From: a virus
Lineage: Duplodnaviria > Heunggongvirae > Uroviricota > Caudoviricetes
Virus record (IMG/VR): IMGVR_UViG_643348549_000020
Length of the DNA: 64,000 nt
Reading direction: 5' to 3' (one strand)
Shown: piece by piece, positions 1 to 64,000 of the stretch
Numbering within the stretch: the first letter of the stretch is position 1
How the letters are laid out: every line of letters starts with the position of its first letter
Program-made: the position numbers and the translations under genes
The notes under the pieces: generated by a model
Told to the model about the DNA's origin: nothing
The model's input: the letters and a program-made list of their open reading frames with translations, nothing else
Database searches by the model: none

Positions 1-99
1 TCACATCAGTGATACTCAGCGCATCTTTTGACGTTGAGGCCGATGCATCGGTCAGGCCAGGGGATTTTGGGGAGTAGTATTTCGGTAAATCTTCCAGTT

Positions 100-474
100 T
101 CATTTTTTGACCTGCCCTTCAAGCATTATGGGGTAAATCTTCACCCCCAGACGTCCACCAGATACTGGCTTTCCACGTACAATATTGATTTCATCAAACT
201 GCTCATCGTCCATTAACAACCCCGCGTGCGTCAGCGCATCCAGCGGTGCTTTCAGGATATTGTCCAGGTCGCGGCGGCGCTTATCCGGTGGCTCTGCAAT
301 AATTTTTATTGCCAGCCGTCCGGACAGGCTTAATTTCAGTCGCTGCTGGCGAACAATAAGCGCCACTGCCCGGCGATAACGCTTCCCGGCTTTTGATACA
401 AAATATGTGCTGCCACGGCGTCGCCAGTAAGTGTTCACCGTCGGCGGGTAAGGTAAAACCAAATCTATGAGCAT
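100..474 (-). CDS. rusA: Holliday junction resolvase RusA (prophage Nin region)
   Basis: 124-aa ORF, ATG start; RusA-family sequence with the conserved DLDN acidic motif; sits in the Nin-region position upstream of Q in lambdoid phages. Confidence 0.85.
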   Translation of the reverse strand: MLIDLVLPYPPTVNTYWRRRGSTYFVSKAGKRYRRAVALIVRQQRLKLSLSGRLAIKIIAEPPDKRRRDLDNILKAPLDALTHAGLLMDDEQFDEINIVRGKPVSGGRLGVKIYPIMLEGQVKK

Positions 475-486
475 CAGTCACCTCTT

Positions 487-1536
487 TTACCCGAGCACGC
501 CGGTTGCAAAGGCGTGATCAAGAAAACGAAAAATTAAATCAACCTGAGAACCATGCTTTTCTTCGAACGCCAGCGGATCCGCATGAAGCTCGTTGTGATG
601 CTCCCGACACAGCGGTAGCGTGAAAATATCGTGAGATTTTGTCCCCATTCCGCCCTGACCATGACCAATCAGGTGATGCGGATCGTCGGCTGGCTTACCA
701 CAACACGCACACGGCTGTGTCTTTACCCAGCGTGTGTATTTCTCATTTACCCAGCGGCGACGTTTAGGTCGTTTCATGAAGGATTCCGGAGACTCCGGAT
801 CAACGGCAATGCTGACCACCGTCTTTTCCTGTGGTGGGTTCTGTTGCTGGTGGGTGTGAGGCGGTAGCGCAATATTTTTTGTGCGCTGCTTCAGTATGCT
901 GGTGGCGGTCTGTTCTCCCGGTATGATGTCGCTTTCACGGTATACGGAGCGGATTTTTTCCGCCGGTAATCCCAGAGAACGACGCGCTACTGCCTCAGGT
1001 AGTGCATCCACCACCTGATTGCAGGCCGCCCACCAGGATAATTCAGCCAGAGATAATTCACGCTCCTGTGCGCCATTCATTGCGTGACGGATGATGTCAA
1101 TCATCCAGGCGGCCAGATTCTGTTGAGCAAGTTGATCCAGTGAATCAGATGTCTGCTCCCGCAGCTGGTTGTCGCAGTGCCAGCACAACACCATCGCGCC
1201 GGTACCGTAACGGTGAATGACGGTTTCGCTGTGATGATAATCACCGTGTAGCCACTGGCAGGATTTCACGTGACGTAATAACCAGTCAGACAGTGCACCA
1301 GCGCCACCCGCAGCACGGATCACCCGCTCATCGCTGAAAAATGGCAGTAGTGATTTATCTTCCGCCAGCGGCTGGTGAACGGCAGGTACAACCCCGGACG
1401 GCAGAGCTCGCATGCTTTTTGGTTCCGGCTCCACCAGTATTCTGCCGTTATGGAATGCTGACATTGATTCACGGCCTGGCTTAACGATAACCAGACCGAG
1501 TTCCGGTACCAGAACAGGTCGAAGTAATACCCGCAC
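487..1536 (-). CDS. DUF968-family prophage protein (YdfU-like), Cys/His-rich C-terminus
   Basis: 349-aa ORF with GTG start overlapping the upstream stop; C-terminal CxxC...HH motifs; same position as ydfU in Qin-type prophages. Confidence 0.55.
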   Translation of the reverse strand: MRVLLRPVLVPELGLVIVKPGRESMSAFHNGRILVEPEPKSMRALPSGVVPAVHQPLAEDKSLLPFFSDERVIRAAGGAGALSDWLLRHVKSCQWLHGDYHHSETVIHRYGTGAMVLCWHCDNQLREQTSDSLDQLAQQNLAAWMIDIIRHAMNGAQERELSLAELSWWAACNQVVDALPEAVARRSLGLPAEKIRSVYRESDIIPGEQTATSILKQRTKNIALPPHTHQQQNPPQEKTVVSIAVDPESPESFMKRPKRRRWVNEKYTRWVKTQPCACCGKPADDPHHLIGHGQGGMGTKSHDIFTLPLCREHHNELHADPLAFEEKHGSQVDLIFRFLDHAFATGVLG

Positions 1537-1537
1537 A

Positions 1538-1816
1538 TTACCTCCAGATCCGTTGCTGGAATGTGCGGGACGGACGCGGTGGCCGTTCGGAGTAAGGGGG
1601 CCTGACGGAGATTATCCAGTGACGGTAGTCGAGGCTAAGGGCTTTTTTAACCTCGCATCCGCGCCTGCGGTAACACTGAATGAGCCATTCGGCCTGTTCT
1701 TCAGTGCATGGGGGATGCTGGTACCAGTCAGATTTGAATGCGTGAAAACACCGTCCGCGCCTGCTGGCAAAGACGGCAGAATCATCAGAATTGTGTAGTC
1801 TGGAATTTTGCGCCAT
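1538..1816 (-). CDS. hypothetical prophage protein
   Basis: 92-aa ORF with ATG start, stop overlaps start of downstream gene; no recognised motif. Confidence 0.3.
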   Translation of the reverse strand: MAQNSRLHNSDDSAVFASRRGRCFHAFKSDWYQHPPCTEEQAEWLIQCYRRRGCEVKKALSLDYRHWIISVRPPYSERPPRPSRTFQQRIWR

Positions 1817-1885
1817 CGGCTTTCTCCGGTGGCACAGTGTTACTCAACAGGGGTTCAGCCCTGCGCTGAATTGTAGATGAATTCA

Positions 1886-2143
1886 CTAATCTTCAAAAGC
1901 AGAAAAACCAGCCTTAATCCCAGCTTCTTTCAGAGACGGCAACGATGTGACAAATTCATTTGCACGCAAAATAAAACCATCCGTCACAAGCCCATCCACA
2001 AAATGAATTAACGCAGCTCCACTCTTCCTTTGTTGAGACTGTAAACATTTAATACGGCAGTGGCTGACAATAGCGCCCTTCTCAACGCGCACAGTATAGA
2101 GGCCATCTTCACTAAAAATTTCACGTAATTCTTCGATTCTCAT
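1886..2143 (-). CDS. hypothetical prophage protein (Rem-like position next to hok)
   Basis: 85-aa ORF from internal ATG (track start is TTG); gene order matches rem-hok in Qin-type prophages. Confidence 0.35.
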   Translation of the reverse strand: MRIEELREIFSEDGLYTVRVEKGAIVSHCRIKCLQSQQRKSGAALIHFVDGLVTDGFILRANEFVTSLPSLKEAGIKAGFSAFED

Positions 2144-2363
2144 CAACAGAATCCTTCCAGATAAATAGCACTCCCCTGTTCGGGGTCCATCCCTCTTCTC
2201 CCTGCGCGCTACTTAAGTATTTTTGATTCTATTCCGGCGCCGTCCGGAACTTCAAACGCGTTGAAAATAAAAACAAAAACCCGCCGAAGCGGGTTAAGTG
2301 CGGGTGCGTTGAGGATGCCTGACACATCAGAGGTGGCGAGGGATTTCTCCCCCGCCTGGTCTC

Positions 2364-2519
2364 TTACTCCTCAGGTTCGTAAGCTGTGAAGACAGCGACC
2401 TCCGTCTGGCCGGTTCGGATTCGTACCTCGCAGAGGTCTTTCCTCGTTACCAGTGCCGTCACTATGACGGTTAAACAGATGACGATCAGGGCGATTAGCA
2501 TCGCCTTTTGCTGCTTCAT
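2364..2519 (-). CDS. hok: Hok/Gef-family small membrane toxin
   Basis: 51-aa product MKQQKAMLIALIVICLTVIVTALVTRKDLCEVRIRTGQTEVAVFTAYEPEE, essentially the HokD/RelF sequence as I recall it; single TM helix. Confidence 0.85.
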   Translation of the reverse strand: MKQQKAMLIALIVICLTVIVTALVTRKDLCEVRIRTGQTEVAVFTAYEPEE

Positions 2520-2576
2520 AGCCTGCTTCTCCTTGCCTTTCGGCACGTAAGAGGCTAACCTACGTGTGTAGAGCAT
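2364..2576 (-). CDS. mok: Mok-like N-terminally extended reading frame (translational coupler of hok)
   Basis: In-frame upstream ATG gives a 70-aa ORF with a 19-aa leader before the hok Met, as in mok/hok loci. Confidence 0.5.
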   Translation of the reverse strand: MLYTRRLASYVPKGKEKQAMKQQKAMLIALIVICLTVIVTALVTRKDLCEVRIRTGQTEVAVFTAYEPEE

Positions 2577-2984
2577 AGATATGGCCTCAGATTAATGTTA
2601 AGCGTCTTGCCGGACGCGTAATGTTAACTGGGGCTTTTCTCTATCTGCCGTTGGTGTTCATGCCCGAGGCAGATAGCCTCAAGCACCCGCAGCAATTCTA
2701 CTTAACTCTCGCTTTACCGCAAACCGTTTTTACCCGATATGGGAATTCCCATATCGTAATGAATTCAGTTCCCTAGTCGATCCATCAAAAACACAACCAG
2801 GCAGTAAACGCCCACAACAGCAATAACAGCCAGCGCACCTTCCATTGCCAGTGAAATATCATCCGACATATTCCCTCCTTTGGTGTGAATCCCGGCGAAC
2901 GTTTTTACCCCCACCGACAAATAACATATACTAAAAAATCAATAGCTATAGCAACGCCTGTAATTGCAAAGGCTTCAGGCCAGA

Positions 2985-3347
2985 TCATTGGCGCACCTCC
3001 TGCGGCGGTTCTGGTAGCGGCATCCAGTGTGACGGTTTCCACGACGCACCAGGAATTATCCACCCATCATTAGCGTCAGGATGCCCCGGGATGTAAGTAG
3101 CCAATTTCATTCGCCAGTCACCTTTCCTGTCAAACTCCACGGCAACAAGAACGGCTGTTTTGGTATTCGGCATTCGCTCACTACAGCTTATCCAACCATC
3201 CGGAGTTACCGGAGAATTGCCAGCCTTGCGCATGGCAATCTCCATGATTTCAACCATATCTCCTGGTGGAATTTTACAATGCTGACCAATATGCCTCTGC
3301 TGCCTGGCATATTCGAGGATGTGCTCCAGCTTGATACGATTAATCAT
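2985..3347 (-). CDS. DUF551-like prophage protein
   Basis: 120-aa ORF; first ~61 aa identical to the ORF at 61577-61939 in the second prophage. Confidence 0.55.
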   Translation of the reverse strand: MINRIKLEHILEYARQQRHIGQHCKIPPGDMVEIMEIAMRKAGNSPVTPDGWISCSERMPNTKTAVLVAVEFDRKGDWRMKLATYIPGHPDANDGWIIPGASWKPSHWMPLPEPPQEVRQ

Positions 3348-3715
3348 GATTTATCTCCCTGAAGCATGGCTTCGCGGCAGTCGTTCCAGCCTTCAGCATA
3401 ATCACTATACGCAAGAGGCCAACCGTTTCTGTATTCACGCGGCAACTTATCAGGCACTACCAGCGCTGGCGGCGCGGAGAATAGTGGTTTAGGTGATATT
3501 TCCGCACGTTTTGCGTATGCTTCAACTGTGTCAGGGTTAAACAGGATTATGTTTTCACCGCATTCCCACGCTATCGGTTCTGCTTCCAGCGATGCCAGTG
3601 CAATTTTGAATAACTCGCCCTCTACCCGTGCCATCCCTGAATTGGGGTAGCATTTCGCAATCGCTATTTTTAATTTGGCTTCTTCGATTAATTTCTCTTT
3701 GGTTAATTCAGTCAC
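3344..3715 (-). CDS. hypothetical prophage Nin-region protein
   Basis: 123-aa ORF (GTG start); C-terminal ~86 aa identical to ORF 61224-61580. Confidence 0.45.
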   Translation of the reverse strand: MTELTKEKLIEEAKLKIAIAKCYPNSGMARVEGELFKIALASLEAEPIAWECGENIILFNPDTVEAYAKRAEISPKPLFSAPPALVVPDKLPREYRNGWPLAYSDYAEGWNDCREAMLQGDKS

Positions 3716-3750
3716 TTTTCATTACCGCCCTTTCGGGCGGCCTCCTGACA

Positions 3751-3963
3751 TTAATCGTTGTGATAACTCATAGCTTCATTTGCAGCATCAACTGGATCAA
3801 CATCCCACCAGCAATAATTTGGGTCGACACCTTCAGGTGTCCACGGCTCTAATTCATTTTTTGCCGCATTCTCGTCGCCAGTAATTTTAAAAATCTGCTC
3901 TGAGAACTTTTTCACCCACTCGTTATATTTTTCAGCGTTAATAACTTTCTGTGCGTTTGACAT
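3751..3963 (-). CDS. hypothetical prophage protein
   Basis: 70-aa ORF, ATG start, co-directional with neighbours. Confidence 0.35.
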   Translation of the reverse strand: MSNAQKVINAEKYNEWVKKFSEQIFKITGDENAAKNELEPWTPEGVDPNYCWWDVDPVDAANEAMSYHND

Positions 3964-4011
3964 TGATATACCTCCGGTTAAGGATTAAATTTTTAACAGA
4001 GCTAAATTTAA

Positions 4012-4368
4012 TTATTCAGTTCTGGATTTTGTCACCCTGCGTATCCGCGCTTTCACGTTACGCTCAATCTGAATTAGCTTTTCTATATTTCTCCGCCTTT
4101 CCCGTTCCTCCTGGCGCAAGATCCTTACATCATCTGCCAGTCTGGTTTCTCTTTTCGCCACAGAGAGCATCCAGTCAAATGGCTCCACAACTGCACCGCA
4201 GATTTTACAGCGGACCTGACGCTCTTTTTCGTCAACCCGAACAGAGGCGTGATGACAATATGCTCTTTCCGATGGCTCATAAAGAAAATTAACCTGATTA
4301 CGTGGGTCATCCTCTTTTACCGGAAATAAAACGATATTGCTTAACTCATCTTCTGGTTTTATTTCCAT
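4012..4368 (-). CDS. hypothetical prophage protein with possible zinc-binding Cys/His cluster
   Basis: Start moved to internal ATG with AGGAG Shine-Dalgarno 7 nt upstream; CHH...CKICG motif. Confidence 0.4.
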   Translation of the reverse strand: MEIKPEDELSNIVLFPVKEDDPRNQVNFLYEPSERAYCHHASVRVDEKERQVRCKICGAVVEPFDWMLSVAKRETRLADDVRILRQEERERRRNIEKLIQIERNVKARIRRVTKSRTE

Positions 4369-4424
4369 GCTCTTCTCCTTTGATGTGAATGCCAGCGACA
4401 ATTGAAGCCTGATAGCTAATTCAC

Positions 4425-4820
4425 TCACAATACCGCCTCCTGAAAATTGCCCTGATAGAACGCCAGTACACGCAGCATAACTTCACTCTTCCGGCACTCG
4501 CCACAGATTATGTTCTGTTGTCTGTCGTAGCGGCGTATTTCTCCGTCTGGTAACTTTCGAATCAATGTCTGGTCGGTTGTTTTCTCCGCTGCCTTACGCC
4601 ATACGCGATACACCTGTTCTGATGTAAAAACACCGTATTTACCGGGCATGTATAAATCGCCGCAAGCCAGTACATCCACAAGGCAACGTCTGACTGAATG
4701 CCAGCCTGCTCCCGTCGCTCTCTCCAGTTGTGATATCGTCATGCGTTCATTTTTGCGTACCAGCCCGATAATTCGGGCCTTCAGTTCTTCACGCTGTTCG
4801 TGTGTAAAAGGTTTCGCCAT
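4425..4820 (-). CDS. hypothetical prophage protein
   Basis: 131-aa ORF from ATG with GGAGG Shine-Dalgarno (track start is TTG). Confidence 0.4.
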   Translation of the reverse strand: MAKPFTHEQREELKARIIGLVRKNERMTISQLERATGAGWHSVRRCLVDVLACGDLYMPGKYGVFTSEQVYRVWRKAAEKTTDQTLIRKLPDGEIRRYDRQQNIICGECRKSEVMLRVLAFYQGNFQEAVL

Positions 4821-4835
4821 AAGCGCCTCCGGCAA

Positions 4836-5606
4836 TCACTTTTCCGACACAATACGACCGGATGAATCGACAATCTGCCGAACAATATCCCGGTGCTTGT
4901 TCAGCTCCCGCAGCGCGGCGCAGACACGCTCCCACTTCTGAACCTGACCTTTTGCCCGGCGCAGCTCGCGGTTAGCCACATGCAGCGATGGTAAAATCAG
5001 ACCATCCGGATGTTTTCTGGTGAACAACGGCTGTGACTGCACTGTGACCGCCACACTTTCAGTTTTTATTTCTTCCTGTGTTTCCGCTTCCCGGACTGGT
5101 AACGCAACACCTGTTGGCTGAGGAAAGGCTTTACCATCGGTTTCCGTTACCGATGCAGCTTCCGGCTCTGCCGGTAAATCAGCGCCCGGTATGCAGTAAC
5201 GAAATTTACCGTTCTGATTTACGCGTGCCAGGCTCCCCGTTGCTGTTACGACCGCCAACGTGGAAGCAACCTTGCGAATGCTAACACCGAACTTATCCGC
5301 CAGTTCCTCACACGTTTTAGCCCCATCCTGACAGATAAACTCAATCATCATGTCCGCAGTAACTTTTTGTTCGACCTCCCCGGTCAGCACATCCGGTACT
5401 TCAGACTGTGCTGGCTGTTCTTCGGTTACCCCGGATTCACCTTCACCAGCCAGAAACCAGGTGTGACCCGTTTTATCAACAACGCCATTTTTTTTGAGTT
5501 CCCACAGTTCGTTGAGAACTTCTTCACGGCTGATATCAAGCCGCGCCGCCAGTTCAACAGAATTGGCTTTACCCATCGCTTTCAGTGCATGCAATACGGT
5601 TCCCAT
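4836..5606 (-). CDS. hypothetical prophage protein with N-terminal winged-helix-like region
   Basis: Start moved to internal ATG with GGAGG Shine-Dalgarno 8 nt upstream; 256 aa. Confidence 0.45.
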
Positions 5607-5640
5607 TAAAATTTCCTCCGGATAAAAATTACTTCTCAAA

Positions 5641-6306
5641 TCAGACAAAACCAGCCGCTTTCCGGCGTTCATACTCCTGTTTCAGCAACTCAATTGGCGT
5701 TGGTCCCAACGGGCGTTTTGGTGCCGCCAGTTGTCGCCGTACTGGCGGAACGCTCAGGCCGTTACTAACATGCTTTGCCCATTTCGTCAGCTGCCGTTCT
5801 GCAAGCCGTTTTAATTCCCCTTCGGTCATCTGGCGTTCAATCCCCTTTGAACGCATCTCGAGGCAAATGTGATACAGCACAGGCTGAGGCCACGGATATT
5901 TGTCGCTTCCGTTATATCGCCAGGACTCATTACGCCAGCGGCGATACTCCTCCATCACAGCATCCACCGTCAGGCCAAATGGATTGGCCCCGCTTTCCGA
6001 AATCAGCGCCACAAACTCAGCCAGGTCCGGAGGCCATGTTTCACCCGCCCGGCAGCGGTCCATGCACTGGCGGCAGACCTGCCGGATTTGCTGCTCAGTC
6101 ATCGCGCCAATCTGTGCAATCCAGAGCTTCGAAGGTGCGGCCCCGTTCTTCTGGGTCCAGCGGTTCGAATAAACCTCCCCCATGAGTTCCCACAGCTTCC
6201 AGGCCGTTTCCGTCGCTGATAAATCCGTTTTCACGTTCCCACTGCTCACGTGCTGCCCGAATTTCCTGAACTGCCCGTGATGCGGTGCCACCTGGTGCTG
6301 CTGCAT
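5641..6306 (-). CDS. replication protein P-like (helicase loader family)
   Basis: 221-aa ORF with strong AAGGGGG Shine-Dalgarno; blocks resembling lambda P; start uncertain because it overlaps the upstream gene by ~210 nt. Confidence 0.5.
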
Positions 6307-7135
6307 GGTTTACCCCCTTGCTGACTGGTTTAACCTGCGCCCTGACGTGATTTACGTGACGGGCGAATTTCTGCTCCCACTGAATCTGCGTAAACACTTT
6401 CCCCTCCGCTGCCCAGTAGTCCCGGAATGCGGTAAGTTCAGCAGGTGTAAATTCTGTCTCCGGCAAAGCCATCCCCCACAACGCAGCCCGTCGTCGAAAA
6501 TCCCGTGACGGATACCAGCTATCGGTCATCGGAAATTTTCCGATGGGTTCGCTCAGGCCATCCAGGAATACATGGGGGGCTGCCTGTAACGACAAAACTT
6601 CCTGCTCACTGGTCGGAGCACTCTCGCGTGCGTTATGTGTGGGGTTTAGATCTTTGGGTTCCTTTGGGTTCCGTGATCCGTTTTTGGGTGTCTTTGATGG
6701 AAAATTTGGGTGTCTTTGGTTATTTTCCATGCAACAAAGAGTTCCGTTTTTGGGGCTCTTTTGTGCTGAAACATAACCGTTTTCGGTACTGTTTTTATTA
6801 ACAGCACCAATTTTACCCACCTTTAAAGACACCCGTTTTTGGGTGTATTCAGGCTCGGCAACACTTTCTTCTACACCGATAAGTCGGTACACCACAATTT
6901 GCTTTGTTCTGCCTTTTCTCTCACCGGTATCAACAATTAACCCAATCTCCATCAGGTGTCGTAAGCTGTCCTGCACAGTCTTTTTGTTCAGTTCCGTTAC
7001 TTCTGCCAGTGCAGATACAGACGGGTATGCACACAAATCGGCACCGCACATATCAGCAAGCCAGGTCAATACAGACTTACTGGATGAACTGCCGGTTTTC
7101 ACCTTTTTAGCCCATCGTAGTGCATCGATACTCAT
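6095..7135 (-). CDS. replication initiator (N-terminal winged-helix O-like domain, C-terminal DnaT-like region)
   Basis: Start at internal ATG (MSIDALRW...) with Shine-Dalgarno; iteron-like repeats lie inside the gene as in lambda O/ori. Confidence 0.55.
   Translation of the reverse strand: MSIDALRWAKKVKTGSSSSKSVLTWLADMCGADLCAYPSVSALAEVTELNKKTVQDSLRHLMEIGLIVDTGERKGRTKQIVVYRLIGVEESVAEPEYTQKRVSLKVGKIGAVNKNSTENGYVSAQKSPKNGTLCCMENNQRHPNFPSKTPKNGSRNPKEPKDLNPTHNARESAPTSEQEVLSLQAAPHVFLDGLSEPIGKFPMTDSWYPSRDFRRRAALWGMALPETEFTPAELTAFRDYWAAEGKVFTQIQWEQKFARHVNHVRAQVKPVSKGVNHAAAPGGTASRAVQEIRAAREQWERENGFISDGNGLEAVGTHGGGLFEPLDPEERGRTFEALDCTDWRDD
6640..6850. repeat. iteron-like direct/inverted repeats (GGGTGTCTTT core), putative replication origin
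   Basis: GGGTGTCTTT at 6686-6695 and 6708-6717, inverted copy at 6825-6834, related TTTGGGT copies nearby, inside the initiator gene. Confidence 0.45.
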
Positions 7136-7658
7136 ACGAACCCCTGGCAGATATTTGTTTATCTGCAAAGTAATATTGATACTGCTGACGATACGCATGC
7201 TTGAAAGCAATAGCTTTTTCTATAAGCTCGTCAGTCTCACGTTCCACAACAGCTGGATCCGCAAAAAGCAGCCCGGACTCCACCACATCGCCATATTCTT
7301 TGTTTAATCCGGCGATCATGTACGTAATGCTTTTTCCATCACTGATCTCACGATACAACCTGAAATCACTAATTCGGATAGCCTCCATAATTGCCGGAAT
7401 CAGCGCCGTGAATTTTTCCCGCTTATCCCTGGTGTCGATAGCTTTCCAGCGTTCGAATATCTTCACCCGGTTAACGCCCAGCGCCCGTTGATCAACCTCG
7501 CCATCATTAAACGTGACGCGTTGAACATCGATGTTCGGGCGTTCTTTCAGAGCCCAGAATGCTTCCGTGATTAATATCGTCGCCTGCTCCTGTGTCATTC
7601 CTGGTCGACATACCCAGGCATCCAGAGCCTCACAAACCTGTTCAGGGGTGATTTTCAT
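7107..7658 (-). CDS. early regulatory protein in the CII/YdaT position (function uncertain)
   Basis: 183-aa ORF with ATG start immediately downstream of the Cro-like gene. Confidence 0.4.
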   Translation of the reverse strand: MKITPEQVCEALDAWVCRPGMTQEQATILITEAFWALKERPNIDVQRVTFNDGEVDQRALGVNRVKIFERWKAIDTRDKREKFTALIPAIMEAIRISDFRLYREISDGKSITYMIAGLNKEYGDVVESGLLFADPAVVERETDELIEKAIAFKHAYRQQYQYYFADKQISARGSYEYRCTTMG

Positions 7659-7869
7659 TGTTCAACCGCCCCGCCCGCTTTGCCTTACGATATTCGTCAT
7701 AAACTTTGGGGTCGTACTGAAGTTCCCCGCCGGATGCCTCTTGCAGGCGCATCGCGCGACCTTCAGGAACCAGTTCCCCCCATTGAGAAACAGCAGATGG
7801 ATCAACACCAGCAGCTTTCGCTACTTTGGCTTTCGTCCCATAAAAATTAATTACGTCTGATTTAAACAT
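7642..7869 (-). CDS. Cro/DicC-like DNA-binding protein
   Basis: 75-aa ORF from ATG with GGAGG Shine-Dalgarno; divergent from the DicA-like repressor; HTH-like sequence. Confidence 0.65.
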   Translation of the reverse strand: MFKSDVINFYGTKAKVAKAAGVDPSAVSQWGELVPEGRAMRLQEASGGELQYDPKVYDEYRKAKRAGRLNNENHP

Positions 7870-7946
7870 CACCCCTCCAAAGTTGAGTTTTCTCAATAGT
7901 AATCACTCAAGGAATCTCAAGTCAAGGGTGATTAAGATATCTAAAT
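7870..7946. promoter_or_regulatory. divergent immunity-region promoter/operator between cro-like and repressor genes
   Basis: 77-bp AT-rich intergenic region between divergently oriented regulator genes; by analogy with dicA/dicC. Confidence 0.4.
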
Positions 7947-8354
7947 ATGAACGAGAAAACTTTAGGTCAACGAATTAGAGAAAGACGCAAACAGGTTGGT
8001 TTAAGTCAAAACGATTTAAGCAAAGCCGCTGGCGTATCTGGCTCATCAATTTCACTATGGGAAAGCGACCATACAGCCCCGCGCGGGCAAAATTTGCATC
8101 GCCTGGCTGAGGTATTGCAATGTTCACCAACTTGGATACTGTTTGGTGACGAGGATAAAACACCAGATCCACCAGTTGCACTCAACAGCGCCTTAGACTT
8201 ATCGGAAGATGAGTTGGAGATGTTGCGATTGTATCGCGCACTTCCAAAATCAGAGCAGCAAGCACAAATCAGCGAACTCCGTGCCCGCGTTGAGAATTTT
8301 AATCGCCTATTCACCGAGCTACTAGAAGCTCGCAAACGTAACAAACATCAGTAA
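7947..8354 (+). CDS. dicA: DicA-like XRE-family repressor
   Basis: 135 aa; N-terminal HTH; C-terminal LQCSPTWILFGDEDK block matches DicA as I recall it. Confidence 0.8.
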   Translation: MNEKTLGQRIRERRKQVGLSQNDLSKAAGVSGSSISLWESDHTAPRGQNLHRLAEVLQCSPTWILFGDEDKTPDPPVALNSALDLSEDELEMLRLYRALPKSEQQAQISELRARVENFNRLFTELLEARKRNKHQ

Positions 8355-8543
8355 CCCCCTTCACAAATTTTAAAGCCTTACATTTCAATGTATTGGCTTT
8401 ATTTTGCATTAAATATTGAGTTTTCTCATTAAAAATACTTGACCAACATTCATGAGAAAACTAAATTACCACCCATCAAGACACCGCACGGTGTTCTCAG
8501 CAAACAGTTCCGCTACCCGGCGTTAAGGGGAAATGAGGTCAGC

Positions 8544-8699
8544 ATGGATACTATCGATCTTGGCAACAGCGAATCTCTGGTATGTGGCGTGTTCCCCAAC
8601 CAGGACGGCACGTTCACCGCGATGACGTATACCAAAAGCAAAACGTTTAAAACCGAAAATGGTGCCCGTCGCTGGCTGGAAAGAAACTCAGGTGAGTGA
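8544..8699 (+). CDS. ydfA: YdfA-like small protein (DUF1391)
   Basis: 51 aa from ATG with GAGG Shine-Dalgarno; first gene after the dicA-like repressor. Confidence 0.55.
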   Translation: MDTIDLGNSESLVCGVFPNQDGTFTAMTYTKSKTFKTENGARRWLERNSGE

Positions 8700-8700
8700 T

Positions 8701-8829
8701 ATGGATTTCGACACAATCATGGAAAAGGCTTATGAAGAATACTTCGAAGGTCTTGCCGACGGCGAAGAAGCTCTCAGCTTCAACGAATTTAAACAGGCGC
8801 TTTCCAGCTCGGCAAAATCTAACGGCTGA
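8701..8829 (+). CDS. ydfB: YdfB-like small protein
   Basis: 42-aa ORF MDFDTIMEKAYEEYFEGLADGEEALSFNEFKQALSSSAKSNG starting 1 nt after the ydfA stop; below the ORF-track size cut-off, found by manual translation. Confidence 0.5.
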   Translation: MDFDTIMEKAYEEYFEGLADGEEALSFNEFKQALSSSAKSNG

Positions 8830-8858
8830 TAAGCGAAACAGCACCGCGAGGAATCAGT

Positions 8859-9077
8859 ATGCAGAAACGAGAACCCGTCATCATCGCACCAGACTATACC
8901 GATGATGAACTTTATGAGTGGATGCGCCAGAAAATTAATGCAGCGCAGGATCTGAAATGGGCCAATGAAGCCAGGGCTAAGCAGGCTGAAAAACTGTCCG
9001 CTCTGGAGCAGGATATCACCAATCTGGAAAAAGCAGCGGCATTAAGCATTGCCAGAATGATTACATACCCGCGTTAA
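8859..9077 (+). CDS. ydfC: YdfC-like protein
   Basis: 72-aa ORF with GAGGA Shine-Dalgarno; operon position matches ydfC. Confidence 0.5.
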   Translation: MQKREPVIIAPDYTDDELYEWMRQKINAAQDLKWANEARAKQAEKLSALEQDITNLEKAAALSIARMITYPR

Positions 9078-9417
9078 TAGCTAACCAACGAAGCTAAGGT
9101 TGGTAATTAAGTAGTTCTCCACGGGTGAGGTGGAGTGCGTGCGCCGGACGCGGGTGAGCATCCGGCACTGACAGTTTACTGAAAGGATATTTCCCTGAAA
9201 AGTCAGACCATAACGCGAAAGCGCACGGCGAGGTAGCTGGTTCATAGATAGCCTGTCGTTAAATTTTCGTCGACCGTGCGCTTCCGGTTGTGGCAACCCG
9301 CGAAATGGTGCGGCGGTAAGTATGGCGGGGTTATTTCTTCCCCGTTGAGGACACCGGGTTGTCAGGTTGACCATACGCTTAAGTGACAACCCCGCTGCAA
9401 CGCCTTCTGTTATCAAT

Positions 9418-9475
9418 TTTCTGGTGACGTTTGGCGGTATCAGTTTTACTCCGTGACTGCTCTGCCGCCCTTTTT
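9418..9475 (+). ncRNA. dicF: DicF antisense sRNA (targets ftsZ and other mRNAs)
   Basis: TTTCTGGTGACGTTTGGCGGTATCAGTTTTACTCCGTGACTGCTCTGCCGCCCTTTTT matches DicF as I remember it, ending in a GC stem plus T-run, between ydfC and dicB. Confidence 0.6.
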
Positions 9476-9642
9476 AAAGTGAATTTTGTGATGTGGTGAA
9501 TGCGGCTGAGCGCACGCGGAACAGTTAAAGCTAAAAACAGCGTTATGGGTGATTCTGTATTCCGGCGTTAATTGTTAACTGGTTAACGTCACCTGGAGGC
9601 ACCAGGCACCACATCACAAAATTCATTGTTGAGGACGCGATA

Positions 9643-19036: not shown

Positions 19037-22000
19037 TCAGCTGATACTGATGCCTGCGGTGGCTTTCTTCATCACCACAACCAGCAAATCGCTGATACTT
19101 GCTGTGGGATACCAGTTATTCACCAGCCATGCTGATACCGAAAACTCCAGCGTCATGTGACCGTGACCGGCAGGCATATCAATAACGCCACTGTAAATCA
19201 GCGTATTATCCAGCGCGGTACGGTTATAAATTTCAGCACCGTTTTTCCGCACTATCAGACGGCATGAGGAGTAAATATCAGTATGCTCTCTCTCATGCTT
19301 AGCGCCACTGAATGCCACCGCCGGAATAACAATCTGCCGGTCAAACGGCTGATCGTCATAAACCCTGACGGTAATGGTCCCTGATGGCCACCGCTCCGGT
19401 GCCCGGGAGTCCCGCGGAAAAGCCTTACCCACTGTTTTGACTATATCGCCTTCAATCTGGTTGGCTGACAGTTTCCCCTTAATCTGACAGTTCTCATTAA
19501 TTGTGACATTGTTGAGCGTCCCGGCGTTCGCATTCACACTGCCACTGATATCTGCATTTTTAGCGGTCAGCTTTCCGTCCGGTGTCAGGGAAAATGCCGG
19601 AGGATTACCGCCGCTGGTAATGGTGGGAGCCGTCAGGCGTTTCAGGAACACGTCGTTCATGAATATCTGATCGCCCTGACCAACAAACATCGGCTTTGTG
19701 TTGCCATTCGCAGGATTAATCATCGCAATCCTGTCTGCCGCCAGCAGCACCTGACTCTGCATTCCTGCTGGCGTATTCTCAATACCGGCACCGATACCCG
19801 CAATATAAAGGCGTCCGTCCTTCATCTGTTGCAGCTTCACAGCCCACATGCTGTTCAGATTATTATTTGTATCAACCTGAACCTTCTGTATCTGCTGGAT
19901 CGCTGCACTCTGGTCTTCCAGTTTCTTATTGACGGTCTGCGTGATTTCATTACTGACATCCGTGATGGACGTTCTGATTTCCGCCAGGTCAGGCGCAAGC
20001 TGACCGTTATCAATCTGAGTCCACAACTCCTGAGCCAGATGGGTTTTCCCTATCTCTCCTTTGAAAAAATCCAGATAGCCGGATGCATCATCACTCGGCT
20101 GGCCAACAGCCTCCACAAATGCCGATTTGCCAACGGTGTTCACACTGCGGATATAAAAGTAATAATCATGGCCCGGTTTGATATTGATACTGGCGGCTAT
20201 CCAGTACAGCCCCGTGCCAAGGTAGCGGGCTGTGGTTTCAACCTGCCTGATATCGGTAATCCGCGTTTCCGAAAACCAGAACTCAAACTGTACCGTCGGG
20301 TCATACACCGCAAGACGCGGGACCGCTGTTATCTGAAAATAGCCCGGTGTCAGCTCAATCTGTGACGGCGCTGCCGGTGCGGCAATCCGGAACGATACCG
20401 ACGCCGGATCGCCCTGCTGCCCCCACGCATTTACCGCCCGGACTGTCAGCCTGTAGTTCCCCGGCGCCAGTTGCGTGAAGCGGTATGTGGTTTCCGTCGT
20501 CCGGGCCGTGCTGACCAGCCGCTCACTGCCGTCATCCGCGACCACGGTCAGGCGAAGCATAAAGCTCACGCCCTTCACCACCTTCGGCGTGTCCCATTTC
20601 GCCTGCGCCAGATACTGACCGTCAGCTGCGCTCACCTCCACCGTCAGGTGCTGCACTGCCGGAGGGATGACGCTGTTCAGGGTGCCTGACTGCGGCTCAA
20701 AGCTGGCCCCGTTATCCACGATGGCTTCCTTTTCCGGTACGTGCTGCACCGCCGTGATGGCAAAGGTGCCGTCCGTGTTTTCCCGGATGGAGACACAGCG
20801 GAACAGGCGACGACGCAGTGACGGCAGGGAGAGTCCCCATACACCGTATGTCTCCACACCATCAGGCAGGGTGCTGACCTGTATCCGGTCCGGCGCGGGG
20901 TGTGCAGTGATGGCCACGCTCACCGGCTTACCGCTGCCGTTAATCAGGTTCACCGTGGCGGCACCTGTCTCCGGCAGGGTCACCTCACGGTCCAGTGTCA
21001 GGGTGCGGCTGGCGGCATCGATGGACAGGATACGTCCGCCGGTCATGGTCCCGGCATAGTCGTTATCACAGATTTCAATAATGTCACCGGGTGTGTGACG
21101 CAGCCCCTGTGACCCGAGCGTGAAATCCACCGTCTGCGTTTCCAGCAGTCCGGTCTTTATCACCCACAGCCCGGCACGGTGGGCCTGACCGCGACTGGTG
21201 CAACCGAACGCATCCATCTTCAGCAGGTTGCGCCCGTAGCGCAGTATGGCTTCCGGGTCTTCCACCAGTTCCGTGGAGGTCTGCCAGCCGTTCTGCGGGT
21301 CGGTGTAATTCACCTCCACCGCCGTGTGGCGGTCCTTCAGGGCGCTGAAGCTGTAGCGAAACCCCACGCCGTTATCATCCACCACCACATCGCTGCTGGT
21401 GTACGGCCACACCACATCCGACGGACGGTCCTGAACGAACGTCAGCGTCTGGCCGTTCCATACCGGCATACAGCGCATCGCCGAGCAGAAATCACTGAGA
21501 ACGTCCCACGCCTTACGCTGTTGTGACAGGTACGCATTAAAGGTCATCCGCGGCTCTGTGCCCCCGAAACCATCCGGGACCGTCTGGTCGCAGTACTGCC
21601 CGATGGCATACAGCGCCCACTTGTCAACATCCGCCGCCACCAGACGTTTTCCCATGCCGTAGCGCGGGTGAGTCAGCATGTCCCACAGGCACCAGGCCGG
21701 GTTGTTGCTGTATGCCGGTTTCAGGCTGCCGTCCCAGATGCCGCTGTACGTGCGTTTTTCCGGGTCATAGTTTGACGGTACCTGGATGATGCGACCGCGG
21801 ATATGGTAGTTCACCGTCATCTGCTGACCGCCAAACTGCTCCGCATCCACCTGCAGCCCCACAATCGCCGTGTTCGGGTAGCACTGTTTCACATCGATGA
21901 TTTCGGTGTATGACGACCAGAGCGTCTTATTCTGCAGCTGGTCCGTGGTGCTGTCCGCCGTCTCCCGGACCATCCGGATGTTAAAGGGCCGCTCAGGCAG

Positions 22001-22513
22001 ATTCTCCAGAATCACCGACGCCAGGTACTGTGAGGTGGTCTTGCCGTTAATGGTGACATCCTTTTCCGTCACCCAGTTACCGTTACGCTGCAACTGAATC
22101 AGCAGTCGGACAGAAGAGGGATTACGGTCGCCCTTTGAGGTGGTCTCCAACAGTGACTGCACCCCGAAGGTGACCCGCAGGCGGTCAATGTTCGCGGACG
22201 TAATGGTGCGCGTCACCGGCTTTGCTTTCGTCACTTCCACGCCCAGTGCGGTTTCCGCCCCGGAGGACTCAAAGCCTTCAGGTGGTGTCTGCTCCTGCTC
22301 CCCGGCGCGCCAGACCGCTGTCACACCATGTATCACAGGATTACCGTCCGTGTCCGTCAGCGGGGTTTTGTTCACCAGGATACTCTGCAGCCCCTTCACC
22401 GGACCTTCAATCGGCCCTTCACCAATGGCGTCAATCACGCTCATCATCTGCGTGGACTTAAGATTGTCCTTTGCCTCTACCGGCGTGTGCCCCTTGCCGC
22501 CCCCTTTACCCAC
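19037..22513 (-). CDS. J: tail tip host-specificity protein J
   Basis: About 1158 aa; strong similarity throughout to lambda gpJ ([20 protein letters not shown]... N-terminus); start set at GTG 22513 with GGAG Shine-Dalgarno. Confidence 0.9.
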
Positions 22514-22753
22514 TCTGTCCCCCTCTCCTGTCTGATGTCTGAATCTGTTTATGCCAGAAAACAACAGGCACCCCGGAGGGTGCCTGTGTCATGACGGAAT
22601 AAAATTTCTGAAACTCTTCACATTTCCGGCAATTGCCTGTAGCCGCAATAATGACGCTGCGTTACTTTTTTGATGCCTGAAAAATAACTCCATAACGTTA
22701 ATCTTCATCGTTCTCTCCCGCAGCTCCGCTAACTCTGCGGGATTTTTTTATTT

Positions 22754-23431
22754 TCATCCCCGCCCGATAACCACCACTTTCCCGTCTCCGCCCTCATCAC
22801 GGGTACTGATGTCCTGGGAGATTCGCCGGGAGCCAACCAGCATTTCACCGTAAGGCACCGGCATCGGGTTCCCCTGAGCAATCATGTTATCCAGCGAGGA
22901 AAAGTACGTGTTCTGTCTGCCGTTATCCGTTGCGCGGTAATCCGGTGTTTTTGCCTTCGGGGCCAGCATCTGGGCCACACCGCCCAGAATCATGCTGGCT
23001 CCAAGTGAAAACAGCATCGTGGTGGCAGAAAAACCACCGGCTGCCAGGGCTGAACCCCATAACGCCATTGATGCCCCGGCAGTGAAGAAAGAGCCCACGA
23101 TGGCTGCCGCCCCCAGCACAATCTGCAGTCCACCCTTTCCGGCCCCGGCCAGTCGCGGCACAATGTGGATGACCGTTCCCTCACCCAGCTGTTCGTGAAG
23201 ACGGGCGTACACCGCCTCCGGTGCCGTGTCCTCACCGCGAATACGTATCTGGTACCAGCCTTCGTTCATCTGACGGCGGAATCTCGGCATCTGCAGCGAC
23301 AGGGCACGGATGGCTTCCGCTGCCGTGTTCACGTACAGGCTGAGGCGGCGGCCAAATCGTTGCAAATCCCCGTGAAGGCAGATGCGTGCCAGTGGCGGTG
23401 ACGCCAGACAGAATGCGTTCGTCGTTGCCAT
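22754..23431 (-). CDS. I: tail assembly protein I
   Basis: 225-aa ORF in lambda gene order upstream of J; hydrophobic Gly/Ala-rich middle segment. Confidence 0.8.
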   Translation of the reverse strand: MATTNAFCLASPPLARICLHGDLQRFGRRLSLYVNTAAEAIRALSLQMPRFRRQMNEGWYQIRIRGEDTAPEAVYARLHEQLGEGTVIHIVPRLAGAGKGGLQIVLGAAAIVGSFFTAGASMALWGSALAAGGFSATTMLFSLGASMILGGVAQMLAPKAKTPDYRATDNGRQNTYFSSLDNMIAQGNPMPVPYGEMLVGSRRISQDISTRDEGGDGKVVVIGRG

Positions 23432-24072
23432 TTTTCAGAATACCTCTCCCGTTTACTCAGTTGTTCAGGCAGATGGTGAAGCAGTTCACCGTTGCCGCAG
23501 TATATGGCGGCATGATTGGCCACCGATGCGCCAAAGCAGCACAGCAGGATATCGCCCGCCTGTGCAGAGGACAGGGGCACCCGGTAAAAACCAGTCGCCG
23601 CCATATTGTCCAGGTAAAGGTTCTGACCGTTGCGCCACCAGTCATCCTCACGCACAAAATCCGGCAGCGTTATCCCCGCCAGATGGTATGCATCCCGGAA
23701 CAGGGTGTAACAGTCCGTCACCCCGTGCTCAAAACGACGCCCGGTCAGGTGCGGCACACAGCGGAATTTGTGAATTTCCCCCCGGCAGACCAGCCACCAG
23801 GGCAGGGCACTCTTTATCTGCAGCCGCCGGTCGGCCTCGCTCAGCCAGGGCAGACCACCAGGGTGGCTGTGAACCAGCGCCACAATCTCCCCCTGCATCT
23901 CTGCCTGCAGCCAGTCTTCCGGCGCAATACGAAAATACGCCTCCGGCTCTGCGGAGATATTCACGCAGGGCTGGTACCGTTCGCCCTCCGGGGTGCCTAT
24001 CACGAAGCCGCACGACTCCGCAGGCGCACACCGCCGGGCATGCACCAGAATCGCTGATTCAGTCTGTGTCAT
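23329..24072 (-). CDS. K: tail assembly protein K (JAB/MPN + NlpC/P60-like)
   Basis: Start set at ATG 24072 (MTQTESAIL...); HSHP motif typical of gpK-like JAB domain. Confidence 0.8.
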   Translation of the reverse strand: MTQTESAILVHARRCAPAESCGFVIGTPEGERYQPCVNISAEPEAYFRIAPEDWLQAEMQGEIVALVHSHPGGLPWLSEADRRLQIKSALPWWLVCRGEIHKFRCVPHLTGRRFEHGVTDCYTLFRDAYHLAGITLPDFVREDDWWRNGQNLYLDNMAATGFYRVPLSSAQAGDILLCCFGASVANHAAIYCGNGELLHHLPEQLSKRERYSEKWQRRTHSVWRHRHWHASAFTGICNDLAAASACT

Positions 24073-24082
24073 AAAACAGGAT

Positions 24083-24781
24083 TTACTGCGAAAGTTTATT
24101 GATGGAAAGGAAACCGCCAAAATTAGCCACCATGCCGCGCATCTCACACCCGCGCATGCACTTGCTGCATCTGTCCTTACGGATATCCGTGGTGGGGTTG
24201 TCGAACTCATCCGCCACCGCAGGACCGTTATACCCGCATTCATCTCCCCGGTAATCCCACATACAGGTGTTCGCCAGCATGATGCGACCAGGAAACAGCG
24301 CCCCGTCCGTCTCCGTCGGTGTTGCCAGCACAAACGAGGCCGTCATGGCCGTCAGCTCTGACATCTGCTCCACCACCCACCGGTCAGTCAGCTCCTGCTC
24401 CGGGTCGGCCTCCGGATTGCCTGCCACAAAGTTCACCGCATCCAGAAAACGCGCATACACCCGGCGGCGGACCACCGTGGCACCCACCAGGCTCTGCAAA
24501 TCCTCCGCCATCCCGGTGACAAGACCGAACAGATTGGACACCGTCAGCGACGGGCGGGCACTGCTGCCCTTTCCGTTCATCTCAAAGCCGCTGCCCTCAA
24601 TCGGGTACGCCTGATATTCACGCCCCTGCCAGGTCACCGGCACCCCTTTTTCATTCAGCTCATTGCAGAAAAAATACCGCTCACCGCCCTGCGCCGTCAG
24701 GTCGATTTCCCAGAGTACCACCCGCGGTGACTGCTCTGATTTAACCGACTCGTTCAGACTTTCTTCGTGAATATCCTGCAT
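24083..24781 (-). CDS. L: minor tail protein L
   Basis: 232 aa; lambda gpL-like with C-terminal Cys cluster; gene order M-L-K-I. Confidence 0.85.
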   Translation of the reverse strand: MQDIHEESLNESVKSEQSPRVVLWEIDLTAQGGERYFFCNELNEKGVPVTWQGREYQAYPIEGSGFEMNGKGSSARPSLTVSNLFGLVTGMAEDLQSLVGATVVRRRVYARFLDAVNFVAGNPEADPEQELTDRWVVEQMSELTAMTASFVLATPTETDGALFPGRIMLANTCMWDYRGDECGYNGPAVADEFDNPTTDIRKDRCSKCMRGCEMRGMVANFGGFLSINKLSQ

Positions 24782-25110
24782 CAGTTCACCACCTGCTTAA
24801 ACTCCGCGCTGAACTCAACGCGCAACATCCCGACCCGCGCAGACCACCCGGCACAGGTCACCTTTATCTGCCGGTATGCATAGGGTGGCTTCCACAAAAA
24901 TGCCTTCCAGCCTCCGTGCTCTGCCAGGAACGCTTCCAGATGCCGGGCCTCCTCCCGGGTCACGGAAAGCGTCACACGGTATGTTTTCAGGTCAGCATTC
25001 AGCCCTGCCGCCATACGCTGTGAGTACCCGTCACCAAAACGCACTTCACGCACCGACGGCTGCGAGTTCACCTCCATATCCGGCTTCACTTTCCAGCGAA
25101 AGGTTTTCAT
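24781..25110 (-). CDS. M: minor tail protein M
   Basis: 109-aa ORF in the gpM position. Confidence 0.85.
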   Translation of the reverse strand: MKTFRWKVKPDMEVNSQPSVREVRFGDGYSQRMAAGLNADLKTYRVTLSVTREEARHLEAFLAEHGGWKAFLWKPPYAYRQIKVTCAGWSARVGMLRVEFSAEFKQVVN

Positions 25111-27752
25111 CGCCCGCTCCCCGATAACATACCGCCATCACGCAACTGCAGCCGGAGCTCATCCTGCGCCCCCTTGCGGGCCATGTCATACACCGCCTTC
25201 ATCAGCTGCGGCCCCGCCTGTCCGTTGGTGCCGTCGTTCTGAATCACCACGTGATTGTTCTGATTAAAATTAATACCTTCCGCCCGCCGCATCTGCGCCG
25301 GACTTCCGGCACCACCCACATAACCACCTTCCGCATAGCCGCGCATCAGACGGTAAAGATTCCCCACACCTATCCGGCTGGTTGCCTCTTTCGTGAAAAC
25401 AAACTCCCCGCGGTGAACTATCCCCGCAGGCTCATATTTGCCGCCCGTCCCCGTAAATCCTCCGGTCGCGAAATGGAAGTTCGCCGCCGCAGCCTCAATG
25501 GCCGTCCCCGAGGAAGCAGATGCACCACCACCGAAAGCACCGCCAATGGCGCTGCCGATACTCCCGACTATCCCCACCATCGCCTGCTTCAGAAAAATCT
25601 CTGTCAGCATGGAGAGCACAGAACGGGTGAAACCACGCCAGTTCTGTTCGCTGCCGGTCAGCATCGCTGCCATATTCTGTGCAATACCGTCAAAGGTCTG
25701 CGTGGCCACGCTTTTAACCTGCGAAAAACTGTCCGTCGCACTTTCTGCCCACTCGCCCCAGCCGGACTTCAGACCGGCCATCCAGCTTCCACGAAGCTGC
25801 TCCTCCGCAGACCAGGTGTTCTTCAGTGCCGATGTGGCCTTCGCCAGCGCATCCGGATTATCACCGTACACGTCACGAAGGCGCTGCTCTTCCGACTCCC
25901 GCTGCGCCTGACGGTCGGTGAGGCCCCGCGCCTGGGCACTGATTGCCGCCTGCTTCGCGCCCTGCTGCTGCTCAAACCGCGCAGCCTGCTGTGCCAGCTC
26001 ATTCAGCCGTTTCTGGTGTTCAACCTTGTCGCCCAGGTCAGCCAGCTGGCGTTTGTACTCCAGCGTCTCTTTCTCATGGGCCAGCAGGGATTTTTCCTGC
26101 CAGGATAACTGCCGTTTCGTGGCAGCCTCTTTCAGGACCGCATACTGACTTTCCGCCTTCCATAAATCACGGCGCTGCCGGCTAATTTTCTCATTCGCAC
26201 CGCTGTGTTTTTCCAGCGTCCTGAGCTCAGCTTCAAGGGCAAGCAGAGCCTCTCTTGCCTGCTCCTCTTCCCTCTCCCCGGCAGAGCGCGTTTTCGGTGA
26301 TGTATGCTTTTTACCTGTCAGCTCTTCAGCCAGACGGCTGACGGCTTCCTGCTGCCCTGGACCTTTGCTGACGCCTGTTGCACGCGAGCGGTTGATGTAC
26401 CCTATTTCCCCCTGGCGTATACGCGCATCCCGTTCCGCAATGGATTTTCTCAGCGCCAGTTCATCGCGTTTTGTTTTCTCAATAAATACGCGGTTCTCTT
26501 CTGCCAGTTCACCAAACAACGCACCAACGCCGGGCACATTCTTTGTCGTTTCCCAGGCTGACTGAATAAATTCAGCCAGCGCCAGATCCCCCTGCACAAG
26601 CAGCAGCTTCACTTGTTCAACGGTTCCGGCCACCACGTCAGTGATCAGACTGAGTGCCCCCAGTGTATGATCACCTATCCATGCCCATGCGTCAGAAGTC
26701 CAGGTTTTAACATCGTCCCAGATTTTTTCCACCGGCGTGGCCGCTTTATCAAGTTGCTCCAGACGTGCATTCATGACATCCGCAAACAGGGACATCGCCT
26801 CCGTCACCGCAGCCTGTTTACCTTTCGTGCGCTCAAGCTCATCAATATGGCGTAACTGGGAAACGCTCAGGAAGTTATACTGCTGATTCAGGGAGGCCAG
26901 CGCCTTCACCGGATCTGCTGCAATCCCTTCAAAGGCTTTTTCCACCTTCCCGGCATCGTCCCCCACCGTCTGCAGCCATCTCTGAGAGGTTTCCCCCATG
27001 ATCCGTAGCTGCCCGGCGGTATATTTCCCGCTTTCTGCCAGACGGGCCAGATTTTCTGCCGCCTGTCTGATACCACCACCGGCTTCATCGCTGATCACCC
27101 CGGCCATTTTCCACAATTCTGCCGTTGTGGTGGCAGCCGCCCCTCCGGTCAGGATCAGTGAACGCAATAAGGCCCGATCAGCCTGCTCTGCCTGCCAGGC
27201 GGCGGCAGCAAGCGCGGCCAGTACGGCAACCCCGCCACCTGCCGCCACACGGGCCACCGACATAAATCGTCCCAGCTCACCGGCATTCCGGGCATTTTCA
27301 GCCAGTGCATTTGCCGTATCTGACAGCGACTCCTCTGATGATTCAGAGGCATCCCTGATCCCGAGAAGTTCCTCCTTCAGCAGGGTAAGCAGGCTGAGCG
27401 GTCCACCGAATGAATCGCTGATCTGCCCCCCCTGCTGCAGCATGATAAGGAAGGGATTCTGACCACCAGCAAGCTGAGTGACAATATCCGTGAACTGTGC
27501 GGGCAGTGTGCGCATGGCAGCCTTATACTGTCCGACTGATATCCCGGCTTTTTGTGCAGCCAGCGCCTGTCGGCTCAGACTCTGCTCAGCAGCATCAGCC
27601 TGTTTTCTGAAAGACTGACTGACTTTCCCGGACATCAAATCAGCAAGCGCACTGGTTTCACCCAGCTCTTTTTTTACCCGCGCTGCCTCTTCAGAAAAAC
27701 GGGCAGAATCCAGTGTCAGCACGGCTGTCAGATCGGCAAAATTACCTGCCAT
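25107..27752 (-). CDS. H: tail tape measure protein H
   Basis: About 881 aa; similar to lambda gpH along its length; start set at ATG 27752 with AGGAGG Shine-Dalgarno. Confidence 0.9.
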   Translation of the reverse strand: MAGNFADLTAVLTLDSARFSEEAARVKKELGETSALADLMSGKVSQSFRKQADAAEQSLSRQALAAQKAGISVGQYKAAMRTLPAQFTDIVTQLAGGQNPFLIMLQQGGQISDSFGGPLSLLTLLKEELLGIRDASESSEESLSDTANALAENARNAGELGRFMSVARVAAGGGVAVLAALAAAAWQAEQADRALLRSLILTGGAAATTTAELWKMAGVISDEAGGGIRQAAENLARLAESGKYTAGQLRIMGETSQRWLQTVGDDAGKVEKAFEGIAADPVKALASLNQQYNFLSVSQLRHIDELERTKGKQAAVTEAMSLFADVMNARLEQLDKAATPVEKIWDDVKTWTSDAWAWIGDHTLGALSLITDVVAGTVEQVKLLLVQGDLALAEFIQSAWETTKNVPGVGALFGELAEENRVFIEKTKRDELALRKSIAERDARIRQGEIGYINRSRATGVSKGPGQQEAVSRLAEELTGKKHTSPKTRSAGEREEEQAREALLALEAELRTLEKHSGANEKISRQRRDLWKAESQYAVLKEAATKRQLSWQEKSLLAHEKETLEYKRQLADLGDKVEHQKRLNELAQQAARFEQQQGAKQAAISAQARGLTDRQAQRESEEQRLRDVYGDNPDALAKATSALKNTWSAEEQLRGSWMAGLKSGWGEWAESATDSFSQVKSVATQTFDGIAQNMAAMLTGSEQNWRGFTRSVLSMLTEIFLKQAMVGIVGSIGSAIGGAFGGGASASSGTAIEAAAANFHFATGGFTGTGGKYEPAGIVHRGEFVFTKEATSRIGVGNLYRLMRGYAEGGYVGGAGSPAQMRRAEGINFNQNNHVVIQNDGTNGQAGPQLMKAVYDMARKGAQDELRLQLRDGGMLSGSGR

Positions 27753-27795
27753 CGTGGTCACCTCCTGAAATGTCCTCTGATACCATCAATAACTG

Positions 27796-28104
27796 TCACA
27801 ACCTCCTTCCCTCCTCCCCGAAACGGACTCCACCGGCGAGGCCCGCCGCCTTCTGCATCAGTACATCATTTTCGTCCGGCGTCTCCGCCTGTCCTTCCTC
27901 TGCCTCCGGAGCGAACAGGCTGAAATCCGCCGGATGCATATCCGGATCGCAAAAAAACAGGCTGAGTACGGCGTACATCAGCCCGGAAAAATGCATATCC
28001 AGCTGGGTATCCTGAAAATAATGCGTGCAGTAAAAACGTCGCCAGTCGGCATATTCGGTGGATGTCATCCCGGCAAGCATGGCGCGCCAGTCGGCTCTCC
28101 CCAT
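27796..28104 (-). CDS. T: tail assembly chaperone T segment (expressed as G-T fusion by -1 frameshift)
   Basis: ORF in -1 frame relative to G; reading through the slippery site joins ...SKK of G to ...AFEGELNFVLKLAREMGRADW... Confidence 0.65.
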   Translation of the reverse strand: MGRADWRAMLAGMTSTEYADWRRFYCTHYFQDTQLDMHFSGLMYAVLSLFFCDPDMHPADFSLFAPEAEEGQAETPDENDVLMQKAAGLAGGVRFGEEGRRL

Positions 28105-28130
28105 CTCACGCGCCAGTTTCAGGACAAAGT

Positions 28131-28553
28131 TCAGCTCGCCTTCGAATGCTTTTTTGATGTTACCGGCTCAGTCGCTTCTGTTTTCCCGGTTGGTTCAGGA
28201 TCGGCATCGTGCCGGTTATCCAGCATACCTGAAAGATAAAGCACCCGGTTCGTTGCCTGATTCAGTGCATCAGCAGGCCATCCCAGCATCACTTCACGGC
28301 GGATCTGCTGCATCTCTGTCTCCGGAGAGGCCAGAGTGCCTTTGAGGGAATGGGAATGCCATAGCGACATCGCCACAAGCAGGGATGCCGTTTCCAGATA
28401 TCGCTGGTTAATGCGCACGACATCATGCTTCGTTGTCTTCTGTTGTTCTGCGTCTGAAACAAACTTCATATAATCAAACCGCTGCAGCGCAGACAATTCG
28501 GAAAGCGTGACGGACACACCGTTATATTCAAATTGTTCTGTTTTCAGAAACAT
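28131..28553 (-). CDS. G: tail assembly chaperone G
   Basis: 140-aa ORF upstream of T, between V and H as in lambda. Confidence 0.75.
   Translation of the reverse strand: MFLKTEQFEYNGVSVTLSELSALQRFDYMKFVSDAEQQKTTKHDVVRINQRYLETASLLVAMSLWHSHSLKGTLASPETEMQQIRREVMLGWPADALNQATNRVLYLSGMLDNRHDADPEPTGKTEATEPVTSKKHSKAS
28149..28155 (-). other. programmed -1 ribosomal frameshift slippery heptamer A_AAA_AAG (G to G-T)
   Basis: Minus-strand AAAAAAG in the G frame as A AAA AAG, 5 codons before the G stop; -1 shift enters the T frame. Confidence 0.55.
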
Positions 28554-28566
28554 GTATTACCTCCGT

Positions 28567-29319
28567 TTACCCTGCAGCGCCCGCTTCAGTAACGGTGACT
28601 TCAGCCACTGCGGCGAACTGACCATTTCCGCTCACCACAGGGATCTGCACCTTACCTGTCGCCACGCCGTTTACCGTAATTGTCATATCTTTCACACTAA
28701 TGGTGGCTTTCGACGGATCGGCGGAAACCGCTCTGAACGTCTTGTCGGTTGCACTTTCCGGCTCAAAAGAAACCGTCAGGGTGGTTGTTTTCCCTTTTGC
28801 CACCGTACCGGATGTCGGTGTCACCTTAATTGCAGTGGCCGGCGTAATTTCGCTGCGTTCTTCCGCCACGGAAGGTTTGCCCACGTTAGTGACTTTCACC
28901 GTGCGGGTGATCACTTCTTTCGCCGTCACGGCCTTACCGATACTGCTGACCCAGCCACGGAACACATCCACCGTGCCATTTGGGAAACGGATTTTATAGG
29001 CCCGCACATCCCCGCTTTCAAACCAGCCTATAAGCCCTTTCTGACCTTCTTCTCCCGGTTTCCAGGCCAGCGTAAAACTGGTATCTCCTGCAGACTTCTG
29101 CCCCTGCCCGGTCGCGGTCCAGTCCGCGTCTTCATCATCCAGGTAGTTATCATCGTAGGGTTCTGCCGTCATCTCGCCCGGCGTCAGATCCTTCACCTTA
29201 GCCAGTCGCTGCCAGTCATCGTCTGACAACGGGTTTGCATAAGCATCACCCTTGCCGTTGTAAACCCACAGAGTGGTACCGGCACCTTTTACCGGCTCAA
29301 GGGGATTTGGTGTTGCCAT
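28567..29319 (-). CDS. V: major tail protein V with C-terminal Ig-like domain
   Basis: 250-aa ORF in the gpV position with C-terminal Ig-like sequence. Confidence 0.85.
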
Positions 29320-29326
29320 ATCGTCC

Positions 29327-29725
29327 TCACATCTCGTAGGTAATTTTCCACAGGAGATCTGCCGATCCCCACATCATAAACTCATCATCCCGGCGGTAGT
29401 CATACCCCTGAAGATTCATCTTCAGCAGTAATGCACTGAGCCCGGGAACTGCCTCCAGCGCAGGAAGAATTTTTTCTTCCATCCACATATCCAGTGCCGA
29501 GTCCGGTTCTTTTGCCCTGAGAAAAACCTCAATATGCAGTGTCGCCTCCCAGGTTCCCTCATCAACGAACTCGTCAGCAGCAGACGCATCTGTCAGGTAA
29601 ACAGCAACAGCAGGCAGTTCCTGTTCATCAATAAAAACCGGGCGACCGTCAAACCAGCTCACCCTCTCAGAAATATTTTCTTTCAGGGCAGACAGAACTG
29701 CCGCCCGTATTTCACGGTGTTTCAT
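29327..29725 (-). CDS. U: tail terminator protein U
   Basis: 132-aa ORF in the gpU position. Confidence 0.8.
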
Positions 29726-29737
29726 ACACCCTCCCAG

Positions 29738-30367
29738 TCATTTTCTTTTCAGCACCAGGCGTAACTGATGCGTCATGGCTTTCATCATCTGCGCCGGTAA
29801 TTTTTCCCGGTACATCCGGTCCCGTTCACGTTCAAAGGTTTCTGCCAGCGGTCCGGCAGTCGTAATCTTCACCACTTCGATCGGCAGACGGTGGCGTTTC
29901 GGCCTCCCTTTGCTGTCCGCGCCGGTGGATGATGATGCCCACGGCATACGCTGCATCACATGCCAGCGTCCGTTAGCCAGCCGGGTGATAAAGGCGTCCG
30001 GGATCCGTCTTTTCCCCACAATCAGCACACTGCCGCCCCCTTTCAGGGCCGCACGCTGTCCTTTCTTTCTCCGTTTTCTGCGGGAAAGTCGAACGCGGGC
30101 CTCCCCCAGTTTGATGGCGGGCAGGTTGCCGGTATTGATGTAAACCTTTGCGTAAACCTTATCCGGTCGTGCCGGACTTAACCGGATGCGGGCACGGATA
30201 AGACGACGGGGAACGGCCAGCTCCCTGGCAACTGAAGAGGCCGTTTTCGCAATAATGGCCCCCGCCACTCGGTTCAGTGTCATGGCAGAGGCCCGGGGAA
30301 CGGCACGGCGATCAATTGCATCCAGATTTTTCATGGCCTGCGCCAGACCTTTTATTGCCATACTCAT
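29738..30367 (-). CDS. tail completion protein Z-like
   Basis: 209-aa basic protein in the gpZ position. Confidence 0.65.
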   Translation of the reverse strand: MSMAIKGLAQAMKNLDAIDRRAVPRASAMTLNRVAGAIIAKTASSVARELAVPRRLIRARIRLSPARPDKVYAKVYINTGNLPAIKLGEARVRLSRRKRRKKGQRAALKGGGSVLIVGKRRIPDAFITRLANGRWHVMQRMPWASSSTGADSKGRPKRHRLPIEVVKITTAGPLAETFERERDRMYREKLPAQMMKAMTHQLRLVLKRK

Positions 30368-30645
30368 TCCTGTTCGACAAAAATCCGGGGTTTACCGTTG
30401 TACGTGTCATAACGGGTCACCGTCAGTGTGCGCCCCGCAAACACAACAACATCATGACGGGCCGGACGGTACCGGGCTGAAAACACCACCAGTGACAACT
30501 GGCTGCCCGAAAGCGCCCCCATCTCCGCGGACTCTTCCTCCGGCATCACGTCGTACACGACGCCGTTAATCTCCGCCTGTTTGCCCATCACCCGAACGGT
30601 CGCCACGTCCATCCGGCAACACATTCGCGTAAACAGATCAGACAT
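30364..30645 (-). CDS. head-tail joining protein (FII-like position)
   Basis: 93-aa ORF between head and tail modules, stop overlapping the next start. Confidence 0.4.
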   Translation of the reverse strand: MSDLFTRMCCRMDVATVRVMGKQAEINGVVYDVMPEEESAEMGALSGSQLSLVVFSARYRPARHDVVVFAGRTLTVTRYDTYNGKPRIFVEQE

Positions 30646-30964
30646 TGATTTTTACCGCCACAGTGGCGCTGTTTGCAGGGGCATTTTCCCAGGCTACCCC
30701 CGCTGCCACCGCACCGTCTGCAGCCAGCTGCACAACCCCGTCCTTCAGATAAACCACCGCGCCGGACTGAATGTCGTCAGCAGACTGTTTGGGCAGCAGG
30801 AACACGCCTTCGGCAAAACCGTCACCGGCCTCACCGGCAGGAATATCGGTAATGGCCACGGCCACCATACTGCCGACCACCACCGCAGCACCGCTCAGGA
30901 TGGTCTGATCTCCGGCATTCACCAGTTCAATGGTGGTACCGTCCTGTACAAAATTTTTCGCCAT
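30638..30964 (-). CDS. small head protein (decoration/stabilisation-like)
   Basis: 108-aa Gly/Ala/Val-rich ORF directly downstream of the capsid gene. Confidence 0.4.
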   Translation of the reverse strand: MAKNFVQDGTTIELVNAGDQTILSGAAVVVGSMVAVAITDIPAGEAGDGFAEGVFLLPKQSADDIQSGAVVYLKDGVVQLAADGAVAAGVAWENAPANSATVAVKINV

Positions 30965-31051
30965 AATGCTGTTTCTCCGGACAGCCCCTGTGGGGCTGTT
31001 TTTCAGGCATAAAAAAAGCCCTTTCGGGCAGTGATTGTGATAACGCGGTTA

Positions 31052-33031
31052 TCAGGCCACCGACGAACGCACCAGCCCGCGCCAGTCAAGTGGTGCCACT
31101 CCGGCATCAATACGGATTTTTGTGGCAATGCCGTCAGTGGTGAAACCTTCCTGCTGATCAATGTATGGCGTGTCCACACCATCCAGCCAGGCCACTTCAA
31201 TGGTGTCAGTGCCCTGTGCCGCCGCCAGATACCAGGTTTTCGGGTCTGCCGCATCAAGACGCGCTTCTGCAATCACCTCAGCAAAGTTCTGGATAGGGTT
31301 AATGACACCGGCGTTTGCATCCGCCCCTTTCACACTGGCCGATTTGATGGTCTGGTTCGCCACCGTCTCCAGTGCCACCGGTACCAGCATAAAGGCCGGA
31401 CGGATATTCAGGGCACGATCGCCTTCTTTCTGCAGGCGCATCATCTGACGGGCCGCATCCAGTCCGGAAACGGAGATCCCCCCGGTGGCAATATTTTTGT
31501 GATCGGCATGGAACAGCGCCTTACCGTCGGACAGTTTCGGGTTATCCGTCAGCACCTTGTAGACCAGGTCACCAATCGTTGCCTTCGCCGCACGCCCCAT
31601 CTTCATCGGCACGTCCACCAGCATATTCAGATCATCATTGATAATGGCCTGGCGGGTGATGGAGAAAATCTCCCCGTAAGTGGCCAGTGCAATGGTCTCC
31701 TTGCGATCTGAGGTGGTGATGTATTTATACTCCGCCCCCTCACGAACCTGGCGCAGAGAACCAAAACCGCCCATCCCCACGCGATACGCTGTTTTGAAGT
31801 CTGACAGGCGTCCCTTACGGGTCCACTTCTGGAAGGTTTCTTCTGATTCCTCCCAGCCCTGGATCAGCCCCTTGTTCGACACATCCAGCAGAATATTGCC
31901 AAAATCAGAGGTGCTGTGCGTCAGCGCCAGCCCGACCATCTGCATGGGGTTATAACTGGCCACCCCAATACCGCGCTCCGTCAGTGACATGCGAGCCCAT
32001 TCACGCAGGGTCATCCCGTTATAGGCGTTATCCTTCTCGACATTTTCAAATCCGGCACGGGCCAGCATCGCCTGGCGGATCCCGTCCCCCACAAAATTGC
32101 CGTTTCCGGCATAAATATGGGCCGGTGTATTTTTGTTGGTCGGCGAGGACTCCTTGCCCATTTCATTCAGCAGTCGTTCACGGGCCATTTCCAGCGAACA
32201 GTCAGGATCAGCCACGCACTGTGCCTGAAGCGTCTGATAGCGACCACCGAACATGGCAAACAGATCGTTAATGCCTGACATGCGGGCTTTCTGTTCTGCC
32301 ATAACGCGGGCGCGAATGGTCGCCTCATCAGACACTGCCGGTACCGGTGATGGTTCTGTTACCGCCGGTGCAGGGATTGTCACTGTGGTATCACGCGGGG
32401 CACTGTTGCGTGGCGGAGTAATCATGTTTCGGATGGATTCCGGCATCTTTTTAAATTCCTCTGTACGTTTTGACTGAATACATGCCATTGCCTCAACAGC
32501 GGGTGTCACCTGGTCAGCAAATCCGTGTGCCAGACATTCGGCACCGGACATCCAGGTTTCATCCGCCAGCATGGCGGCAATTTCATCGGTGGTTTTTCCG
32601 GTTTTCTGCGCATAGGCTGGCAACAGTACCGATTCGACTTTATCCAGCAAATCGGCATAACTGCGCATATCCTCAGCATCCCCGCCACTGAATCCCCATG
32701 GCTTATGGATCATCATGAAGGCATTTTCCGGCATAATGACCGTATCACCGGCCATCGCAATCACAGATGCCATCGAGGCGGCAACGCCATCCACATACAC
32801 GGTAATGGTCGCCCCCTGATTTTTCAGGGCATTAAAAATGGCGATGCCTTCAAAGACATCGCCACCCGGTGAATTGATATGGAGATTAATGTGGGTGATA
32901 TCACCCAGTGCATTCAGTTCGCTGACAAACTGCTTCGCGGTAACTCCCCAGAAACCAATCTCGTCATAAATATAAATATCCGCGTCACCCGGCCCCCCAG
33001 CCTGCATCCTGAACCAGGATTTATTCTTCAT
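31052..33031 (-). CDS. prohead protease (ClpP-like) fused to major capsid protein
   Basis: N-terminal ClpP/S49-like serine protease motifs (INSPGGDV..., MASVIAMAGD); C-terminal capsid-like region; start set at ATG 33031. Confidence 0.8.
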   Translation of the reverse strand: MKNKSWFRMQAGGPGDADIYIYDEIGFWGVTAKQFVSELNALGDITHINLHINSPGGDVFEGIAIFNALKNQGATITVYVDGVAASMASVIAMAGDTVIMPENAFMMIHKPWGFSGGDAEDMRSYADLLDKVESVLLPAYAQKTGKTTDEIAAMLADETWMSGAECLAHGFADQVTPAVEAMACIQSKRTEEFKKMPESIRNMITPPRNSAPRDTTVTIPAPAVTEPSPVPAVSDEATIRARVMAEQKARMSGINDLFAMFGGRYQTLQAQCVADPDCSLEMARERLLNEMGKESSPTNKNTPAHIYAGNGNFVGDGIRQAMLARAGFENVEKDNAYNGMTLREWARMSLTERGIGVASYNPMQMVGLALTHSTSDFGNILLDVSNKGLIQGWEESEETFQKWTRKGRLSDFKTAYRVGMGGFGSLRQVREGAEYKYITTSDRKETIALATYGEIFSITRQAIINDDLNMLVDVPMKMGRAAKATIGDLVYKVLTDNPKLSDGKALFHADHKNIATGGISVSGLDAARQMMRLQKEGDRALNIRPAFMLVPVALETVANQTIKSASVKGADANAGVINPIQNFAEVIAEARLDAADPKTWYLAAAQGTDTIEVAWLDGVDTPYIDQQEGFTTDGIATKIRIDAGVAPLDWRGLVRSSVA

Positions 33032-34523
33032 GCTGGCTTTCGGTGTCGCGCTGATACTGTCGTTCAGTTCCGGCACTGTTGCCTCCTTTGTCGTTGACGG
33101 GGTCAGTATCAAAGACCAGCCCCAGTCTGCTGTTTTCATCAATTTCAGCCTTGCGGCGACGTTTGACCTCATCCGGATTGCGCCCACCAGCACGCACCCA
33201 GTCAGATTCTGTCGCTGCACCACCCCGGATCTGAATTCTCCAGGCTTCAGCTTCCTTAACCGGGTCGATCCACGGCATCACCGGACCGGAATACGTCGCG
33301 TTATATAGCGTTTTCATCTCCACATCCGCCGGAATTTTCAGCAGACCTGCCGCAACCACCATATTCAGCCATGTCCGGTACACCGGGCGGGTTACCGCGC
33401 CAATAAAACAGTCCTGCAGGATCAGGTAACCATCCGTGGACTCGACCAACTCCTGCCGCTGGGCGCTGTAGGTGCCGTTATAGTTACGCGCCGCACTGGA
33501 AAAACTCAGACGACTGCCTGCTGCCACTGCACGCAACTGGCCGTTGCGGAAAGTTTCAAGGTTGGGATTGGGACGGTCAGATTTGACCATGCCGATATCC
33601 TCGCCCTTGCGCAAATCGTCATAAATAATACCCGGGGTGATATGGACTTCCCGCTCGGTCTCTTTGCTCCCCGGATCTTCATAGTCCTGTCCGTCACCTT
33701 TACGGATATACAGTCCCAGCGCCGCAGCAATACGCGCCGCTGTCAGTTCCGCATCCTCATACTCCTTAAGGGCACTGATCCGCATCAGCACCCCCGATAA
33801 CATGGATGAGCCTCGCGTCTGATGCAGACGACGAGTGAACTTCAGGTGGATCATTTTTCCGGCAGCGATTTCTTTCGTATCACTCTGCCGGCCTCTGACC
33901 GGATAATTTTTATAAACCAGATATTTTTTCGGTCTTCCCCACTCATCAAGAAAAACCCCCTGATTCAGTCCGGCGGATTCATCAGTGCGCATGGGAACAA
34001 AATCCGGCTCCATCGCCTCAAGCCAGAATGGCACTCCCGCCGTCCGTTCCAGACCGTTTCCCGCACCACTGACCATCTGCGCAAACACTTCACCATCCCG
34101 CAGCCAGGTCCGCAGCAGTAAACGTTCAAGCACAGGACGGGTATACTGCCCTGTCACATCCGGACTCACGGACCATTCAGCCCACAAACGGCGGATATCC
34201 GCAGCCAGCTCAGCCGCCATTTCCCCGTTTTTTCGTAATGGCTGAGGCTCCACAATAATTCCCCTGGCACCAATCACCCGCTCTTCCAGCTTGTCAAACA
34301 CACCAATCACCAGGTCATGATTGATATCCAGAAAACGGGCCTGCTCCCGCAGGGAAACCGCACCGTATTTACTGAGCTGATCAGCAGAGCGATTTTCCCG
34401 CCGGGCTTTATGTGTCCGGGTCGGTTTCACCGCCTCATAGGCCATGATTAACGCCCTTGAACGCAGTCTGGCTGCTTTCCACCCGGGGGAAAACACGCCG
34501 ATCACATCATCAATAATTGCCAT
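33021..34523 (-). CDS. portal protein (lambda gpB family)
   Basis: 500-aa ORF between the W-like and capsid genes; lambda-type portal sequence. Confidence 0.9.
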   Translation of the reverse strand: MAIIDDVIGVFSPGWKAARLRSRALIMAYEAVKPTRTHKARRENRSADQLSKYGAVSLREQARFLDINHDLVIGVFDKLEERVIGARGIIVEPQPLRKNGEMAAELAADIRRLWAEWSVSPDVTGQYTRPVLERLLLRTWLRDGEVFAQMVSGAGNGLERTAGVPFWLEAMEPDFVPMRTDESAGLNQGVFLDEWGRPKKYLVYKNYPVRGRQSDTKEIAAGKMIHLKFTRRLHQTRGSSMLSGVLMRISALKEYEDAELTAARIAAALGLYIRKGDGQDYEDPGSKETEREVHITPGIIYDDLRKGEDIGMVKSDRPNPNLETFRNGQLRAVAAGSRLSFSSAARNYNGTYSAQRQELVESTDGYLILQDCFIGAVTRPVYRTWLNMVVAAGLLKIPADVEMKTLYNATYSGPVMPWIDPVKEAEAWRIQIRGGAATESDWVRAGGRNPDEVKRRRKAEIDENSRLGLVFDTDPVNDKGGNSAGTERQYQRDTESQHEE

Positions 34524-34759
34524 TAAAACCTCGCCAGTTTAAATCCCGGTTTTCCCCGCCTGCGGCTCACCATCGCGGCAAGCCTGCGTTCCCACTCCTG
34601 ACGTCCGGCGCGGATCTGAGAAAGGCTTTCCAGCGTCAGTTGCTGCCCGTTGAAGGTGACAGACTTTCCCTCCAGTACGGCCATTTCCGCTTCACGGTAC
34701 CGCTGTATCATTTCTCTGGCTTCTTCTGTGCTCACAACCAGCCTCCTGATGTTATCCAT
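34523..34759 (-). CDS. head-tail connector protein W-like
   Basis: 78-aa ORF between terminase large subunit and portal; stop overlaps portal ATG. Confidence 0.5.
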   Translation of the reverse strand: MDNIRRLVVSTEEAREMIQRYREAEMAVLEGKSVTFNGQQLTLESLSQIRAGRQEWERRLAAMVSRRRGKPGFKLARF

Positions 34760-36855
34760 GGATTATCTTCCGCACGCTCCGTCCACAGTTTTTTCTTCCG
34801 GCGACGGCGTTTTTCTGCCCCGGCCGTCAGTTCCGGGGATACCGTTTCACTAGAACGCTCCTGCGGGAAGACGAGCCACGTTTCCCGCTGTGCCCAGTCC
34901 GGTGCGGAGGGCCAGCGGATCTTTTCGTAACCATGCAGAACGGCAAGCGCATCCGCATAAACCAGCAGGTCAAACGCTTCGTTAGCGCCCCTGCCCGGTT
35001 TTCGCCATTTTCCGTCACTGCCGCGCTCTTCATAGGTCAGCTCATCGTAAAACCACCGCCCCAGCCAGTCGGGAAAGTGGATATAGTTCGGCCCTGGTGT
35101 GTCACGCCACAGGGCATTATTTACACGATCCTTAAACGCATCCGTCTGAACCAGCCACAGCGCGACATCGCCACTGGCTCTGGCACGGCGGGCACTTCTG
35201 CCGGTATTATCCGGGAAGGTTCGGTTAATCAGCCTGTCACGGCGAAGTCCATCCCCCTTGAACAGAAACACCCTGTTGCCCAGTCCGTCACTCCGGCAAC
35301 GACGCCAGAAACGATAGGCGTTATCTGTCACCCCGGCTTCCCCTCCCGTATCCACCGCCATGGCCATCAGACGCATGCGCACATCCGGATCAGAAGCCAG
35401 CGGCCATGTTTTATGGAACACATCCGTCAGCAACAAATCCCAGTCCTCCGGATATGCCGCCGGATCAACCGGCAGACTTTCACCGTTGGGACTGCAGCGC
35501 AGTGAATGCCGGATGTTGTAGCGATCAACAATCCAGCGTTCCCCCTGCTCTCCGTATCCGGTGATCTGCACAACAAAACGGCGATTTTTACCGCCCTGTA
35601 CGTCAACCGTTGCCTCAATAAAACGCACACCATCCGGCACAGATCGCCGGGGAAACGGCTCGGCACGCTGTTCAAGCAGTTCACTTTTACGCTGTTCCGT
35701 GGCTGAACGGGGCAGATAGGGTCGTCCGATATCGGTGTTCACCACCGCTTTCAGGGTCTCTTCACTGCCGGTTCGCTCATACTCTTCTTCTGCCGCCAGC
35801 AGTTTAAAAATCAGTTGTTCCCAGGTCTGAAACGCCGCAGCTGGCCCCTCCATCCAAAATGACGCAATCCGGGAGTTTCGTGGCGTTCCGGTGATACTGC
35901 CGTCCGCCGCCGCCCGTTCACCTTCACGAAGCCAGATCCCCTGGTTATTCAGTTCGCGTTTCTGCTCAGGGGCGATCAGCCCGCGACAATGCGGACACAT
36001 CAGACGGGCAGCCTGACCGGCAGCCACAAAATCCGGGTTATTCCGGTATCCGGTCATGTTATCCATCACCGGCTGAAAATATTCCCCGCAGTGCGGACAC
36101 GGCCAGTACCACCGGCGGCGGTCTCCCCGGTTATACAGTGACAGGATCCCCGTTGTTGGCGGTGCCTCATGTGCGCCACCACAACGCCATTTGGTATCGG
36201 TGATATCCCGCCCCGGTGAACTCTCGACCAGGGTCATCCCCGAGGACATAAAGGTGGTGGTACGCTTTGAGGCCAGCGTGAAGGCATCCCCTTCCCCGTC
36301 CACGTTTTCAGGGAAACGGTCATAATCCGTCAGCGCCACACGACGGTAATCCGAAGAGGAAAAGACGGTGATCGACGGCCAGCCAATCTTCAGGAAGGAG
36401 CCGTCAAGAAACATTTTATCGTGGACGTTGTTGTCATTACGGGAAGGACTGAGGCGCTTGCTGACCTCCGGACTGTGGCGAAACGTCCTGGAAAGACGCG
36501 TTCTGGAATGCTCACGCGCCTTCGTCTCAGTCATCTGCACCACCAGCATATCCGCCGGATCACAGATGATGCCGTACACAATCCAGCCATCAATCAGCCC
36601 TTCGGTTTTCCCGGTTCGCGCAGGTCCCACAAACACCACCGCGTCATATTCACGGGCTGATAATGTATTAATGGGGTCAATCATATAGGGCGTCAGCGAT
36701 GACTCCCACGGACCGGAAGTATTGGCTCCCCGTGGAACCCGCATATAACGCCTGATGGCTTCCGCTACTGGTAACCGGCTGGGTGGGCGAAACAGCGAGG
36801 CCACTTCGCGCCAGATATCGGATGCGCGGCTATGGCTCTCGTTCACCTGATTCAC
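34732..36855 (-). CDS. terminase large subunit (GpA family)
   Basis: 707 aa; Walker A P-loop GPARTGKT; GTG start overlapping the terminase small subunit stop. Confidence 0.9.
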   Translation of the reverse strand: MNQVNESHSRASDIWREVASLFRPPSRLPVAEAIRRYMRVPRGANTSGPWESSLTPYMIDPINTLSAREYDAVVFVGPARTGKTEGLIDGWIVYGIICDPADMLVVQMTETKAREHSRTRLSRTFRHSPEVSKRLSPSRNDNNVHDKMFLDGSFLKIGWPSITVFSSSDYRRVALTDYDRFPENVDGEGDAFTLASKRTTTFMSSGMTLVESSPGRDITDTKWRCGGAHEAPPTTGILSLYNRGDRRRWYWPCPHCGEYFQPVMDNMTGYRNNPDFVAAGQAARLMCPHCRGLIAPEQKRELNNQGIWLREGERAAADGSITGTPRNSRIASFWMEGPAAAFQTWEQLIFKLLAAEEEYERTGSEETLKAVVNTDIGRPYLPRSATEQRKSELLEQRAEPFPRRSVPDGVRFIEATVDVQGGKNRRFVVQITGYGEQGERWIVDRYNIRHSLRCSPNGESLPVDPAAYPEDWDLLLTDVFHKTWPLASDPDVRMRLMAMAVDTGGEAGVTDNAYRFWRRCRSDGLGNRVFLFKGDGLRRDRLINRTFPDNTGRSARRARASGDVALWLVQTDAFKDRVNNALWRDTPGPNYIHFPDWLGRWFYDELTYEERGSDGKWRKPGRGANEAFDLLVYADALAVLHGYEKIRWPSAPDWAQRETWLVFPQERSSETVSPELTAGAEKRRRRKKKLWTERAEDNPWITSGGWL

Positions 36856-37328
36856 ATATCGGCCTCATCACAACAGTCAATGACTGCCTTTTCCAGTGTG
36901 TCGCGGATCTCATCAACCACAATCTGTACTTCATTCAGTTGTGATGCGGTCCACCCCCTGTCCCTCTCCAGCCGGTCAGGCCAGGTTTCCAGTACCTGAA
37001 CTATCGCTTTCACCACGACAGAAAAGGACCGCCTGACATCACTGACTGGCACAAGCTGACCAGTTTCCTGCTCAAATTTCAGTCGGTCACGTTCTGACTG
37101 GTACCATGCTTTACGCGCATGAGGATCCATTTCCTCGTTATCTACAGGCAGAGGAGCTTTCATCAGCTCGGCAAGGATATCTGTCAGTCGGTACAGTTTG
37201 AGATTGCTCTCATGACCACCGGCTGGGCTTATGTTTTTTACCCGAGCCGCAACAGTCTGTCGATGAGCACCGGATAATGCGGCCAGTTGGGAAATATTCA
37301 GATGCAGATTTTTTAATTCACGATCCAT
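36852..37328 (-). CDS. terminase small subunit
   Basis: 158-aa ORF immediately upstream of the large subunit, N-terminal HTH-like region. Confidence 0.65.
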   Translation of the reverse strand: MDRELKNLHLNISQLAALSGAHRQTVAARVKNISPAGGHESNLKLYRLTDILAELMKAPLPVDNEEMDPHARKAWYQSERDRLKFEQETGQLVPVSDVRRSFSVVVKAIVQVLETWPDRLERDRGWTASQLNEVQIVVDEIRDTLEKAVIDCCDEADM

Positions 37329-37740
37329 AACTCCCCCTGAAAATTATGTAAACACACACCAGTGATGAACAAAAAACAACCAGATTCGACACTAAAAATT
37401 TTTATTTTTCTATATATCAACAACTTACACTGGTGGTGATGGTGCCATAAAAATCAAAAAATGCGCCTTTTTCCGCGCCGCCCGCCCCGTGTTCAGGCCC
37501 ACCCCACCAGGAGGACCCGCAAAATGATAATGGTTATCATTTGTAATGTAGTCCGGTTTCTTCCACCATCGCACCGGACCAGCGACTATGAGGGGACAAC
37601 GCCGCGCTCCGTTAACGCGGTAAACCCCGGTGTGTATCGTTTTTGATTATCCCCGCACACTCGCGCAGAGGAGTCTCCCTGTCGGGCTGCGGTCTCTGTT
37701 AATGAGGGAATACAGCGACGATACGGCGCATCCGCAAAAC

Positions 37741-38208
37741 TTAGTTCAGGCACTGAGTGCGGATATAGTCCTGTGCCCCTTCCAGCTGCTTCTGCATTGT
37801 CATCAACCGTTCTCTGAGGATGAAATAATCCCGTTCAGCGGTGTCTGCCAGTCGGGGGCCGGTTGCATTATCCACGCCGGAGGTGCCGGTGGCTTCACGC
37901 ACGGTACCGGAGCAGGTGGCGTTGATCCGCAGGCGCTTACGACCAGCGGCAACATCAGCACGCAGAGTTTCATTTTCAGCTCTCGCATCAGCTAATTCCC
38001 TTGAGTATTTTGCATCGAGCGCAGCAACATCGCGCTGGCGCACCTGCATATCAGTAATGGTTGCGTTTGCCAGCTCCAGCTCTCTGGCTTTTTTATCGCG
38101 CTGCGCTTTGTAGGTGATGGCGTTATCACGGTAATGATTCAGCCCCAGACTAAGCGCACCACAGGCCACCAGCAGGGCAATGATGACCACACACAGTACG
38201 CGGTTCAT
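37741..38208 (-). CDS. Rz: i-spanin Rz
   Basis: 155 aa; N-terminal TM helix then coiled-coil; last gene of the lysis cassette. Confidence 0.75.
37803..37973 (-). CDS. Rz1: o-spanin Rz1 (lipoprotein embedded in Rz, +1 frame)
   Basis: Embedded ORF with lipobox [15 protein letters not shown] and Pro-rich mature part. Confidence 0.55.
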
Positions 38209-38506
38209 TTCACCACCAGCGTATCTGACCGATGAAATAACCGGAGACCATAATCACAAACACCAGCCAGATAAGAATGAACTTCCAGGTAGATAATTTT
38301 TCAGCCATCACTCAAATCTCCCGAATCAGTTTGCTAAAATCAAACACACTTTCTCCTTTGACTTTTCCGGAGTCAGGAAACACAAAACCCCACCTGCTGC
38401 TAACAAACGGGGTTTTTACTTTTATTCACTCAGGTTTTGCCAGTTCGCAGGATTTCGTGTTATCCGTCCGCGTTGGCCAACGTCATTTTTCAGCAAAATA
38501 TTCTGC

Positions 38507-39040
38507 TTATCTGTCGATACCCCAGCACGCCAGCGCGCTCTCCTGGTCACGACGGGATACCTGACCATAGCAATTATTTGAGCGGATACGGCAGTCTCTG
38601 CCTCCGTCCTTAATCCACCAGCGAATCGCTTCACACGCTCCCCTGCGGTCGCCTGCATTAATTCGTTTATAAAACGTCGACGGGAAACACTTACCGGGGC
38701 CAATGTTATACGGGCAGAATGACGCGATCCCCGCTTTCTGGGGTTCAGTCAGTGGCACTTTGATGTTTTTCTCCACCCATGCCAGCGCCTTATCACGCTC
38801 AATGGCGTTAACCCGGTCGCATTTCCCCTTCGACAGCTTCATGCCAGGAATAACAGGCTTACCATCCACCCGGGTGGCTCCACGGCAGATGGTCCAGATA
38901 CCCGCACCATCACGGTATGCCGTGGTGTGGTTACCTTCTTTTTCGTCAAGAAACTGGTCGAGAATTTCAGGCGCAGAAGCACCTGCGGCAATCAGCGCCA
39001 GAACGGCAGCCGACAGGCCGTATTTGATTTTTGTGTTCAT
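38507..39040 (-). CDS. SAR endolysin (phage 21 R-type lysozyme)
   Basis: 177 aa; N-terminal signal-anchor-release segment MNTKIKYGLSAAVLALIAAGAS; lysozyme-like body. Confidence 0.85.
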   Translation of the reverse strand: MNTKIKYGLSAAVLALIAAGASAPEILDQFLDEKEGNHTTAYRDGAGIWTICRGATRVDGKPVIPGMKLSKGKCDRVNAIERDKALAWVEKNIKVPLTEPQKAGIASFCPYNIGPGKCFPSTFYKRINAGDRRGACEAIRWWIKDGGRDCRIRSNNCYGQVSRRDQESALACWGIDR

Positions 39041-39076
39041 GGATATATTAAATATTCAGCCGCTGTCCCAGGCCCA

Positions 39077-39634
39077 CTAAATACGCACTTTCAGATAAGT
39101 CAGTCCGGGATGAAGCCAGTAAGCCGGCACTTTTTTAAAGGGTGGAGTATTAAAATTACGAAGAAGAGCCTCCCGCACAATTGCATCCTTATCAGCACCA
39201 CTGGCCAGCGCTTCAATCTCAGCGGCTACCTGCAGATACCCCATGCAACGACCAATGCGCTGCATCAGCCCCTGTTTTTTATTGTTCTTCAGGTAATCAA
39301 TGGCAAATTCAATGAGCGTCTCACTGTGCTGGTGCGATGGCAGTGTTACTTTTCCATTTTCTGATATGGTGATTTTCCCGTCATCACCGGATACAACAAA
39401 GGATGGCCGGTTACACTCCCATTCCAGCTCACTGCAATTATCATTATGAATACTGAAACACTCTGCGAGATTTCTGCTCATCACTTTCCGACAATAATCG
39501 TCAAACGCAGCAAACTGCTCATCGCGGCGTTTTTTTTCATCTTCAGAAGGCATCAGCGCCGACAGTTTTTTATTCAGTTCAGCAATTTCATTTTCCAGAC
39601 GACTGAAGCGCTGATTCATTTCTTCATGGTTCAT
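39077..39634 (-). CDS. hypothetical protein inserted between holin and endolysin
   Basis: 185-aa ORF from ATG with Shine-Dalgarno; N-terminal predicted coiled coil; no recognised family. Confidence 0.5.
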   Translation of the reverse strand: MNHEEMNQRFSRLENEIAELNKKLSALMPSEDEKKRRDEQFAAFDDYCRKVMSRNLAECFSIHNDNCSELEWECNRPSFVVSGDDGKITISENGKVTLPSHQHSETLIEFAIDYLKNNKKQGLMQRIGRCMGYLQVAAEIEALASGADKDAIVREALLRNFNTPPFKKVPAYWLHPGLTYLKVRI

Positions 39635-39637
39635 CAC

Positions 39638-39853
39638 CTACTCTCCCCGTGCCGCCTTACGCCTGTCCTCTCTGATTTTGAAATACAGGTTCGTCAGGTA
39701 CGTCAGCAGACCAAACAGCAGACTCCCCAGCACGCCTATTGCCGCCCACTGAGACGGGGAAACCCTGTCCAGCAACTGCAGGAACCAGTAGCCCGTTCCC
39801 ACCGCTGACGTGGTGTATGACACACCTGTTGTGATTTTTTCCATCTGGTTCAT
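39638..39853 (-). CDS. pinholin (phage 21 S-type)
   Basis: C-terminal region ...[37 protein letters not shown] closely matches S21 pinholin; two candidate starts (MNQ/MEKI). Confidence 0.8.
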
Positions 39854-39930
39854 ACCCCGCCTCCCGCAATCCGGAAGCTCACAACAATAAAAAAGACCAC
39901 CGGCACACACCGATGGTCCCTGACGCATGC

Positions 39931-40176
39931 TTACATCATCATGTCGCTGTCCGGTGTGGGGTCACCGCTGTCTGAAGCACTCCCCTCACCCGCGATGCCT
40001 TCCGGCTCCGGAGCTGCCGGTGCGCCCAGCAGTTCATCCAGAATGGCATCCACTTCTGCATCAAGACGCGCTTCCAGGTTATGGCGAAGTTTCTGTTTCA
40101 GTGCGCTCCGGACTTCTTCAGAGCGCAGGACTTCCTTCACTGCTTCAGCAGTGACCAGGGATGTAATTTCTGACAT
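39931..40176 (-). CDS. DUF826-like small acidic phage protein
   Basis: 81-aa ORF from internal ATG ([16 protein letters not shown]...); acidic C-terminus. Confidence 0.45.
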
Positions 40177-40216
40177 GGGATTTTCTCGTCGAAAGGTGTG
40201 ATTAAGAAAGTTGCCG

Positions 40217-40396
40217 CTAAATGAGCGGCTCTTCGGGTTTGCTTCCGGCTGACTGACTGGCGCTGATTTTCTCAGCGGCCCTTTTGTCAATCTGTCTGCG
40301 CCAGAAGTCACGCATGGCCCTGTACCCACCCGAAAGGAGATACAGCACACAGACCACCGTACAGAAGTACAGCATTAACTGGTTCAGAAATGTCAT
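40217..40396 (-). CDS. small membrane protein
   Basis: 59-aa ORF MTFLNQLMLYFCTVVCVLYLLSGGYRAMRDFWRRQIDKRAAEKISASQSAGSKPEEPLI found by manual translation; one TM helix. Confidence 0.35.
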   Translation of the reverse strand: MTFLNQLMLYFCTVVCVLYLLSGGYRAMRDFWRRQIDKRAAEKISASQSAGSKPEEPLI

Positions 40397-40530
40397 AATT
40401 TCTTTCCGTTATTGTTGACAATAAGAACTGTTTTCATTAAAAACCAGAGTACGAAAGTATCGTTCCTTTATTTTTTCTCCATAGGTATCACCACCGCCAG
40501 CGTCCATTCCTGTCGCTGGCGGTTTTTTTA

Positions 40531-42477
40531 TCATGCCGCAGTGTCTGTGCTGTTCACTTCCACCGCAATGCTGTCTATCAGTACCGGGTAAGTCGCACCT
40601 CTGGTAATGTCTGTCACATGCAGTTTATCCGCCGCAAAGGCACTGACCGGTGACTGCGTCAGCGTGAACGGTGTGCCATCCTGACCATCAATAACCGGCG
40701 TCACCTGCAGGCTGTTATTCCCGGCAAAGCGGAAAGCCAGCGTATGCCATTCGTTATCAAATGCGCCAAAGGTTCCCAGTTTCAGGTTGTTTGTCGCCAC
40801 TTTCGCATTGTGGTACATCACATTCAGGTCTTTTGCATCTGTCTGGATGTAGAACGCTGCCAGCAGGTTATTCCCCCCGTCTCCGGTCAGGGCAACGCCC
40901 TGTGGCAGTGAAGATACCGGCCAGTAAAACGCCATAACATACTGGTTCGCAGCCAGCGCTCCCGAAACCTTAAAGCGGCAGCGAATCTGCCCCCCTTTCT
41001 GTAACAGAGCCGCACCGTTGCCCGCGGCGTACTCCAGCACCCAGCTGCTTTTACCGGCTTCCTTGGTCAGCTTCACTGCCTTACCTCCGGTTCCCTCCGC
41101 ATCGCTGACCACTTCTGCCCTGCCGCCACTGGCTGACCATCCCTGTACTTTCAGGCTTCCCTCTGACTCGCTGGCAAGGTAAGAGAGCAGTGTTGTGACG
41201 CCTGTGGCTTCTGCACCGGAAGGCGATGACGGGCGCACCTCTGATACTGTCGATGATGCCCCCGCGTTTAGCGCCACTCTTCCCGCATGGCGCAAAATCG
41301 CCGTTGCCAGACGGTCGGAAATAATCCCGCGGCGAGCCCATGAACTGAAATGGCTCGCCCTGTCCTGTGACGTCCAGGTGGCTGAGCTGTCACGCCATTT
41401 CGAACCGTAATATCCGATACCCGGAATGTCCGGGTCTTCTTCCGGTTTGTTCGTCGGCACATTCACCCCGTTCTCATCGGTCATGAACGGTACGAAATGG
41501 ATATTCTTTTCCGTTTTGTTTTTGTAGCTGCCGTACACCGTCTGGTAGGTGGCTTCGTTCTTCTGCTTCCAGAAATACGTCGTGTCCCCGCATATCCAGG
41601 GAACACCGTCAGCAGAGCCACCGACGCACTGACCTGCCATATCCGCCAGGTCTGCACGGAATTTATCAACCAGCGCACCAAACTGTGCTGCGTGATTTGC
41701 CGGCGTACCGCCAAAATCAAATTCCCCCTGCATCCACACCACGGCAAACAGCACATTTTTCGGGTTCTTCTTCAGTGCTGCTTTTGTTCGACCGATAAGG
41801 TCCTTATACAGCGGCTTGTCCACACCCCAGCGGGTTGAATTCTCCGAAGCACCACTCGCGTCACTGTATGTGCCATCAGCTCCGGTGGTGAACGCTGAAC
41901 CACCACGACAGCACGGAACCAGCAGAATGCCCGCATTCGCCGGTATAAACGGCAGCAATTTTTTGGCGATATGCAGCCCCTGCCCCACGGTTCCGTACTG
42001 CCCCTTTGACAGGTCCGCTTTCGGATGGTTAAGGCGGCTCATGTCCTGCACATCATGCAGACAATGGTCCGCCGGAATGATGTCGTTATATTTACAGGCG
42101 ACACCGCCCGGTGTCACCGTACTGCGGCGCGCCAGCTGCTTAATACGCGGGTCCGGACGGTCATATGTCTCCGGCAGCGGAAGGCCTTCACCATATGCCA
42201 TGCTGTTTGACTGCCCCGCCAGAACCACAATAAAGTAATACTCCGGGTCTCTGGTGGCGCTGATTACTGCACCTTCTCCACCTGTCAGCTTCACCACAAC
42301 AGGTGTGCTCACATCACCTTCTGCGACAATCGCCTGAATAAGTGCTGCGCCATCATCCGTATACGAAGAAAACGGCCCACCGTATGGTTGCCATCCTTCA
42401 CGAATTTTTTGCGCAAGTGCATCAGCAAGGTCTGACGGCGACGCCGCCCTGACAACATCATAATGTTTAAATGTCAT
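40531..42477 (-). CDS. prophage sialate O-acetylesterase (NanS-p-like, SASA domain)
   Basis: 648-aa ORF in the position occupied by nanS-p downstream of stx in Stx phages; GDS(L)-like esterase motifs. Confidence 0.7.
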   Translation of the reverse strand: MTFKHYDVVRAASPSDLADALAQKIREGWQPYGGPFSSYTDDGAALIQAIVAEGDVSTPVVVKLTGGEGAVISATRDPEYYFIVVLAGQSNSMAYGEGLPLPETYDRPDPRIKQLARRSTVTPGGVACKYNDIIPADHCLHDVQDMSRLNHPKADLSKGQYGTVGQGLHIAKKLLPFIPANAGILLVPCCRGGSAFTTGADGTYSDASGASENSTRWGVDKPLYKDLIGRTKAALKKNPKNVLFAVVWMQGEFDFGGTPANHAAQFGALVDKFRADLADMAGQCVGGSADGVPWICGDTTYFWKQKNEATYQTVYGSYKNKTEKNIHFVPFMTDENGVNVPTNKPEEDPDIPGIGYYGSKWRDSSATWTSQDRASHFSSWARRGIISDRLATAILRHAGRVALNAGASSTVSEVRPSSPSGAEATGVTTLLSYLASESEGSLKVQGWSASGGRAEVVSDAEGTGGKAVKLTKEAGKSSWVLEYAAGNGAALLQKGGQIRCRFKVSGALAANQYVMAFYWPVSSLPQGVALTGDGGNNLLAAFYIQTDAKDLNVMYHNAKVATNNLKLGTFGAFDNEWHTLAFRFAGNNSLQVTPVIDGQDGTPFTLTQSPVSAFAADKLHVTDITRGATYPVLIDSIAVEVNSTDTAA

Positions 42478-42988
42478 TATTCCTCCCGGCCGGGATAGTG
42501 TATTAAATCAGATATGGAGTGGGCTGTAGTCCGGAAGCCTGAATGACACACGGGGACTACAGCCCAAGAAATGAAAAAAGGCCACGCAGTTGCGCAGCCT
42601 GATAAACCCTGGTTAAAATCCACACGATAACAACACAACAATATCAGTATCTCATGCTATTGCCCGAACCCATTCGGGCATTTTTTACCCATAAAAAAGC
42701 CCCTCCGGAGAGGGGCATGTTTGCATGCACATTCTTTTTCTTGCATGGTGCCGGGTGCCTCCCGGTGAATTCAGTATCAGCACCTGAATCCGCGATTATC
42801 ACATATACCTGGTTGCTGATTGCCCCTCCGCACAGGGGGATTCACCATGCGAAATTTTTTTAACAAACGCTCAGCATGTCAGGCAACATTCAACTGCCTG
42901 AATTGTGAGGCATTTAACATTTCACTGTCCGGTGTCTTTCCTGTAATAAAAAGCCCGCAAAAGAGAGTCAGGGCAGATAAGTGTGGTG

Positions 42989-43065
42989 TGGCGCGTTGTA
43001 CTGGATTCGGACCAGTGACCGATTGCTTAGAAGGCAATTGCTCTGTCCGGCTGAGCTAACAACGC
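42989..43065 (-). tRNA. tRNA-Arg (anticodon UCU)
   Basis: 77 nt; 7-bp acceptor stem GCGTTGT/ACAACGC, anticodon loop CTTCTAA, 3' CCA. Confidence 0.8.
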
Positions 43066-43078
43066 TGAATACCGATAA

Positions 43079-43155
43079 TGGACCGCCATCGGGGACCCGA
43101 ACCCCGCGCAACCAGCTTCGAAGGCTGGCGCTCTGTCCTGATGAGCTAATGGCGG
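43079..43155 (-). tRNA. tRNA-Arg (anticodon UCG)
   Basis: 77 nt; acceptor stem CCGCCAT/ATGGCGG, anticodon loop CTTCGAA, T-arm CGGGG-TTCGGGT-CCCCG, 3' CCA. Confidence 0.75.
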
Positions 43156-43164
43156 TATGTGATA

Positions 43165-43240
43165 TGGTGGCCCTTGCTGGATTTGAACCAGCGACCTGGC
43201 GATTATGAGTCGCTCGCTCTCACCACTGAGCTAAAGGGCC
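43165..43240 (-). tRNA. tRNA with CAU anticodon (Ile2/ileZ-like, possibly Met)
   Basis: 76 nt; GGCCCTT acceptor stem, anticodon loop CTCATAA, TTCAAAT T-loop, 3' CCA; resembles phage ileZ. Confidence 0.8.
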
Positions 43241-43611
43241 GGGCGCAGGATAATAACGGTACGTAACTAATCCTGCAATATCATCCGTTCTGACTGACTA
43301 AATCCTGAACTTCCCTGACCGTCTGCTCAAAACGTTCAGTCTCCAGCTCAACGCCAATTGCACGACGCCCCAGCGACATTGCTGCTTTGACGCTACGGAC
43401 ATAAAAAAGCCAGCCACTGGGGGAGGCTGGCAAACTCGTAGAGCAAAATGCTGTTACGCAAACTTCGTTACAGGGTCATCCTGCAATACAAAAAATACAC
43501 AATATTTAGAAAACTAATAGTGCCATGTGCAATTTTTAAGATTTTGTTATTAATTGTGGTCGCACCTTCCTTTCTGTGTACTTTCCGTATAGCTCACAGG
43601 ATTCTGGGTAC

Positions 43612-43634
43612 AAAAAAACCCGCGCATCGGCGGG
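43612..43634 (-). terminator. tR'-like rho-independent terminator downstream of Q
   Basis: Minus strand: CCCGC-loop-GCGGG hairpin followed by TTTTTTT about 50 nt after the Q stop. Confidence 0.5.
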
Positions 43635-43684
43635 TTAATAAGCAGCGTGGCAATGTAACCACTCTTATCATGATATGCAGATTT

Positions 43685-44119
43685 TTACGATCGTAAACTA
43701 TTTTTTCGCTGATAAAATACAGAGGTTCTCCCTCCCGGCAATTCACGCTCAACATACCGATCCATCTCAAGCCTCACTCCCAGCATCATCAGCATGCCTT
43801 CAACAATCCCCTCCGCTTTGTGAAGGCGTTTACCTATACAGGTGTCAGAGCACCCATGTTTCCGTGCCAGCGCCATGAACGTCTCCCCCAACACGTAATA
43901 ATCAACCAGCAAGTCATGCAGATCGCGATTGTTCCGGTAAAGGCGGGCTATACACCCGCATATCACCATCGCATCATCGTCACAGCACTGCGGGCGTGAT
44001 TTTACTTTTTCGGGGATCAGTCCCTTAAAACCGGCGGCAATGGACGACCAGGTCACATCTTCATGATTATTAGCCGCCCACGCTCCCCAACGCTCAAGAA
44101 CCATCTGAATATCACGCAT
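43685..44119 (-). CDS. late-gene antiterminator Q
   Basis: Start set at ATG 44119 (track start is TTG); Cys-rich protein in the Q position between rusA and tR'/tRNAs. Confidence 0.7.
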
Positions 44120-44341
44120 CAACTTACTCCACAAAAATCAGACCAGAACGCCAATTACAAGCAAAAATCAACAAAACAGTATTAGTTGATTGTTATCTCT
44201 GACTTCATACTCCTGCTCCTGTCAGGGTTTTGGCGTAATTCTTCAGTATTCGGTAATCGGTCAAAACAGAACCGGGGAAACGATATAAGCGCAGACGCCC
44301 CCAGCGGTGGCGAAGAAGTTCTGCCATATTAAACTCAAACA

Positions 44342-44704
44342 TCATTCATTCCCCATTTCGGTGATGGTCAGTTCCAGCCTCCCACCTTTGGTAACAGGCA
44401 TCTTCACAACGCGGTAATCAACGACCTGAGCATCATCCAGCCAGAAACCTGCTTTAGTGAGTGCGTCAAAAGCGGCTTTTTGCAGATTATCCAGGTCACG
44501 GCGACGGCGATCCGGCATGTGGCACTCAATGCGGATTTTCACAGGCATAGCCAGGCCGATATCCAGCATTGCGTTTTTAATGATTCGGGCGACGTTATCG
44601 CGGTATGCCTGCCCCTCTGCACTGACGTGCGTGCGCCCGCGATTATGGCGGTAATAGCGATTATTGCTCGGAGGCCAGGGTAATGTGATACTGTAGGTAT
44701 TCAC
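44342..44704 (-). CDS. rusA: Holliday junction resolvase RusA
   Basis: 120 aa, matches E. coli DLP12 RusA as I recall it; GTG start overlapping the ybcO stop. Confidence 0.9.
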
Positions 44705-44991
44705 GCCTTAATAACCCCCTCTTTCAGCCAGATAACCTGTGTTCTCGCCATACCTTCCAGCGCGCATTCTTTTGCATATGCAGCATCGACAAAATGTGTG
44801 CGGCGGTCGATTTCGTCGTGGCAGGCAGAACATGCAATGGTGGCAATCAGGTCTGGCGGTTTGATACCGGTACCGCACAATCCAGCCAGCCGGATATGTG
44901 CCAGTACAGACGTTTCAGAATTGCCATTACATACGCCAGGGATTCTTACCTGGCATTCCCGACCACGCGCTGCTTTTCTCAAATCAGCCAT
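44701..44991 (-). CDS. ybcO: YbcO-like nuclease (DUF1364)
   Basis: 96 aa from ATG with AAGGAGG Shine-Dalgarno (track start 45030 is TTG); Cys/His cluster. Confidence 0.75.
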
Positions 44992-45154
44992 GATTCCTCC
45001 TTGCTGCCAGTCGCAACCATTTTTTATCAACCAGGCTAGCGGTATATCCGAGCAGTGTTGGTATTTCGGATGGCTTCAGCTCAGGCTTACGCTTACGACG
45101 ATTTGATACTCTGTAGATGTGTCCGTTCATGACACGAATAAGCGGTGTAGCCAT
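44984..45154 (-). CDS. ninE: NinE
   Basis: 56-aa [59 protein letters not shown] by manual translation; overlaps ybcN stop and ybcO start. Confidence 0.6.
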   Translation of the reverse strand: MATPLIRVMNGHIYRVSNRRKRKPELKPSEIPTLLGYTASLVDKKWLRLAARRNHG

Positions 45155-45609
45155 TACGCCTCCTGCTTGTCACGGAGCTGCTGGAACTCGCAGCTCTGCG
45201 GAATAGTCAGATGGCAACCAATATTCATCGCCCAGGCTTCAACCTTACACAGGAAGACATACATCTCTCCGGTATCAAGATCGGAGGTATGGCGTAACGA
45301 CTGGATAGTGGTGATATCACCGGTTACGACATCAACCAGGTCTTTGGTTTCATAACCGAGATATGTGTGTTTGAGAGCATCTTTTACCCAAGCTGGAGTG
45401 GCGAACGTTTTACCCCTGCTGATGAGGTATTCACTGATTTCGCTGTACCACATGTGGCTGAGTGCATTCTGGGAAAGACTGCGTTTCTCACGCCACGGTT
45501 TAAGCACCATGCGAAAGCATTTGCCCTCCTCCAGATAAGGCTGGATCTGCCGACCGATAGCGGTGAAGTTGCCGCGATGTAATTTGATGCCGTCTTGTGA
45601 GAGGTTCAC
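45154..45609 (-). CDS. ybcN: YbcN-like Nin-region protein
   Basis: 151-aa ORF (GTG start) matching DLP12 YbcN in sequence and position. Confidence 0.7.
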
Positions 45610-45823
45610 GCTTCACCTCCGCAGAGGTCAAACGCTAGATGCAAAGAATTGCAGGTGCATTTCTGCATCTGTGAAGGGAGAAGAGAGTTTGGATTGTATG
45701 TGCGCATAAACGTCCCCGTTTAGCGCAGAAGTCACCGGAGTTGTTCAGGCTCCGGTGACATAATTATGCCGTGTTGATTTCCCAAAATCAAAATCGATAG
45801 AATTGCTCCTTCTTAAAACACTT

Positions 45824-46621
45824 TTACTCTCTGGAAGCTTTTCTTATCTCTCTTGGTGTTATATTAAAACGATTATGAAATCTTTCAGTAAAACGCGAAG
45901 GACACTTATAACCATTTTCTCTGGCAATCTCGCTTATAGGTTTTACCGTCGTTTGTATAGCAGACAACGCATTATTTAACCTCACATCGTCCAGTATACT
46001 TTGGAAACTTACCCCCTCGCTTGCTAGACGGCGATGTAATGTAGAAACAGAAATGTAGAGATATCGAGCAACCTTGTTTGCTGTCCATTTTGTGCCGGGT
46101 TCGGATAGCAGCAGGTTATAACAACGACTTATCAATGATTGTTTACTATATGATAAAAGTAAATGATTAACATGATTCACTCCTAACGAAAGTAGAACGC
46201 CCATTGCTAAGTGCTCCTGAATTTTAGTTGAGAAGCCTCGGGAAACAGATGTTTTTAGTTGCTCCCAACAATATATTAACTCAGGATTCTGAGGTAAAAA
46301 GAAACTTGTTTTGTTACGTATTTGATCAGTTACCGTATAAAGCTTTTGGAAACTCTCAATTAAATCAATGGGTAAGTAAAGCATTTCTGCAAGATAAAGC
46401 CCTGCTTCAGGATAATTCTCAATATAAAATTCATAACCACAAGGAAATAATATTATTTGATTATTATCAACAGTTAAAGTATGCGTCTCCCAATTGATAA
46501 CTTTCTTTCCCTGACGGATACGACACAAAGCTGGCATAAGAGGCTTAACCCTATGAATCTCATGATGTTTATGCATCCGTATTTCTTCGATCTTTAAGTT
46601 AGTCTTACCTCTTGCCAGCAT
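45824..46621 (-). CDS. ybcM: AraC-family transcriptional regulator YbcM
   Basis: 265 aa with C-terminal AraC-type HTH; AT-rich cargo gene. Confidence 0.8.
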
Positions 46622-46630
46622 ACTCTCACC

Positions 46631-47182
46631 CTACTTTATCTCATAAACTGGTGTTATCTCAGCGGTTGCGATTTTATTAGCATTAAGCATATAACCAACT
46701 AACGCTCCGCTGGAGTTAGAATCTACAGGAATCTTTTCAGTTTTTAGAGCCCATACTTTAAACTGGTAATGATGTGGTTTATCTCCTTTAGGAGGACATG
46801 CGCCACCAAACCCAGCATAGCCAAAATCATTTCGGCCTTGAACAGCACCAGTCGGCAGTTTTGTTCCATCACGTCTCCCTGCATCAACGGGCAAATATGT
46901 TACTGTTGCTGGAATATTAACAACAGTCCAATGCCACCAACCACTGCCTGTAGGTGCATCTGGATCATATACAGTTACGGCAAAGCTTTTGGTACCTTCA
47001 GGAACACCAGACCAGGTTAATGAGGGCGATGTATTACCACCTTCACACCCAAATCCAGAAAAGACATGAGACGTTGTAAGTTGCTCTCCTGTTTTTATTT
47101 CATTACTAGCGACCTGAAATGCTGCAGCCTGCGCAGAAAATGTTATGAATGCCAATACAGTTGAAACGATAAGTGTTTTCAT
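46631..47182 (-). CDS. ybcL: periplasmic PEBP/RKIP-family protein YbcL
   Basis: 183 aa with signal peptide; PEBP-family sequence. Confidence 0.85.
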   Translation of the reverse strand: MKTLIVSTVLAFITFSAQAAAFQVASNEIKTGEQLTTSHVFSGFGCEGGNTSPSLTWSGVPEGTKSFAVTVYDPDAPTGSGWWHWTVVNIPATVTYLPVDAGRRDGTKLPTGAVQGRNDFGYAGFGGACPPKGDKPHHYQFKVWALKTEKIPVDSNSSGALVGYMLNANKIATAEITPVYEIK

Positions 47183-47646
47183 AAAAACCTCTTTGTTATG
47201 ACCTATCGTTATTTTATTTGATATTCCTTTATCTCATTATGCATAAAGGCGCAATGTTCATGCAAAAGCAATCACAATTGTACCCCCAACCCAATTATTT
47301 GCCACAATATACACAAAGCACATTGATACTATCTAAAAACTCTGCTTTATTATTAGTAATACCTACGAAAGTCGGTGTTATTTTTTAACCTACCATTCAA
47401 AATACGTGACATACACCATTTTGCTCATAATAATTTGTCACGTATTTTCAGTATTTGAATCTGCGACCAAGAGTTCTCACCTAACAAATGATTAAGATTG
47501 TATAGCTCATTTACTACCCCAATACAGCCGTACAAAACTCGCTTGTGGGAGCAAACAAAGTAATTACCCATTAAGTTTCGTTAAAGATAATTAATTCTGT
47601 CTTGCACTTTATCATCATAGCATAACTTAAAATCCGAGATCATTAT

Positions 47647-49173
47647 TTAGAAATAAATCTCACCATCAACCATATATTTGAGAGCACTTATCGCCTGCTG
47701 GGCAGATATTACTTTCATTAAAGGATAGTGTTTAAAAACAATGCCATTCATAAAATAGATATCACAGGTTTTATTATCCGTATTAATTATGATTTTTTCG
47801 AATGTTTTATAGGCAAGTGTACGGCATAACTCTCGTCCATTTTTACTGGTTAAGTCAATAGCATAAAAATCACTGAATGAATTTACACCTTTACTCTTCA
47901 AAGTTTTCAATGATACCGAAGCCCTTCGTAATTCCTTATCTAATAGTCTTATTTTCTCTGCTATAGCGGTAACTTCAGGCGCGACAGACAATGCAACGAT
48001 TAAATTATTAATTTTCATCTGAAGCTCAATAATTTTTAACTCTAAAGTTTCATTAGCATCTTTCTTGTTTTCAACTGGTTGAATTTTGCTACAATTAAAA
48101 AGCAATTCATTAATGATATTATAATCAACCAAATCTCTTTTTATTGATGGCCTGTCACATCGATGTAATCTTCTCATCGGACAAACATAATAGCCATGCA
48201 AACTTCCAGATACCGCATGAACAATCATGGTATTACCACAAGCCTCACACTTCATAACTGTTCGAAGTAGATTTATTAGCATAGGATTCTTGCTACTATT
48301 GCTAATACCAAAAGGTGCCAACCGAATTTCCTGTACAGCGTAAAACAAATCATCTGATATGACTCTGGGATAATAGCCAGCGATTTCACTTATCCCTTTC
48401 CCTCTTGCACGATATGAAGGTACGCATATACCTATCAGAGCTTTATTCGCTAATAATTTTTCAATTACAGAAGGTCCCCATGCACTTTCTTTTCCTGAGA
48501 AATTCTTTACAGCATGATCATTTAAATACTTGGCTATTGCATTCAATGAGCGCCTTTCCATCCTGAGTTTAAAAATTAGCTCAATAGTTTTCACCCTGTC
48601 GGGGTCTGGAACAAAAGCCGTTCTTTTGTCATCTAAGGAGAGCCATCTCGGACAAGACGCCGTCATAATCGTACCTGATTCCAGTGCATCCTGCCGTTTT
48701 TTCTTCCATGATAATTTAACCCGACTTGACTTTATCTCGCTTTCTTCATTTGCCCTTTGTGCTATAAGTATGGCTTTTATTAATGAATATGGCTCATTCA
48801 AAGAGTCAATATTATAGACTGTATTGTCGCAAAGAGTTATAACATCAATACCGTGATTCAAAATCAATTTCAGACGTTCAATCGCTTCACCGACTTTTTC
48901 TCTTGAAAGTCTGTCCAGACTTTCAACTAACAATGTAGTTCCTGGCAATATATAACCATGCTCTATAGCATCTAAAAATTCCGAAAAAGCTCCTGATTGT
49001 GCATGCTTTCCTTTGAATGCACTTAATCCTAAATCTTCATATGTTATGGTATCAAGATAATAATCACTATTTACCTTTAACCATTCAGCAATAAGTCTTC
49101 TCTGTCGGTTTAATGAGTCGCCAGACATCTGACCTGGTGATGAAAATCGCATATATGCTATGGCTTTTTTCAT
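47647..49173 (-). CDS. ybcK: serine recombinase YbcK
   Basis: 508 aa; N-terminal resolvase domain with catalytic Ser (AIAYMRFSSPGQ) and large C-terminal recombinase domain. Confidence 0.85.
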   Translation of the reverse strand: MKKAIAYMRFSSPGQMSGDSLNRQRRLIAEWLKVNSDYYLDTITYEDLGLSAFKGKHAQSGAFSEFLDAIEHGYILPGTTLLVESLDRLSREKVGEAIERLKLILNHGIDVITLCDNTVYNIDSLNEPYSLIKAILIAQRANEESEIKSSRVKLSWKKKRQDALESGTIMTASCPRWLSLDDKRTAFVPDPDRVKTIELIFKLRMERRSLNAIAKYLNDHAVKNFSGKESAWGPSVIEKLLANKALIGICVPSYRARGKGISEIAGYYPRVISDDLFYAVQEIRLAPFGISNSSKNPMLINLLRTVMKCEACGNTMIVHAVSGSLHGYYVCPMRRLHRCDRPSIKRDLVDYNIINELLFNCSKIQPVENKKDANETLELKIIELQMKINNLIVALSVAPEVTAIAEKIRLLDKELRRASVSLKTLKSKGVNSFSDFYAIDLTSKNGRELCRTLAYKTFEKIIINTDNKTCDIYFMNGIVFKHYPLMKVISAQQAISALKYMVDGEIYF

Positions 49174-49429
49174 GGTGACACCTGCTAACGTATGCTTTTA
49201 TAAACCTTAGTGGTGGGATATAATTTTTGTTTAATTTTTATTTAAAAAGACAATTAAGATCACATTATCTTGAATATACAACAATAATCGTATTGCAATT
49301 TTCTTACGCCATAATCTTGAAAGCACAAAAGAATACATAAAAAAATAAAGACATTAACAAAAAGCATAAAACGAGGCTCATATAAATATAAGAACCTCCA
49401 TATTTTAGTCGTTTAGAAACAAATTATTT

Positions 49430-49762
49430 TTAATGTGGTGTGCTTCGTGACAATAAATTAATAACCAACACACCGGCACAAATCAACATCATGCCTATAA
49501 TGGCTGGCAGGTCCAGCCGTTGGCCGAAAAGTCCCCATGACAGTAAGCTAATCAGGACAATACCGACTCCTGACCAGATAGCATAAGCAATCCCTGTAGG
49601 AATATAAGCCAGCGTCTGAGCTAATAACCAGAATGATGCACAATAACAAATAATTGTACCAACAGATGGCCATAACCGTGTAAAACCTTCTGAAAACTTC
49701 ATTAAGGTTGTACCAATGACCTCTGCAAGTATTGCACCACCAAGATAAATATAAGGGTTCAT
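49430..49762 (-). CDS. emrE: SMR-family multidrug efflux protein EmrE
   Basis: 110 aa from MNPYIYLGGAILAEVIGTTLMKF..., essentially the E. coli EmrE sequence. Confidence 0.9.
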   Translation of the reverse strand: MNPYIYLGGAILAEVIGTTLMKFSEGFTRLWPSVGTIICYCASFWLLAQTLAYIPTGIAYAIWSGVGIVLISLLSWGLFGQRLDLPAIIGMMLICAGVLVINLLSRSTPH

Positions 49763-49829
49763 AGAATATTCTTTCCTGTTCAAACTGGAGAGAATTGTAC
49801 TACAGTTTGAACTCAACTCACCTGTTTCA

Positions 49830-50132
49830 TCATTGTGTACCCATTGATGTTCTTTTATATACCCTCAATACCCGTTTCATCGCGGCACTCTGGCGACACT
49901 CCTTAAAAATCAGATTCGTGCTCACCTTTCCTTCCCGTTCTTCTCTGGTAGCGAACCGGTAATACACCGTTCGCCAGACCTTACCATCAACGACCAGGAT
50001 TCCTGCCCGCGCCATTTTAGCCGCAGCCTGATTTATGCTGGTTACGGTTGCGCCTGTTACCGCGGCAACGTCCTGTGCACAGAAGCTCTTATGCGTCCCC
50101 AGGTAATGAATAATTGCCTCTTTGCCCGTCAT
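49830..50132 (-). CDS. ren: Ren exclusion protein
   Basis: 100 aa, close match to lambda Ren (MTGKEAIIHYLGTH...). Confidence 0.8.
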   Translation of the reverse strand: MTGKEAIIHYLGTHKSFCAQDVAAVTGATVTSINQAAAKMARAGILVVDGKVWRTVYYRFATREEREGKVSTNLIFKECRQSAAMKRVLRVYKRTSMGTQ

Positions 50133-50566
50133 ACACTTGCTCCTTTCAGTCCGAACTTAGCTTTAATTTCTGCGATCTTCGCCAGAGCCTGTGCACGATT
50201 TAGAGGTCTACCGCCCATAACAGGAAGTTGTTTTACTGGTTCAGGTATCGTCTCACCACGGTTAATTCGCGCTGTCATACAGGTCAGTTCATCGGCAGCC
50301 TTGCGCCGTAATTCCGCGTCAGTCAGCGCATTGGCCCGCATGTTCTGGTACAAGTTGGTAACCAACCAGTAATGCGCGTTCGATTTCCACGGATAAGACT
50401 CTGCATCCGGATACAGGCCACGCTTCCGGCAATACTCGTAAACCATATCAACCAGCTCGCTGACGTTTGGCAGCCCGGCGTTAACGGATGCTTCTTCCCG
50501 GCACCAGGCCACAAACTGCCCGGGTGATGGCAGGAATGGTCGATTCTGCCGACGGGCTACGCGCAT
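50129..50566 (-). pseudogene. P: replication protein P, C-terminal fragment (disrupted by IS629)
   Basis: Matches the lambda P C-terminal ~144 aa (MRVARRQNRPFLPSPGQFVAWCRE...); begins at the IS629 target duplication. Confidence 0.85.
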
Positions 50567-50620
50567 TGAACCGCCCCGGAAATCCTGGAGACTAAACTCC
50601 CTGAGAAAGAGGTAAACAGG

Positions 50621-50947
50621 ATGACTAAAAATACTCGTTTTTCCCCCGAAGTCCGTCAGCGGGCGATTCGTATGGTTCTGGAAAGTCAGGATGAATATGA
50701 CTCACAGTGGGCGGCAATTTGTTCCATTGCCCCAAAGATTGGCTGTACGCCGGAGACTCTGCGTGTCTGGGTTCGCCAGCATGAGCGGGATACCGGGGGC
50801 GGTGATGGTGGGCTCACCAGCGCTGAACGTCAGCGTCTGAAAGAGCTGGAACGTGAAAATCGTGAACTGCGCCGCAGTAACGATATCCTTCGCCAGGCTT
50901 CCGCTTATTTTGCGAAGGCGGAGTTCGACCGCCTCTGGAAAAAATGA
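50621..50947 (+). CDS. IS629 transposase OrfA
   Basis: 108 aa, HTH plus leucine-zipper-like region, matches IS629/IS3-family OrfA. Confidence 0.9.
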
Positions 50948-51834
50948 TGCCACTGCTGGATAAGCTGCGTGAGCAGTACGGGGTCGGACCGGTATGCAGC
51001 GAACTGCATATTGCCCCGTCAACGTATTACCATTGTCAGCAACAGCGACATCATCCGGATAAACGCAGTGCCCGTGCGCAGCACGACGACTGGCTGAAGA
51101 GAGAGATACAGCGCGTATACGATGAAAATCATCAGGTGTACGGTGTGCGTAAAGTCTGGCGTCAGTTGTTACGGGAAGGAATCAGGGTGGCCAGATGTAC
51201 AGTGGCACGTCTCATGGCGGTTATGGGACTTGCCGGTGTTCTCCGGGGTAAAAAGGTCCGTACGACCATCAGCCGGAAAGCCGTTGCCGCAGGCGACCGC
51301 GTAAACCGTCAGTTCGTGGCAGAACGACCTGACCAGCTGTGGGTGGCTGATTTTACTTACGTCAGCACATGGCAGGGCTTCGTCTATGTGGCGTTTATCA
51401 TTGATGTGTTTGCCGGATACATCGTGGGGTGGCGGGTCTCATCGTCTATGGAAACGACATTCGTGCTGGATGCGCTGGAGCAGGCGTTGTGGGCCCGTCG
51501 TCCGTCTGGCACCATCCATCACAGCGATAAAGGCTCTCAGTATGTGTCACTGGCCTATACGGAGCGACTAAAAGAAGCCGGATTACTGGCATCAACAGGG
51601 AGTACAGGCGACTCGTATGACAACGCGATGGCTGAGAGCATCAATGGTCTTTACAAAGCGGAGGTAATACACCGTAAGAGCTGGAAAAACCGTGCAGAAG
51701 TGGAACTGGCCACACTAACGTGGGTGGACTGGTATAACAATCGACGATTGCTGGGAAGGCTGGGCCATACTCCTCCGGCAGAAGCAGAAAAAGCTTATTA
51801 TGCTTCCATCGGAAACGATGATCTGGCAGCCTGA
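50944..51834 (+). CDS. IS629 transposase OrfB (DDE catalytic domain)
   Basis: 296 aa, overlaps orfA as in IS3-family frameshift arrangement. Confidence 0.9.
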
Positions 51835-51876
51835 GTTCACAGATAAAACACTCTCCAGGAAACCCGGGGCGGTTCA

Positions 51877-52143
51877 CATTCCTGCGTTAACCTGTTCCAT
51901 TGTGGTGATCCCGTTTTCCCGGAAAGCCAGAACCCACTGGCGGCGGATTTCGTTCAGTTCATTCTGGTCACGGTTAGCCAGGCTCGCCGGGAAAGTTGCC
52001 AGTAACTGCCTGAACACACCGTTGATGATCTGCGCTACCTGCTGTACCTGTGGCTTTTCGTCGTACTGTTCCGGCATGTTGTTGGCGATCCGGCGCATCT
52101 GCTCACAGTCAAAGTTAACCATTTGTGCGGCGATGTTTTTCAT
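51877..52143 (-). pseudogene. P: replication protein P, N-terminal fragment (disrupted by IS629)
   Basis: 89 aa matching the lambda P N-terminus, ending at the Met codon that forms the IS629 target duplication. Confidence 0.85.
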
Positions 52144-53069
52144 AAATCCACCCCATAAATCCAGTCAGTGTTTGTCAGGTCCAGTTTTGATTTTCCGGCT
52201 GTCACTCCAGCCTGTTGCTTGTTACGGTTGATTTCGAGTTGGGTCCACTTGTCACGGAGTTTGGCCGGACTTAGCACGTTACCGGACCAGAAGTTGTCCT
52301 GGCATGCCCAGCGGAACAGCACGCACATGTCGCGGTGGTTACGTCCGTCACGTTCACGCATCAGGCGGATATCGTTAGCCCACCCTGCAAAATTCGGTTT
52401 TCTGGCTGATGGCGCGATGGTCTTCACCATGTCAAACATCCACTCTGCGGCGGTCAGGTCTTCTGCTGTCCCCCACTTGCTGCCGCTCTGAATCGCAGCA
52501 TCCGGTTTCACCACAGGAAGGTCGTTTTCTGGCTGGTCAGAGGATTCGCCAGAATTCTCGGACGAATAAGGTTTTATATTGTCTTTTGTTATTTTGTCTT
52601 TTGTGTTTACCTGATTCGGGTAAACGTCTTTACCTGATTTGGGTAAACTTTTTTTACCTGATTCAGGTAAATTTACCTCTTTCAGGTAAACTTTATTTTT
52701 CTTACCTGATTCGGGTAATGTTGACCATTCACTGACCACATTATTAATGCCGGTATTCCGCCCGCTCTGAATAAGAATCCCACGCTTTACCAGAACGCTT
52801 TTTGCAGCAGAACACTTGTGCGGCAATATCCCGGTCAATTCGGAAAGTTGCTCGTTGCTCACCCAATCCAGTTTTTTATTAAAGCCATATGTTTTGCGCA
52901 TGACAGCCAGGAAGACCAGAAGCTGGTGCTGTGTTAATCCGGCCAGCATCACAGCTTCCAGCAACTCATTTGCAATGCGCGTATAACCATCATCGAGATC
53001 TGCCACGCGCGGCTCCTTTTGTGCCACATCCGGCACTGGAAAATTGAATATCTCAGCAGTGTTTGCCAT
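52140..53069 (-). CDS. O: replication initiator O
   Basis: Lambda O-like N-terminal DNA-binding domain (ADLDDGY...MRKTYGFNK); iterons inside the gene; start set at ATG 53069 with GGAGG Shine-Dalgarno. Confidence 0.85.
   Translation of the reverse strand: MANTAEIFNFPVPDVAQKEPRVADLDDGYTRIANELLEAVMLAGLTQHQLLVFLAVMRKTYGFNKKLDWVSNEQLSELTGILPHKCSAAKSVLVKRGILIQSGRNTGINNVVSEWSTLPESGKKNKVYLKEVNLPESGKKSLPKSGKDVYPNQVNTKDKITKDNIKPYSSENSGESSDQPENDLPVVKPDAAIQSGSKWGTAEDLTAAEWMFDMVKTIAPSARKPNFAGWANDIRLMRERDGRNHRDMCVLFRWACQDNFWSGNVLSPAKLRDKWTQLEINRNKQQAGVTAGKSKLDLTNTDWIYGVDL
52609..52720. repeat. origin iterons (five ~18-bp TACCTGATTCGGGTAAAC-like repeats) with adjacent AT-rich tract
   Basis: Copies at about 52609, 52631, 52656, 52674 and 52703, each an imperfect palindrome; AT-rich region 52570-52608. 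Confidence 0.7.
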
Positions 53070-53155
53070 AATTCCTCCCGCAATGAGTGCGTTACGATTT
53101 GCACCTGAAAGTCGGTTCTGTTCCAGCAGACCGGCTTTCGCCATTTCTGAACCTG

Positions 53156-53695
53156 TCATATTGCCCCCAGCATGGTGGTGACCATCGCCATCAGTGGACC
53201 AGCCAGATCTGGGTCCACACGAAACATCGACACAATACCTTCACTAATTTCCTTCAGTTTCTGGTGGCGTGGTGCGTTGAGAATGACAGCCTGTTTTGCC
53301 TCACTGAGTTCCTTTTCCATTTCAGCCAACCTAGCCATAAAGCTATCCTGCTCAACCAGGTAACCGCGATATTCCAGCGGTAGTACCGCCAGAATTGCCG
53401 GGGTCAGTTCACGCACGTTATTTCGGTATTTTTCAGAATCGAATTTGTTATCGAGGAAGCGGAACAGCTTCTGGCGTGCACGGCTGACATCATCAGGGAA
53501 ATCGATGGTGCCGCCGCCCTGCTCCCGATACTCATTCACAATGAGTGTGGCAACGACATCCTGATTATCTTCAGCCGACCAGGCGCGGACGGCATCACGG
53601 ATTTTTTCGTGGCCTGGCACCTGTTTTGTTTGAGAACGATTTATCACCGCAGTCGGGCTAAATCCGCTAGTCTGTTGGTATGTAAGTGGTTGCAT
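53156..53695 (-). CDS. CII-like early regulatory protein
   Basis: 179-aa ORF between cro and O, the cII position. Confidence 0.45.
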   Translation of the reverse strand: MQPLTYQQTSGFSPTAVINRSQTKQVPGHEKIRDAVRAWSAEDNQDVVATLIVNEYREQGGGTIDFPDDVSRARQKLFRFLDNKFDSEKYRNNVRELTPAILAVLPLEYRGYLVEQDSFMARLAEMEKELSEAKQAVILNAPRHQKLKEISEGIVSMFRVDPDLAGPLMAMVTTMLGAI

Positions 53696-53764
53696 AATTG
53701 ACTCCTTTAGTTTGAATTGACTGTTAAGTTGATTGCTTATTGTTAAAGAGCGTGAAATGGAAAT

Positions 53765-53995
53765 TTAAGCTGCGTTCTTTTCGGTGTGTGGAAACAACTT
53801 CGGAAGATCCGGGCGAATCTGGTGTGCCTTCACTACTCCACCAGTAGCCGTAACAATGCTGCCGACATGTTCAGGGGATACCTTTGCTTTGTTGTGAAGC
53901 CACTTATAGACGGCCTGCTGTGAAACTTCGCAAGCAGCGCCCAGTTTCTTTTGTGAACCAACGATATTGATCGCTGTTTTAATAGCTGGGTTCAT
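53765..53995 (-). CDS. cro: Cro-like repressor
   Basis: 76-aa HTH protein divergent from cI. Confidence 0.7.
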   Translation of the reverse strand: MNPAIKTAINIVGSQKKLGAACEVSQQAVYKWLHNKAKVSPEHVGSIVTATGGVVKAHQIRPDLPKLFPHTEKNAA

Positions 53996-54099
53996 AACAA
54001 CCTCCGTGGTTAATTTGAATCAAGATTAAAACTATGGTTGTTTTTAGTCAACAACCATTTTCGTTTGATGGAATAAAACCTTGGTTGTACATTTGAACT
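53996..54099. promoter_or_regulatory. divergent PR/PRM-type promoter-operator region
   Basis: 104-bp intergenic region with inverted repeats (ATGGTTG ... CAACCAT) between cro and cI. Confidence 0.5.
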
Positions 54100-54789
54100 A
54101 TGAAAACAACACTCTCAGAAAGACTTAAAGAAGCCAGATTAGCGCGAGGCCTTACACAAAAGGCGCTTGGGGATTTGGTCGGGGTTAGCCAAGCTGCTAT
54201 TCAGAAAATCGAAACAGGGAAAGCTAATCAAACAACTAAAATCGTGGAGATCGCGAACGCTTTGGGTGTGCGCGCAGAATGGTTATCTTCTGGCGTTGGA
54301 AATATGTCAGACAGTACAGTGCAACCAATACAACCAACTGTCAGCCATTCCAAATACTTTAAGATTGACGTTCTTGATATAGAAGTGAGTGCCGGGCCGG
54401 GTGTCATCAACCGTGAGTTTGTAGAAGTCCTACGCTCGGTTGAGTACTCGTTTGACGATGCTCGTCACATGTTCGATGGCAGGAAGGCAGAAAATATCCG
54501 CATCATTAACGTACGCGGTGACAGCATGTCAGGAACGATTGAACCTGGTGATCTGCTGTTCGTTGATATCACGGTTAAATCTTTCGACGGTGATGGTATC
54601 TATGCGTTTCTGTACGACGACACAGCCCATGTAAAGCGCCTGCAAATGATGAAGGATAAACTGCTGGTTATCTCTGATAACAAGAGCTACTCACCGTGGG
54701 ACCCAATCGAGAAAGACGAGATGAACCGGGTGTTTATCTTCGGGAAAGTTATTGGGAGCATGCCGCAGACGTATAGGAAGCATGGATAG
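54100..54789 (+). CDS. cI: CI-like repressor with LexA/S24 autopeptidase domain
   Basis: 229 aa; N-terminal HTH; C-terminal S24 peptidase region (GDSMSG... with downstream Lys). Confidence 0.9.
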   Translation: MKTTLSERLKEARLARGLTQKALGDLVGVSQAAIQKIETGKANQTTKIVEIANALGVRAEWLSSGVGNMSDSTVQPIQPTVSHSKYFKIDVLDIEVSAGPGVINREFVEVLRSVEYSFDDARHMFDGRKAENIRIINVRGDSMSGTIEPGDLLFVDITVKSFDGDGIYAFLYDDTAHVKRLQMMKDKLLVISDNKSYSPWDPIEKDEMNRVFIFGKVIGSMPQTYRKHG

Positions 54790-54869
54790 TACCAATTAAA
54801 AATTATCAACCGGGCATTGTGCTCATTCAGTAAAACAACTTAATTATTCATTTTAGAATGGAGAACTTA

Positions 54870-55931
54870 ATGGATACTTTAAAATATGAGAAATTCTCTG
54901 ATTTTGATCACAATGACCCATTTTTTGACTCTTTAAAAAAAGATTATAAAGAGTTTCCTCTTTGGTTAGAAAAAAAAGCCAGAGAAGGAGAATCAGCTTA
55001 TGTGCTCTATGATGACAAGCATAAAATCGAAGGTTTTATGTATCTAAAAGAAAATGATGATGCAAATGACATTAATCCAGCGCTCCCACCAGGACGTCAT
55101 CTAAAGATAGGAACATTCAAATTTGAATCTAAAGGCACCCTTCGCGGACAACGATTTCTAAAAAAAGCGTTTGACCATGCATTTTCATCAAAATCTGATG
55201 ATATTTATGTTACTGTTTTCGACAAACACGTCCATCTAATAAAACTTTTCCAAACGTACGGATTTTACATTCATGGTGAAAAAGAAACACATAACGGGAA
55301 AGAGTTTGTATATGCGAGGTCTTTGCATGAGCCTTATGGTGATATTTTATTAGATTACCCTCGAATAATGACATCAAGAGCCAACAAATATTTACTGGCG
55401 ATTTATCCCGAATATCACACTAGACTATTCCCTGATTCAAAACTTGTAAATGAATCACCAGATATTGTCAAAGATATATCCCATGCTAACAGCATTCATA
55501 AAATTTACATATGTGGAATGCGTTCTGTGATGGGAATGAAAAGAGGAGATATCATTGTCATCTATAGAACCGGAGACAAAAAAGGGCCAGCTCGCTATCG
55601 TTCTGTAGCCAGTACATTATGTGTAGTTGAGAGCGTAAAAAATATTTCTGAATTTTTAAGCGAAGATAGTTTTGTAGACTATTGTATTCGTTTTAGCGTA
55701 TTTTCTGAAGATGAACTCAGAAAAATCTATAAAGAACGTCGATACCCTTTCATTATAAGATTCACATACAATCTGTCTTTGCCAAAGAGACCCAATCGTG
55801 CTATTTTAATAGATCATGTGGGGCTAAATGGTTCGCGTGCATTCCGATGGAGTCACTTTAAACTCACAAATGAGCAGTTCTTAAAGATCATCGAGTTAGG
55901 CAAGATAAATGAAAGTTTTATTATCCATTAA
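54870..55931 (+). CDS. unknown-function protein, first gene of cI-adjacent moron operon (possible GNAT-like N-terminal domain)
   Basis: 353 aa from second ATG (GGAG Shine-Dalgarno 6 nt upstream); AT-rich relative to flanking phage genes; N-terminal ~150 aa has a GNAT-like pattern (...LFQTYGFYIHGEK); start 68 nt after the cI stop. Confidence 0.55.
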   Translation: MDTLKYEKFSDFDHNDPFFDSLKKDYKEFPLWLEKKAREGESAYVLYDDKHKIEGFMYLKENDDANDINPALPPGRHLKIGTFKFESKGTLRGQRFLKKAFDHAFSSKSDDIYVTVFDKHVHLIKLFQTYGFYIHGEKETHNGKEFVYARSLHEPYGDILLDYPRIMTSRANKYLLAIYPEYHTRLFPDSKLVNESPDIVKDISHANSIHKIYICGMRSVMGMKRGDIIVIYRTGDKKGPARYRSVASTLCVVESVKNISEFLSEDSFVDYCIRFSVFSEDELRKIYKERRYPFIIRFTYNLSLPKRPNRAILIDHVGLNGSRAFRWSHFKLTNEQFLKIIELGKINESFIIH

Positions 55932-56286
55932 GCCTGAGTTTGCAGAAAAAATATTGAACGGAACAAAGCGGTTCGAGTTTCGTAAAGGTATATTCAAAAA
56001 TCCGCAAATTAGCACCGTTGTTATTTATGCCACGATGCCATTAGGTAAAGTTGTTGGTCAATTCCGTATTGAATCAATACTAAGTGACGAACCGGAATCT
56101 CTTTGGAAAAAGACGGAAAAACACGCAGGTATTTCTAAGCAATTTTATGACTCATATTATTCAGGTAGAGAAAAGGCCTACGCAATAAAAATTGGTGAAG
56201 TGGAAAGATATAAAGAACCAATTCCTATCTCTGCTCTAGGTAGTAATATTAAGCCACCACAATCATATCTTTACCTACCTGCGTAA
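55909..56286 (+). CDS. ASCH-domain (PUA-like) protein, second gene of cI-adjacent moron operon
   Basis: 125 aa; N-terminal ILNGTKRFEFR fits the ASCH GxKxxExR motif; start overlaps the end of the upstream gene by 23 nt. Confidence 0.6.
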   Translation: MKVLLSIKPEFAEKILNGTKRFEFRKGIFKNPQISTVVIYATMPLGKVVGQFRIESILSDEPESLWKKTEKHAGISKQFYDSYYSGREKAYAIKIGEVERYKEPIPISALGSNIKPPQSYLYLPA

Positions 56287-56290
56287 GAAT

Positions 56291-56317
56291 CCCGGCCACC
56301 GTGCCGGGTTTTCTTTT
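56291..56317 (+). terminator. rho-independent terminator after the cI-moron operon
   Basis: CCCGGC-loop-GCCGGG hairpin followed by TTTTCTTTT, 5 nt after the ASCH gene stop. Confidence 0.6.
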
Positions 56318-56682
56318 GCCCCTCCCCCTCATCACACAAACCATTCAAAAAACCACCACGACCTCGCTTCAGTTATCGCTATGCGATGCAAGTCACAAAA
56401 TAAATCCATCCTAAATACAACCATTTACATCTAAAAAAACCAATAAAACAACTTTTGTTGTTGACGACAAAACAACTATAGTTTTAAATAAATTCATCGC
56501 AACAACACAACGATACGGCAACCACCTGATTCACCGTTGCGATGACCGCTTAGATCCGCAGCTTGAATTTCAGCAGGCTCCGGGAAGTGCGAGGGGTGAA
56601 GTGGACGCGTGAACGTCGGTGTGACCAGCTGAAATCAACTCAACACCTCATACCTCAGTCGCTTCAACGAGGCGGCTTAGTT

Positions 56683-56973
56683 ATGACAACCGGCGGCCAT
56701 CCACCGCCTGAATACGCGCAGAAGTCTCTATATGTTCAGCAGCCCAGCTTACGGGCAGGAGTTTTTATGGTTCATCAACATTACGGAACGCAGACCGTTA
56801 ATCGCGGTGCGGTCATGCCAGGAATGCTGGTCAAACACAAAGATGGTACCTGGACTGCATCAGCTAATTTACGCGGACGGCTTTATCTGCATCGCGGCAT
56901 CGAGCGCACTTATACCCGTGATTTGCTCGTGGAAGTTTTTCTCGACGGACGCGGCAACGGCCTGAATCACTAA
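56683..56973 (+). CDS. hypothetical early-left protein upstream of gam
   Basis: 96-aa ORF from ATG (track start is TTG) with GAGG Shine-Dalgarno. Confidence 0.35.
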
Positions 56974-57048
56974 TCCCCTTTCCTGTTTACCTAATCAGCC
57001 CGGCATTTCGCGGGCGATATATTCACAGCCATTTTCAGGAGTTCAGCC

Positions 57049-57345
57049 ATGAACGCTTATTACATTCAGGATCGTCTTGAGGCTCAGAGCTGGGCGCGTC
57101 ATTACCAGCAGATTGCCCGTGAAGAGAAAGAGGCAGAACTGGCAGACGACATGGAAAAAGGTCTTCCACAGCACCTGTTTGAATCACTCTGCATCGATCA
57201 TTTGCAACGCCACGGGGCCAGCAAAAAAGCCATTACCCGTGCGTTTGATGACGATGTTGAGTTTCAGGAGCGCATGGCAGAACACATCCGGTACATGGTT
57301 GAAACCATTGCTCACCACCAGGTTGATATTGATTCAGAGGTATAA
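57049..57345 (+). CDS. gam: Gam (RecBCD inhibitor), short form
   Basis: 98 aa, near-identical to lambda GamS ([21 protein letters not shown]...). Confidence 0.9.
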
Positions 57346-57350
57346 AACGG

Positions 57351-58136
57351 ATGAGTACAGCACTCGCAACGCTGGCAGGGAAGCTGGCTGAACGTGTCGG
57401 CATGGATTCTGTCGACCCACAGGAACTGATCACCACTCTTCGCCAGACGGCATTTAAAGGTGATGCCAGCGATGCGCAGTTCATCGCATTGTTGATCGTC
57501 GCCAACCAGTACGGCCTTAATCCGTGGACGAAAGAAATTTACGCCTTCCCTGATAAGCAGAACGGCATCGTTCCGGTGGTGGGCGTTGATGGCTGGTCCC
57601 GCATCATCAACGAAAACCAGCAGTTTGATGGCATGGACTTTGAGCAGGACAATGAATCCTGCACATGCCGGATTTACCGCAAGGACCGTAATCATCCGAT
57701 CTGCGTTACCGAGTGGATGGATGAATGCCGCCGCGAACCATTCAAAACCCGCGAAGGCAGAGAAATCACGGGGCCGTGGCAGTCGCATCCCAAACGGATG
57801 TTACGTCATAAAGCCATGATTCAGTGTGCCCGTCTCGCCTTCGGATTTGCTGGTATCTATGACAAGGATGAAGCCGAGCGCATTGTCGAAAATACCGCAT
57901 ACACTGCAGAACGTCAGCCGGAACGCGACATCACTCCGGTTAACGATGAAACCATGCAGGAAATTAACACTCTGCTGATCGCCCTGGATAAAACATGGGA
58001 TGACGACTTATTGCCGCTCTGTTCCCAGATATTTCGCCGCGACATTCGTGCATCGTCAGAACTGACACAGGCCGAAGCAGTAAAAGCTCTTGGATTCCTG
58101 AAACAAAAAGCCACTGAACAGAAGGTGGCAGCATGA
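57351..58136 (+). CDS. bet: Bet (Red-beta single-strand annealing protein)
   Basis: 261 aa, near-identical to lambda Bet. Confidence 0.95.
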
Positions 58137-58810
58137 CACCGGACATTATCCTGCAGCGTACTGGGATCGACGTGAGAGCTGTCGAACAGGGAGATGATGC
58201 GTGGCACAAATTACGGCTCGGCGTCATCACAGCTTCAGAAATTCACAACGTAATAGCAAAACCCCGATCAGGAAAGAAGTGGCCTGACATGAAAATGTCC
58301 TACTTCCACACCCTGCTGGCTGAGGTTTGCACCGGTGTGGCTCCGGAAGTTAACGCTAAGGCTCTGGCCTGGGGAAAACAGTACGAGAACGACGCCAGAA
58401 CCCTCTTTGAGTTCACTTCCGGCGTGAATGTTACTGAATCCCCGATCATCTATCGCGACGAAAGTATGCGCACCGCCTGCTCTCCCGATGGTTTATGCAG
58501 TGACGGCAACGGCCTTGAGCTGAAATGCCCGTTTACCTCCCGGGATTTCATGAAGTTCCGGCTCGGTGGTTTCGAGGCCATAAAATCGGCTTACATGGCC
58601 CAGGTGCAGTACAGCATGTGGGTGACACGAAAAGATGCCTGGTACTTTGCCAACTATGACCCGCGCATGAAGCGTGAAGGCCTGCATTATGTCGTGATTG
58701 AGCGGAATGAAAAGTACATGGCGAGTTTTGACGAGATGGTGCCGGAGTTCATCGAAAAAATGGACGAGGCACTGGCTGAAATTGGTTTTGTATATGGGGA
58801 GCAATGGTAA
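58133..58810 (+). CDS. exo: lambda exonuclease (Red-alpha)
   Basis: 225 aa, near-identical to lambda Exo. Confidence 0.95.
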
Positions 58811-58992
58811 TGAAGCATCCTCACGATAATATCCGGGTAGGCACGATCACTTTCGTCTACTCCGTTACAAAGCGAGGCTGGGTATTTCCCGGCCTTTCTG
58901 TTATCCGAAATCCACTGAAAGCACAGCGGCTGGCTGAAGAGATAAATAATAAACGAGGGGCTGTATGCACAAAGCATCTCCTGTTGAATTAA
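58804..58992 (+). CDS. hypothetical early-left protein
   Basis: 62-aa ORF with ATG start overlapping the exo stop. Confidence 0.4.
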
Positions 58993-59156
58993 GAACGAGT
59001 ATCGGGATGGCACATAGCCTCGCTCAAATTGGAGTCAGGTTTGTGCCAATACCAGTAGAAACAGACGAAGAATTTCATACGTTAGCCACATCCCTTTCAC
59101 AAAAGCTGGAAATGATGGCGGCGAAAGCAGAAGCAAACGAGAGAGACCCGGCATGA
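58965..59156 (+). CDS. hypothetical early-left protein
   Basis: 63-aa ORF with ATG start. Confidence 0.4.
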   Translation: MHKASPVELRTSIGMAHSLAQIGVRFVPIPVETDEEFHTLATSLSQKLEMMAAKAEANERDPA

Positions 59157-59232
59157 CAACAACAGAATGCATTTTTCTGGCAGCAGGCTTCATATTCTGT
59201 GTGCTTATGCTTGCCGACATGGGACTTGTTCA

Positions 59233-59448
59233 ATGACACCTCAGCAGGAAAACGCCCTTCGCAGCATTGCCCGTCAGGCTAATTCTGAAATCAAAAAAGC
59301 CAGACAGCAGTTTCCGGATAAAAACGTCGATGACATTTGCCGTAGCGTACTGAAGAAGCACCGCGAAACGGTAACGCTAATGGGATTCACACCGACTCAT
59401 TTAAGTCTGGCGATCGGCATGTTAAACGGCGTCTTTAAGGAGCGATGA
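59233..59448 (+). CDS. hypothetical early-left protein
   Basis: 72-aa ORF from internal ATG (MTPQQENALRSIA...). Confidence 0.4.
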   Translation: MTPQQENALRSIARQANSEIKKARQQFPDKNVDDICRSVLKKHRETVTLMGFTPTHLSLAIGMLNGVFKER

Positions 59449-59546
59449 ACATGAAAAGCAAAATCATCAGGGAGCTACAGGCTCCTTTTTTATTGTTCGC
59501 ATTCACCCTCAAGCGTATTAACCAACAATTCAGGGATTAATGGAAG

Positions 59547-59768
59547 ATGGCAGACATCATTGATTCAGCATCAGAAATTGAAGAATTACAGCGCAATACA
59601 GCAATAAAAATGCGTCGCCTGAACTACCAGACTGTATCCGCAACTCATTGTTGTGAGTGTGGCGATCCGATAGATGAACGAAGACGCCTGGCAGTTCAGG
59701 GTTGTCGGACTTGTGCAAGTTGCCAGGAGGATCTGGAGCTTATCAGTAAACAGAGAGGTTCGAAGTGA
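59547..59768 (+). CDS. DksA/TraR-type C4 zinc-finger protein
   Basis: 73 aa with CxxC...CxxC (CCECGDP...CRTCASC) spacing typical of TraR/DksA zinc fingers. Confidence 0.55.
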   Translation: MADIIDSASEIEELQRNTAIKMRRLNYQTVSATHCCECGDPIDERRRLAVQGCRTCASCQEDLELISKQRGSK

Positions 59769-60712
59769 GCGAAATTAATTATCAGGCACTGCGTGAAAAG
59801 GCAGAGAAAGCAACTAAAGGAAGCTACATCGTAGGGCATACATCTGTTAACCAGCACGGCAATTTAACAGGAGTTTTTGTTTGCCAAAAATGGAAAGGAG
59901 AACCCGGTGGTGTGATTGCGGAATGTCATGTTAACTGCCTGGTTGAAACAGATGTTCAGGCTTATGCAAACGCTGAATTTATTGCTGCCTTTAATCCAAA
60001 TGTTGCGCTGGCGCTTCTGGATGAACGGGAAAGAAACCAGCAATACATCAAACGCCGCGACCAGGAGAACGAGGAGATTGCGCTTACGGTTGGGAAGCTG
60101 CGTGTTGAGCTTGAAGCAGCAAAATCAAAACTCAACGAGCAGCGTGAATATTACGAGGGAGTAATCGCGGATGGAAGTAAGCGCATAGCAGAACTGGAAA
60201 AACAATGCGCCGAATGGGAGCGAAAAGCATTAAGCAACTTTGAAGAGTGTGCTGCGATGGCTGAACGTATCGAAGAGATGCAGACAAAATCTGCACCAGA
60301 TTCGTTTGGCATCATCGGTGAAAATATTCGAACACAGGACAATCGAATAACGTCAGATCCCATGTTTTGTGTGTATCAAAAGCGCGAAATCGCTGTTGAT
60401 GCTGATTATGACCATGACCGGATTGTCTGGGTTGACGAAGATGGCAATGAAGCCAATAAACGCCATAGTCGTCGTCTCGAGCTACTTCATGAAAACTTTC
60501 GAGAGCCACCAGAAAAATGGCGGCGCGTTGCTGTGAAAGATATTGATGAATTCGTTACCTGCTGTTTCACCGAACAGGGTTGTAAAGACTACCTGGCAGT
60601 CAATGGTCACAATCTTCGCTTGCCATTTATATATGTAAAAAGCGGTTTCAGGAACGCTGAATATATCGGCATAAGAAACTGGCTTGCTGGCATTCGCATC
60701 AAAGGAGAGTGA
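59765..60712 (+). CDS. Ead/Ea22-like protein
   Basis: 315 aa with central coiled-coil; position between exo-side genes and xis as for lambda ea22. Confidence 0.55.
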   Translation: MSEINYQALREKAEKATKGSYIVGHTSVNQHGNLTGVFVCQKWKGEPGGVIAECHVNCLVETDVQAYANAEFIAAFNPNVALALLDERERNQQYIKRRDQENEEIALTVGKLRVELEAAKSKLNEQREYYEGVIADGSKRIAELEKQCAEWERKALSNFEECAAMAERIEEMQTKSAPDSFGIIGENIRTQDNRITSDPMFCVYQKREIAVDADYDHDRIVWVDEDGNEANKRHSRRLELLHENFREPPEKWRRVAVKDIDEFVTCCFTEQGCKDYLAVNGHNLRLPFIYVKSGFRNAEYIGIRNWLAGIRIKGE

Positions 60713-60867
60713 TATGGCGTTAACACACCGCGAACTCTGTCAGATTGCGTACAAGTTCCTTAAGCGCAACGGTTTCAAGGTTTGTTTTCATGACCGCTTT
60801 ATAGCTGTAACCAGTACCGGAGAACAGCCAGATGCTATGGGATTCAGAAATTCAGCATCATGCCTGA

Positions 60868-61227
60868 TTGGCGAAATGTTCTCGTGCTGACTTGTTGGCA
60901 GATAGAAAAAAGCGTTTTCGTAAAAATCCGTCTCTTGGAATGGGCGACTGGCGATTCTTTATTAGTGAGCCGGGAATTATTTCAATTGAGGATTTACCAC
61001 CTGGCTGGGGATTACTTCACGTTGTTAACGGAAGAGTACGGAAAGTACATGGGTGGCCCAAGGGTAATTGCTGTTGGGGTAATCCTGACGATAAGCCATT
61101 TACTGGAAATAAGCAGGTTGAATGCGATTACATGTTGTCTGCATTAAGGCGCATGGAGTTGAGAGGGCACCTTAATGAAATATATGACGGTGTAATTGTT
61201 AATAAGAAAGAAGGAAACGCGGCATGA
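60868..61227 (+). CDS. hypothetical protein (TTG start; possibly the 3' part of a frameshifted gene)
   Basis: 119-aa ORF; an upstream ORF in another frame (60714-60890) overlaps it. Confidence 0.3.
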   Translation: MAKCSRADLLADRKKRFRKNPSLGMGDWRFFISEPGIISIEDLPPGWGLLHVVNGRVRKVHGWPKGNCCWGNPDDKPFTGNKQVECDYMLSALRRMELRGHLNEIYDGVIVNKKEGNAA

Positions 61228-61580
61228 CCACTATTACCGACAAAGAACTGATTAAAGAAATCAAAGAGCGCATAGGCAGCCTGGACGTTCGAGACAATAT
61301 TGAGCGCCGTGCTTATGAAATTGCACTGGCATCGCTGGAAGCAGAACCGATAGCGTGGGAATGCGGTGAAAACATAATCCTGTTTAACCCTGACACAGTT
61401 GAAGCATACGCAAAACGTGCGGAAATATCACCTAAACCACTATTCTCCGCGCCGCCAGCGCTGGTAGTGCCTGATAAGTTGCCGCGTGAATACAGAAACG
61501 GTTGGCCTCTTGCGTATAGTGATTATGCTGAAGGCTGGAACGACTGCCGCGAAGCCATGCTTCAGGGAGATAAATCATGA
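61224..61580 (+). CDS. hypothetical prophage protein (paralogue of 3344-3715)
   Basis: 118 aa; C-terminal ~86 aa identical to the first-prophage copy. Confidence 0.5.
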   Translation: MTTITDKELIKEIKERIGSLDVRDNIERRAYEIALASLEAEPIAWECGENIILFNPDTVEAYAKRAEISPKPLFSAPPALVVPDKLPREYRNGWPLAYSDYAEGWNDCREAMLQGDKS

Positions 61581-61939
61581 TTAATCGTATCAAGCTGGAG
61601 CACATCCTCGAATATGCCAGGCAGCAGAGGCATATTGGTCAGCATTGTAAAATTCCACCAGGAGATATGGTTGAAATCATGGAGATTGCCATGCGCAAGG
61701 CTGGCAACTCTCCGGTAACTCCGGATGGTTGGATAAGCTGTAGTGAGCGAATGCCGAACGATAAACAGTATGTTTGGTGTTGGGGGAAGTCTTACGGCTG
61801 GACTGAGTGCGATACCTTCGAAGGGTATTACGATTGTTCGAGAAACAAATGGTGGGCAGTTACTGACAATGGGGAAGAACCGGCATCGAAAGTAACCCAC
61901 TGGATGCCGCTACCGGAGCCGCCGCAGGAGGTGAAATGA
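61577..61939 (+). CDS. DUF551-like prophage protein (paralogue of 2985-3347)
   Basis: 120 aa; N-terminal ~61 aa identical to the first-prophage copy, C-terminus divergent. Confidence 0.55.
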   Translation: MINRIKLEHILEYARQQRHIGQHCKIPPGDMVEIMEIAMRKAGNSPVTPDGWISCSERMPNDKQYVWCWGKSYGWTECDTFEGYYDCSRNKWWAVTDNGEEPASKVTHWMPLPEPPQEVK

Positions 61940-62026
61940 TGAATTGGCCTGAAGCATTCACCGCAGTTGGAGTTGCAATAGCGGTGGCATTTATTCTGTA
62001 TTCGCTTTTCCGCTGGGGATAAAGGA

Positions 62027-62269
62027 ATGTTCGCTCTGATTCAACGTGGTCAGATATACACGGACAGAGCCGGATACCCTGTGGTGATTACTCGCAGTAC
62101 TCAGCACTCAGTGTTCTTTCGACGCATGGACGGGCGCTCCGGACGGGTACGCATTGGTGAGTTCAACAACCTGTTCGAACATATTGACCAACAGGAGTAC
62201 CGCAAAATTCTGGCGGGCACTGAGCAGGAAATGCGCCTGAAAAAATTACGCGCAATGCAACGGAGGTGA
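62027..62269 (+). CDS. hypothetical protein
   Basis: 80-aa basic ORF with ATG start. Confidence 0.35.
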   Translation: MFALIQRGQIYTDRAGYPVVITRSTQHSVFFRRMDGRSGRVRIGEFNNLFEHIDQQEYRKILAGTEQEMRLKKLRAMQRR

Positions 62270-62425
62270 TACATGCATACGGCTTTTGAGTTCTGGGTTC
62301 GCAAGACATTCGGCAATCGCTACGACCTGAACCGTGATGTCGACGGCTTCTACTGCCGTGAAGTTGTGAAACGAATGTTTGACGTGTGGTGCCACTGCCG
62401 TGGATGAAAGTTTTATGAGGTTGGC

Positions 62426-62680
62426 ATGCAGACAATCATCTATCAGATAACCCCCAGCAAATGGTGTACGGAGAGAGTCCTTATTGCATCAACAGGGCTA
62501 AAGCCCGGCACCATCGAGCGGGCCAGAAGAAAGTCATGGATGCAGGGAAAAGAATACCGCCATTACGCTGTAGAAGGTGATCCTGGGCATTACAGTGAAT
62601 GCCTGTACAACATCGAAGAAATTATGCGATGGATCGAAAACCAGAAACAACCAGGTGCCAAAAATGCAAGTTCCGGTTAA
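62426..62680 (+). CDS. xis: excisionase-like protein
   Basis: 84-aa ORF immediately upstream of the integrase. Confidence 0.6.
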   Translation: MQTIIYQITPSKWCTERVLIASTGLKPGTIERARRKSWMQGKEYRHYAVEGDPGHYSECLYNIEEIMRWIENQKQPGAKNASSG

Positions 62681-62713
62681 CCTGTTAATGCTCCTGGACG
62701 TCTGGGAGGTTTA

Positions 62714-64000
62714 ATGAGTAACGCATCATACCCGACAGGCGTTGAAAACCATGGCGGATCACTCCGTATATGGTTTCACTATAATGGCAAACGTGTCAGA
62801 GAAAACCTCGGTGTTCCTGACACAGCCAAAAACCGGAAGATCGCTGGTGAACTTCGCACTTCCGTTTGTTTTGCAATCAGAATGGGGAGTTTCGACTACG
62901 CCGCGCAGTTCCCTAATTCCCCTAACCTGAAACACTTTGGTCTGGGAAAAAGAGAGATAACCGTTAAGGCACTTTCGGAAAAATGGTTGGACCTTAAGAA
63001 AATTGAGATTTGTGCGAATGCACTTAACCGTTACCAGTCAGTAATTAAAAACATGTTACCAATGTTAGGTGAAAAAAAACTGGTTTCATCCATAACAAAA
63101 GAGGATTTACTTTTCGTAAGGAGAGATTTGTTGACCGGTTACCAAAAGCTTTCTAATGGAAAGACTTCTTCCATAAAAGGGCGCTCAGTGGTCACGGTAA
63201 ACTACTATATGACAACCATAGCTGGAATGTTTCAATTTGCAACAGATAATGGTTATACCTCAGGAAACCCATTTAACGGTCTGGCTCCCTTAAAAAAGTC
63301 CAAGGTAAAACCAGATCCTCTCACCCGTGACGAATTTATTCGTTTTATTGAGGCTTGCCGTCATCAACAAACAAAAAACCTGTGGATTCTCGCTGTATAC
63401 ACGGGTATTCGTCACGGGGAGTTGGTATCGCTGGCATGGGAAGATATAGACCTTAAAGCAAGGACTATAACCATCCGTAGAAATTATACAAAACTTGGCG
63501 AATTCACTCCACCAAAAACCGATGCAGGCACCGGAAGGACAATTCATCTGGTTCAACCAGCTATTGATGCTCTTAAAAGCCAGGCGGAAATGACCATGCT
63601 TGGAAAGCAACATTCTGTAGAGGTGAAGCAGAGGGAATATGGGAGAACTGCTGTGCATAAATGCACTTTTGTTTTTAGTCCTCAGGTAACAAAACAGCAG
63701 CAGTTGTCCGGACCTCACTACAAGGTTGACTCCATCAGGGAGTCATGGACAAGTATCTTAAAACGCGCAGGTCTGAGACACAGAAAATCGTACCAATCCA
63801 GGCATACTTATGCATGCTGGTCACTTGCCGCAGGAGCTAATCCTAGTTTTATCGCAAGCCAGATGGGCCACACAAACGCACAAATGGTATTCAATGTTTA
63901 CGGAGCATGGATGAAAGACAACAATCACGAACAGATAGAACTCCTTAACAAAAGACTATCTGAAAGTGTCCCATGTATGCCCCATAAGAAAGCAGGGTAA
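62714..64000 (+). CDS. int: tyrosine-type site-specific integrase
   Basis: 428 aa with GGGAGG Shine-Dalgarno; C-terminal catalytic region (...RHTYACW...HTNAQMVFNVYGAW...) typical of the phage integrase family; stop is the last codon of the window. Confidence 0.9.
   Translation: MSNASYPTGVENHGGSLRIWFHYNGKRVRENLGVPDTAKNRKIAGELRTSVCFAIRMGSFDYAAQFPNSPNLKHFGLGKREITVKALSEKWLDLKKIEICANALNRYQSVIKNMLPMLGEKKLVSSITKEDLLFVRRDLLTGYQKLSNGKTSSIKGRSVVTVNYYMTTIAGMFQFATDNGYTSGNPFNGLAPLKKSKVKPDPLTRDEFIRFIEACRHQQTKNLWILAVYTGIRHGELVSLAWEDIDLKARTITIRRNYTKLGEFTPPKTDAGTGRTIHLVQPAIDALKSQAEMTMLGKQHSVEVKQREYGRTAVHKCTFVFSPQVTKQQQLSGPHYKVDSIRESWTSILKRAGLRHRKSYQSRHTYACWSLAAGANPSFIASQMGHTNAQMVFNVYGAWMKDNNHEQIELLNKRLSESVPCMPHKKAG

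What the first reader, a model, noticed from the sequence alone, without database searches (positions are those of the whole stretch)
3165..3605. About 440-bp near-identical inverted repeat shared by the two prophages, about 58 kb apart
The region 3165-3605 (minus-strand genes) is, by my manual comparison, identical in translation and at spot-checked DNA positions to 61320-61760 (plus-strand genes) in reverse complement. The identity spans the 3' part of one hypothetical gene and the first ~61 codons of the DUF551 gene. Inverted repeats of this length are RecA substrates and could invert the intervening ~58 kb, or they reflect recent module exchange between the prophages.
Basis: seen in the sequence. 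Interest (0 to 1): 0.5.

Follow-up and report, generated by a model that had tools for sequence, protein, structure and literature searches.

The report
Shared gene block in two prophages
The 441-bp inverted repeat is real, but it is an ordinary shared piece of two small phage genes that lambda-like prophages of E. coli O157:H7 swap among themselves, and there is no sign that it has flipped the DNA between its copies.

Summary
Observation confirmed. Window 3166-3606 equals the reverse complement of 61318-61758: 441 bp, one synonymous mismatch, razor-sharp edges, unrelated flanks.

The block is plain coding DNA. It holds the last 87 codons of a small ORF (phrog_5117) and the first 61 codons of a translationally coupled DUF551 gene.

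The window is E. coli O157:H7. Copy 1 lies in the pR/nin operon of an ompW-type lambdoid prophage (P1). Copy 2 lies in the pL (ea22-xis-int) operon of the mlrA/yehV prophage (P2). That is why the copies are inverted.

The same block, with the same edges, occurs in 364 of 5,426 complete E. coli genomes and in VT1-Sakai, YYZ-2008 and Stx2c phages. All four combinations of left and right flank variants exist, so recombination across the block has occurred in the phage population.

Neither recombinant junction between these two prophages was found in any genome, so inversion remains only a possibility.

The 58-kb spacing is unusual. In TW14359-like genomes the copies are direct repeats 1.19 Mb apart. 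Here, and in strain TR01 only, a circularly permuted P1 copy sits inside P2 with exactly reciprocal hybrid junctions. That indicates homologous insertion of an excised P1 circle, or an assembly product.

Ordinary lambdoid mosaicism; low interest.

The parts
3166..3606 (-). Copy 1 of the 441-bp block, in the pR/nin operon of the nested ompW-type prophage P1'
   Evidence: alignment; annotation: between replication gene P and antiterminator Q
61318..61758 (+). Copy 2 of the 441-bp block, in the pL operon (ea22 ... xis-int) of the mlrA/yehV prophage P2
   Evidence: (annotation)
3344..3715 (-). Small ORF, 123 aa (phrog_5117, no Pfam). The last 87 codons are in the block. The first 36 codons are the divergent 'N1' variant.
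2985..3347 (-). DUF551 gene, 120 aa, 'core1' variant. It has a 4-bp ATGA overlap with the upstream ORF. Codons 1-61 are in the block. The Pfam DUF551 domain covers aa 51-116.
61224..61580 (+). Small ORF, 118 aa (phrog_5117), 'N2' variant. The last 87 codons are in the block.
61577..61939 (+). DUF551 gene, 120 aa, 'core2' variant. Codons 1-61 are in the block.
2972..3029 (-). Weaker conserved patch (84% to 61898-61955) at the 3' end of the DUF551 genes (motif HWMPLPEPPQEV). It bounds the variable core on the other side.
61898..61955 (+). Partner of the 84% patch at the 3' end of DUF551 copy 2
1..42917 (.). Circularly permuted copy of the ompW-type lambdoid prophage P1. Its early arm (1-14269) and late arm (14018-42917) are joined through the att region.
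   Evidence: near-identity to TW14359 1735996-1750264 and 1752770-1781670
14018..14269 (.). 252-bp overlap holding the ompW' fragment and att core. The sequence switches from attL-side to attR-side at about 14111-14143, giving an attP-type junction.
39631..42917 (-). Homology shared by P1 and P2 (holin, DUF826, DUF1378, DUF6645; about 98%). This is the zone of the P1/P2 crossover.
41506..41524 (.). Crossover interval. 28 P1-type SNPs lie to its left and 39 P2-type SNPs to its right. TR01's left junction shows the reciprocal switch in the same interval.
39631..64000 (.). mlrA/yehV prophage P2 (Q2, nin region, IS1203-disrupted P, cI, pL operon, int 62714-64000)

Best explanation
The repeat is a shared mosaic segment of a two-gene accessory cassette carried by many lambdoid, Stx-type prophages. 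The cassette is a small phrog_5117 ORF translationally coupled to a DUF551 gene. Both prophages in the window carry the whole cassette. Only its central 441 bp is near-identical. The 5' end of the first gene and the core of the DUF551 domain are divergent alleles. The block is inverted because the cassette sits in oppositely transcribed operons: pR/nin in P1 and pL/ea in P2. Homologous recombination across this block, by host RecA or by phage Red/RecET-type recombinases, has reassorted the flanking variants in the phage population. That part is shown by the existence of all four flank combinations. In this genome the block is a passive, short potential recombination substrate, and no inversion product is seen. 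The copies are only 58 kb apart because a second copy of P1 is nested inside P2. An excised circular P1 genome, joined at attP, recombined once with P2 in their shared DUF6645/lysis homology. The topology and the reciprocal junctions are shown; the circle intermediate is inferred.
For: Block, edges and synonymous mismatch. Coding nature: DUF551 Pfam hit (79 and 69 bits against a cut-off of 22) and PHROG hits spanning both ORFs; 53 of 97 variable sites among homologues fall at third codon positions. Operon positions. Distribution: the full block is in 364 of 5,426 genomes and part of it in 2,583, with nearly all hits ending at block position 438-441. It is also in VT1-Sakai, YYZ-2008, Stx2c phages 1717/2851 and Stx2a_WGPS phages. 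Recurrent breakpoints at block coordinates 0, 210-229, 380-389, 430-449 and the gene end appear in 80 IMG/VR loci. Four-gamete evidence: P1 = N1-R-core1; P2 = N2-R-core2; the 2013C-3342 yjjG prophage = N1 (100%)-R-core2 (97.2%); the F8798 Stx2c prophage = N2 (98.9%)-R-core1 (99.4%). Nested arrangement: tiling against TW14359; att switch; a single P1-to-P2 switch at 41506-41524, with the exactly reciprocal P2-to-P1 switch at TR01's left junction over 67 informative sites. The window differs from the TW14359 parental prophages by only about 7 bases outside the att and crossover zones. TR01 also keeps an intact P1 at ompW. Only TR01 shares the arrangement.
Against: No recombinant between these two particular prophages was observed, so recombination at the block is inferred from population haplotypes and not seen in this lineage. 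The four flank combinations could in principle arise from exchanges at the block edges, by illegitimate recombination followed by selection, instead of within the block. The IMG/VR sample was chosen by similarity to DUF551 core2, which inflates the count of P1-query matches ending at about 440. The nested P1 copy rests on two assemblies (the window and TR01) whose independence I could not establish. Its near-identity to the parental prophages is also what a mis-join of reads from induced circular phage DNA would give.
Confidence: 0.82

Rival explanations
1. Recent intragenomic gene conversion. Co-resident prophages P1 and P2 exchanged a 441-bp tract in this lineage, which homogenised an otherwise diverged cassette.
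For: Only one mismatch in 441 bp, while the cassette ends are highly diverged. The prophages co-reside and encode recombinases: bet/exo in P2 and a RecE-like exonuclease in P1.
Against: The identity is not lineage-specific. Copy 2 is 100% identical to VT1-Sakai and YYZ-2008. The copy 1 context N1+R is 100%/99.8% identical in a yjjG prophage of the unrelated strain 2013C-3342. The same edges recur in many phages. So the block pre-dates the co-residence of these two prophages.
Confidence: 0.08
2. The block is real, but the 58-kb inverted juxtaposition is an assembly artefact. Reads from excised or replicating P1 circles were mis-joined into P2 through the 3.3-kb shared homology. In the true chromosome the copies would be direct repeats about 1.2 Mb apart.
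For: Only 1 of 5,426 complete genomes (TR01) shows the arrangement. The nested copy is almost base-identical to the ompW copy of TW14359. TR01 carries frameshifted genes that suggest uncorrected long-read errors.
Against: Both junction copies of the homology are clean reciprocal hybrids that switch in the same 18-bp interval. Longer SNP-free stretches were available (up to 427 bp between informative sites), where an assembler would more plausibly switch. The window and TR01 differ at clustered sites, so they are not the same assembly, yet they share the structure.
Confidence: 0.15
3. Programmed invertible segment. The inverted repeats are recombination sites for a site-specific invertase that flips the intervening DNA as a switch.
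For: The orientation is inverted. A serine-recombinase-family gene (ybcK) lies within the intervening DNA.
Against: The repeats are 441 bp of ordinary coding sequence, not short crossover sites. The copies are direct repeats 1.19 Mb apart in most genomes. No flipped junction exists in any of 5,426 genomes. ybcK is about 12-44 kb from either copy.
Confidence: 0.01
4. The block is conserved because it holds a cis-acting element or small RNA and not because of its recombination history.
For: DNA identity of 96-100% for the last 56 bp of the block in more than 2,000 genomes.
Against: No Rfam family matches in or near the block. Folding z-scores are -1.0 and -0.6 on the two strands. No promoter-like or terminator-like site lies in the block. 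Substitutions among homologues are enriched at third codon positions, as expected for protein-coding constraint.
Confidence: 0.02

Closest known systems
Mosaic modules of lambdoid phages (modular theory of Botstein and Susskind; HK97/HK022/HK620 comparisons; relaxed homologous recombination by Rad52-like recombinases, De Paepe et al. 2014, PMC3945230)
   Same: A near-identical segment has abrupt transitions to unrelated sequence. The edges recur in many phages. The flanks reassort. The edges lie at or near gene and domain boundaries.
   Different: Nothing essential differs. Here both edges are intragenic, and the same cassette sits in the nin region of one phage and the ea region of the other.
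exo-xis / ea region accessory genes of lambda and Stx phages (mosaic Ea22 variants, one carrying DUF551; PMC10834534)
   Same: Copy 2 lies directly downstream of an ead/Ea22-like gene in the pL operon. DUF551 behaves as a portable domain attached to different N-terminal parts.
   Different: Here DUF551 is a separate 120-aa ORF with its own about 50-aa leader and is not fused to Ea22. Copy 1 is in the pR/nin operon.
Prophage-mediated large chromosomal rearrangements in E. coli O157:H7 (Fitzgerald et al. 2021, PMC8743559)
   Same: Inverted homologous prophage sequence in an O157:H7 chromosome is in principle a substrate for RecA-dependent inversion.
   Different: The documented rearrangements map to repeats of at least 5 kb at 98% identity or more, placed either side of Ter. 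This repeat is 441 bp, the copies are 58 kb apart on one side, and no rearranged junction was found.
Prophages integrating into prophages (Nakamura et al. 2021, PMC8112680)
   Same: A second prophage, related to ompW prophages, is nested in a resident prophage at mlrA. The result is a duplicated prophage in one chromosome.
   Different: In that paper the guest is flanked by att sites (site-specific integration into an attB carried by the host prophage). Here the guest's int and tail ends are joined to each other internally, and the guest/host junctions are reciprocal hybrids in 3.3 kb of shared homology. This is homologous (Campbell-type) insertion, as in classical lambda dilysogens formed by recombination with a resident prophage (own knowledge).

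Membership tests
Lambdoid-phage mosaic module | High-identity segment with abrupt transitions to unrelated flanks | tested here: met
   441 bp at 99.8% identity; flanks at random-level identity
Lambdoid-phage mosaic module | The same segment with the same edges in independent phages and prophages | tested here: met
   Full block in 364 of 5,426 genomes and 15 phage records. Hit ends pile up at block position 438-441 and hit starts at 0
Lambdoid-phage mosaic module | Flanking modules reassort across the segment | tested here: met
   All four N-variant by core-variant combinations were found
DUF551 (PF04448) proteins | Score above the Pfam gathering threshold | tested here: met
   79.1 and 68.8 bits against a cut-off of 22; domain at aa 51-116/117
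Site-specific invertible segment (Hin/Gin/Cin type) | Short inverted crossover sites that flank the segment, with an adjacent invertase | tested here: not met
   The repeats are 441 bp of coding sequence. The nearest recombinase-family gene (ybcK) is more than 12 kb away
Site-specific invertible segment (Hin/Gin/Cin type) | Both orientations observed among related genomes | tested here: not met
   No genome covers at least 80% of either recombinant junction. Power is limited because only TR01 shares the arrangement.
O157:H7 prophage repeats that drive large chromosomal rearrangements | Repeat of at least 5 kb at 98% identity or more (criterion used in PMC8743559) | tested here: not met
   441 bp (for the criterion)
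O157:H7 prophage repeats that drive large chromosomal rearrangements | Structural variants with boundaries at the repeat | tested here: not met
Site-specific prophage-in-prophage integration (Nakamura 2021) | Guest prophage bounded by attL/attR at its int and tail ends | tested here: not met
   The int1 and tail ends are joined to each other at 14018-14269. The guest/host junctions lie in the DUF6645 homology
Campbell-type homologous insertion of a circular phage genome (cointegrate) | Insert is a circular permutation of the phage with an internal attP-type junction | tested here: met
Campbell-type homologous insertion of a circular phage genome (cointegrate) | Insert flanked by direct copies of the shared homology that are reciprocal hybrids with one common switch point | tested here: met
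   Window and TR01 right junction switch 1->2, and TR01 left junction switches 2->1, all between 41506 and 41524. The left junction lies outside the window and was seen only in TR01.
Campbell-type homologous insertion of a circular phage genome (cointegrate) | The structure exists in single DNA molecules and is not an assembly product | not testable with these tools
   Needs raw long reads, optical maps or PCR

The most novel reading that the evidence does not exclude
The nested P1 copy is a real, heritable cointegrate made by homologous insertion of an excised prophage circle into a different resident prophage. This route to prophage duplication is distinct from the att-mediated prophage-in-prophage route. 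It would leave the chromosome with a 45-kb near-perfect inverted pair (ompW copy versus nested copy, about 1.2 Mb apart) and a set of short inverted and direct blocks such as this one, priming Ter-flanking inversions. Separately, the DUF551 cassette, with a conserved leader and C-terminal patch bracketing a highly variable core, might be a recombination-shuffled diversification cassette for a host-interaction protein.
Probability: 0.2. Interest if true: 0.4.

Novelty: already known. Interest (0 to 1): 0.13.

Why it matters
The finding matters little in itself. Short near-identical blocks shared by co-resident lambdoid prophages are the expected signature of phage mosaicism in E. coli O157:H7, and this block is already present in published Stx phage genomes. 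It is a clean example of an intragenic mosaic junction with all four flank combinations documented. The context is of more practical interest. The window shows a prophage copy nested in another prophage by homologous recombination. If that is real, it duplicates 45 kb of prophage DNA and creates much larger recombination substrates than the 441-bp block. If it is an artefact, it is a caution for prophage-rich assemblies.

Tried and rejected
Recombinant-junction search: synthetic chimeras up1-R-down2 and up2-R-down1 gave no full-length match in 5,426 genomes. This rejects any observed inversion or deletion through the block, but power for the 58-kb inversion is limited to TR01.

Structured RNA or cis element in the block: no Rfam hit, folding z-scores of -1.0 and -0.6, and no promoter or terminator. 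Rejected.

Solved structures for the two proteins: no PDB sequence relative at E <= 1. I ran no further search on them, because protein function does not bear on the repeat question.

Chi sites: one Chi on the minus strand at 3805, about 200 bp from the block. It is oriented to stimulate exchange away from the block, and there are 12 Chi in the window overall. Judged irrelevant.

Simple 1.2-Mb inversion between P1 and P2 as the origin of the arrangement: rejected. It would place chromosomal yciE/trp DNA, not int1, next to the P1 late arm, and TR01 keeps P1 at ompW.

Site-specific integration of P1 into an att site in P2: rejected, because the junctions lie in homology and the att junction is internal.

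Identity of the source strain: the window is nearly identical to TW14359-type prophages and I suspected EC4115, but I could not verify this. A literature search for a described duplication found nothing specific.

Full report
**1. The observation**

BLASTN of the first and last 12 kb of the window, and of the window against itself, gives one strong inverted match. It is 3166-3606 against 61758-61318: 441 bp, 99.77% identity, no gaps.

The one mismatch is 3216 A versus 61708 G (as reverse complement). It is a synonymous AAT/AAC change in Asn44 of the DUF551 ORF. In the ungapped register, identity falls to random level immediately outside both edges.

A second patch of 58 bp at 84% (2972-3029 versus 61955-61898) covers the 3' ends of the two DUF551 genes. 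In five shuffles of the window the longest exact inverted match was 16-20 bp, so chance is excluded.

**2. What is encoded**

The block covers the last 87 codons of a small ORF: 123 aa at 3344-3715(-) and 118 aa at 61224-61580(+). It also covers the first 60-61 codons of a 120-aa ORF that overlaps the small ORF by ATGA: 2985-3347(-) and 61577-61939(+).

The second ORF is a DUF551 protein (PF04448, 79 and 69 bits against a cut-off of 22, domain at aa 51-116). The first ORF has no Pfam family, but both versions match phrog_5117 end to end.

So the whole two-gene cassette is homologous in the two prophages. Only its centre is near-identical. The first 31-36 codons of the small ORF (variants N1 and N2) are divergent alleles. 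So is the DUF551 core between the motifs SERMPN and HWMPLPEPP (variants core1 and core2).

Several results show ordinary protein-coding DNA:
- Among homologues in 80 viral contigs, 53 of 97 variable sites in the block are third codon positions.
- No Rfam family matches in the block.
- Folding z-scores are -1.0 and -0.6.
- There is no promoter-like or terminator-like site.
- Neither protein has a sequence relative in the PDB.

**3. Where the window comes from, and why the copies are inverted**

The window is E. coli O157:H7. I placed the genes using RefSeq annotation of the matching regions of strains TR01 and TW14359.

Copy 1 lies in an ompW-type lambdoid prophage (P1). It sits on the pR transcript between replication gene P and antiterminator Q. 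The order is cro, ydaT, O-like, P, DUF1627, DUF977, three small ORFs, DUF551, hokD, DUF968, rusA, Q.

Copy 2 lies in the prophage integrated at mlrA/yehV (P2). It sits on the pL transcript. The order is gam, bet, exo, ..., ea22, small ORFs, DUF551, DUF4222, xis, int.

The same cassette in oppositely transcribed operons explains the inverted orientation.

**4. Why the copies are 58 kb apart**

In TW14359, SS17 and others, the two contexts are 1.19 Mb apart and both cassettes are on the same strand. They are therefore direct repeats there. Only one of 5,426 complete genomes, TR01, carries the left 25 kb of the window contiguously.

Tiling against TW14359 resolves the window into three parts:

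| Window | TW14359 equivalent |
|---|---|
| 1-14269 | reverse complement of the P1 early arm (1735996-1750264) |
| 14018-42917 | reverse complement of the P1 late arm (1752770-1781670) |
| 39631-64000 | P2 (2915609-2939981) |

The two P1 arms overlap by 252 bp that contain the ompW' fragment. The sequence switches from attL-side to attR-side at about 14111-14143. This is an attP-type junction.

In the 3.3-kb P1/P2 homology (holin to DUF6645), 67 informative sites show a single switch from P1-type to P2-type between 41506 and 41524.

In TR01 the other junction, which lies left of the window, switches from P2-type to P1-type in exactly the same interval. TR01 also keeps an intact P1 at ompW.

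An internal attP junction plus two reciprocal hybrid copies of the homology is the signature of one crossover between an excised circular P1 genome and resident P2.

This is not the att-mediated prophage-in-prophage integration described by Nakamura et al. (PMC8112680), in which the guest would be bounded by att sites. It is also not a 1.2-Mb inversion, which would put yciE/trp DNA next to the P1 late arm.

Outside the att and crossover zones the window differs from the TW14359 parental prophages by about seven bases in 53 kb. So the event is very recent, or the structure is an assembly product of induced phage DNA. I put the artefact at about 0.15, for two reasons. The switch sits in an 18-bp interval although SNP-free stretches of up to 427 bp were available. 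And the window and TR01 are different assemblies (clustered differences) that share the structure.

**5. The block in the wider population**

The full block occurs in 364 of 5,426 genomes and parts of it in 2,583. Nearly all partial hits end at block position 438-441, right after the SERMPN motif.

It is present at 99.8-100% identity in VT1-Sakai, YYZ-2008, Stx2c phages 1717 and 2851, and Stx2a_WGPS phages.

In 80 IMG/VR loci found with the DUF551 protein, high-identity match starts cluster at block coordinates 0, 210-229 and 380-389. Match ends cluster at 430-449 and at the gene end. This sample is biased toward core2.

Synthetic recombinant junctions (N1 context-R-core2 context, and the reciprocal) have no full-length match in any genome. 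They did reveal gene-level chimeras:
- A yjjG prophage of strain 2013C-3342 has N1 (100%)-R-core2 (97.2%), in a pL/ea22 operon.
- The Stx2c prophage at sbcB of strain F8798 has N2 (98.9%)-R-core1 (99.4%).

With P1 (N1-R-core1) and P2 (N2-R-core2), all four combinations exist. This requires at least one exchange within the block or at its edges.

**6. Mechanism and its limits**

Shown:
- The block is a recurrent mosaic segment.
- Flank variants have reassorted across it.
- Its identity is not specific to this genome.

Inferred: the exchanges were homologous recombination using the block as the shared sequence, by RecA or by phage recombinases. P2 carries bet/exo and P1 a RecE-like exonuclease. 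Relaxed recombination by such enzymes is documented in PMC3945230.

A 441-bp repeat is long enough for RecA-dependent exchange (own knowledge of homology-length dependence in E. coli). Inversion of the 57.7 kb is therefore possible. It would leave both genes in frame and would swap the downstream parts of the pR1 and pL2 operons.

There is no evidence that this has happened. The absence of recombinant junctions has real power only for TR01. In ordinary genomes the copies are direct repeats, and exchange would delete 1.19 Mb.

Documented O157:H7 rearrangements map to prophage repeats of at least 5 kb at 98% or more (PMC8743559). Such repeats surround this locus:
- The late regions of P1' and P2 are about 20.5 kb at 97%.
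- The DUF6645 homology flanks the nested copy as direct repeats.
- In TR01 the nested copy and the ompW copy of P1 form a 45-kb inverted pair.

These would dominate recombination.

**7. Verdict**

The feature is a textbook lambdoid mosaic block that is already present in published phage genomes. Novelty is 'already known' and interest is low.

The most novel reading still open is that the nested prophage is a genuine homologous cointegrate that duplicates a prophage and seeds large inverted repeats.

Noticed in passing
window 1-42917, with junctions at 14018-14269 and 41506-41524: A circularly permuted copy of the ompW-type prophage is nested inside the mlrA/yehV prophage. It has an internal attP-type junction and a clean single crossover in the DUF6645 gene. 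Only strain TR01 among 5,426 complete genomes shares this, and TR01 shows the exactly reciprocal left junction.
   Followed up: yes
window 2364-2688 (-): A hokD toxin ORF with a sok antitoxin RNA (Rfam RF01794, 111.7 bits) lies about 300 bp downstream of the P1 DUF551 gene.
   Followed up: no
window 9419-9470 (+) and the dicB ORF nearby: DicF antisense sRNA (RF00039) and dicB lie in the P1 pL region, giving a Qin/Kim-like division-inhibition operon in this prophage.
   Followed up: no
window 42625-42879: The sRNAs AgvB (anti-GcvB, + strand, 96.5 bits) and STnc100 (- strand, 160.7 bits) lie back to back between the DUF6645 gene and the tRNA cluster downstream of Q2.
   Followed up: no
window 43165-43240 (-): ARAGORN calls this tRNA as Met (CAT anticodon). 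RefSeq annotates the identical gene in TR01 and TW14359 as tRNA-Ile, which is the usual ileZ-type ambiguity of CAT anticodons in Stx-phage tRNA clusters.
   Followed up: partly
window about 50620-51840 (ALIL pseudoknot at 50902-51018): An IS1203/IS629-type element splits the replication gene P of the mlrA prophage, so P2 is probably replication-defective on its own.
   Followed up: partly
window 46000-50000 and 54000-56000: There are two low-GC islands (0.37-0.39) inside P2. The first holds ybcK (a serine recombinase family gene), ybcL, ybcM and emrE. The second holds a 353-aa hypothetical gene plus an ASCH-domain gene next to the repressor. These are possibly cargo or defence genes.
   Followed up: no
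window about 14150-16650: The P1 tail-end exchangeable locus holds a DUF4376 remnant, a transposase remnant, an OspG/NleH-family effector kinase and an IS1. Most window-versus-TR01 differences (83 of about 170) fall at 15-17 kb, around the IS1.
   Followed up: partly
block coordinates 386-441 (window 61703-61758 and 3166-3221): The last 56 bp of the block encode ...PDGWISCSERMPN. They are 96-100% identical at DNA level in DUF551 genes of more than 2,000 E. coli genomes with otherwise different leaders and cores. This marks a very general breakpoint inside the DUF551 domain.
   Followed up: partly
whole window: Chi sites are strongly strand-biased: 10 on the minus strand and 2 on the plus strand. 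One minus-strand Chi lies at 3805, about 200 bp from copy 1.
   Followed up: no

What the first reader, a model, noticed from the sequence alone, without database searches (positions are those of the whole stretch)
39077..39634. Unknown 185-aa ORF inserted inside the lysis cassette between pinholin and SAR endolysin
Phage 21-type lysis cassettes normally run S-R-Rz/Rz1 without interruption. Here a 185-aa ORF with its own Shine-Dalgarno and a predicted N-terminal coiled coil sits between the pinholin stop (39638) and the endolysin start (39040). It would be made at the onset of lysis and could modulate lysis timing or act as a moron; I do not recognise the family.
Basis: seen in the sequence. 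Interest (0 to 1): 0.5.

Follow-up and report, generated by a model that had tools for sequence, protein, structure and literature searches.

The report
Accessory gene between pinholin and endolysin
The 185-codon gene wedged between the hole-forming and wall-degrading lysis genes of this E. coli prophage is real and under selection, but it is a common, already catalogued protein of unknown function that fills a variable slot occupied in most related prophages, so it is ordinary rather than exceptional.

Summary
The ORF is real: window 39077-39634 (-), ATG start, 185 aa. It lies 3 nt after the stop of a P21-type pinholin and 36 nt before a SAR-type lysozyme. It is under purifying selection (dN/dS 0.2-0.35) and has a lower GC content (45%) than its neighbours (54-56%).

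It is not an oddity. The identical protein is annotated as hypothetical in many O157 genomes and belongs to PHROG 1085 (unknown function). It corresponds to the C-terminal two thirds of long 'YdfR family' proteins, without their DUF1327 domain.

The S-R gap is a mosaic slot. It is filled in 59 of 69 IMG/VR prophages with a near-identical pinholin, and by ydfR in K-12 Qin. Functional phages with ~96%-identical S and R lack any insert, so the gene is not a core lysis component.

The product is predicted to be soluble: a leucine-zipper-like helical hairpin, a linker, and a basic C-terminal domain with no detectable sequence or fold relatives. In relatives this domain is often followed by a convergent 104-aa partner gene (PHROG 1853), which is absent here.

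Function remains unknown. My best guess is a late, cytoplasmic accessory factor. Interest is modest.

The parts
39077..39634 (-). ORF185: 185-aa soluble protein (21.3 kDa, pI 6.2), stop codon included; member of PHROG 1085
   Evidence: dN/dS 0.21-0.35; identical to WP_001015158.1 'hypothetical protein'
39455..39628 (-). N-terminal helical hairpin (aa 3-60). Helix 1 is a leucine-zipper-like coiled coil. This module is shared with DUF1327-containing slot genes
   Evidence: AlphaFold model, pLDDT 76-91; heptad analysis; module found in other slot genes
39404..39454 (-). Acidic, low-confidence linker (aa 61-77). In 213- and 268-aa relatives a ~28-aa insertion sits here
   Evidence: pLDDT <50 for residues 56-69; alignment
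39080..39403 (-). C-terminal domain 'CTD-A' (aa 78-185, pI 9.1): three-strand beta meander plus four helices. Conserved motif GRxMGxLQxAAEIE...FDNPPFKxxPxxWxxPGxxYLKxR
   Evidence: pLDDT mostly >90; conserved in Escherichia, Shigella and Salmonella relatives at 29-40% identity; no Pfam, PDB or fold match
39641..39648 (-). Shine-Dalgarno GGGGAGAG, embedded in the last codons of the pinholin gene, 6 nt before the ORF185 ATG
   Evidence: sequence; the same element precedes every slot gene, and precedes R in empty-slot cassettes
39638..39853 (-). P21-type pinholin S (71 aa, dual start M1/M4); left boundary of the variable slot
   Evidence: PF04971 E 9e-33, phrog_20 and phrog_9876 'holin'
39041..39076 (-). 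36-nt AT-rich spacer between ORF185 and R with no Shine-Dalgarno-like sequence; right boundary of the slot
   Evidence: sequence; conserved SD-less leader in all occupied-slot cassettes
38507..39040 (-). SAR-type lysozyme R (177 aa)
   Evidence: PF00959 E 3e-24, phrog_7 'endolysin'
37741..38208 (-). Rz i-spanin with embedded Rz1 (37803-37988)
   Evidence: PF03245 E 3e-50, phrog_13

Best explanation
ORF185 is a genuine, translated late gene. It is horizontally shuffled accessory cargo in a recombination-prone slot between the pinholin and SAR-endolysin genes of P21-type lysis cassettes.

Shown:
- It is a domain-architecture variant (coiled-coil hairpin + CTD-A) of the long 'YdfR family' / PHROG 1085 proteins, lacking their N-terminal DUF1327 domain.
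- It starts 3 nt after the pinholin stop and uses the SD embedded in the pinholin's 3' end.
- It has no promoter-like or terminator-like site of its own.
- It is under purifying selection.
- It has no predicted membrane segment.
- Near-identical S and R genes occur in functional phages without it.

Inferred:
- It is made from the Q-dependent late transcript together with S and R.
- It oligomerises through the leucine-zipper-like first helix.
- Its basic, novel C-terminal domain binds a cytoplasmic macromolecule.

Most likely pathway (weakest step, about 0.3): in full-length relatives CTD-A is fused to DUF1327, and the K-12 DUF1327 protein YdfR binds the catalytic half of RNase E and co-purifies with RNA. 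By this fusion logic, the protein may tune host RNA-degradosome or RNA turnover during the late phase. It might do so in trans with DUF1327-coiled-coil proteins from co-resident prophages through the shared coiled coil. On this view it affects burst or timing only indirectly and is not part of the lysis machinery.
For: Real and selected.

Family: phrog_1085 at E 2.9e-111, matching profile positions 117-296 of 296. The 287-296-aa DUF1327 proteins cover 98% of the query at 81-91% identity. ATCC 25922 carries an intact 297-aa form in the same slot.

Slot is usually occupied and mosaic: 59 of 69 loci. All 80 analysed IMG/VR CTD-A loci lie between S and R, and the 185-aa form is the commonest (22 solo plus 1 with a partner gene). 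K-12 Qin has essQ-ydfR-rrrQ.

Dispensable for lysis: phages P13374, phi191, Ss-VASD and phi-O153 have S and R at ~96-97% DNA identity lying contiguous. Ten of 69 IMG/VR loci have an empty slot.

Foreign composition: GC 45.0% versus 54-56% in neighbours.

No own promoter or terminator. Soluble, with heptads.

Structure: pLDDT 82.8 with a confident C-terminal domain.

The CTD-A gene is not tied to the S-R gap: Salmonella relatives sit upstream of the holin.

DUF1327-RNase E link: PMC13232886, read.
Against: - The RNase E link rests on a domain that this protein lacks. In that paper, YdfR overproduction barely changed the transcriptome.
- Constant adjacency to holin genes in two genera could instead reflect a lysis-related role.
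- The convergent partner gene seen in relatives hints at a conflict or regulatory pair rather than RNA metabolism.
- Translation and late expression are inferred, not measured.
Confidence: 0.5

Rival explanations
1. Lysis-timing modulator. ORF185 would be a cytoplasmic helical protein that binds the cytoplasmic C-terminal tail of the pinholin (or the SAR endolysin before release) and delays or sharpens triggering. This would resemble in principle the cytoplasmic antiholin cofactor RIII of phage T4.
For: - It always begins 3-4 nt after the pinholin stop and shares the pinholin's SD, so its stoichiometry is coupled to S.
- Relatives in Salmonella and in an unassigned metagenomic contig still lie next to holin or endolysin genes.
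- The N-terminal helical hairpin resembles the predicted shape of RIII (own knowledge; not tested).
- Inserting the gene moves R from an SD-coupled start to an SD-less leader.
Against: - The pinholin is at least 97% identical across loci whose slot genes differ completely: DUF1327 only, coiled coil + CTD-A, coiled coil + another C-terminus, or nothing. A dedicated partner of S should co-vary with it.
- There is no membrane segment.
- Functional phages lack the gene.
- The sister module DUF1327 binds RNase E, not a lysis protein.
Confidence: 0.15
2. Solo half of a two-gene conflict module. CTD-A would be a late-expressed effector (anti-defence, superinfection exclusion or inter-prophage competition). 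Its ancestral companion would be the convergently transcribed 104-aa PHROG 1853 protein, acting as regulator, immunity factor or target mimic. The window's allele has lost that partner.
For: - 41 of 42 IMG/VR loci with PHROG 1853 have a CTD-A gene adjacent and convergent.
- The pair recurs in relatives where CTD-A is only ~35% and the partner 29-40% identical.
- The slot behaves like a diversity hot spot: constant flanks, low GC, orphan genes, and several unrelated antisense ORFs.
- Related alleles co-reside, with up to 5 places per genome.
Against: - No match to any PADLOC defence model.
- The sense gene has no promoter of its own, so it would act only late in the lytic cycle.
- More than half of the CTD-A genes, including this one, lack the partner yet remain under purifying selection.
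- Co-occurrence may be simple linkage; the loci are not phylogenetically independent.
Confidence: 0.2
3. Functionless remnant. ORF185 would be an N-terminally truncated leftover of a 296-aa YdfR-family gene that persists only because it is wedged between essential lysis genes.
For: - It lacks the DUF1327 domain of the long forms.
- Some loci carry frameshifted or split copies: L046, L052 and L094, plus 10 truncated 113-140-aa forms among 80 loci.
Against: - dN/dS is 0.21-0.31 among intact 185-aa alleles.
- The 185-aa form has a conserved ATG and SD and is the commonest CTD-A architecture.
- A comparable coiled-coil + CTD-A architecture without DUF1327 exists independently in Salmonella (P0167, 165 aa).
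Confidence: 0.07
4. The ORF is not translated. The sequence would serve only as a spacer or RNA element between S and R.
For: No direct expression data were available to me.
Against: - Purifying selection at the codon level and whole-codon indels.
- A good SD at proper spacing.
- A confident AlphaFold domain.
- No Rfam family in the region.
Confidence: 0.03

Closest known systems
Long 'YdfR family' proteins / PHROG 1085 (287-296 aa; for example the ATCC 25922 slot gene and P0034)
   Same: - Same slot: starts 3-4 nt after the pinholin stop.
- Same coiled-coil hairpin and same C-terminal domain, at 81-91% identity over 98% of ORF185.
   Different: ORF185 lacks the ~110-aa N-terminal DUF1327 domain that names the family. 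Its first ~38 residues are a diverged replacement that begins with its own Met.
YdfR of E. coli K-12 cryptic prophage Qin (103 aa, DUF1327, PF07041)
   Same: It occupies the same position between a P21-type holin (essQ) and a lysozyme (rrrQ). It is uncharacterised apart from binding the RNase E N-terminal half and co-purifying with RNA (PMC13232886).
   Different: There is no shared sequence. K-12 YdfR is essentially the DUF1327 module alone, whereas ORF185 is the complementary coiled-coil + CTD-A part.
Accessory genes embedded in lambdoid lysis regions: ant/KilA-N between R and Rz in 933W-type Stx phages; bor after Rz
   Same: These are non-lysis cargo tolerated inside or next to the S-R-Rz block and carried by otherwise similar phages.
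   Different: They sit in a different slot and belong to different families. bor is a classic moron with its own promoter (own knowledge); ORF185 shows none.
T4 RIII, cytoplasmic antiholin cofactor (own knowledge; not tested here)
   Same: A small, soluble, helical cytoplasmic protein encoded by a phage, which acts on a holin's cytoplasmic domain. It is the only precedent for a cytoplasmic lysis-timing factor.
   Different: No sequence or fold relationship was found. RIII works with the RI/T lysis-inhibition system, not with pinholins. ORF185 also has an additional 108-aa domain.

Membership tests
PHROG 1085 (unknown function) | Significant match to the family profile HMM | tested here: met
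   E 2.9e-111, residues 1-185 on profile positions 117-296 of 296
YdfR family / DUF1327 (PF07041) | Presence of the DUF1327 domain | tested here: not met
   No PF07041 hit for ORF185. No DUF1327 coding anywhere in the 64-kb window by tblastn. Long relatives hit PF07041 at E 9e-41.
YdfR family / DUF1327 (PF07041) | Homology to the non-DUF1327 part of long family members, and the same genomic slot | tested here: met
   81-91% identity over 98% of the query to 287-296-aa DUF1327 proteins; same S-R slot
Holin / antiholin | At least one transmembrane segment, or membrane tethering | tested here: not met
   Highest 19-residue Kyte-Doolittle mean is 0.76; GRAVY is -0.60; no holin Pfam or PHROG hit
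Endolysin / spanin | Muralytic catalytic domain, or Rz/Rz1-type TMD or lipobox | tested here: not met
   No such Pfam or PHROG match. The cassette already has R, Rz and Rz1.
Essential lysis-cassette component | Present wherever the same S and R are present | tested here: not met
   Absent from 10 of 69 loci with a >=97% identical pinholin, and from phages P13374, phi191 and Ss-VASD with ~96% identical S and R
Moron (autonomous cargo unit in a late operon) | Base composition different from the flanks | tested here: met
   GC 45.0% (GC3 44%) versus S 55%, R 54%, Rz 55%
Moron (autonomous cargo unit in a late operon) | Own promoter and terminator allowing expression from the prophage | tested here: not met
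   The consensus scan found no sigma-70-like promoter on the coding strand in 37600-40600 and no terminator between S and R. A consensus scan is weak evidence.
Known anti-phage defence systems (PADLOC) | Match to a defence-protein model | tested here: not met
   No hit for ORF185, for longer relatives, or for the PHROG 1853 partner
CTD-A / PHROG 1853 convergent gene pair | A PHROG 1853 ORF convergent and adjacent to the CTD-A gene | tested here: not met
   No PHROG 1853-like coding in the window; only 36 nt separate ORF185 from R. The pair is present in phage 86, Stx2_12E129 and 41 of 42 IMG/VR loci.

The most novel reading that the evidence does not exclude
The pinholin-endolysin gap of enterobacterial lambdoid prophages may be an unrecognised diversity hot spot for phage-conflict genes. 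On this reading, CTD-A (a fold with no detectable relatives) and the convergent PHROG 1853 protein form a new two-gene effector/partner system. The modular N-termini (DUF1327, which binds RNase E, and a coiled coil) would deliver or assemble the effector. ORF185 would be the partner-less effector form, acting late in the lytic cycle against a host or rival-phage target.
Probability: 0.2. Interest if true: 0.65.

Novelty: new member of a known kind. Interest (0 to 1): 0.33.

Why it matters
As found, it matters little. It is one more copy of a widespread hypothetical prophage protein.

Its context is more useful. Stx and related lambdoid prophages drive toxin release through this very lysis operon. 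The gene sits in the same late transcript, translationally coupled to the pinholin, and in every occupied cassette it displaces the endolysin from its usual ribosome-binding site.

If slot genes alter lysis timing, RNA stability or inter-prophage competition, they would influence burst size and Shiga-toxin release in EHEC. The family also offers an uncharacterised domain, and a tightly linked partner gene, for which simple genetics in inducible lysogens should be feasible.

Tried and rejected
Searches that gave no functional lead:
- Pfam, NCBIfam and PADLOC scans of ORF185 gave only sub-threshold noise.
- A Pfam scan of 12 diverged CTD-A sequences gave no consistent weak hit.
- PDB sequence searches with the single protein and with a profile found nothing credible.
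- The AFDB library was not available.
- The genome-contig scan returned only three Escherichia/Shigella loci.
- The look-up of P0162 failed.
- Literature searches found nothing on this protein or on S-R inserts. Only the 2026 RNase E paper treats YdfR.

Ideas considered and rejected:
- Membrane antiholin: no TMD.
- Pseudogene: dN/dS well below 1.
- Known defence gene: no PADLOC hit.
- Non-coding RNA element: no Rfam hit.
- Autonomous moron with its own promoter: none found.
- The GTG at 39637 as the true start: not conserved in other alleles.

Full report
OBSERVATION

On the minus strand, the pinholin gene ends with TAG at 39640-39638. It is followed by GTG, then by the ATG at 39634-39632. The frame stays open for 185 codons to TAG at 39079-39077.

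- Upstream gene: a 71-aa P21-type class II holin (39638-39853; PF04971, E 9e-33) with the MNQMEK dual-start motif.
- Downstream gene: 36 nt further on is a 177-aa lysozyme (38507-39040; PF00959, E 3e-24). Its N-terminus is a G/A/S-rich hydrophobic stretch of the SAR type. Rz and Rz1 follow.
- Context: a lambdoid prophage of E. coli O157:H7 type. The order is Q, a DNA methyltransferase, tRNAs, NanS-p-like esterase, DUF1378, DUF826, S, ORF185, R, Rz, terminase.
- Shine-Dalgarno: GGGGAGAG (39648-39641) is real, but it lies inside the last codons of S.
- Start codon: other alleles have ATA or AAT in place of the GTG, so the ATG is the conserved start.

IS IT A GENE?

Yes.
- The identical 558 nt occur in many complete O157 and other STEC genomes, annotated as 'hypothetical protein' WP_001015158.1.
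- The exact protein is on at least 999 contigs.
- Of 5426 complete E. coli genomes, 232 carry at least 80% of the DNA, and 878 carry part of it.
- Homologues differ by whole-codon indels.
- dN/dS is 0.21-0.31 among intact 185-aa alleles, and 0.22-0.35 for the C-terminal 114 codons against phage 86 and Stx2_12E129 alleles.
- GC content is 45.0% (GC3 44%), against 54-56% for S, R, Rz, DUF826 and NanS-p. The segment is therefore compositionally foreign.
- A consensus scan found no promoter on the coding strand and no terminator between S and R. Terminator-like hairpins lie before S (39921-39892) and after R (38416-38384). No Rfam family maps here.

FAMILY

- Pfam, NCBIfam and PADLOC give nothing.
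- PHROGs places the protein in phrog_1085 (unknown function) at E 2.9e-111, but only on profile positions 117-296.
- A search of 5.8 billion proteins returned only E. coli and Shigella sequences. They are 185-aa forms; 213-aa forms with a ~28-aa insertion in the linker; and 287-296-aa 'YdfR family / DUF1327' proteins that contain the whole of ORF185 at 81-91% identity after an N-terminal DUF1327 domain.
- ATCC 25922 has an intact 297-aa form in the same place. PGAP annotates only its DUF1327 part, as a truncated pseudogene.
- DNA identity between that allele and the window starts at about codon 39. The window's N-terminus is therefore a diverged replacement of DUF1327 plus the first helix.
- An exhaustive HMMER search and a profile search found more distant relatives of the C-terminal domain alone (29-40% identity). 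They are in Salmonella enterica and in unassigned metagenomic contigs. Some carry a DUF1327-like N-terminus, some only a short coiled coil (P0167, 165 aa), and one has no N-terminal extension at all (P0141, 125 aa).

THE S-R GAP IS A MOSAIC SLOT, USUALLY OCCUPIED

In E. coli K-12 the cryptic prophage Qin reads essQ-ydfR-rrrQ.

I fetched 80 IMG/VR loci whose pinholin is at least 97% identical to the window's. Sixty-nine of them contain both S and R.
- In 10 of these loci S and R are 4 nt apart.
- In 59 (86%) a gene fills the gap.

Every occupant starts 3-4 nt after the S stop and uses the S-embedded SD. The occupants are combinatorial:
- DUF1327 alone (86-116 aa; the majority)
- DUF1327 + coiled coil (176 aa)
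- coiled coil + CTD-A (185 aa, the window's type)
- coiled coil + insertion + CTD-A (213 aa)
- DUF1327 + coiled coil + CTD-A (296 aa)
- DUF1327 + insertion + CTD-A (268 aa, as in Stx2 phage 86)
- a 328-aa form
- coiled coil + an unrelated C-terminus (161 aa, Stx2_499 type)

Several of these are followed by unrelated antisense ORFs of 86-105 aa.

A scan with the CTD-A profile found 114 viral contigs. All 80 analysed have the gene between S and R, and the 185-aa form is the commonest (22 without a partner gene, plus 1 with one). Ten copies are truncated.

In occupied cassettes, R is preceded by a conserved AT-rich leader without an SD. In empty ones, R uses the SD inside S.

Phages P13374, phi191, Ss-VASD and phi-O153 have S and R at ~96-97% DNA identity to the window's, with no insert. 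The gene is therefore not needed for lysis.

In Salmonella prophages the CTD-A gene lies upstream of the holin, after Q and a toxin-antitoxin pair. It is thus linked to the late/lysis region but not to the S-R gap as such.

A LINKED PARTNER GENE IN RELATIVES

- Phage 86 and Stx2_12E129 have a 104-aa ORF on the opposite strand immediately after the CTD-A gene. It is phrog_1853 (unknown function).
- Homologous ORFs (40% and 29% identity) follow the distant CTD-A genes of two metagenomic contigs in the same convergent arrangement.
- The E. coli contigs examined that carry phrog_1853 have it next to a CTD-A-type gene in the S-R slot, except one locus (L104) where no slot gene was called.
- In IMG/VR, 41 of 42 phrog_1853 loci have CTD-A adjacent and convergent.
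- The reverse does not hold. Forty-three of the 80 CTD-A genes analysed lack the partner.
- The window has no trace of the partner.
- The partner correlates strongly with the linker insertion (counts 34/2/3/41; Fisher p 1e-16). The loci are not independent, so this may be linkage.

STRUCTURE

With 36 sequences including the distant relatives, AlphaFold gives mean pLDDT 82.8.
- Helices 3-27 and 31-60 form a hairpin.
- Residues 56-69 are disordered.
- There is then a compact domain of strands 79-84, 87-92 and 95-97, and helices 101-117, 123-144, 151-161 and 178-184, mostly above pLDDT 90.
- Helix 1 has a textbook heptad core.
- The protein is hydrophilic with no membrane segment. The hairpin is acidic and the C-terminal domain is basic (pI 9.1).
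- The conserved positions are mostly structural. The motif is GRxMGxLQxAAEIE and, at the C-terminus, FDNPPFKxxPxxWxxPGxxYLKxR. No catalytic-looking constellation is apparent.

HOW IT MOST LIKELY WORKS

Shown: a selected, soluble protein encoded in the late operon, coupled to S, dispensable for lysis, and built from shuffled modules.

Inferred: late co-expression with S and R; oligomerisation through helix 1; and target binding by CTD-A.

For the pathway, the only experimental handle is the fusion partner. K-12 YdfR (DUF1327) was recovered in two-hybrid screens, binds the catalytic N-terminal half of RNase E in pull-downs, and co-purifies with RNA. Its overproduction changed the transcriptome little (PMC13232886).

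Full-length family members fuse DUF1327, the coiled coil and CTD-A. The two 'half' architectures (DUF1327 + coiled coil, and coiled coil + CTD-A) both keep the coiled coil. I therefore favour, at roughly 0.3, a role in the same RNA-degradosome or RNA pathway, possibly assembled in trans with DUF1327 proteins of co-resident prophages. Related alleles occur at up to five places per genome.

The rivals are:
- A cytoplasmic lysis-timing factor. It is supported by the constant adjacency and coupling to holins. It is weakened by the wild variation of slot genes beside an invariant pinholin.
- The partner-less half of a conflict module with phrog_1853. It is supported by the obligate linkage and hot-spot behaviour. 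It is weakened by the lack of any defence-family match, by the lack of an own promoter, and by selection on solo copies.
- A decaying remnant, or an untranslated spacer. Both are contradicted by the selection data.

COMPARISON AND NOVELTY

The closest known entities are the long YdfR-family proteins (the same slot, hairpin and C-terminal domain) and K-12 ydfR (the same slot, but the complementary module).

ORF185 fails the defining DUF1327 test. I therefore file it under PHROG 1085, not under DUF1327.

It is not a holin, antiholin, endolysin or spanin. It meets only the compositional half of the moron definition.

The exact protein is already in public databases as a hypothetical protein. I found no paper that discusses it or the S-R slot. 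Reviews of Stx phage lysis modules describe only S, R and Rz/Rz1.

What this analysis adds is the picture of the slot as a usually occupied, modular hot spot, and the CTD-A/phrog_1853 linkage.

VERDICT

It is a new member of a known, uncharacterised kind, of modest interest.

Noticed in passing
window 39041-39076 and the R start at 39040 (-); IMG/VR loci L018-L097: In every cassette with an occupied S-R slot, the endolysin start is preceded by a conserved AT-rich leader (..ATAAATATCC ATG or AATATTTAATATATCC ATG) with no Shine-Dalgarno. In empty-slot cassettes R uses the GGGGAGAG inside the pinholin's 3' end and has a different N-terminus (MSRK.. instead of MNTK/MNAK..). The slot gene therefore takes over R's ribosome-binding site.
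   Followed up: partly
window 38210-38311 (-) and 38384-38416 (-): Between R and Rz there is a 33-aa ORF with a hydrophobic core ([33 protein letters not shown]). It matches phrog_6632 (unknown function, E 1.6e-19) and is preceded by a strong terminator-like hairpin just after R.
   Followed up: no
L014 2050-2943 (E. coli ATCC 25922, NZ_CP037449.1): An intact 297-codon DUF1327 + coiled-coil + CTD-A ORF is annotated by PGAP only as a 336-nt 'YdfR family protein, incomplete, missing C-terminus' pseudogene, and the rest is left unannotated. In the spread listing of the E. coli genome search, most rows with about 79% coverage show no annotated feature under the match, which suggests the same pattern elsewhere; only ATCC 25922 was checked.
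   Followed up: partly
L003 4085-4399 (-), L002 4220-4534 (-), L098 495-812 (-), L101 436-759 (-), L188-L229: A 104-107-aa ORF (phrog_1853, unknown function) lies convergent and adjacent to CTD-A genes in 41 of 42 IMG/VR loci, and in distant relatives with a different endolysin type (GH108). It looks like a conserved two-gene unit. It correlates with a ~28-aa insertion (YSITVKSAGEEGNKRYFIASAPDKD) in the CTD-A protein.
   Followed up: partly
L047 and L005 (Stx2_499-type slot): The alternative C-terminus of the 161-aa slot protein ('CTD-B') overlaps, on the opposite strand, an unannotated 210-aa ORF with no database match. It is unclear which strand is coding there.
   Followed up: no
L028, L038, L033, L007 (slot regions): Other occupied slots carry mutually unrelated antisense ORFs of 86-105 aa after the DUF1327 gene. 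All are orphans. One has a weak PADLOC hit (PDC-S51, E 1.3e-5).
   Followed up: partly
window 42625-43240: Rfam finds the AgvB anti-GcvB sRNA (42625-42686, +), STnc100 (42687-42879, -) and three tRNAs (42992-43240, -), just upstream of the NanS-p-like esterase gene in the late operon.
   Followed up: no
window 2514-2688 (-), 9419-9470 (+), 50902-51018 (+): Rfam also finds a sok antitoxin RNA, a DicF RNA and an ALIL pseudoknot. These point to hok/sok and dicF-type prophage cargo and an insertion element elsewhere in the window.
   Followed up: no
L009, L011, L013 (Salmonella enterica prophages): The Salmonella CTD-A genes lie between antiterminator Q and the holin, next to toxin-antitoxin pairs (ParE + HTH, or HicA/HicB). 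In L009 and L100 the gene is followed by an antisense DUF1883 ORF.
   Followed up: no

What the first reader, a model, noticed from the sequence alone, without database searches (positions are those of the whole stretch)
54870..56317. Candidate novel exclusion/defence module in the rexAB slot: large unknown protein plus ASCH-domain protein downstream of cI
Two translationally coupled genes (353 aa and 125 aa, overlapping by 23 nt) start 68-80 nt after the cI stop, run in the same direction as cI, and end at a clean hairpin terminator (56291-56317). A PL-like promoter region follows before gam-bet-exo. This is the position where lambda carries rexA-rexB and where other lambdoid prophages carry exclusion genes. 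The pair is markedly more AT-rich than the flanking cI and recombination genes, suggesting horizontally acquired cargo. The second protein has an ASCH-type GxKxxExR motif (NGTKRFEFR); ASCH/PUA-like folds often bind modified nucleic acid. The first protein looks GNAT-like at its N-terminus, but that call is weak. I do not recognise the pair as a named defence system.
Basis: partly seen in the sequence, partly recalled or inferred. Interest (0 to 1): 0.85.

Follow-up and report, generated by a model that had tools for sequence, protein, structure and literature searches.

The report
Known GNAT-EVE/ASCH module after cI
The two overlapping genes after the prophage repressor are real and sit in the classic exclusion-gene slot. 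They are an already catalogued, widespread pair (GNAT-EVE acetyltransferase plus ASCH protein; PADLOC candidate PDC-M11; "GevT toxin/GevA antitoxin" in GenBank) whose mechanism has no accessible published characterisation.

Summary
Gene A (54870-55931, 353 aa) and gene B (55909-56286, 125 aa) overlap by 23 nt. They follow cI with no terminator or consensus promoter in between and end at a strong hairpin terminator (56291-56317). OL-type operators follow at 56411-56487. The pair has 35% GC (GC3 27%), against 47-52% in the flanks.

This is a plausible lysogen-expressed toxin-antitoxin or defence module in the rexAB slot, but it is not novel:
- Both proteins match PADLOC candidate PDC-M11 (E 3e-133 and 7e-52).
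- The pair is the GNAT-EVE plus ASCH operon predicted to be a toxin-antitoxin system by Bell et al. 2020 (who credit Iyer et al. 2013).
- A 99.9% identical phage record (PhiR47_2) labels the genes "GevT toxin" and "GevA antitoxin".

A has a GNAT fold plus an EVE/ASCH-type PUA-like domain. B is a ZmASCH-like, GKER-type ASCH with an invariant catalytic Lys/Glu. The pair, with its 23- or 29-nt overlap, is conserved in 77 of 80 species loci and 79 of 80 phage loci. Relatives fuse the core to PIN, ThsB-like TIR or ASCH domains.

Best mechanistic guess (inferred): A is an acetyl "writer/reader" toxin and B is a deacetylating "eraser" antitoxin. No phenotype data could be found.

The parts
54100..54789 (+). 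cI repressor (HTH_3 + Peptidase_S24). This is the upstream gene of the presumed cI-A-B transcript. It is context, not part of the module.
   Evidence: Pfam Peptidase_S24 1.2e-18 and HTH_3 5.5e-13. Annotated as cI in PV340567.
54790..54869 (+). AT-rich spacer (GC 0.29) between the cI stop and the A start. It carries the Shine-Dalgarno GGAG at 54860-54863. No terminator-like or consensus promoter-like site lies here.
   Evidence: Sequence, scan, GC.
54870..55349 (+). Gene A (gevT), N-terminal GNAT-like acetyltransferase domain (residues ~1-160). Invariant residues include G93, R95, K98 and K99 in the divergent acetyl-CoA loop 'KGTLRGQRFLKK', plus Y130-G131-F132 and N142-G143.
   Evidence: Profile vs PDB: PaiA 1tiq E 3.3e-5 over residues 3-146. 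Foldseek: PaiA E 8e-7, plus Naa50, Ard1 and NatD. phrog_13728 acetyltransferase 4e-24. Invariant columns.
55350..55931 (+). Gene A (gevT), C-terminal PUA-like domain of the EVE/ASCH/YTH clade (residues ~161-353). It lacks the GxKxxExR octapeptide, so a reader rather than eraser role is inferred.
55909..55931 (+). 23-nt overlap of the A 3' end with the B 5' end (translational coupling). The same 23-nt (67 of 76) or 29-nt (9 of 76) overlap is conserved across phyla.
55909..56286 (+). Gene B (gevA), a stand-alone GKER-type ASCH protein. The octapeptide G18-x-K20-x-x-E23-x-R25 is invariant, as are Y40 and S119 (ZmASCH Y47 and S128).
   Evidence: Pfam ASCH 2.5e-8. PDC-M11B 6.8e-52. Profile vs PDB: ZmASCH 5gus/5guq E 7.5e-18, full length. 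Residue conservation.
56291..56317 (+). Intrinsic terminator that closes the module (6 G-C pairs, 6-nt loop, U-run).
   Evidence: Scan. Fold -15.2 kcal/mol, z -3.3.
56411..56487 (.). Three OR-type operator motif copies, read as the OL/PL region. They mark the downstream boundary of the slot. This is context.
   Evidence: Inverted-repeat matches I1, I3 (95% over 19 nt), I8 and I10 to 54026-54069.

Best explanation
This is a copy of the GNAT-EVE plus ASCH two-gene module, known as PADLOC candidate PDC-M11 and annotated 'GevT toxin / GevA antitoxin' in GenBank. It is carried as horizontally acquired cargo in the rexAB slot of a lambdoid prophage.

Shown here: the identity of the module, its domain architecture, the near-obligate and translationally coupled pairing of the two genes, and the hotspot position.

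Inferred:
1. The pair is transcribed with cI from the maintenance promoter, so it is made in lysogens.
2. GevT is a toxin. Its EVE-like domain docks it on a particular, possibly modified, nucleic acid, most plausibly tRNA or other RNA. Its GNAT domain then acetylates that target and blocks translation or replication.
3. GevA holds GevT in check, most likely by removing the acetyl mark as an ASCH amidohydrolase 'eraser', possibly also by binding GevT.
4. Infection by another phage tips the balance toward GevT and aborts the infection. The lysogen population is thereby protected, as with RexAB, and by the same writer/eraser logic as DarT-DarG.
For: Identity: PDC-M11A 2.9e-133 and PDC-M11B 6.8e-52; the 99.9% identical record is annotated 'GevT toxin' and 'GevA antitoxin'; the architecture matches the GNAT-EVE plus ASCH operons predicted as toxin-antitoxin systems and noted in beta/gamma-proteobacterial prophages (PMC7641849).

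Folds: GNAT and an EVE/ASCH-clade PUA domain.

Functional coupling: B lies directly downstream of A, overlapping it, in 77 of 80 species loci from many phyla and in 79 of 80 phage loci. The overlap is fixed at 23 or 29 nt. Identities of A and B to the query are correlated, r = 0.60. Fusion proteins join the GNAT-EVE core to a GevA-type ASCH: P0318, B profile 8.5e-34, PDC-M11A plus PDC-M11B in one chain.

Immune association: relatives carry an N-terminal PIN domain or a ThsB-like TIR domain (7.5e-53). The slot alternately holds another toxin-antitoxin / PDC candidate.

Lysogen expression: same strand as cI, 80-nt gap, no terminator in between, one terminator after B.

Eraser idea: B is a full-length homologue of ZmASCH (7.5e-18). 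In a 2026 preprint, all 19 ASCH proteins tested, including ZmASCH, removed ac4C from tRNA in vitro, and the octapeptide Lys and Glu were essential (10.64898/2026.02.27.708502). B keeps G18, K20, E23 and R25 in 32 of 32 homologues. B is more conserved than A in 61 of 76 pairs, p = 1e-8. That fits an enzyme better than a fast-evolving proteic antitoxin. The toxin-first gene order resembles DarTG (my own knowledge of that system).
Against: No toxicity, neutralisation or phage-resistance data are accessible. The 'toxin/antitoxin' labels rest on a GenBank annotation only, and ten literature searches found no paper. PDC-M11 is a candidate, not a validated system.

The acetyl-CoA loop of the GNAT domain is divergent: KxxLxG instead of Q/RxxGxG/A, by the PaiA alignment. 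The usual catalytic Tyr position is Phe. Activity is therefore unproven.

The substrate is unknown. GevT is unrelated to the known ac4C writer TmcA. The aa-tRNA-acetylating toxins do not appear among the 50 Foldseek matches listed, of 326 with E <= 0.001.

ZmASCH showed no activity on free ac4C and no significant effect in vivo. It was earlier reported as an ssRNA RNase (PMC5615036), so B could be a nuclease or a simple binder.

Fused A-B proteins and the PIN/TIR fusions could equally mean that GNAT-EVE/ASCH is a sensor module rather than the effector.

No transcript data exist for the cI-A-B operon.
Confidence: 0.55

Rival explanations
1. Classical type II toxin-antitoxin / abortive infection. 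GevT is an acetyltransferase toxin and GevA neutralises it purely by forming a tight protein complex. The ASCH cleft is used for binding GevT or for operator/RNA binding, not for catalysis.
For: The GenBank 'toxin'/'antitoxin' labels. Tight translational coupling and fixed stoichiometry. Co-evolution of A and B, r = 0.60. A-B fusion proteins resemble fused toxin-antitoxin proteins in which the antitoxin domain auto-inhibits. HTH-ASCH fusions reported by Bell et al. suggest a DNA-binding or regulatory role.
Against: B is more conserved than A, and its catalytic-type residues G18, K20, E23, R25, Y40 and S119 are invariant. Neither is expected for a mere binding partner. The toxin-first order is atypical for type II systems. 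L070 and L077 have A without an adjacent B but with a distant (32-33% identical) ASCH elsewhere in the locus. That is hard to reconcile with specific protein-protein neutralisation.
Confidence: 0.25
2. A nucleic-acid modification system that serves the phage itself rather than a defence. GevT acetylates bases in DNA or RNA and GevA tunes or reads the mark. The purpose would be, for example, to evade host restriction or to reprogram host translation.
For: According to Bell et al., Iyer et al. 2013 proposed base acetylation. Bell et al. 2020 suggested that GNAT-EVE might protect phages against host restriction-modification systems. EVE homologues bind 5mC/5hmC DNA (THYN1, VcaM4I).
Against: The position after cI, closed by a single terminator, implies expression in the lysogen and not during lytic growth. 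Sibling phages with near-identical cI (95-97%) lack the module, so it is dispensable. PIN and ThsB-TIR fusions and the PADLOC candidacy point to immunity. Many copies lie outside phages, next to RM/Kiwa/NERD-type genes.
Confidence: 0.1
3. GNAT-EVE plus ASCH is chiefly a sensor or regulatory core. In long relatives the killing is done by the appended PIN or TIR domain. The short form here is either a weak or decayed version, or it modulates host tRNA acetylation (lysogenic conversion) without abortive infection.
For: Modular N-terminal effectors (PIN, ThsB-like TIR) on an otherwise conserved core. About 20% of loci add an AAA_17/18 P-loop protein. A further unknown ~380-aa partner recurs.
Against: The short form is the commonest class: 73 of the top 150 representatives. 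It is strongly conserved, with many invariant polar residues in both domains. It is 99-100% conserved across 275 E. coli genomes. None of this fits a decayed remnant.
Confidence: 0.08
4. A conserved phage housekeeping function in replication, recombination or regulation.
For: None beyond its location in the early region.
Against: Presence or absence varies among phages with 95-100% identical cI and similar flanks. The composition is foreign. Distribution is broad across non-phage contexts and phyla. Both PHROG families are annotated 'unknown function'.
Confidence: 0.02

Closest known systems
PADLOC phage-defence candidate PDC-M11 (PDC-M11A + PDC-M11B)
   Same: Both proteins match the models over their full length (2.9e-133 and 6.8e-52). 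The genes are adjacent on the same strand. PDC-M11 has been reported in an O157:H7 strain (10.64898/2026.07.23.740414).
   Different: Nothing structural. PDC-M11 is only a candidate, with no validated phenotype found. Its model set also covers the longer PIN-containing form.
(PIN)-GNAT-EVE + ASCH operons of Bell, Wolf and Koonin 2020, who credit Iyer et al. 2013; 'GevT/GevA' in GenBank PV340567
   Same: GNAT N-terminal domain, EVE-like C-terminal domain, an adjacent ASCH gene, and prophage location in gamma-proteobacteria. The sequence is 99.9% identical to the annotated GevT/GevA.
Phage lambda RexA-RexB
   Same: Same genomic slot (between cI and OL/PL). Same strand as cI, with presumed co-transcription in lysogens. 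A two-gene exclusion or abortive-infection cargo. (The RexAB biology is from my own knowledge.)
   Different: No sequence or fold relationship: the only PADLOC hits are PDC-M11. RexAB is thought to act as a sensor plus membrane ion channel. The pair here consists of a soluble acetyltransferase-type protein and an ASCH-type protein.
GNAT toxins of type II TA systems (TacT, AtaT, ItaT, KacT)
   Same: GNAT fold, and a predicted toxin that acts on the translation machinery by acetylation. Bell et al. suggested aa-tRNA as a possible target.
   Different: Those toxins have no EVE domain. Their antitoxins are RHH/DUF1778 proteins encoded upstream that neutralise by binding (my own knowledge). None appears among the 50 Foldseek matches listed. 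Here the partner is a downstream ASCH protein with catalytic-type residues.
DarT-DarG
   Same: A working analogy only. The toxin is first in the operon and writes a covalent mark on nucleic acid. The antitoxin belongs to an enzyme family that erases that kind of mark. DarTG provides abortive-infection defence (my own knowledge).
   Different: The chemistry (ADP-ribosylation versus presumed acetylation) and the folds (DarT/macrodomain versus GNAT-EVE/ASCH) differ. The writer/eraser relation here is inferred, not shown.
ASCH enzymes: ZmASCH, TthASCH, YqfB, EOLA1, TRIP4
   Same: B aligns over its full length with ZmASCH (7.5e-18). It belongs to the GKER octapeptide subgroup, and its Lys and Glu are conserved. 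That dyad is essential for tRNA ac4C removal.
   Different: ZmASCH is not encoded next to a GNAT-EVE gene: its upstream neighbour gives hhalign probability 0.09%. YqfB is the GKTR subgroup and acts on the free nucleoside. B's own activity is untested.

Membership tests
PADLOC PDC-M11 | Protein A matches a PDC-M11A profile | tested here: met
   PDLC04419 E 2.9e-133, residues 3-352 against profile 11-356 of 357.
PADLOC PDC-M11 | Protein B matches a PDC-M11B profile and is adjacent to A | tested here: met
   PDLC04425 E 6.8e-52, full length. Genes overlap by 23 nt.
GNAT-EVE + ASCH operon (Bell 2020, crediting Iyer 2013) | N-terminal GNAT-like acetyltransferase domain | tested here: met
   PaiA 1tiq by profile 3.3e-5 and by Foldseek 8e-7 with many other GNATs. 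The acetyl-CoA loop motif is divergent.
GNAT-EVE + ASCH operon (Bell 2020, crediting Iyer 2013) | C-terminal EVE domain (PUA-like, six-stranded barrel) | tested here: inconclusive
GNAT-EVE + ASCH operon (Bell 2020, crediting Iyer 2013) | Adjacent ASCH-domain gene in the same operon | tested here: met
   Pfam ASCH 2.5e-8. The pairing is conserved in 77 of 80 and 79 of 80 loci.
Toxin-antitoxin system | A is toxic when expressed alone, and B neutralises it | not testable with these tools
   Only a GenBank annotation ('GevT toxin', 'GevA antitoxin'). No paper found.
Anti-phage defence system | Confers resistance to phage infection when expressed | not testable with these tools
   No phenotype found in the library.
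Anti-phage defence system | Resides in variable defence or cargo hotspots and associates with immune domains | tested here: met
   The slot alternately holds GevTA, HipA/HipD (PDC-M66), an unknown pair, or nothing. Relatives are fused to ThsB-like TIR (7.5e-53) or PIN. Neighbours in genomes include KwaB, NERD, HsdR_N and ResIII.
Lambda RexAB | Homology to RexA/RexB | tested here: not met
   The PADLOC scan returned only PDC-M11 families. The folds are GNAT/PUA.
Lambda RexAB | Location between cI and OL/PL, on the same strand as cI | tested here: met
   In Pantoea locus L002 the order is cI, A, B, N.
GNAT aa-tRNA-acetylating toxins (TacT/AtaT type) | Small single-domain GNAT with an upstream RHH/DUF1778 antitoxin | tested here: not met
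   A is a two-domain protein. The partner is a downstream ASCH. The upstream gene is cI.
GKER-type ASCH tRNA ac4C deacetylases (Statkeviciute 2026 preprint) | Octapeptide GxKxxExR with the catalytic Lys and Glu | tested here: met
   G18, K20, E23 and R25 are invariant in 32 of 32 homologues.
GKER-type ASCH tRNA ac4C deacetylases (Statkeviciute 2026 preprint) | Deacetylase activity on acetylated nucleic acid | not testable with these tools
   Biochemistry is required.

The most novel reading that the evidence does not exclude
GevT and GevA are an enzymatic writer/eraser pair for nucleic-acid acetylation. On this reading GevT, an EVE-guided GNAT, acetylates a base or aminoacyl group on tRNA/RNA (or DNA) as its toxic or antiviral act. 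GevA, a GKER-type ASCH, is a dedicated deacetylase that reverses it. This would be an acetylation counterpart of DarT-DarG, embedded in the cI operon of a prophage. It would be the first natural 'acetyl-mark' immune switch, and it would give ASCH erasers a physiological partner.
Probability: 0.3. Interest if true: 0.8.

Novelty: already known. Interest (0 to 1): 0.35.

Why it matters
As a catalogue entry it adds nothing new. The identical genes are already in PADLOC (PDC-M11), in the comparative-genomics literature (GNAT-EVE plus ASCH), and in GenBank as GevT/GevA.

It matters mainly as a pointer. The module is very widespread: about 1,900 representative clusters at 50% identity across many bacterial phyla, with a homologue in an archaeal virus, and 277 of 5,426 complete E. 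coli genomes including many O157:H7 strains. The two-gene architecture is unusually rigid, and no accessible publication describes its mechanism.

Two recent observations make a specific chemical hypothesis directly testable. The first is the report that ASCH proteins deacetylate tRNA ac4C. The second, from this analysis, is that the catalytic dyad is invariant and that B is more conserved than A. The hypothesis is acetyl writer/reader toxin versus acetyl eraser antitoxin.

The analysis also documents the slot after cI in this phage lineage as a hotspot that swaps toxin-antitoxin or defence cargo.

Tried and rejected
1. Literature. No paper characterises GevTA or PDC-M11. The reference list of the Laub-lab SNIPE preprint, which uses the PhiR phage panel, is not held. 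Iyer et al. 2013 (PMC3763556) is not held either.

2. Pfam on protein A gave nothing at E <= 1. The domains were established by PDB profile search and structure instead.

3. Idea: ZmASCH comes from the same operon type, which would transfer its biochemistry directly. Rejected. Its upstream 375-aa neighbour is not GNAT-EVE (hhalign probability 0.09%, no PADLOC hit) and is not the C380 family.

4. Idea: A's C-terminal domain and B are recent paralogues. Only the beta-1 motif aligns (21 columns, probability 24%).

5. Idea: adjacency to a repressor is universal. Rejected for genomes (HTH_3 in 4 of 73, S24 in 2 of 73). It holds for about half of the non-redundant phage contexts (16 of 33). Another phage group places the module next to the integrase.

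6. Idea: the overlapping 341+149 aa pair in the same slot of PhiR68_2 is a divergent GevTA. Rejected (hhalign probability < 1%, no PADLOC hit).

7. Idea: a put-like or other structured RNA sits between the terminator and kil, since no N gene is annotated. The fold z-score is -0.93 and there is no credible Rfam hit.

8. An internal promoter for B, analogous to PLIT in rexA. Only a 9/12 match exists at 55779-55807. Promoter-like sites in the region are no more frequent than in shuffles (6 found, 7.8 expected).

9. Housekeeping function: rejected by the empty slot in PhiR34_1.
Full report
**1. Observation**

The ORF list shows gene A at 54858/54870..55931 (357/353 aa) and gene B at 55909..56286 (125 aa), both on the + strand. 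They overlap by 23 nt. Upstream lies a 229-aa HTH_3 + Peptidase_S24 repressor at 54100..54789.

The 54870 ATG is the true start of A. GGAG lies 6 nt upstream, all 36 aligned homologues begin at the equivalent Met, and RefSeq uses this start.

A G+C-rich hairpin (stem 56291-56308) followed by a T-run ends the pair. It folds at -15.2 kcal/mol, z = -3.3, and none of 200 shuffles folds as well. Neither a terminator-like nor a consensus promoter-like site lies between the cI stop and A.

The pair has GC 0.351 (GC3 0.27-0.28). By comparison, cI is 0.467, kil-gam-bet-exo is 0.518, and the whole window is 0.502.

Three copies of the OR-type operator motif lie at 56411-56487; one is 95% complementary over 19 nt to 54026-54044. 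OL/PL therefore follows the terminator, and the pair occupies exactly the position of lambda rexAB.

**2. What the proteins are**

Pfam finds nothing in A, and finds ASCH (PF04266, 2.5e-8) in B. PADLOC matches both over their full length:
- PDC-M11A at 2.9e-133
- PDC-M11B at 6.8e-52

PHROGs places both in families of unknown function. The N-terminal half of A also hits an 'acetyltransferase' PHROG at 4e-24.

*Protein A, N-terminal half.* A 37-sequence profile of A matches the GNAT PaiA (1tiq) at 3.3e-5 over residues 3-146. An AlphaFold2 model (pLDDT 87, pTM 0.84) matches PaiA and many N-terminal acetyltransferases by Foldseek.

So A is a GNAT domain fused to a PUA-like domain of the EVE/ASCH/YTH clade.

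*Protein B.* The B profile matches ZmASCH (5GUS/5GUQ) over its full length at 7.5e-18. B's octapeptide G18-x-K20-x-x-E23-x-R25, and Y40 and S119 (ZmASCH Y47 and S128), are invariant in 32 of 32 homologues.

**3. It is already known**

The DNA of 54790-56320 is 100% identical in phage IdasGreatGrand and 99.9% identical in seven other coliphage records. In one of them, PhiR47_2 (PV340567), the two genes are annotated 'GevT toxin' and 'GevA antitoxin'.

The segment occurs once per genome, at >= 99% identity, in 275 of 5,426 complete E. coli genomes; 277 have a match. Many are O157:H7. In strain EC4115 the prophage sits at mlrA, and RefSeq calls A 'hypothetical protein'.

Bell, Wolf and Koonin (2020, PMC7641849) describe precisely this arrangement:
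- almost always an ASCH gene in the operon, and often an AAA_17 ATPase
- predicted to be a toxin-antitoxin system

They credit Iyer et al. 2013 for the first description. 'Gev' very probably abbreviates GNAT-EVE; that is my inference. PDC-M11 is listed as a 'phage defense candidate' in an O157:H7 strain in a 2026 preprint.

**4. Co-occurrence and context, tested here**

*Species genomes.* A scan of one genome per species returned 156 relatives of A, of which 80 were kept. They span Proteobacteria, Bacteroidota, Firmicutes, Verrucomicrobia, Acidobacteria, Planctomycetes-type and Campylobacterota genomes.
- B lies directly downstream on the same strand and overlaps A in 77 of 80 loci.
- The overlap is 23 nt in 67 and 29 nt in 9 of the 76 pairs analysed.
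- B is more conserved than A: mean identity to the query is 54.5% versus 49.9%, with B > A in 61 of 76 pairs, Wilcoxon p = 1e-8. The identities co-vary, r = 0.60.
- The exceptions are L013 (B inverted) and L070/L077 (B deleted, with a distant ASCH elsewhere in the locus).

*Viral contigs.* In IMG/VR, 212 contigs encode relatives of A. B is present in 79 of the 80 retrieved; the remaining contig is truncated.

*Neighbours in genomes.* They are heterogeneous. The only recurrent one is an AAA_17/18 P-loop protein, found upstream in 9 of 73 loci and downstream in 7 of 77. HTH_3 proteins are upstream in 4 of 73 loci and Peptidase_S24 in 2 of 73.

*Neighbours in phage contigs.* Of 33 non-redundant upstream genes, 16 are HTH repressors, 8 with S24 and 8 with Phage_CI_repr. 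They usually have a small divergent cro-like gene beyond. Another phage group places the module next to the integrase. Pantoea locus L002 has the order cI, A, B, N.

*The slot in this phage lineage.* Phages with 95-100% identical cI carry one of four contents in the slot:
- GevT/GevA
- 'HipA toxin/HipD antitoxin', which matches PADLOC PDC-M66 (PhiR5_1)
- an unrelated overlapping 341+149 aa pair (PhiR68_2)
- nothing (PhiR34_1)

. The slot is therefore a cargo hotspot and the module is dispensable for the phage.

**5. Family breadth and fusions**

An exhaustive HMM search found 1,880 representative clusters (50% identity) at E <= 1e-3, and 384 at E <= 1e-30. Among the best 150:
- 73 are ~350 aa
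- 25 carry a ~150-aa N-terminal extension
- 16 are longer than 540 aa
- 36 are fragments

The extensions are:
- PIN, by weak Pfam hits
- a ThsB-like TIR (P0252: ThsB 7.5e-53, core PDC-M11A 4e-133)
- an N-terminal ASCH (P0343 and others)

. P0318 is PIN-GNAT-EVE followed by a GevA-type ASCH: B profile 8.5e-34, and PDC-M11A plus PDC-M11B in one chain. These fusions confirm a functional link between A and B. They also tie the core to typical immune effector domains.

**6. Mechanism**

*Shown:* the architecture, the coupling and the hotspot context.

*Inferred:*
- (a) Expression with cI in lysogens. The genes share cI's strand, are 80 nt downstream with no terminator between, and a single terminator follows B.
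- (b) GevT is an acetyltransferase toxin whose EVE-like domain selects a nucleic-acid target. Bell et al. suggested aa-tRNA or modified RNA/DNA.
- (c) GevA antagonises it.

I favour an enzymatic 'eraser' role for GevA, for four reasons.
- A 2026 preprint reports that all 19 ASCH proteins tested, including ZmASCH, remove N4-acetylcytidine from tRNA in vitro. In the GKER subgroup the octapeptide Lys and Glu are essential.
- GevA keeps that dyad invariantly.
- GevA evolves more slowly than GevT.
- The toxin-first, overlapping gene order resembles DarT-DarG (my own knowledge).

A's own PUA-like domain lacks the octapeptide (alignment; the hhalign match covers only the beta-1 strand). That fits a reader rather than an eraser.

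*Caveats:*
- GevT's acetyl-CoA loop is divergent.
- ZmASCH was inactive on free ac4C and had no significant effect in vivo. It was earlier described as a Mg-dependent ssRNA RNase (PMC5615036).
- ZmASCH is not encoded beside a GNAT-EVE gene.
- Fusion proteins are equally compatible with an auto-inhibitory or sensor role for ASCH.

The trigger, the substrate and any phage-resistance phenotype remain unknown.

**7. Verdict**

The pair is a credible lysogen-expressed toxin-antitoxin or defence candidate in the rex slot. It is an already catalogued and named module, not a new one.

Interest is modest (0.35). It rests on the unresolved mechanism and on the now-testable writer/eraser hypothesis, to which I give a probability of about 0.3.

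Noticed in passing
L058:7465-8637, L070:7077-8234, L077:6738-7889, L009:4835-5971, L133:4835-5971 (not in the window): A third recurrent partner family of ~380 aa with no Pfam or PADLOC hit. It lies downstream of A-B in Sinorhizobium. In Rhizobium and Agrobacterium it lies directly after A, where B is deleted. In Raoultella and ten enterobacterial phage contigs it lies upstream of A-B. The alpha- and gamma-proteobacterial versions are 22-27% identical (E 1e-20 to 1e-28). It was found in 7 of 80 genome loci and 10 of 80 viral loci.
   Followed up: partly
L070 and L077 (Rhizobium / Agrobacterium): A occurs without an adjacent B. The B start inside A's tail is mutated and the gene is gone. A distant ASCH (32-33% identical) lies 2.5-6 kb away on the other strand. 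This suggests that B's role may be supplied in trans.
   Followed up: partly
P0252, P0318, P0343 (proteins): Fusion relatives of A. P0252 is a ThsB-like TIR plus GNAT-EVE. P0318 is PIN, GNAT-EVE and a GevA-type ASCH in one chain. P0343 is an N-terminal ASCH, PIN and GNAT-EVE.
   Followed up: yes
L168:4046-5501 (phage PhiR68_2), same slot after a related cI: An unrelated overlapping two-gene pair (341 + 149 aa, 20-nt overlap), annotated hypothetical. It has no PADLOC hit and no similarity to GevTA. It is another uncharacterised cargo module in the rex slot.
   Followed up: partly
L167:4313-5886 (phage PhiR5_1), same slot: A pair annotated 'HipA toxin / HipD antitoxin' occupies the slot. It matches PADLOC candidate PDC-M66A/B at 6e-15 and 4e-16.
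   Followed up: partly
L133-L161 subset (viral contigs with A 56-59% identical): In this phage group the module sits next to the phage integrase, which lies just downstream of B. Upstream is either the ~380-aa family or a 260-aa family with a weak DUF3644 hit.
   Followed up: partly
H64/H65: Methanothermobacter phage psiM100 8698-9534: A 27%-identical homologue of A (E 9e-15) lies in the 'inserted fragment IFa' (ORFD) of an archaeal virus. The family therefore reaches archaeal viruses as mobile cargo.
   Followed up: no
window 56318-56766: No N-like antiterminator ORF is annotated between OL/PL and kil. GenBank extends 'Kil' to 56587-56973, while RefSeq annotates only the last 68 codons. That 128-aa ORF has no Pfam hit. 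The region shows no significant RNA structure (z -0.93) and no credible Rfam match.
   Followed up: partly
window 50902-51018 (+) and ~51.8-52.2 kb: An ALIL pseudoknot (Rfam, 121 bits) marks an IS3-family element. In EC4115 the corresponding IS1203 copy interrupts replication gene P.
   Followed up: partly
window 2514-2688 (-), 9419-9470 (+), 42625-42686 (+), 42687-42879 (-), 42992-43240 (-): Rfam gathering-level hits: sok antitoxin RNA, DicF, the AgvB anti-GcvB sRNA next to STnc100, and three tRNAs. These are typical prophage-borne small RNAs and a tRNA island.
   Followed up: no
window 55779-55807 (+): A weak promoter-like site (TTGCCA-17-TATTTT with an upstream TG, 9/12) lies inside the 3' part of A, about 100 nt before B. 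It recalls PLIT inside rexA. However, promoter-like sites here are no more frequent than in shuffles.
   Followed up: no
L163:3825-5447 (Zymomonas mobilis): ZmASCH, the crystallised homologue of B, lies 48 nt downstream of a same-strand 375-aa protein. That protein has no Pfam or PADLOC hit and is unrelated to GevT or the ~380-aa family. It may be a different ASCH-partnered pair.
   Followed up: partly
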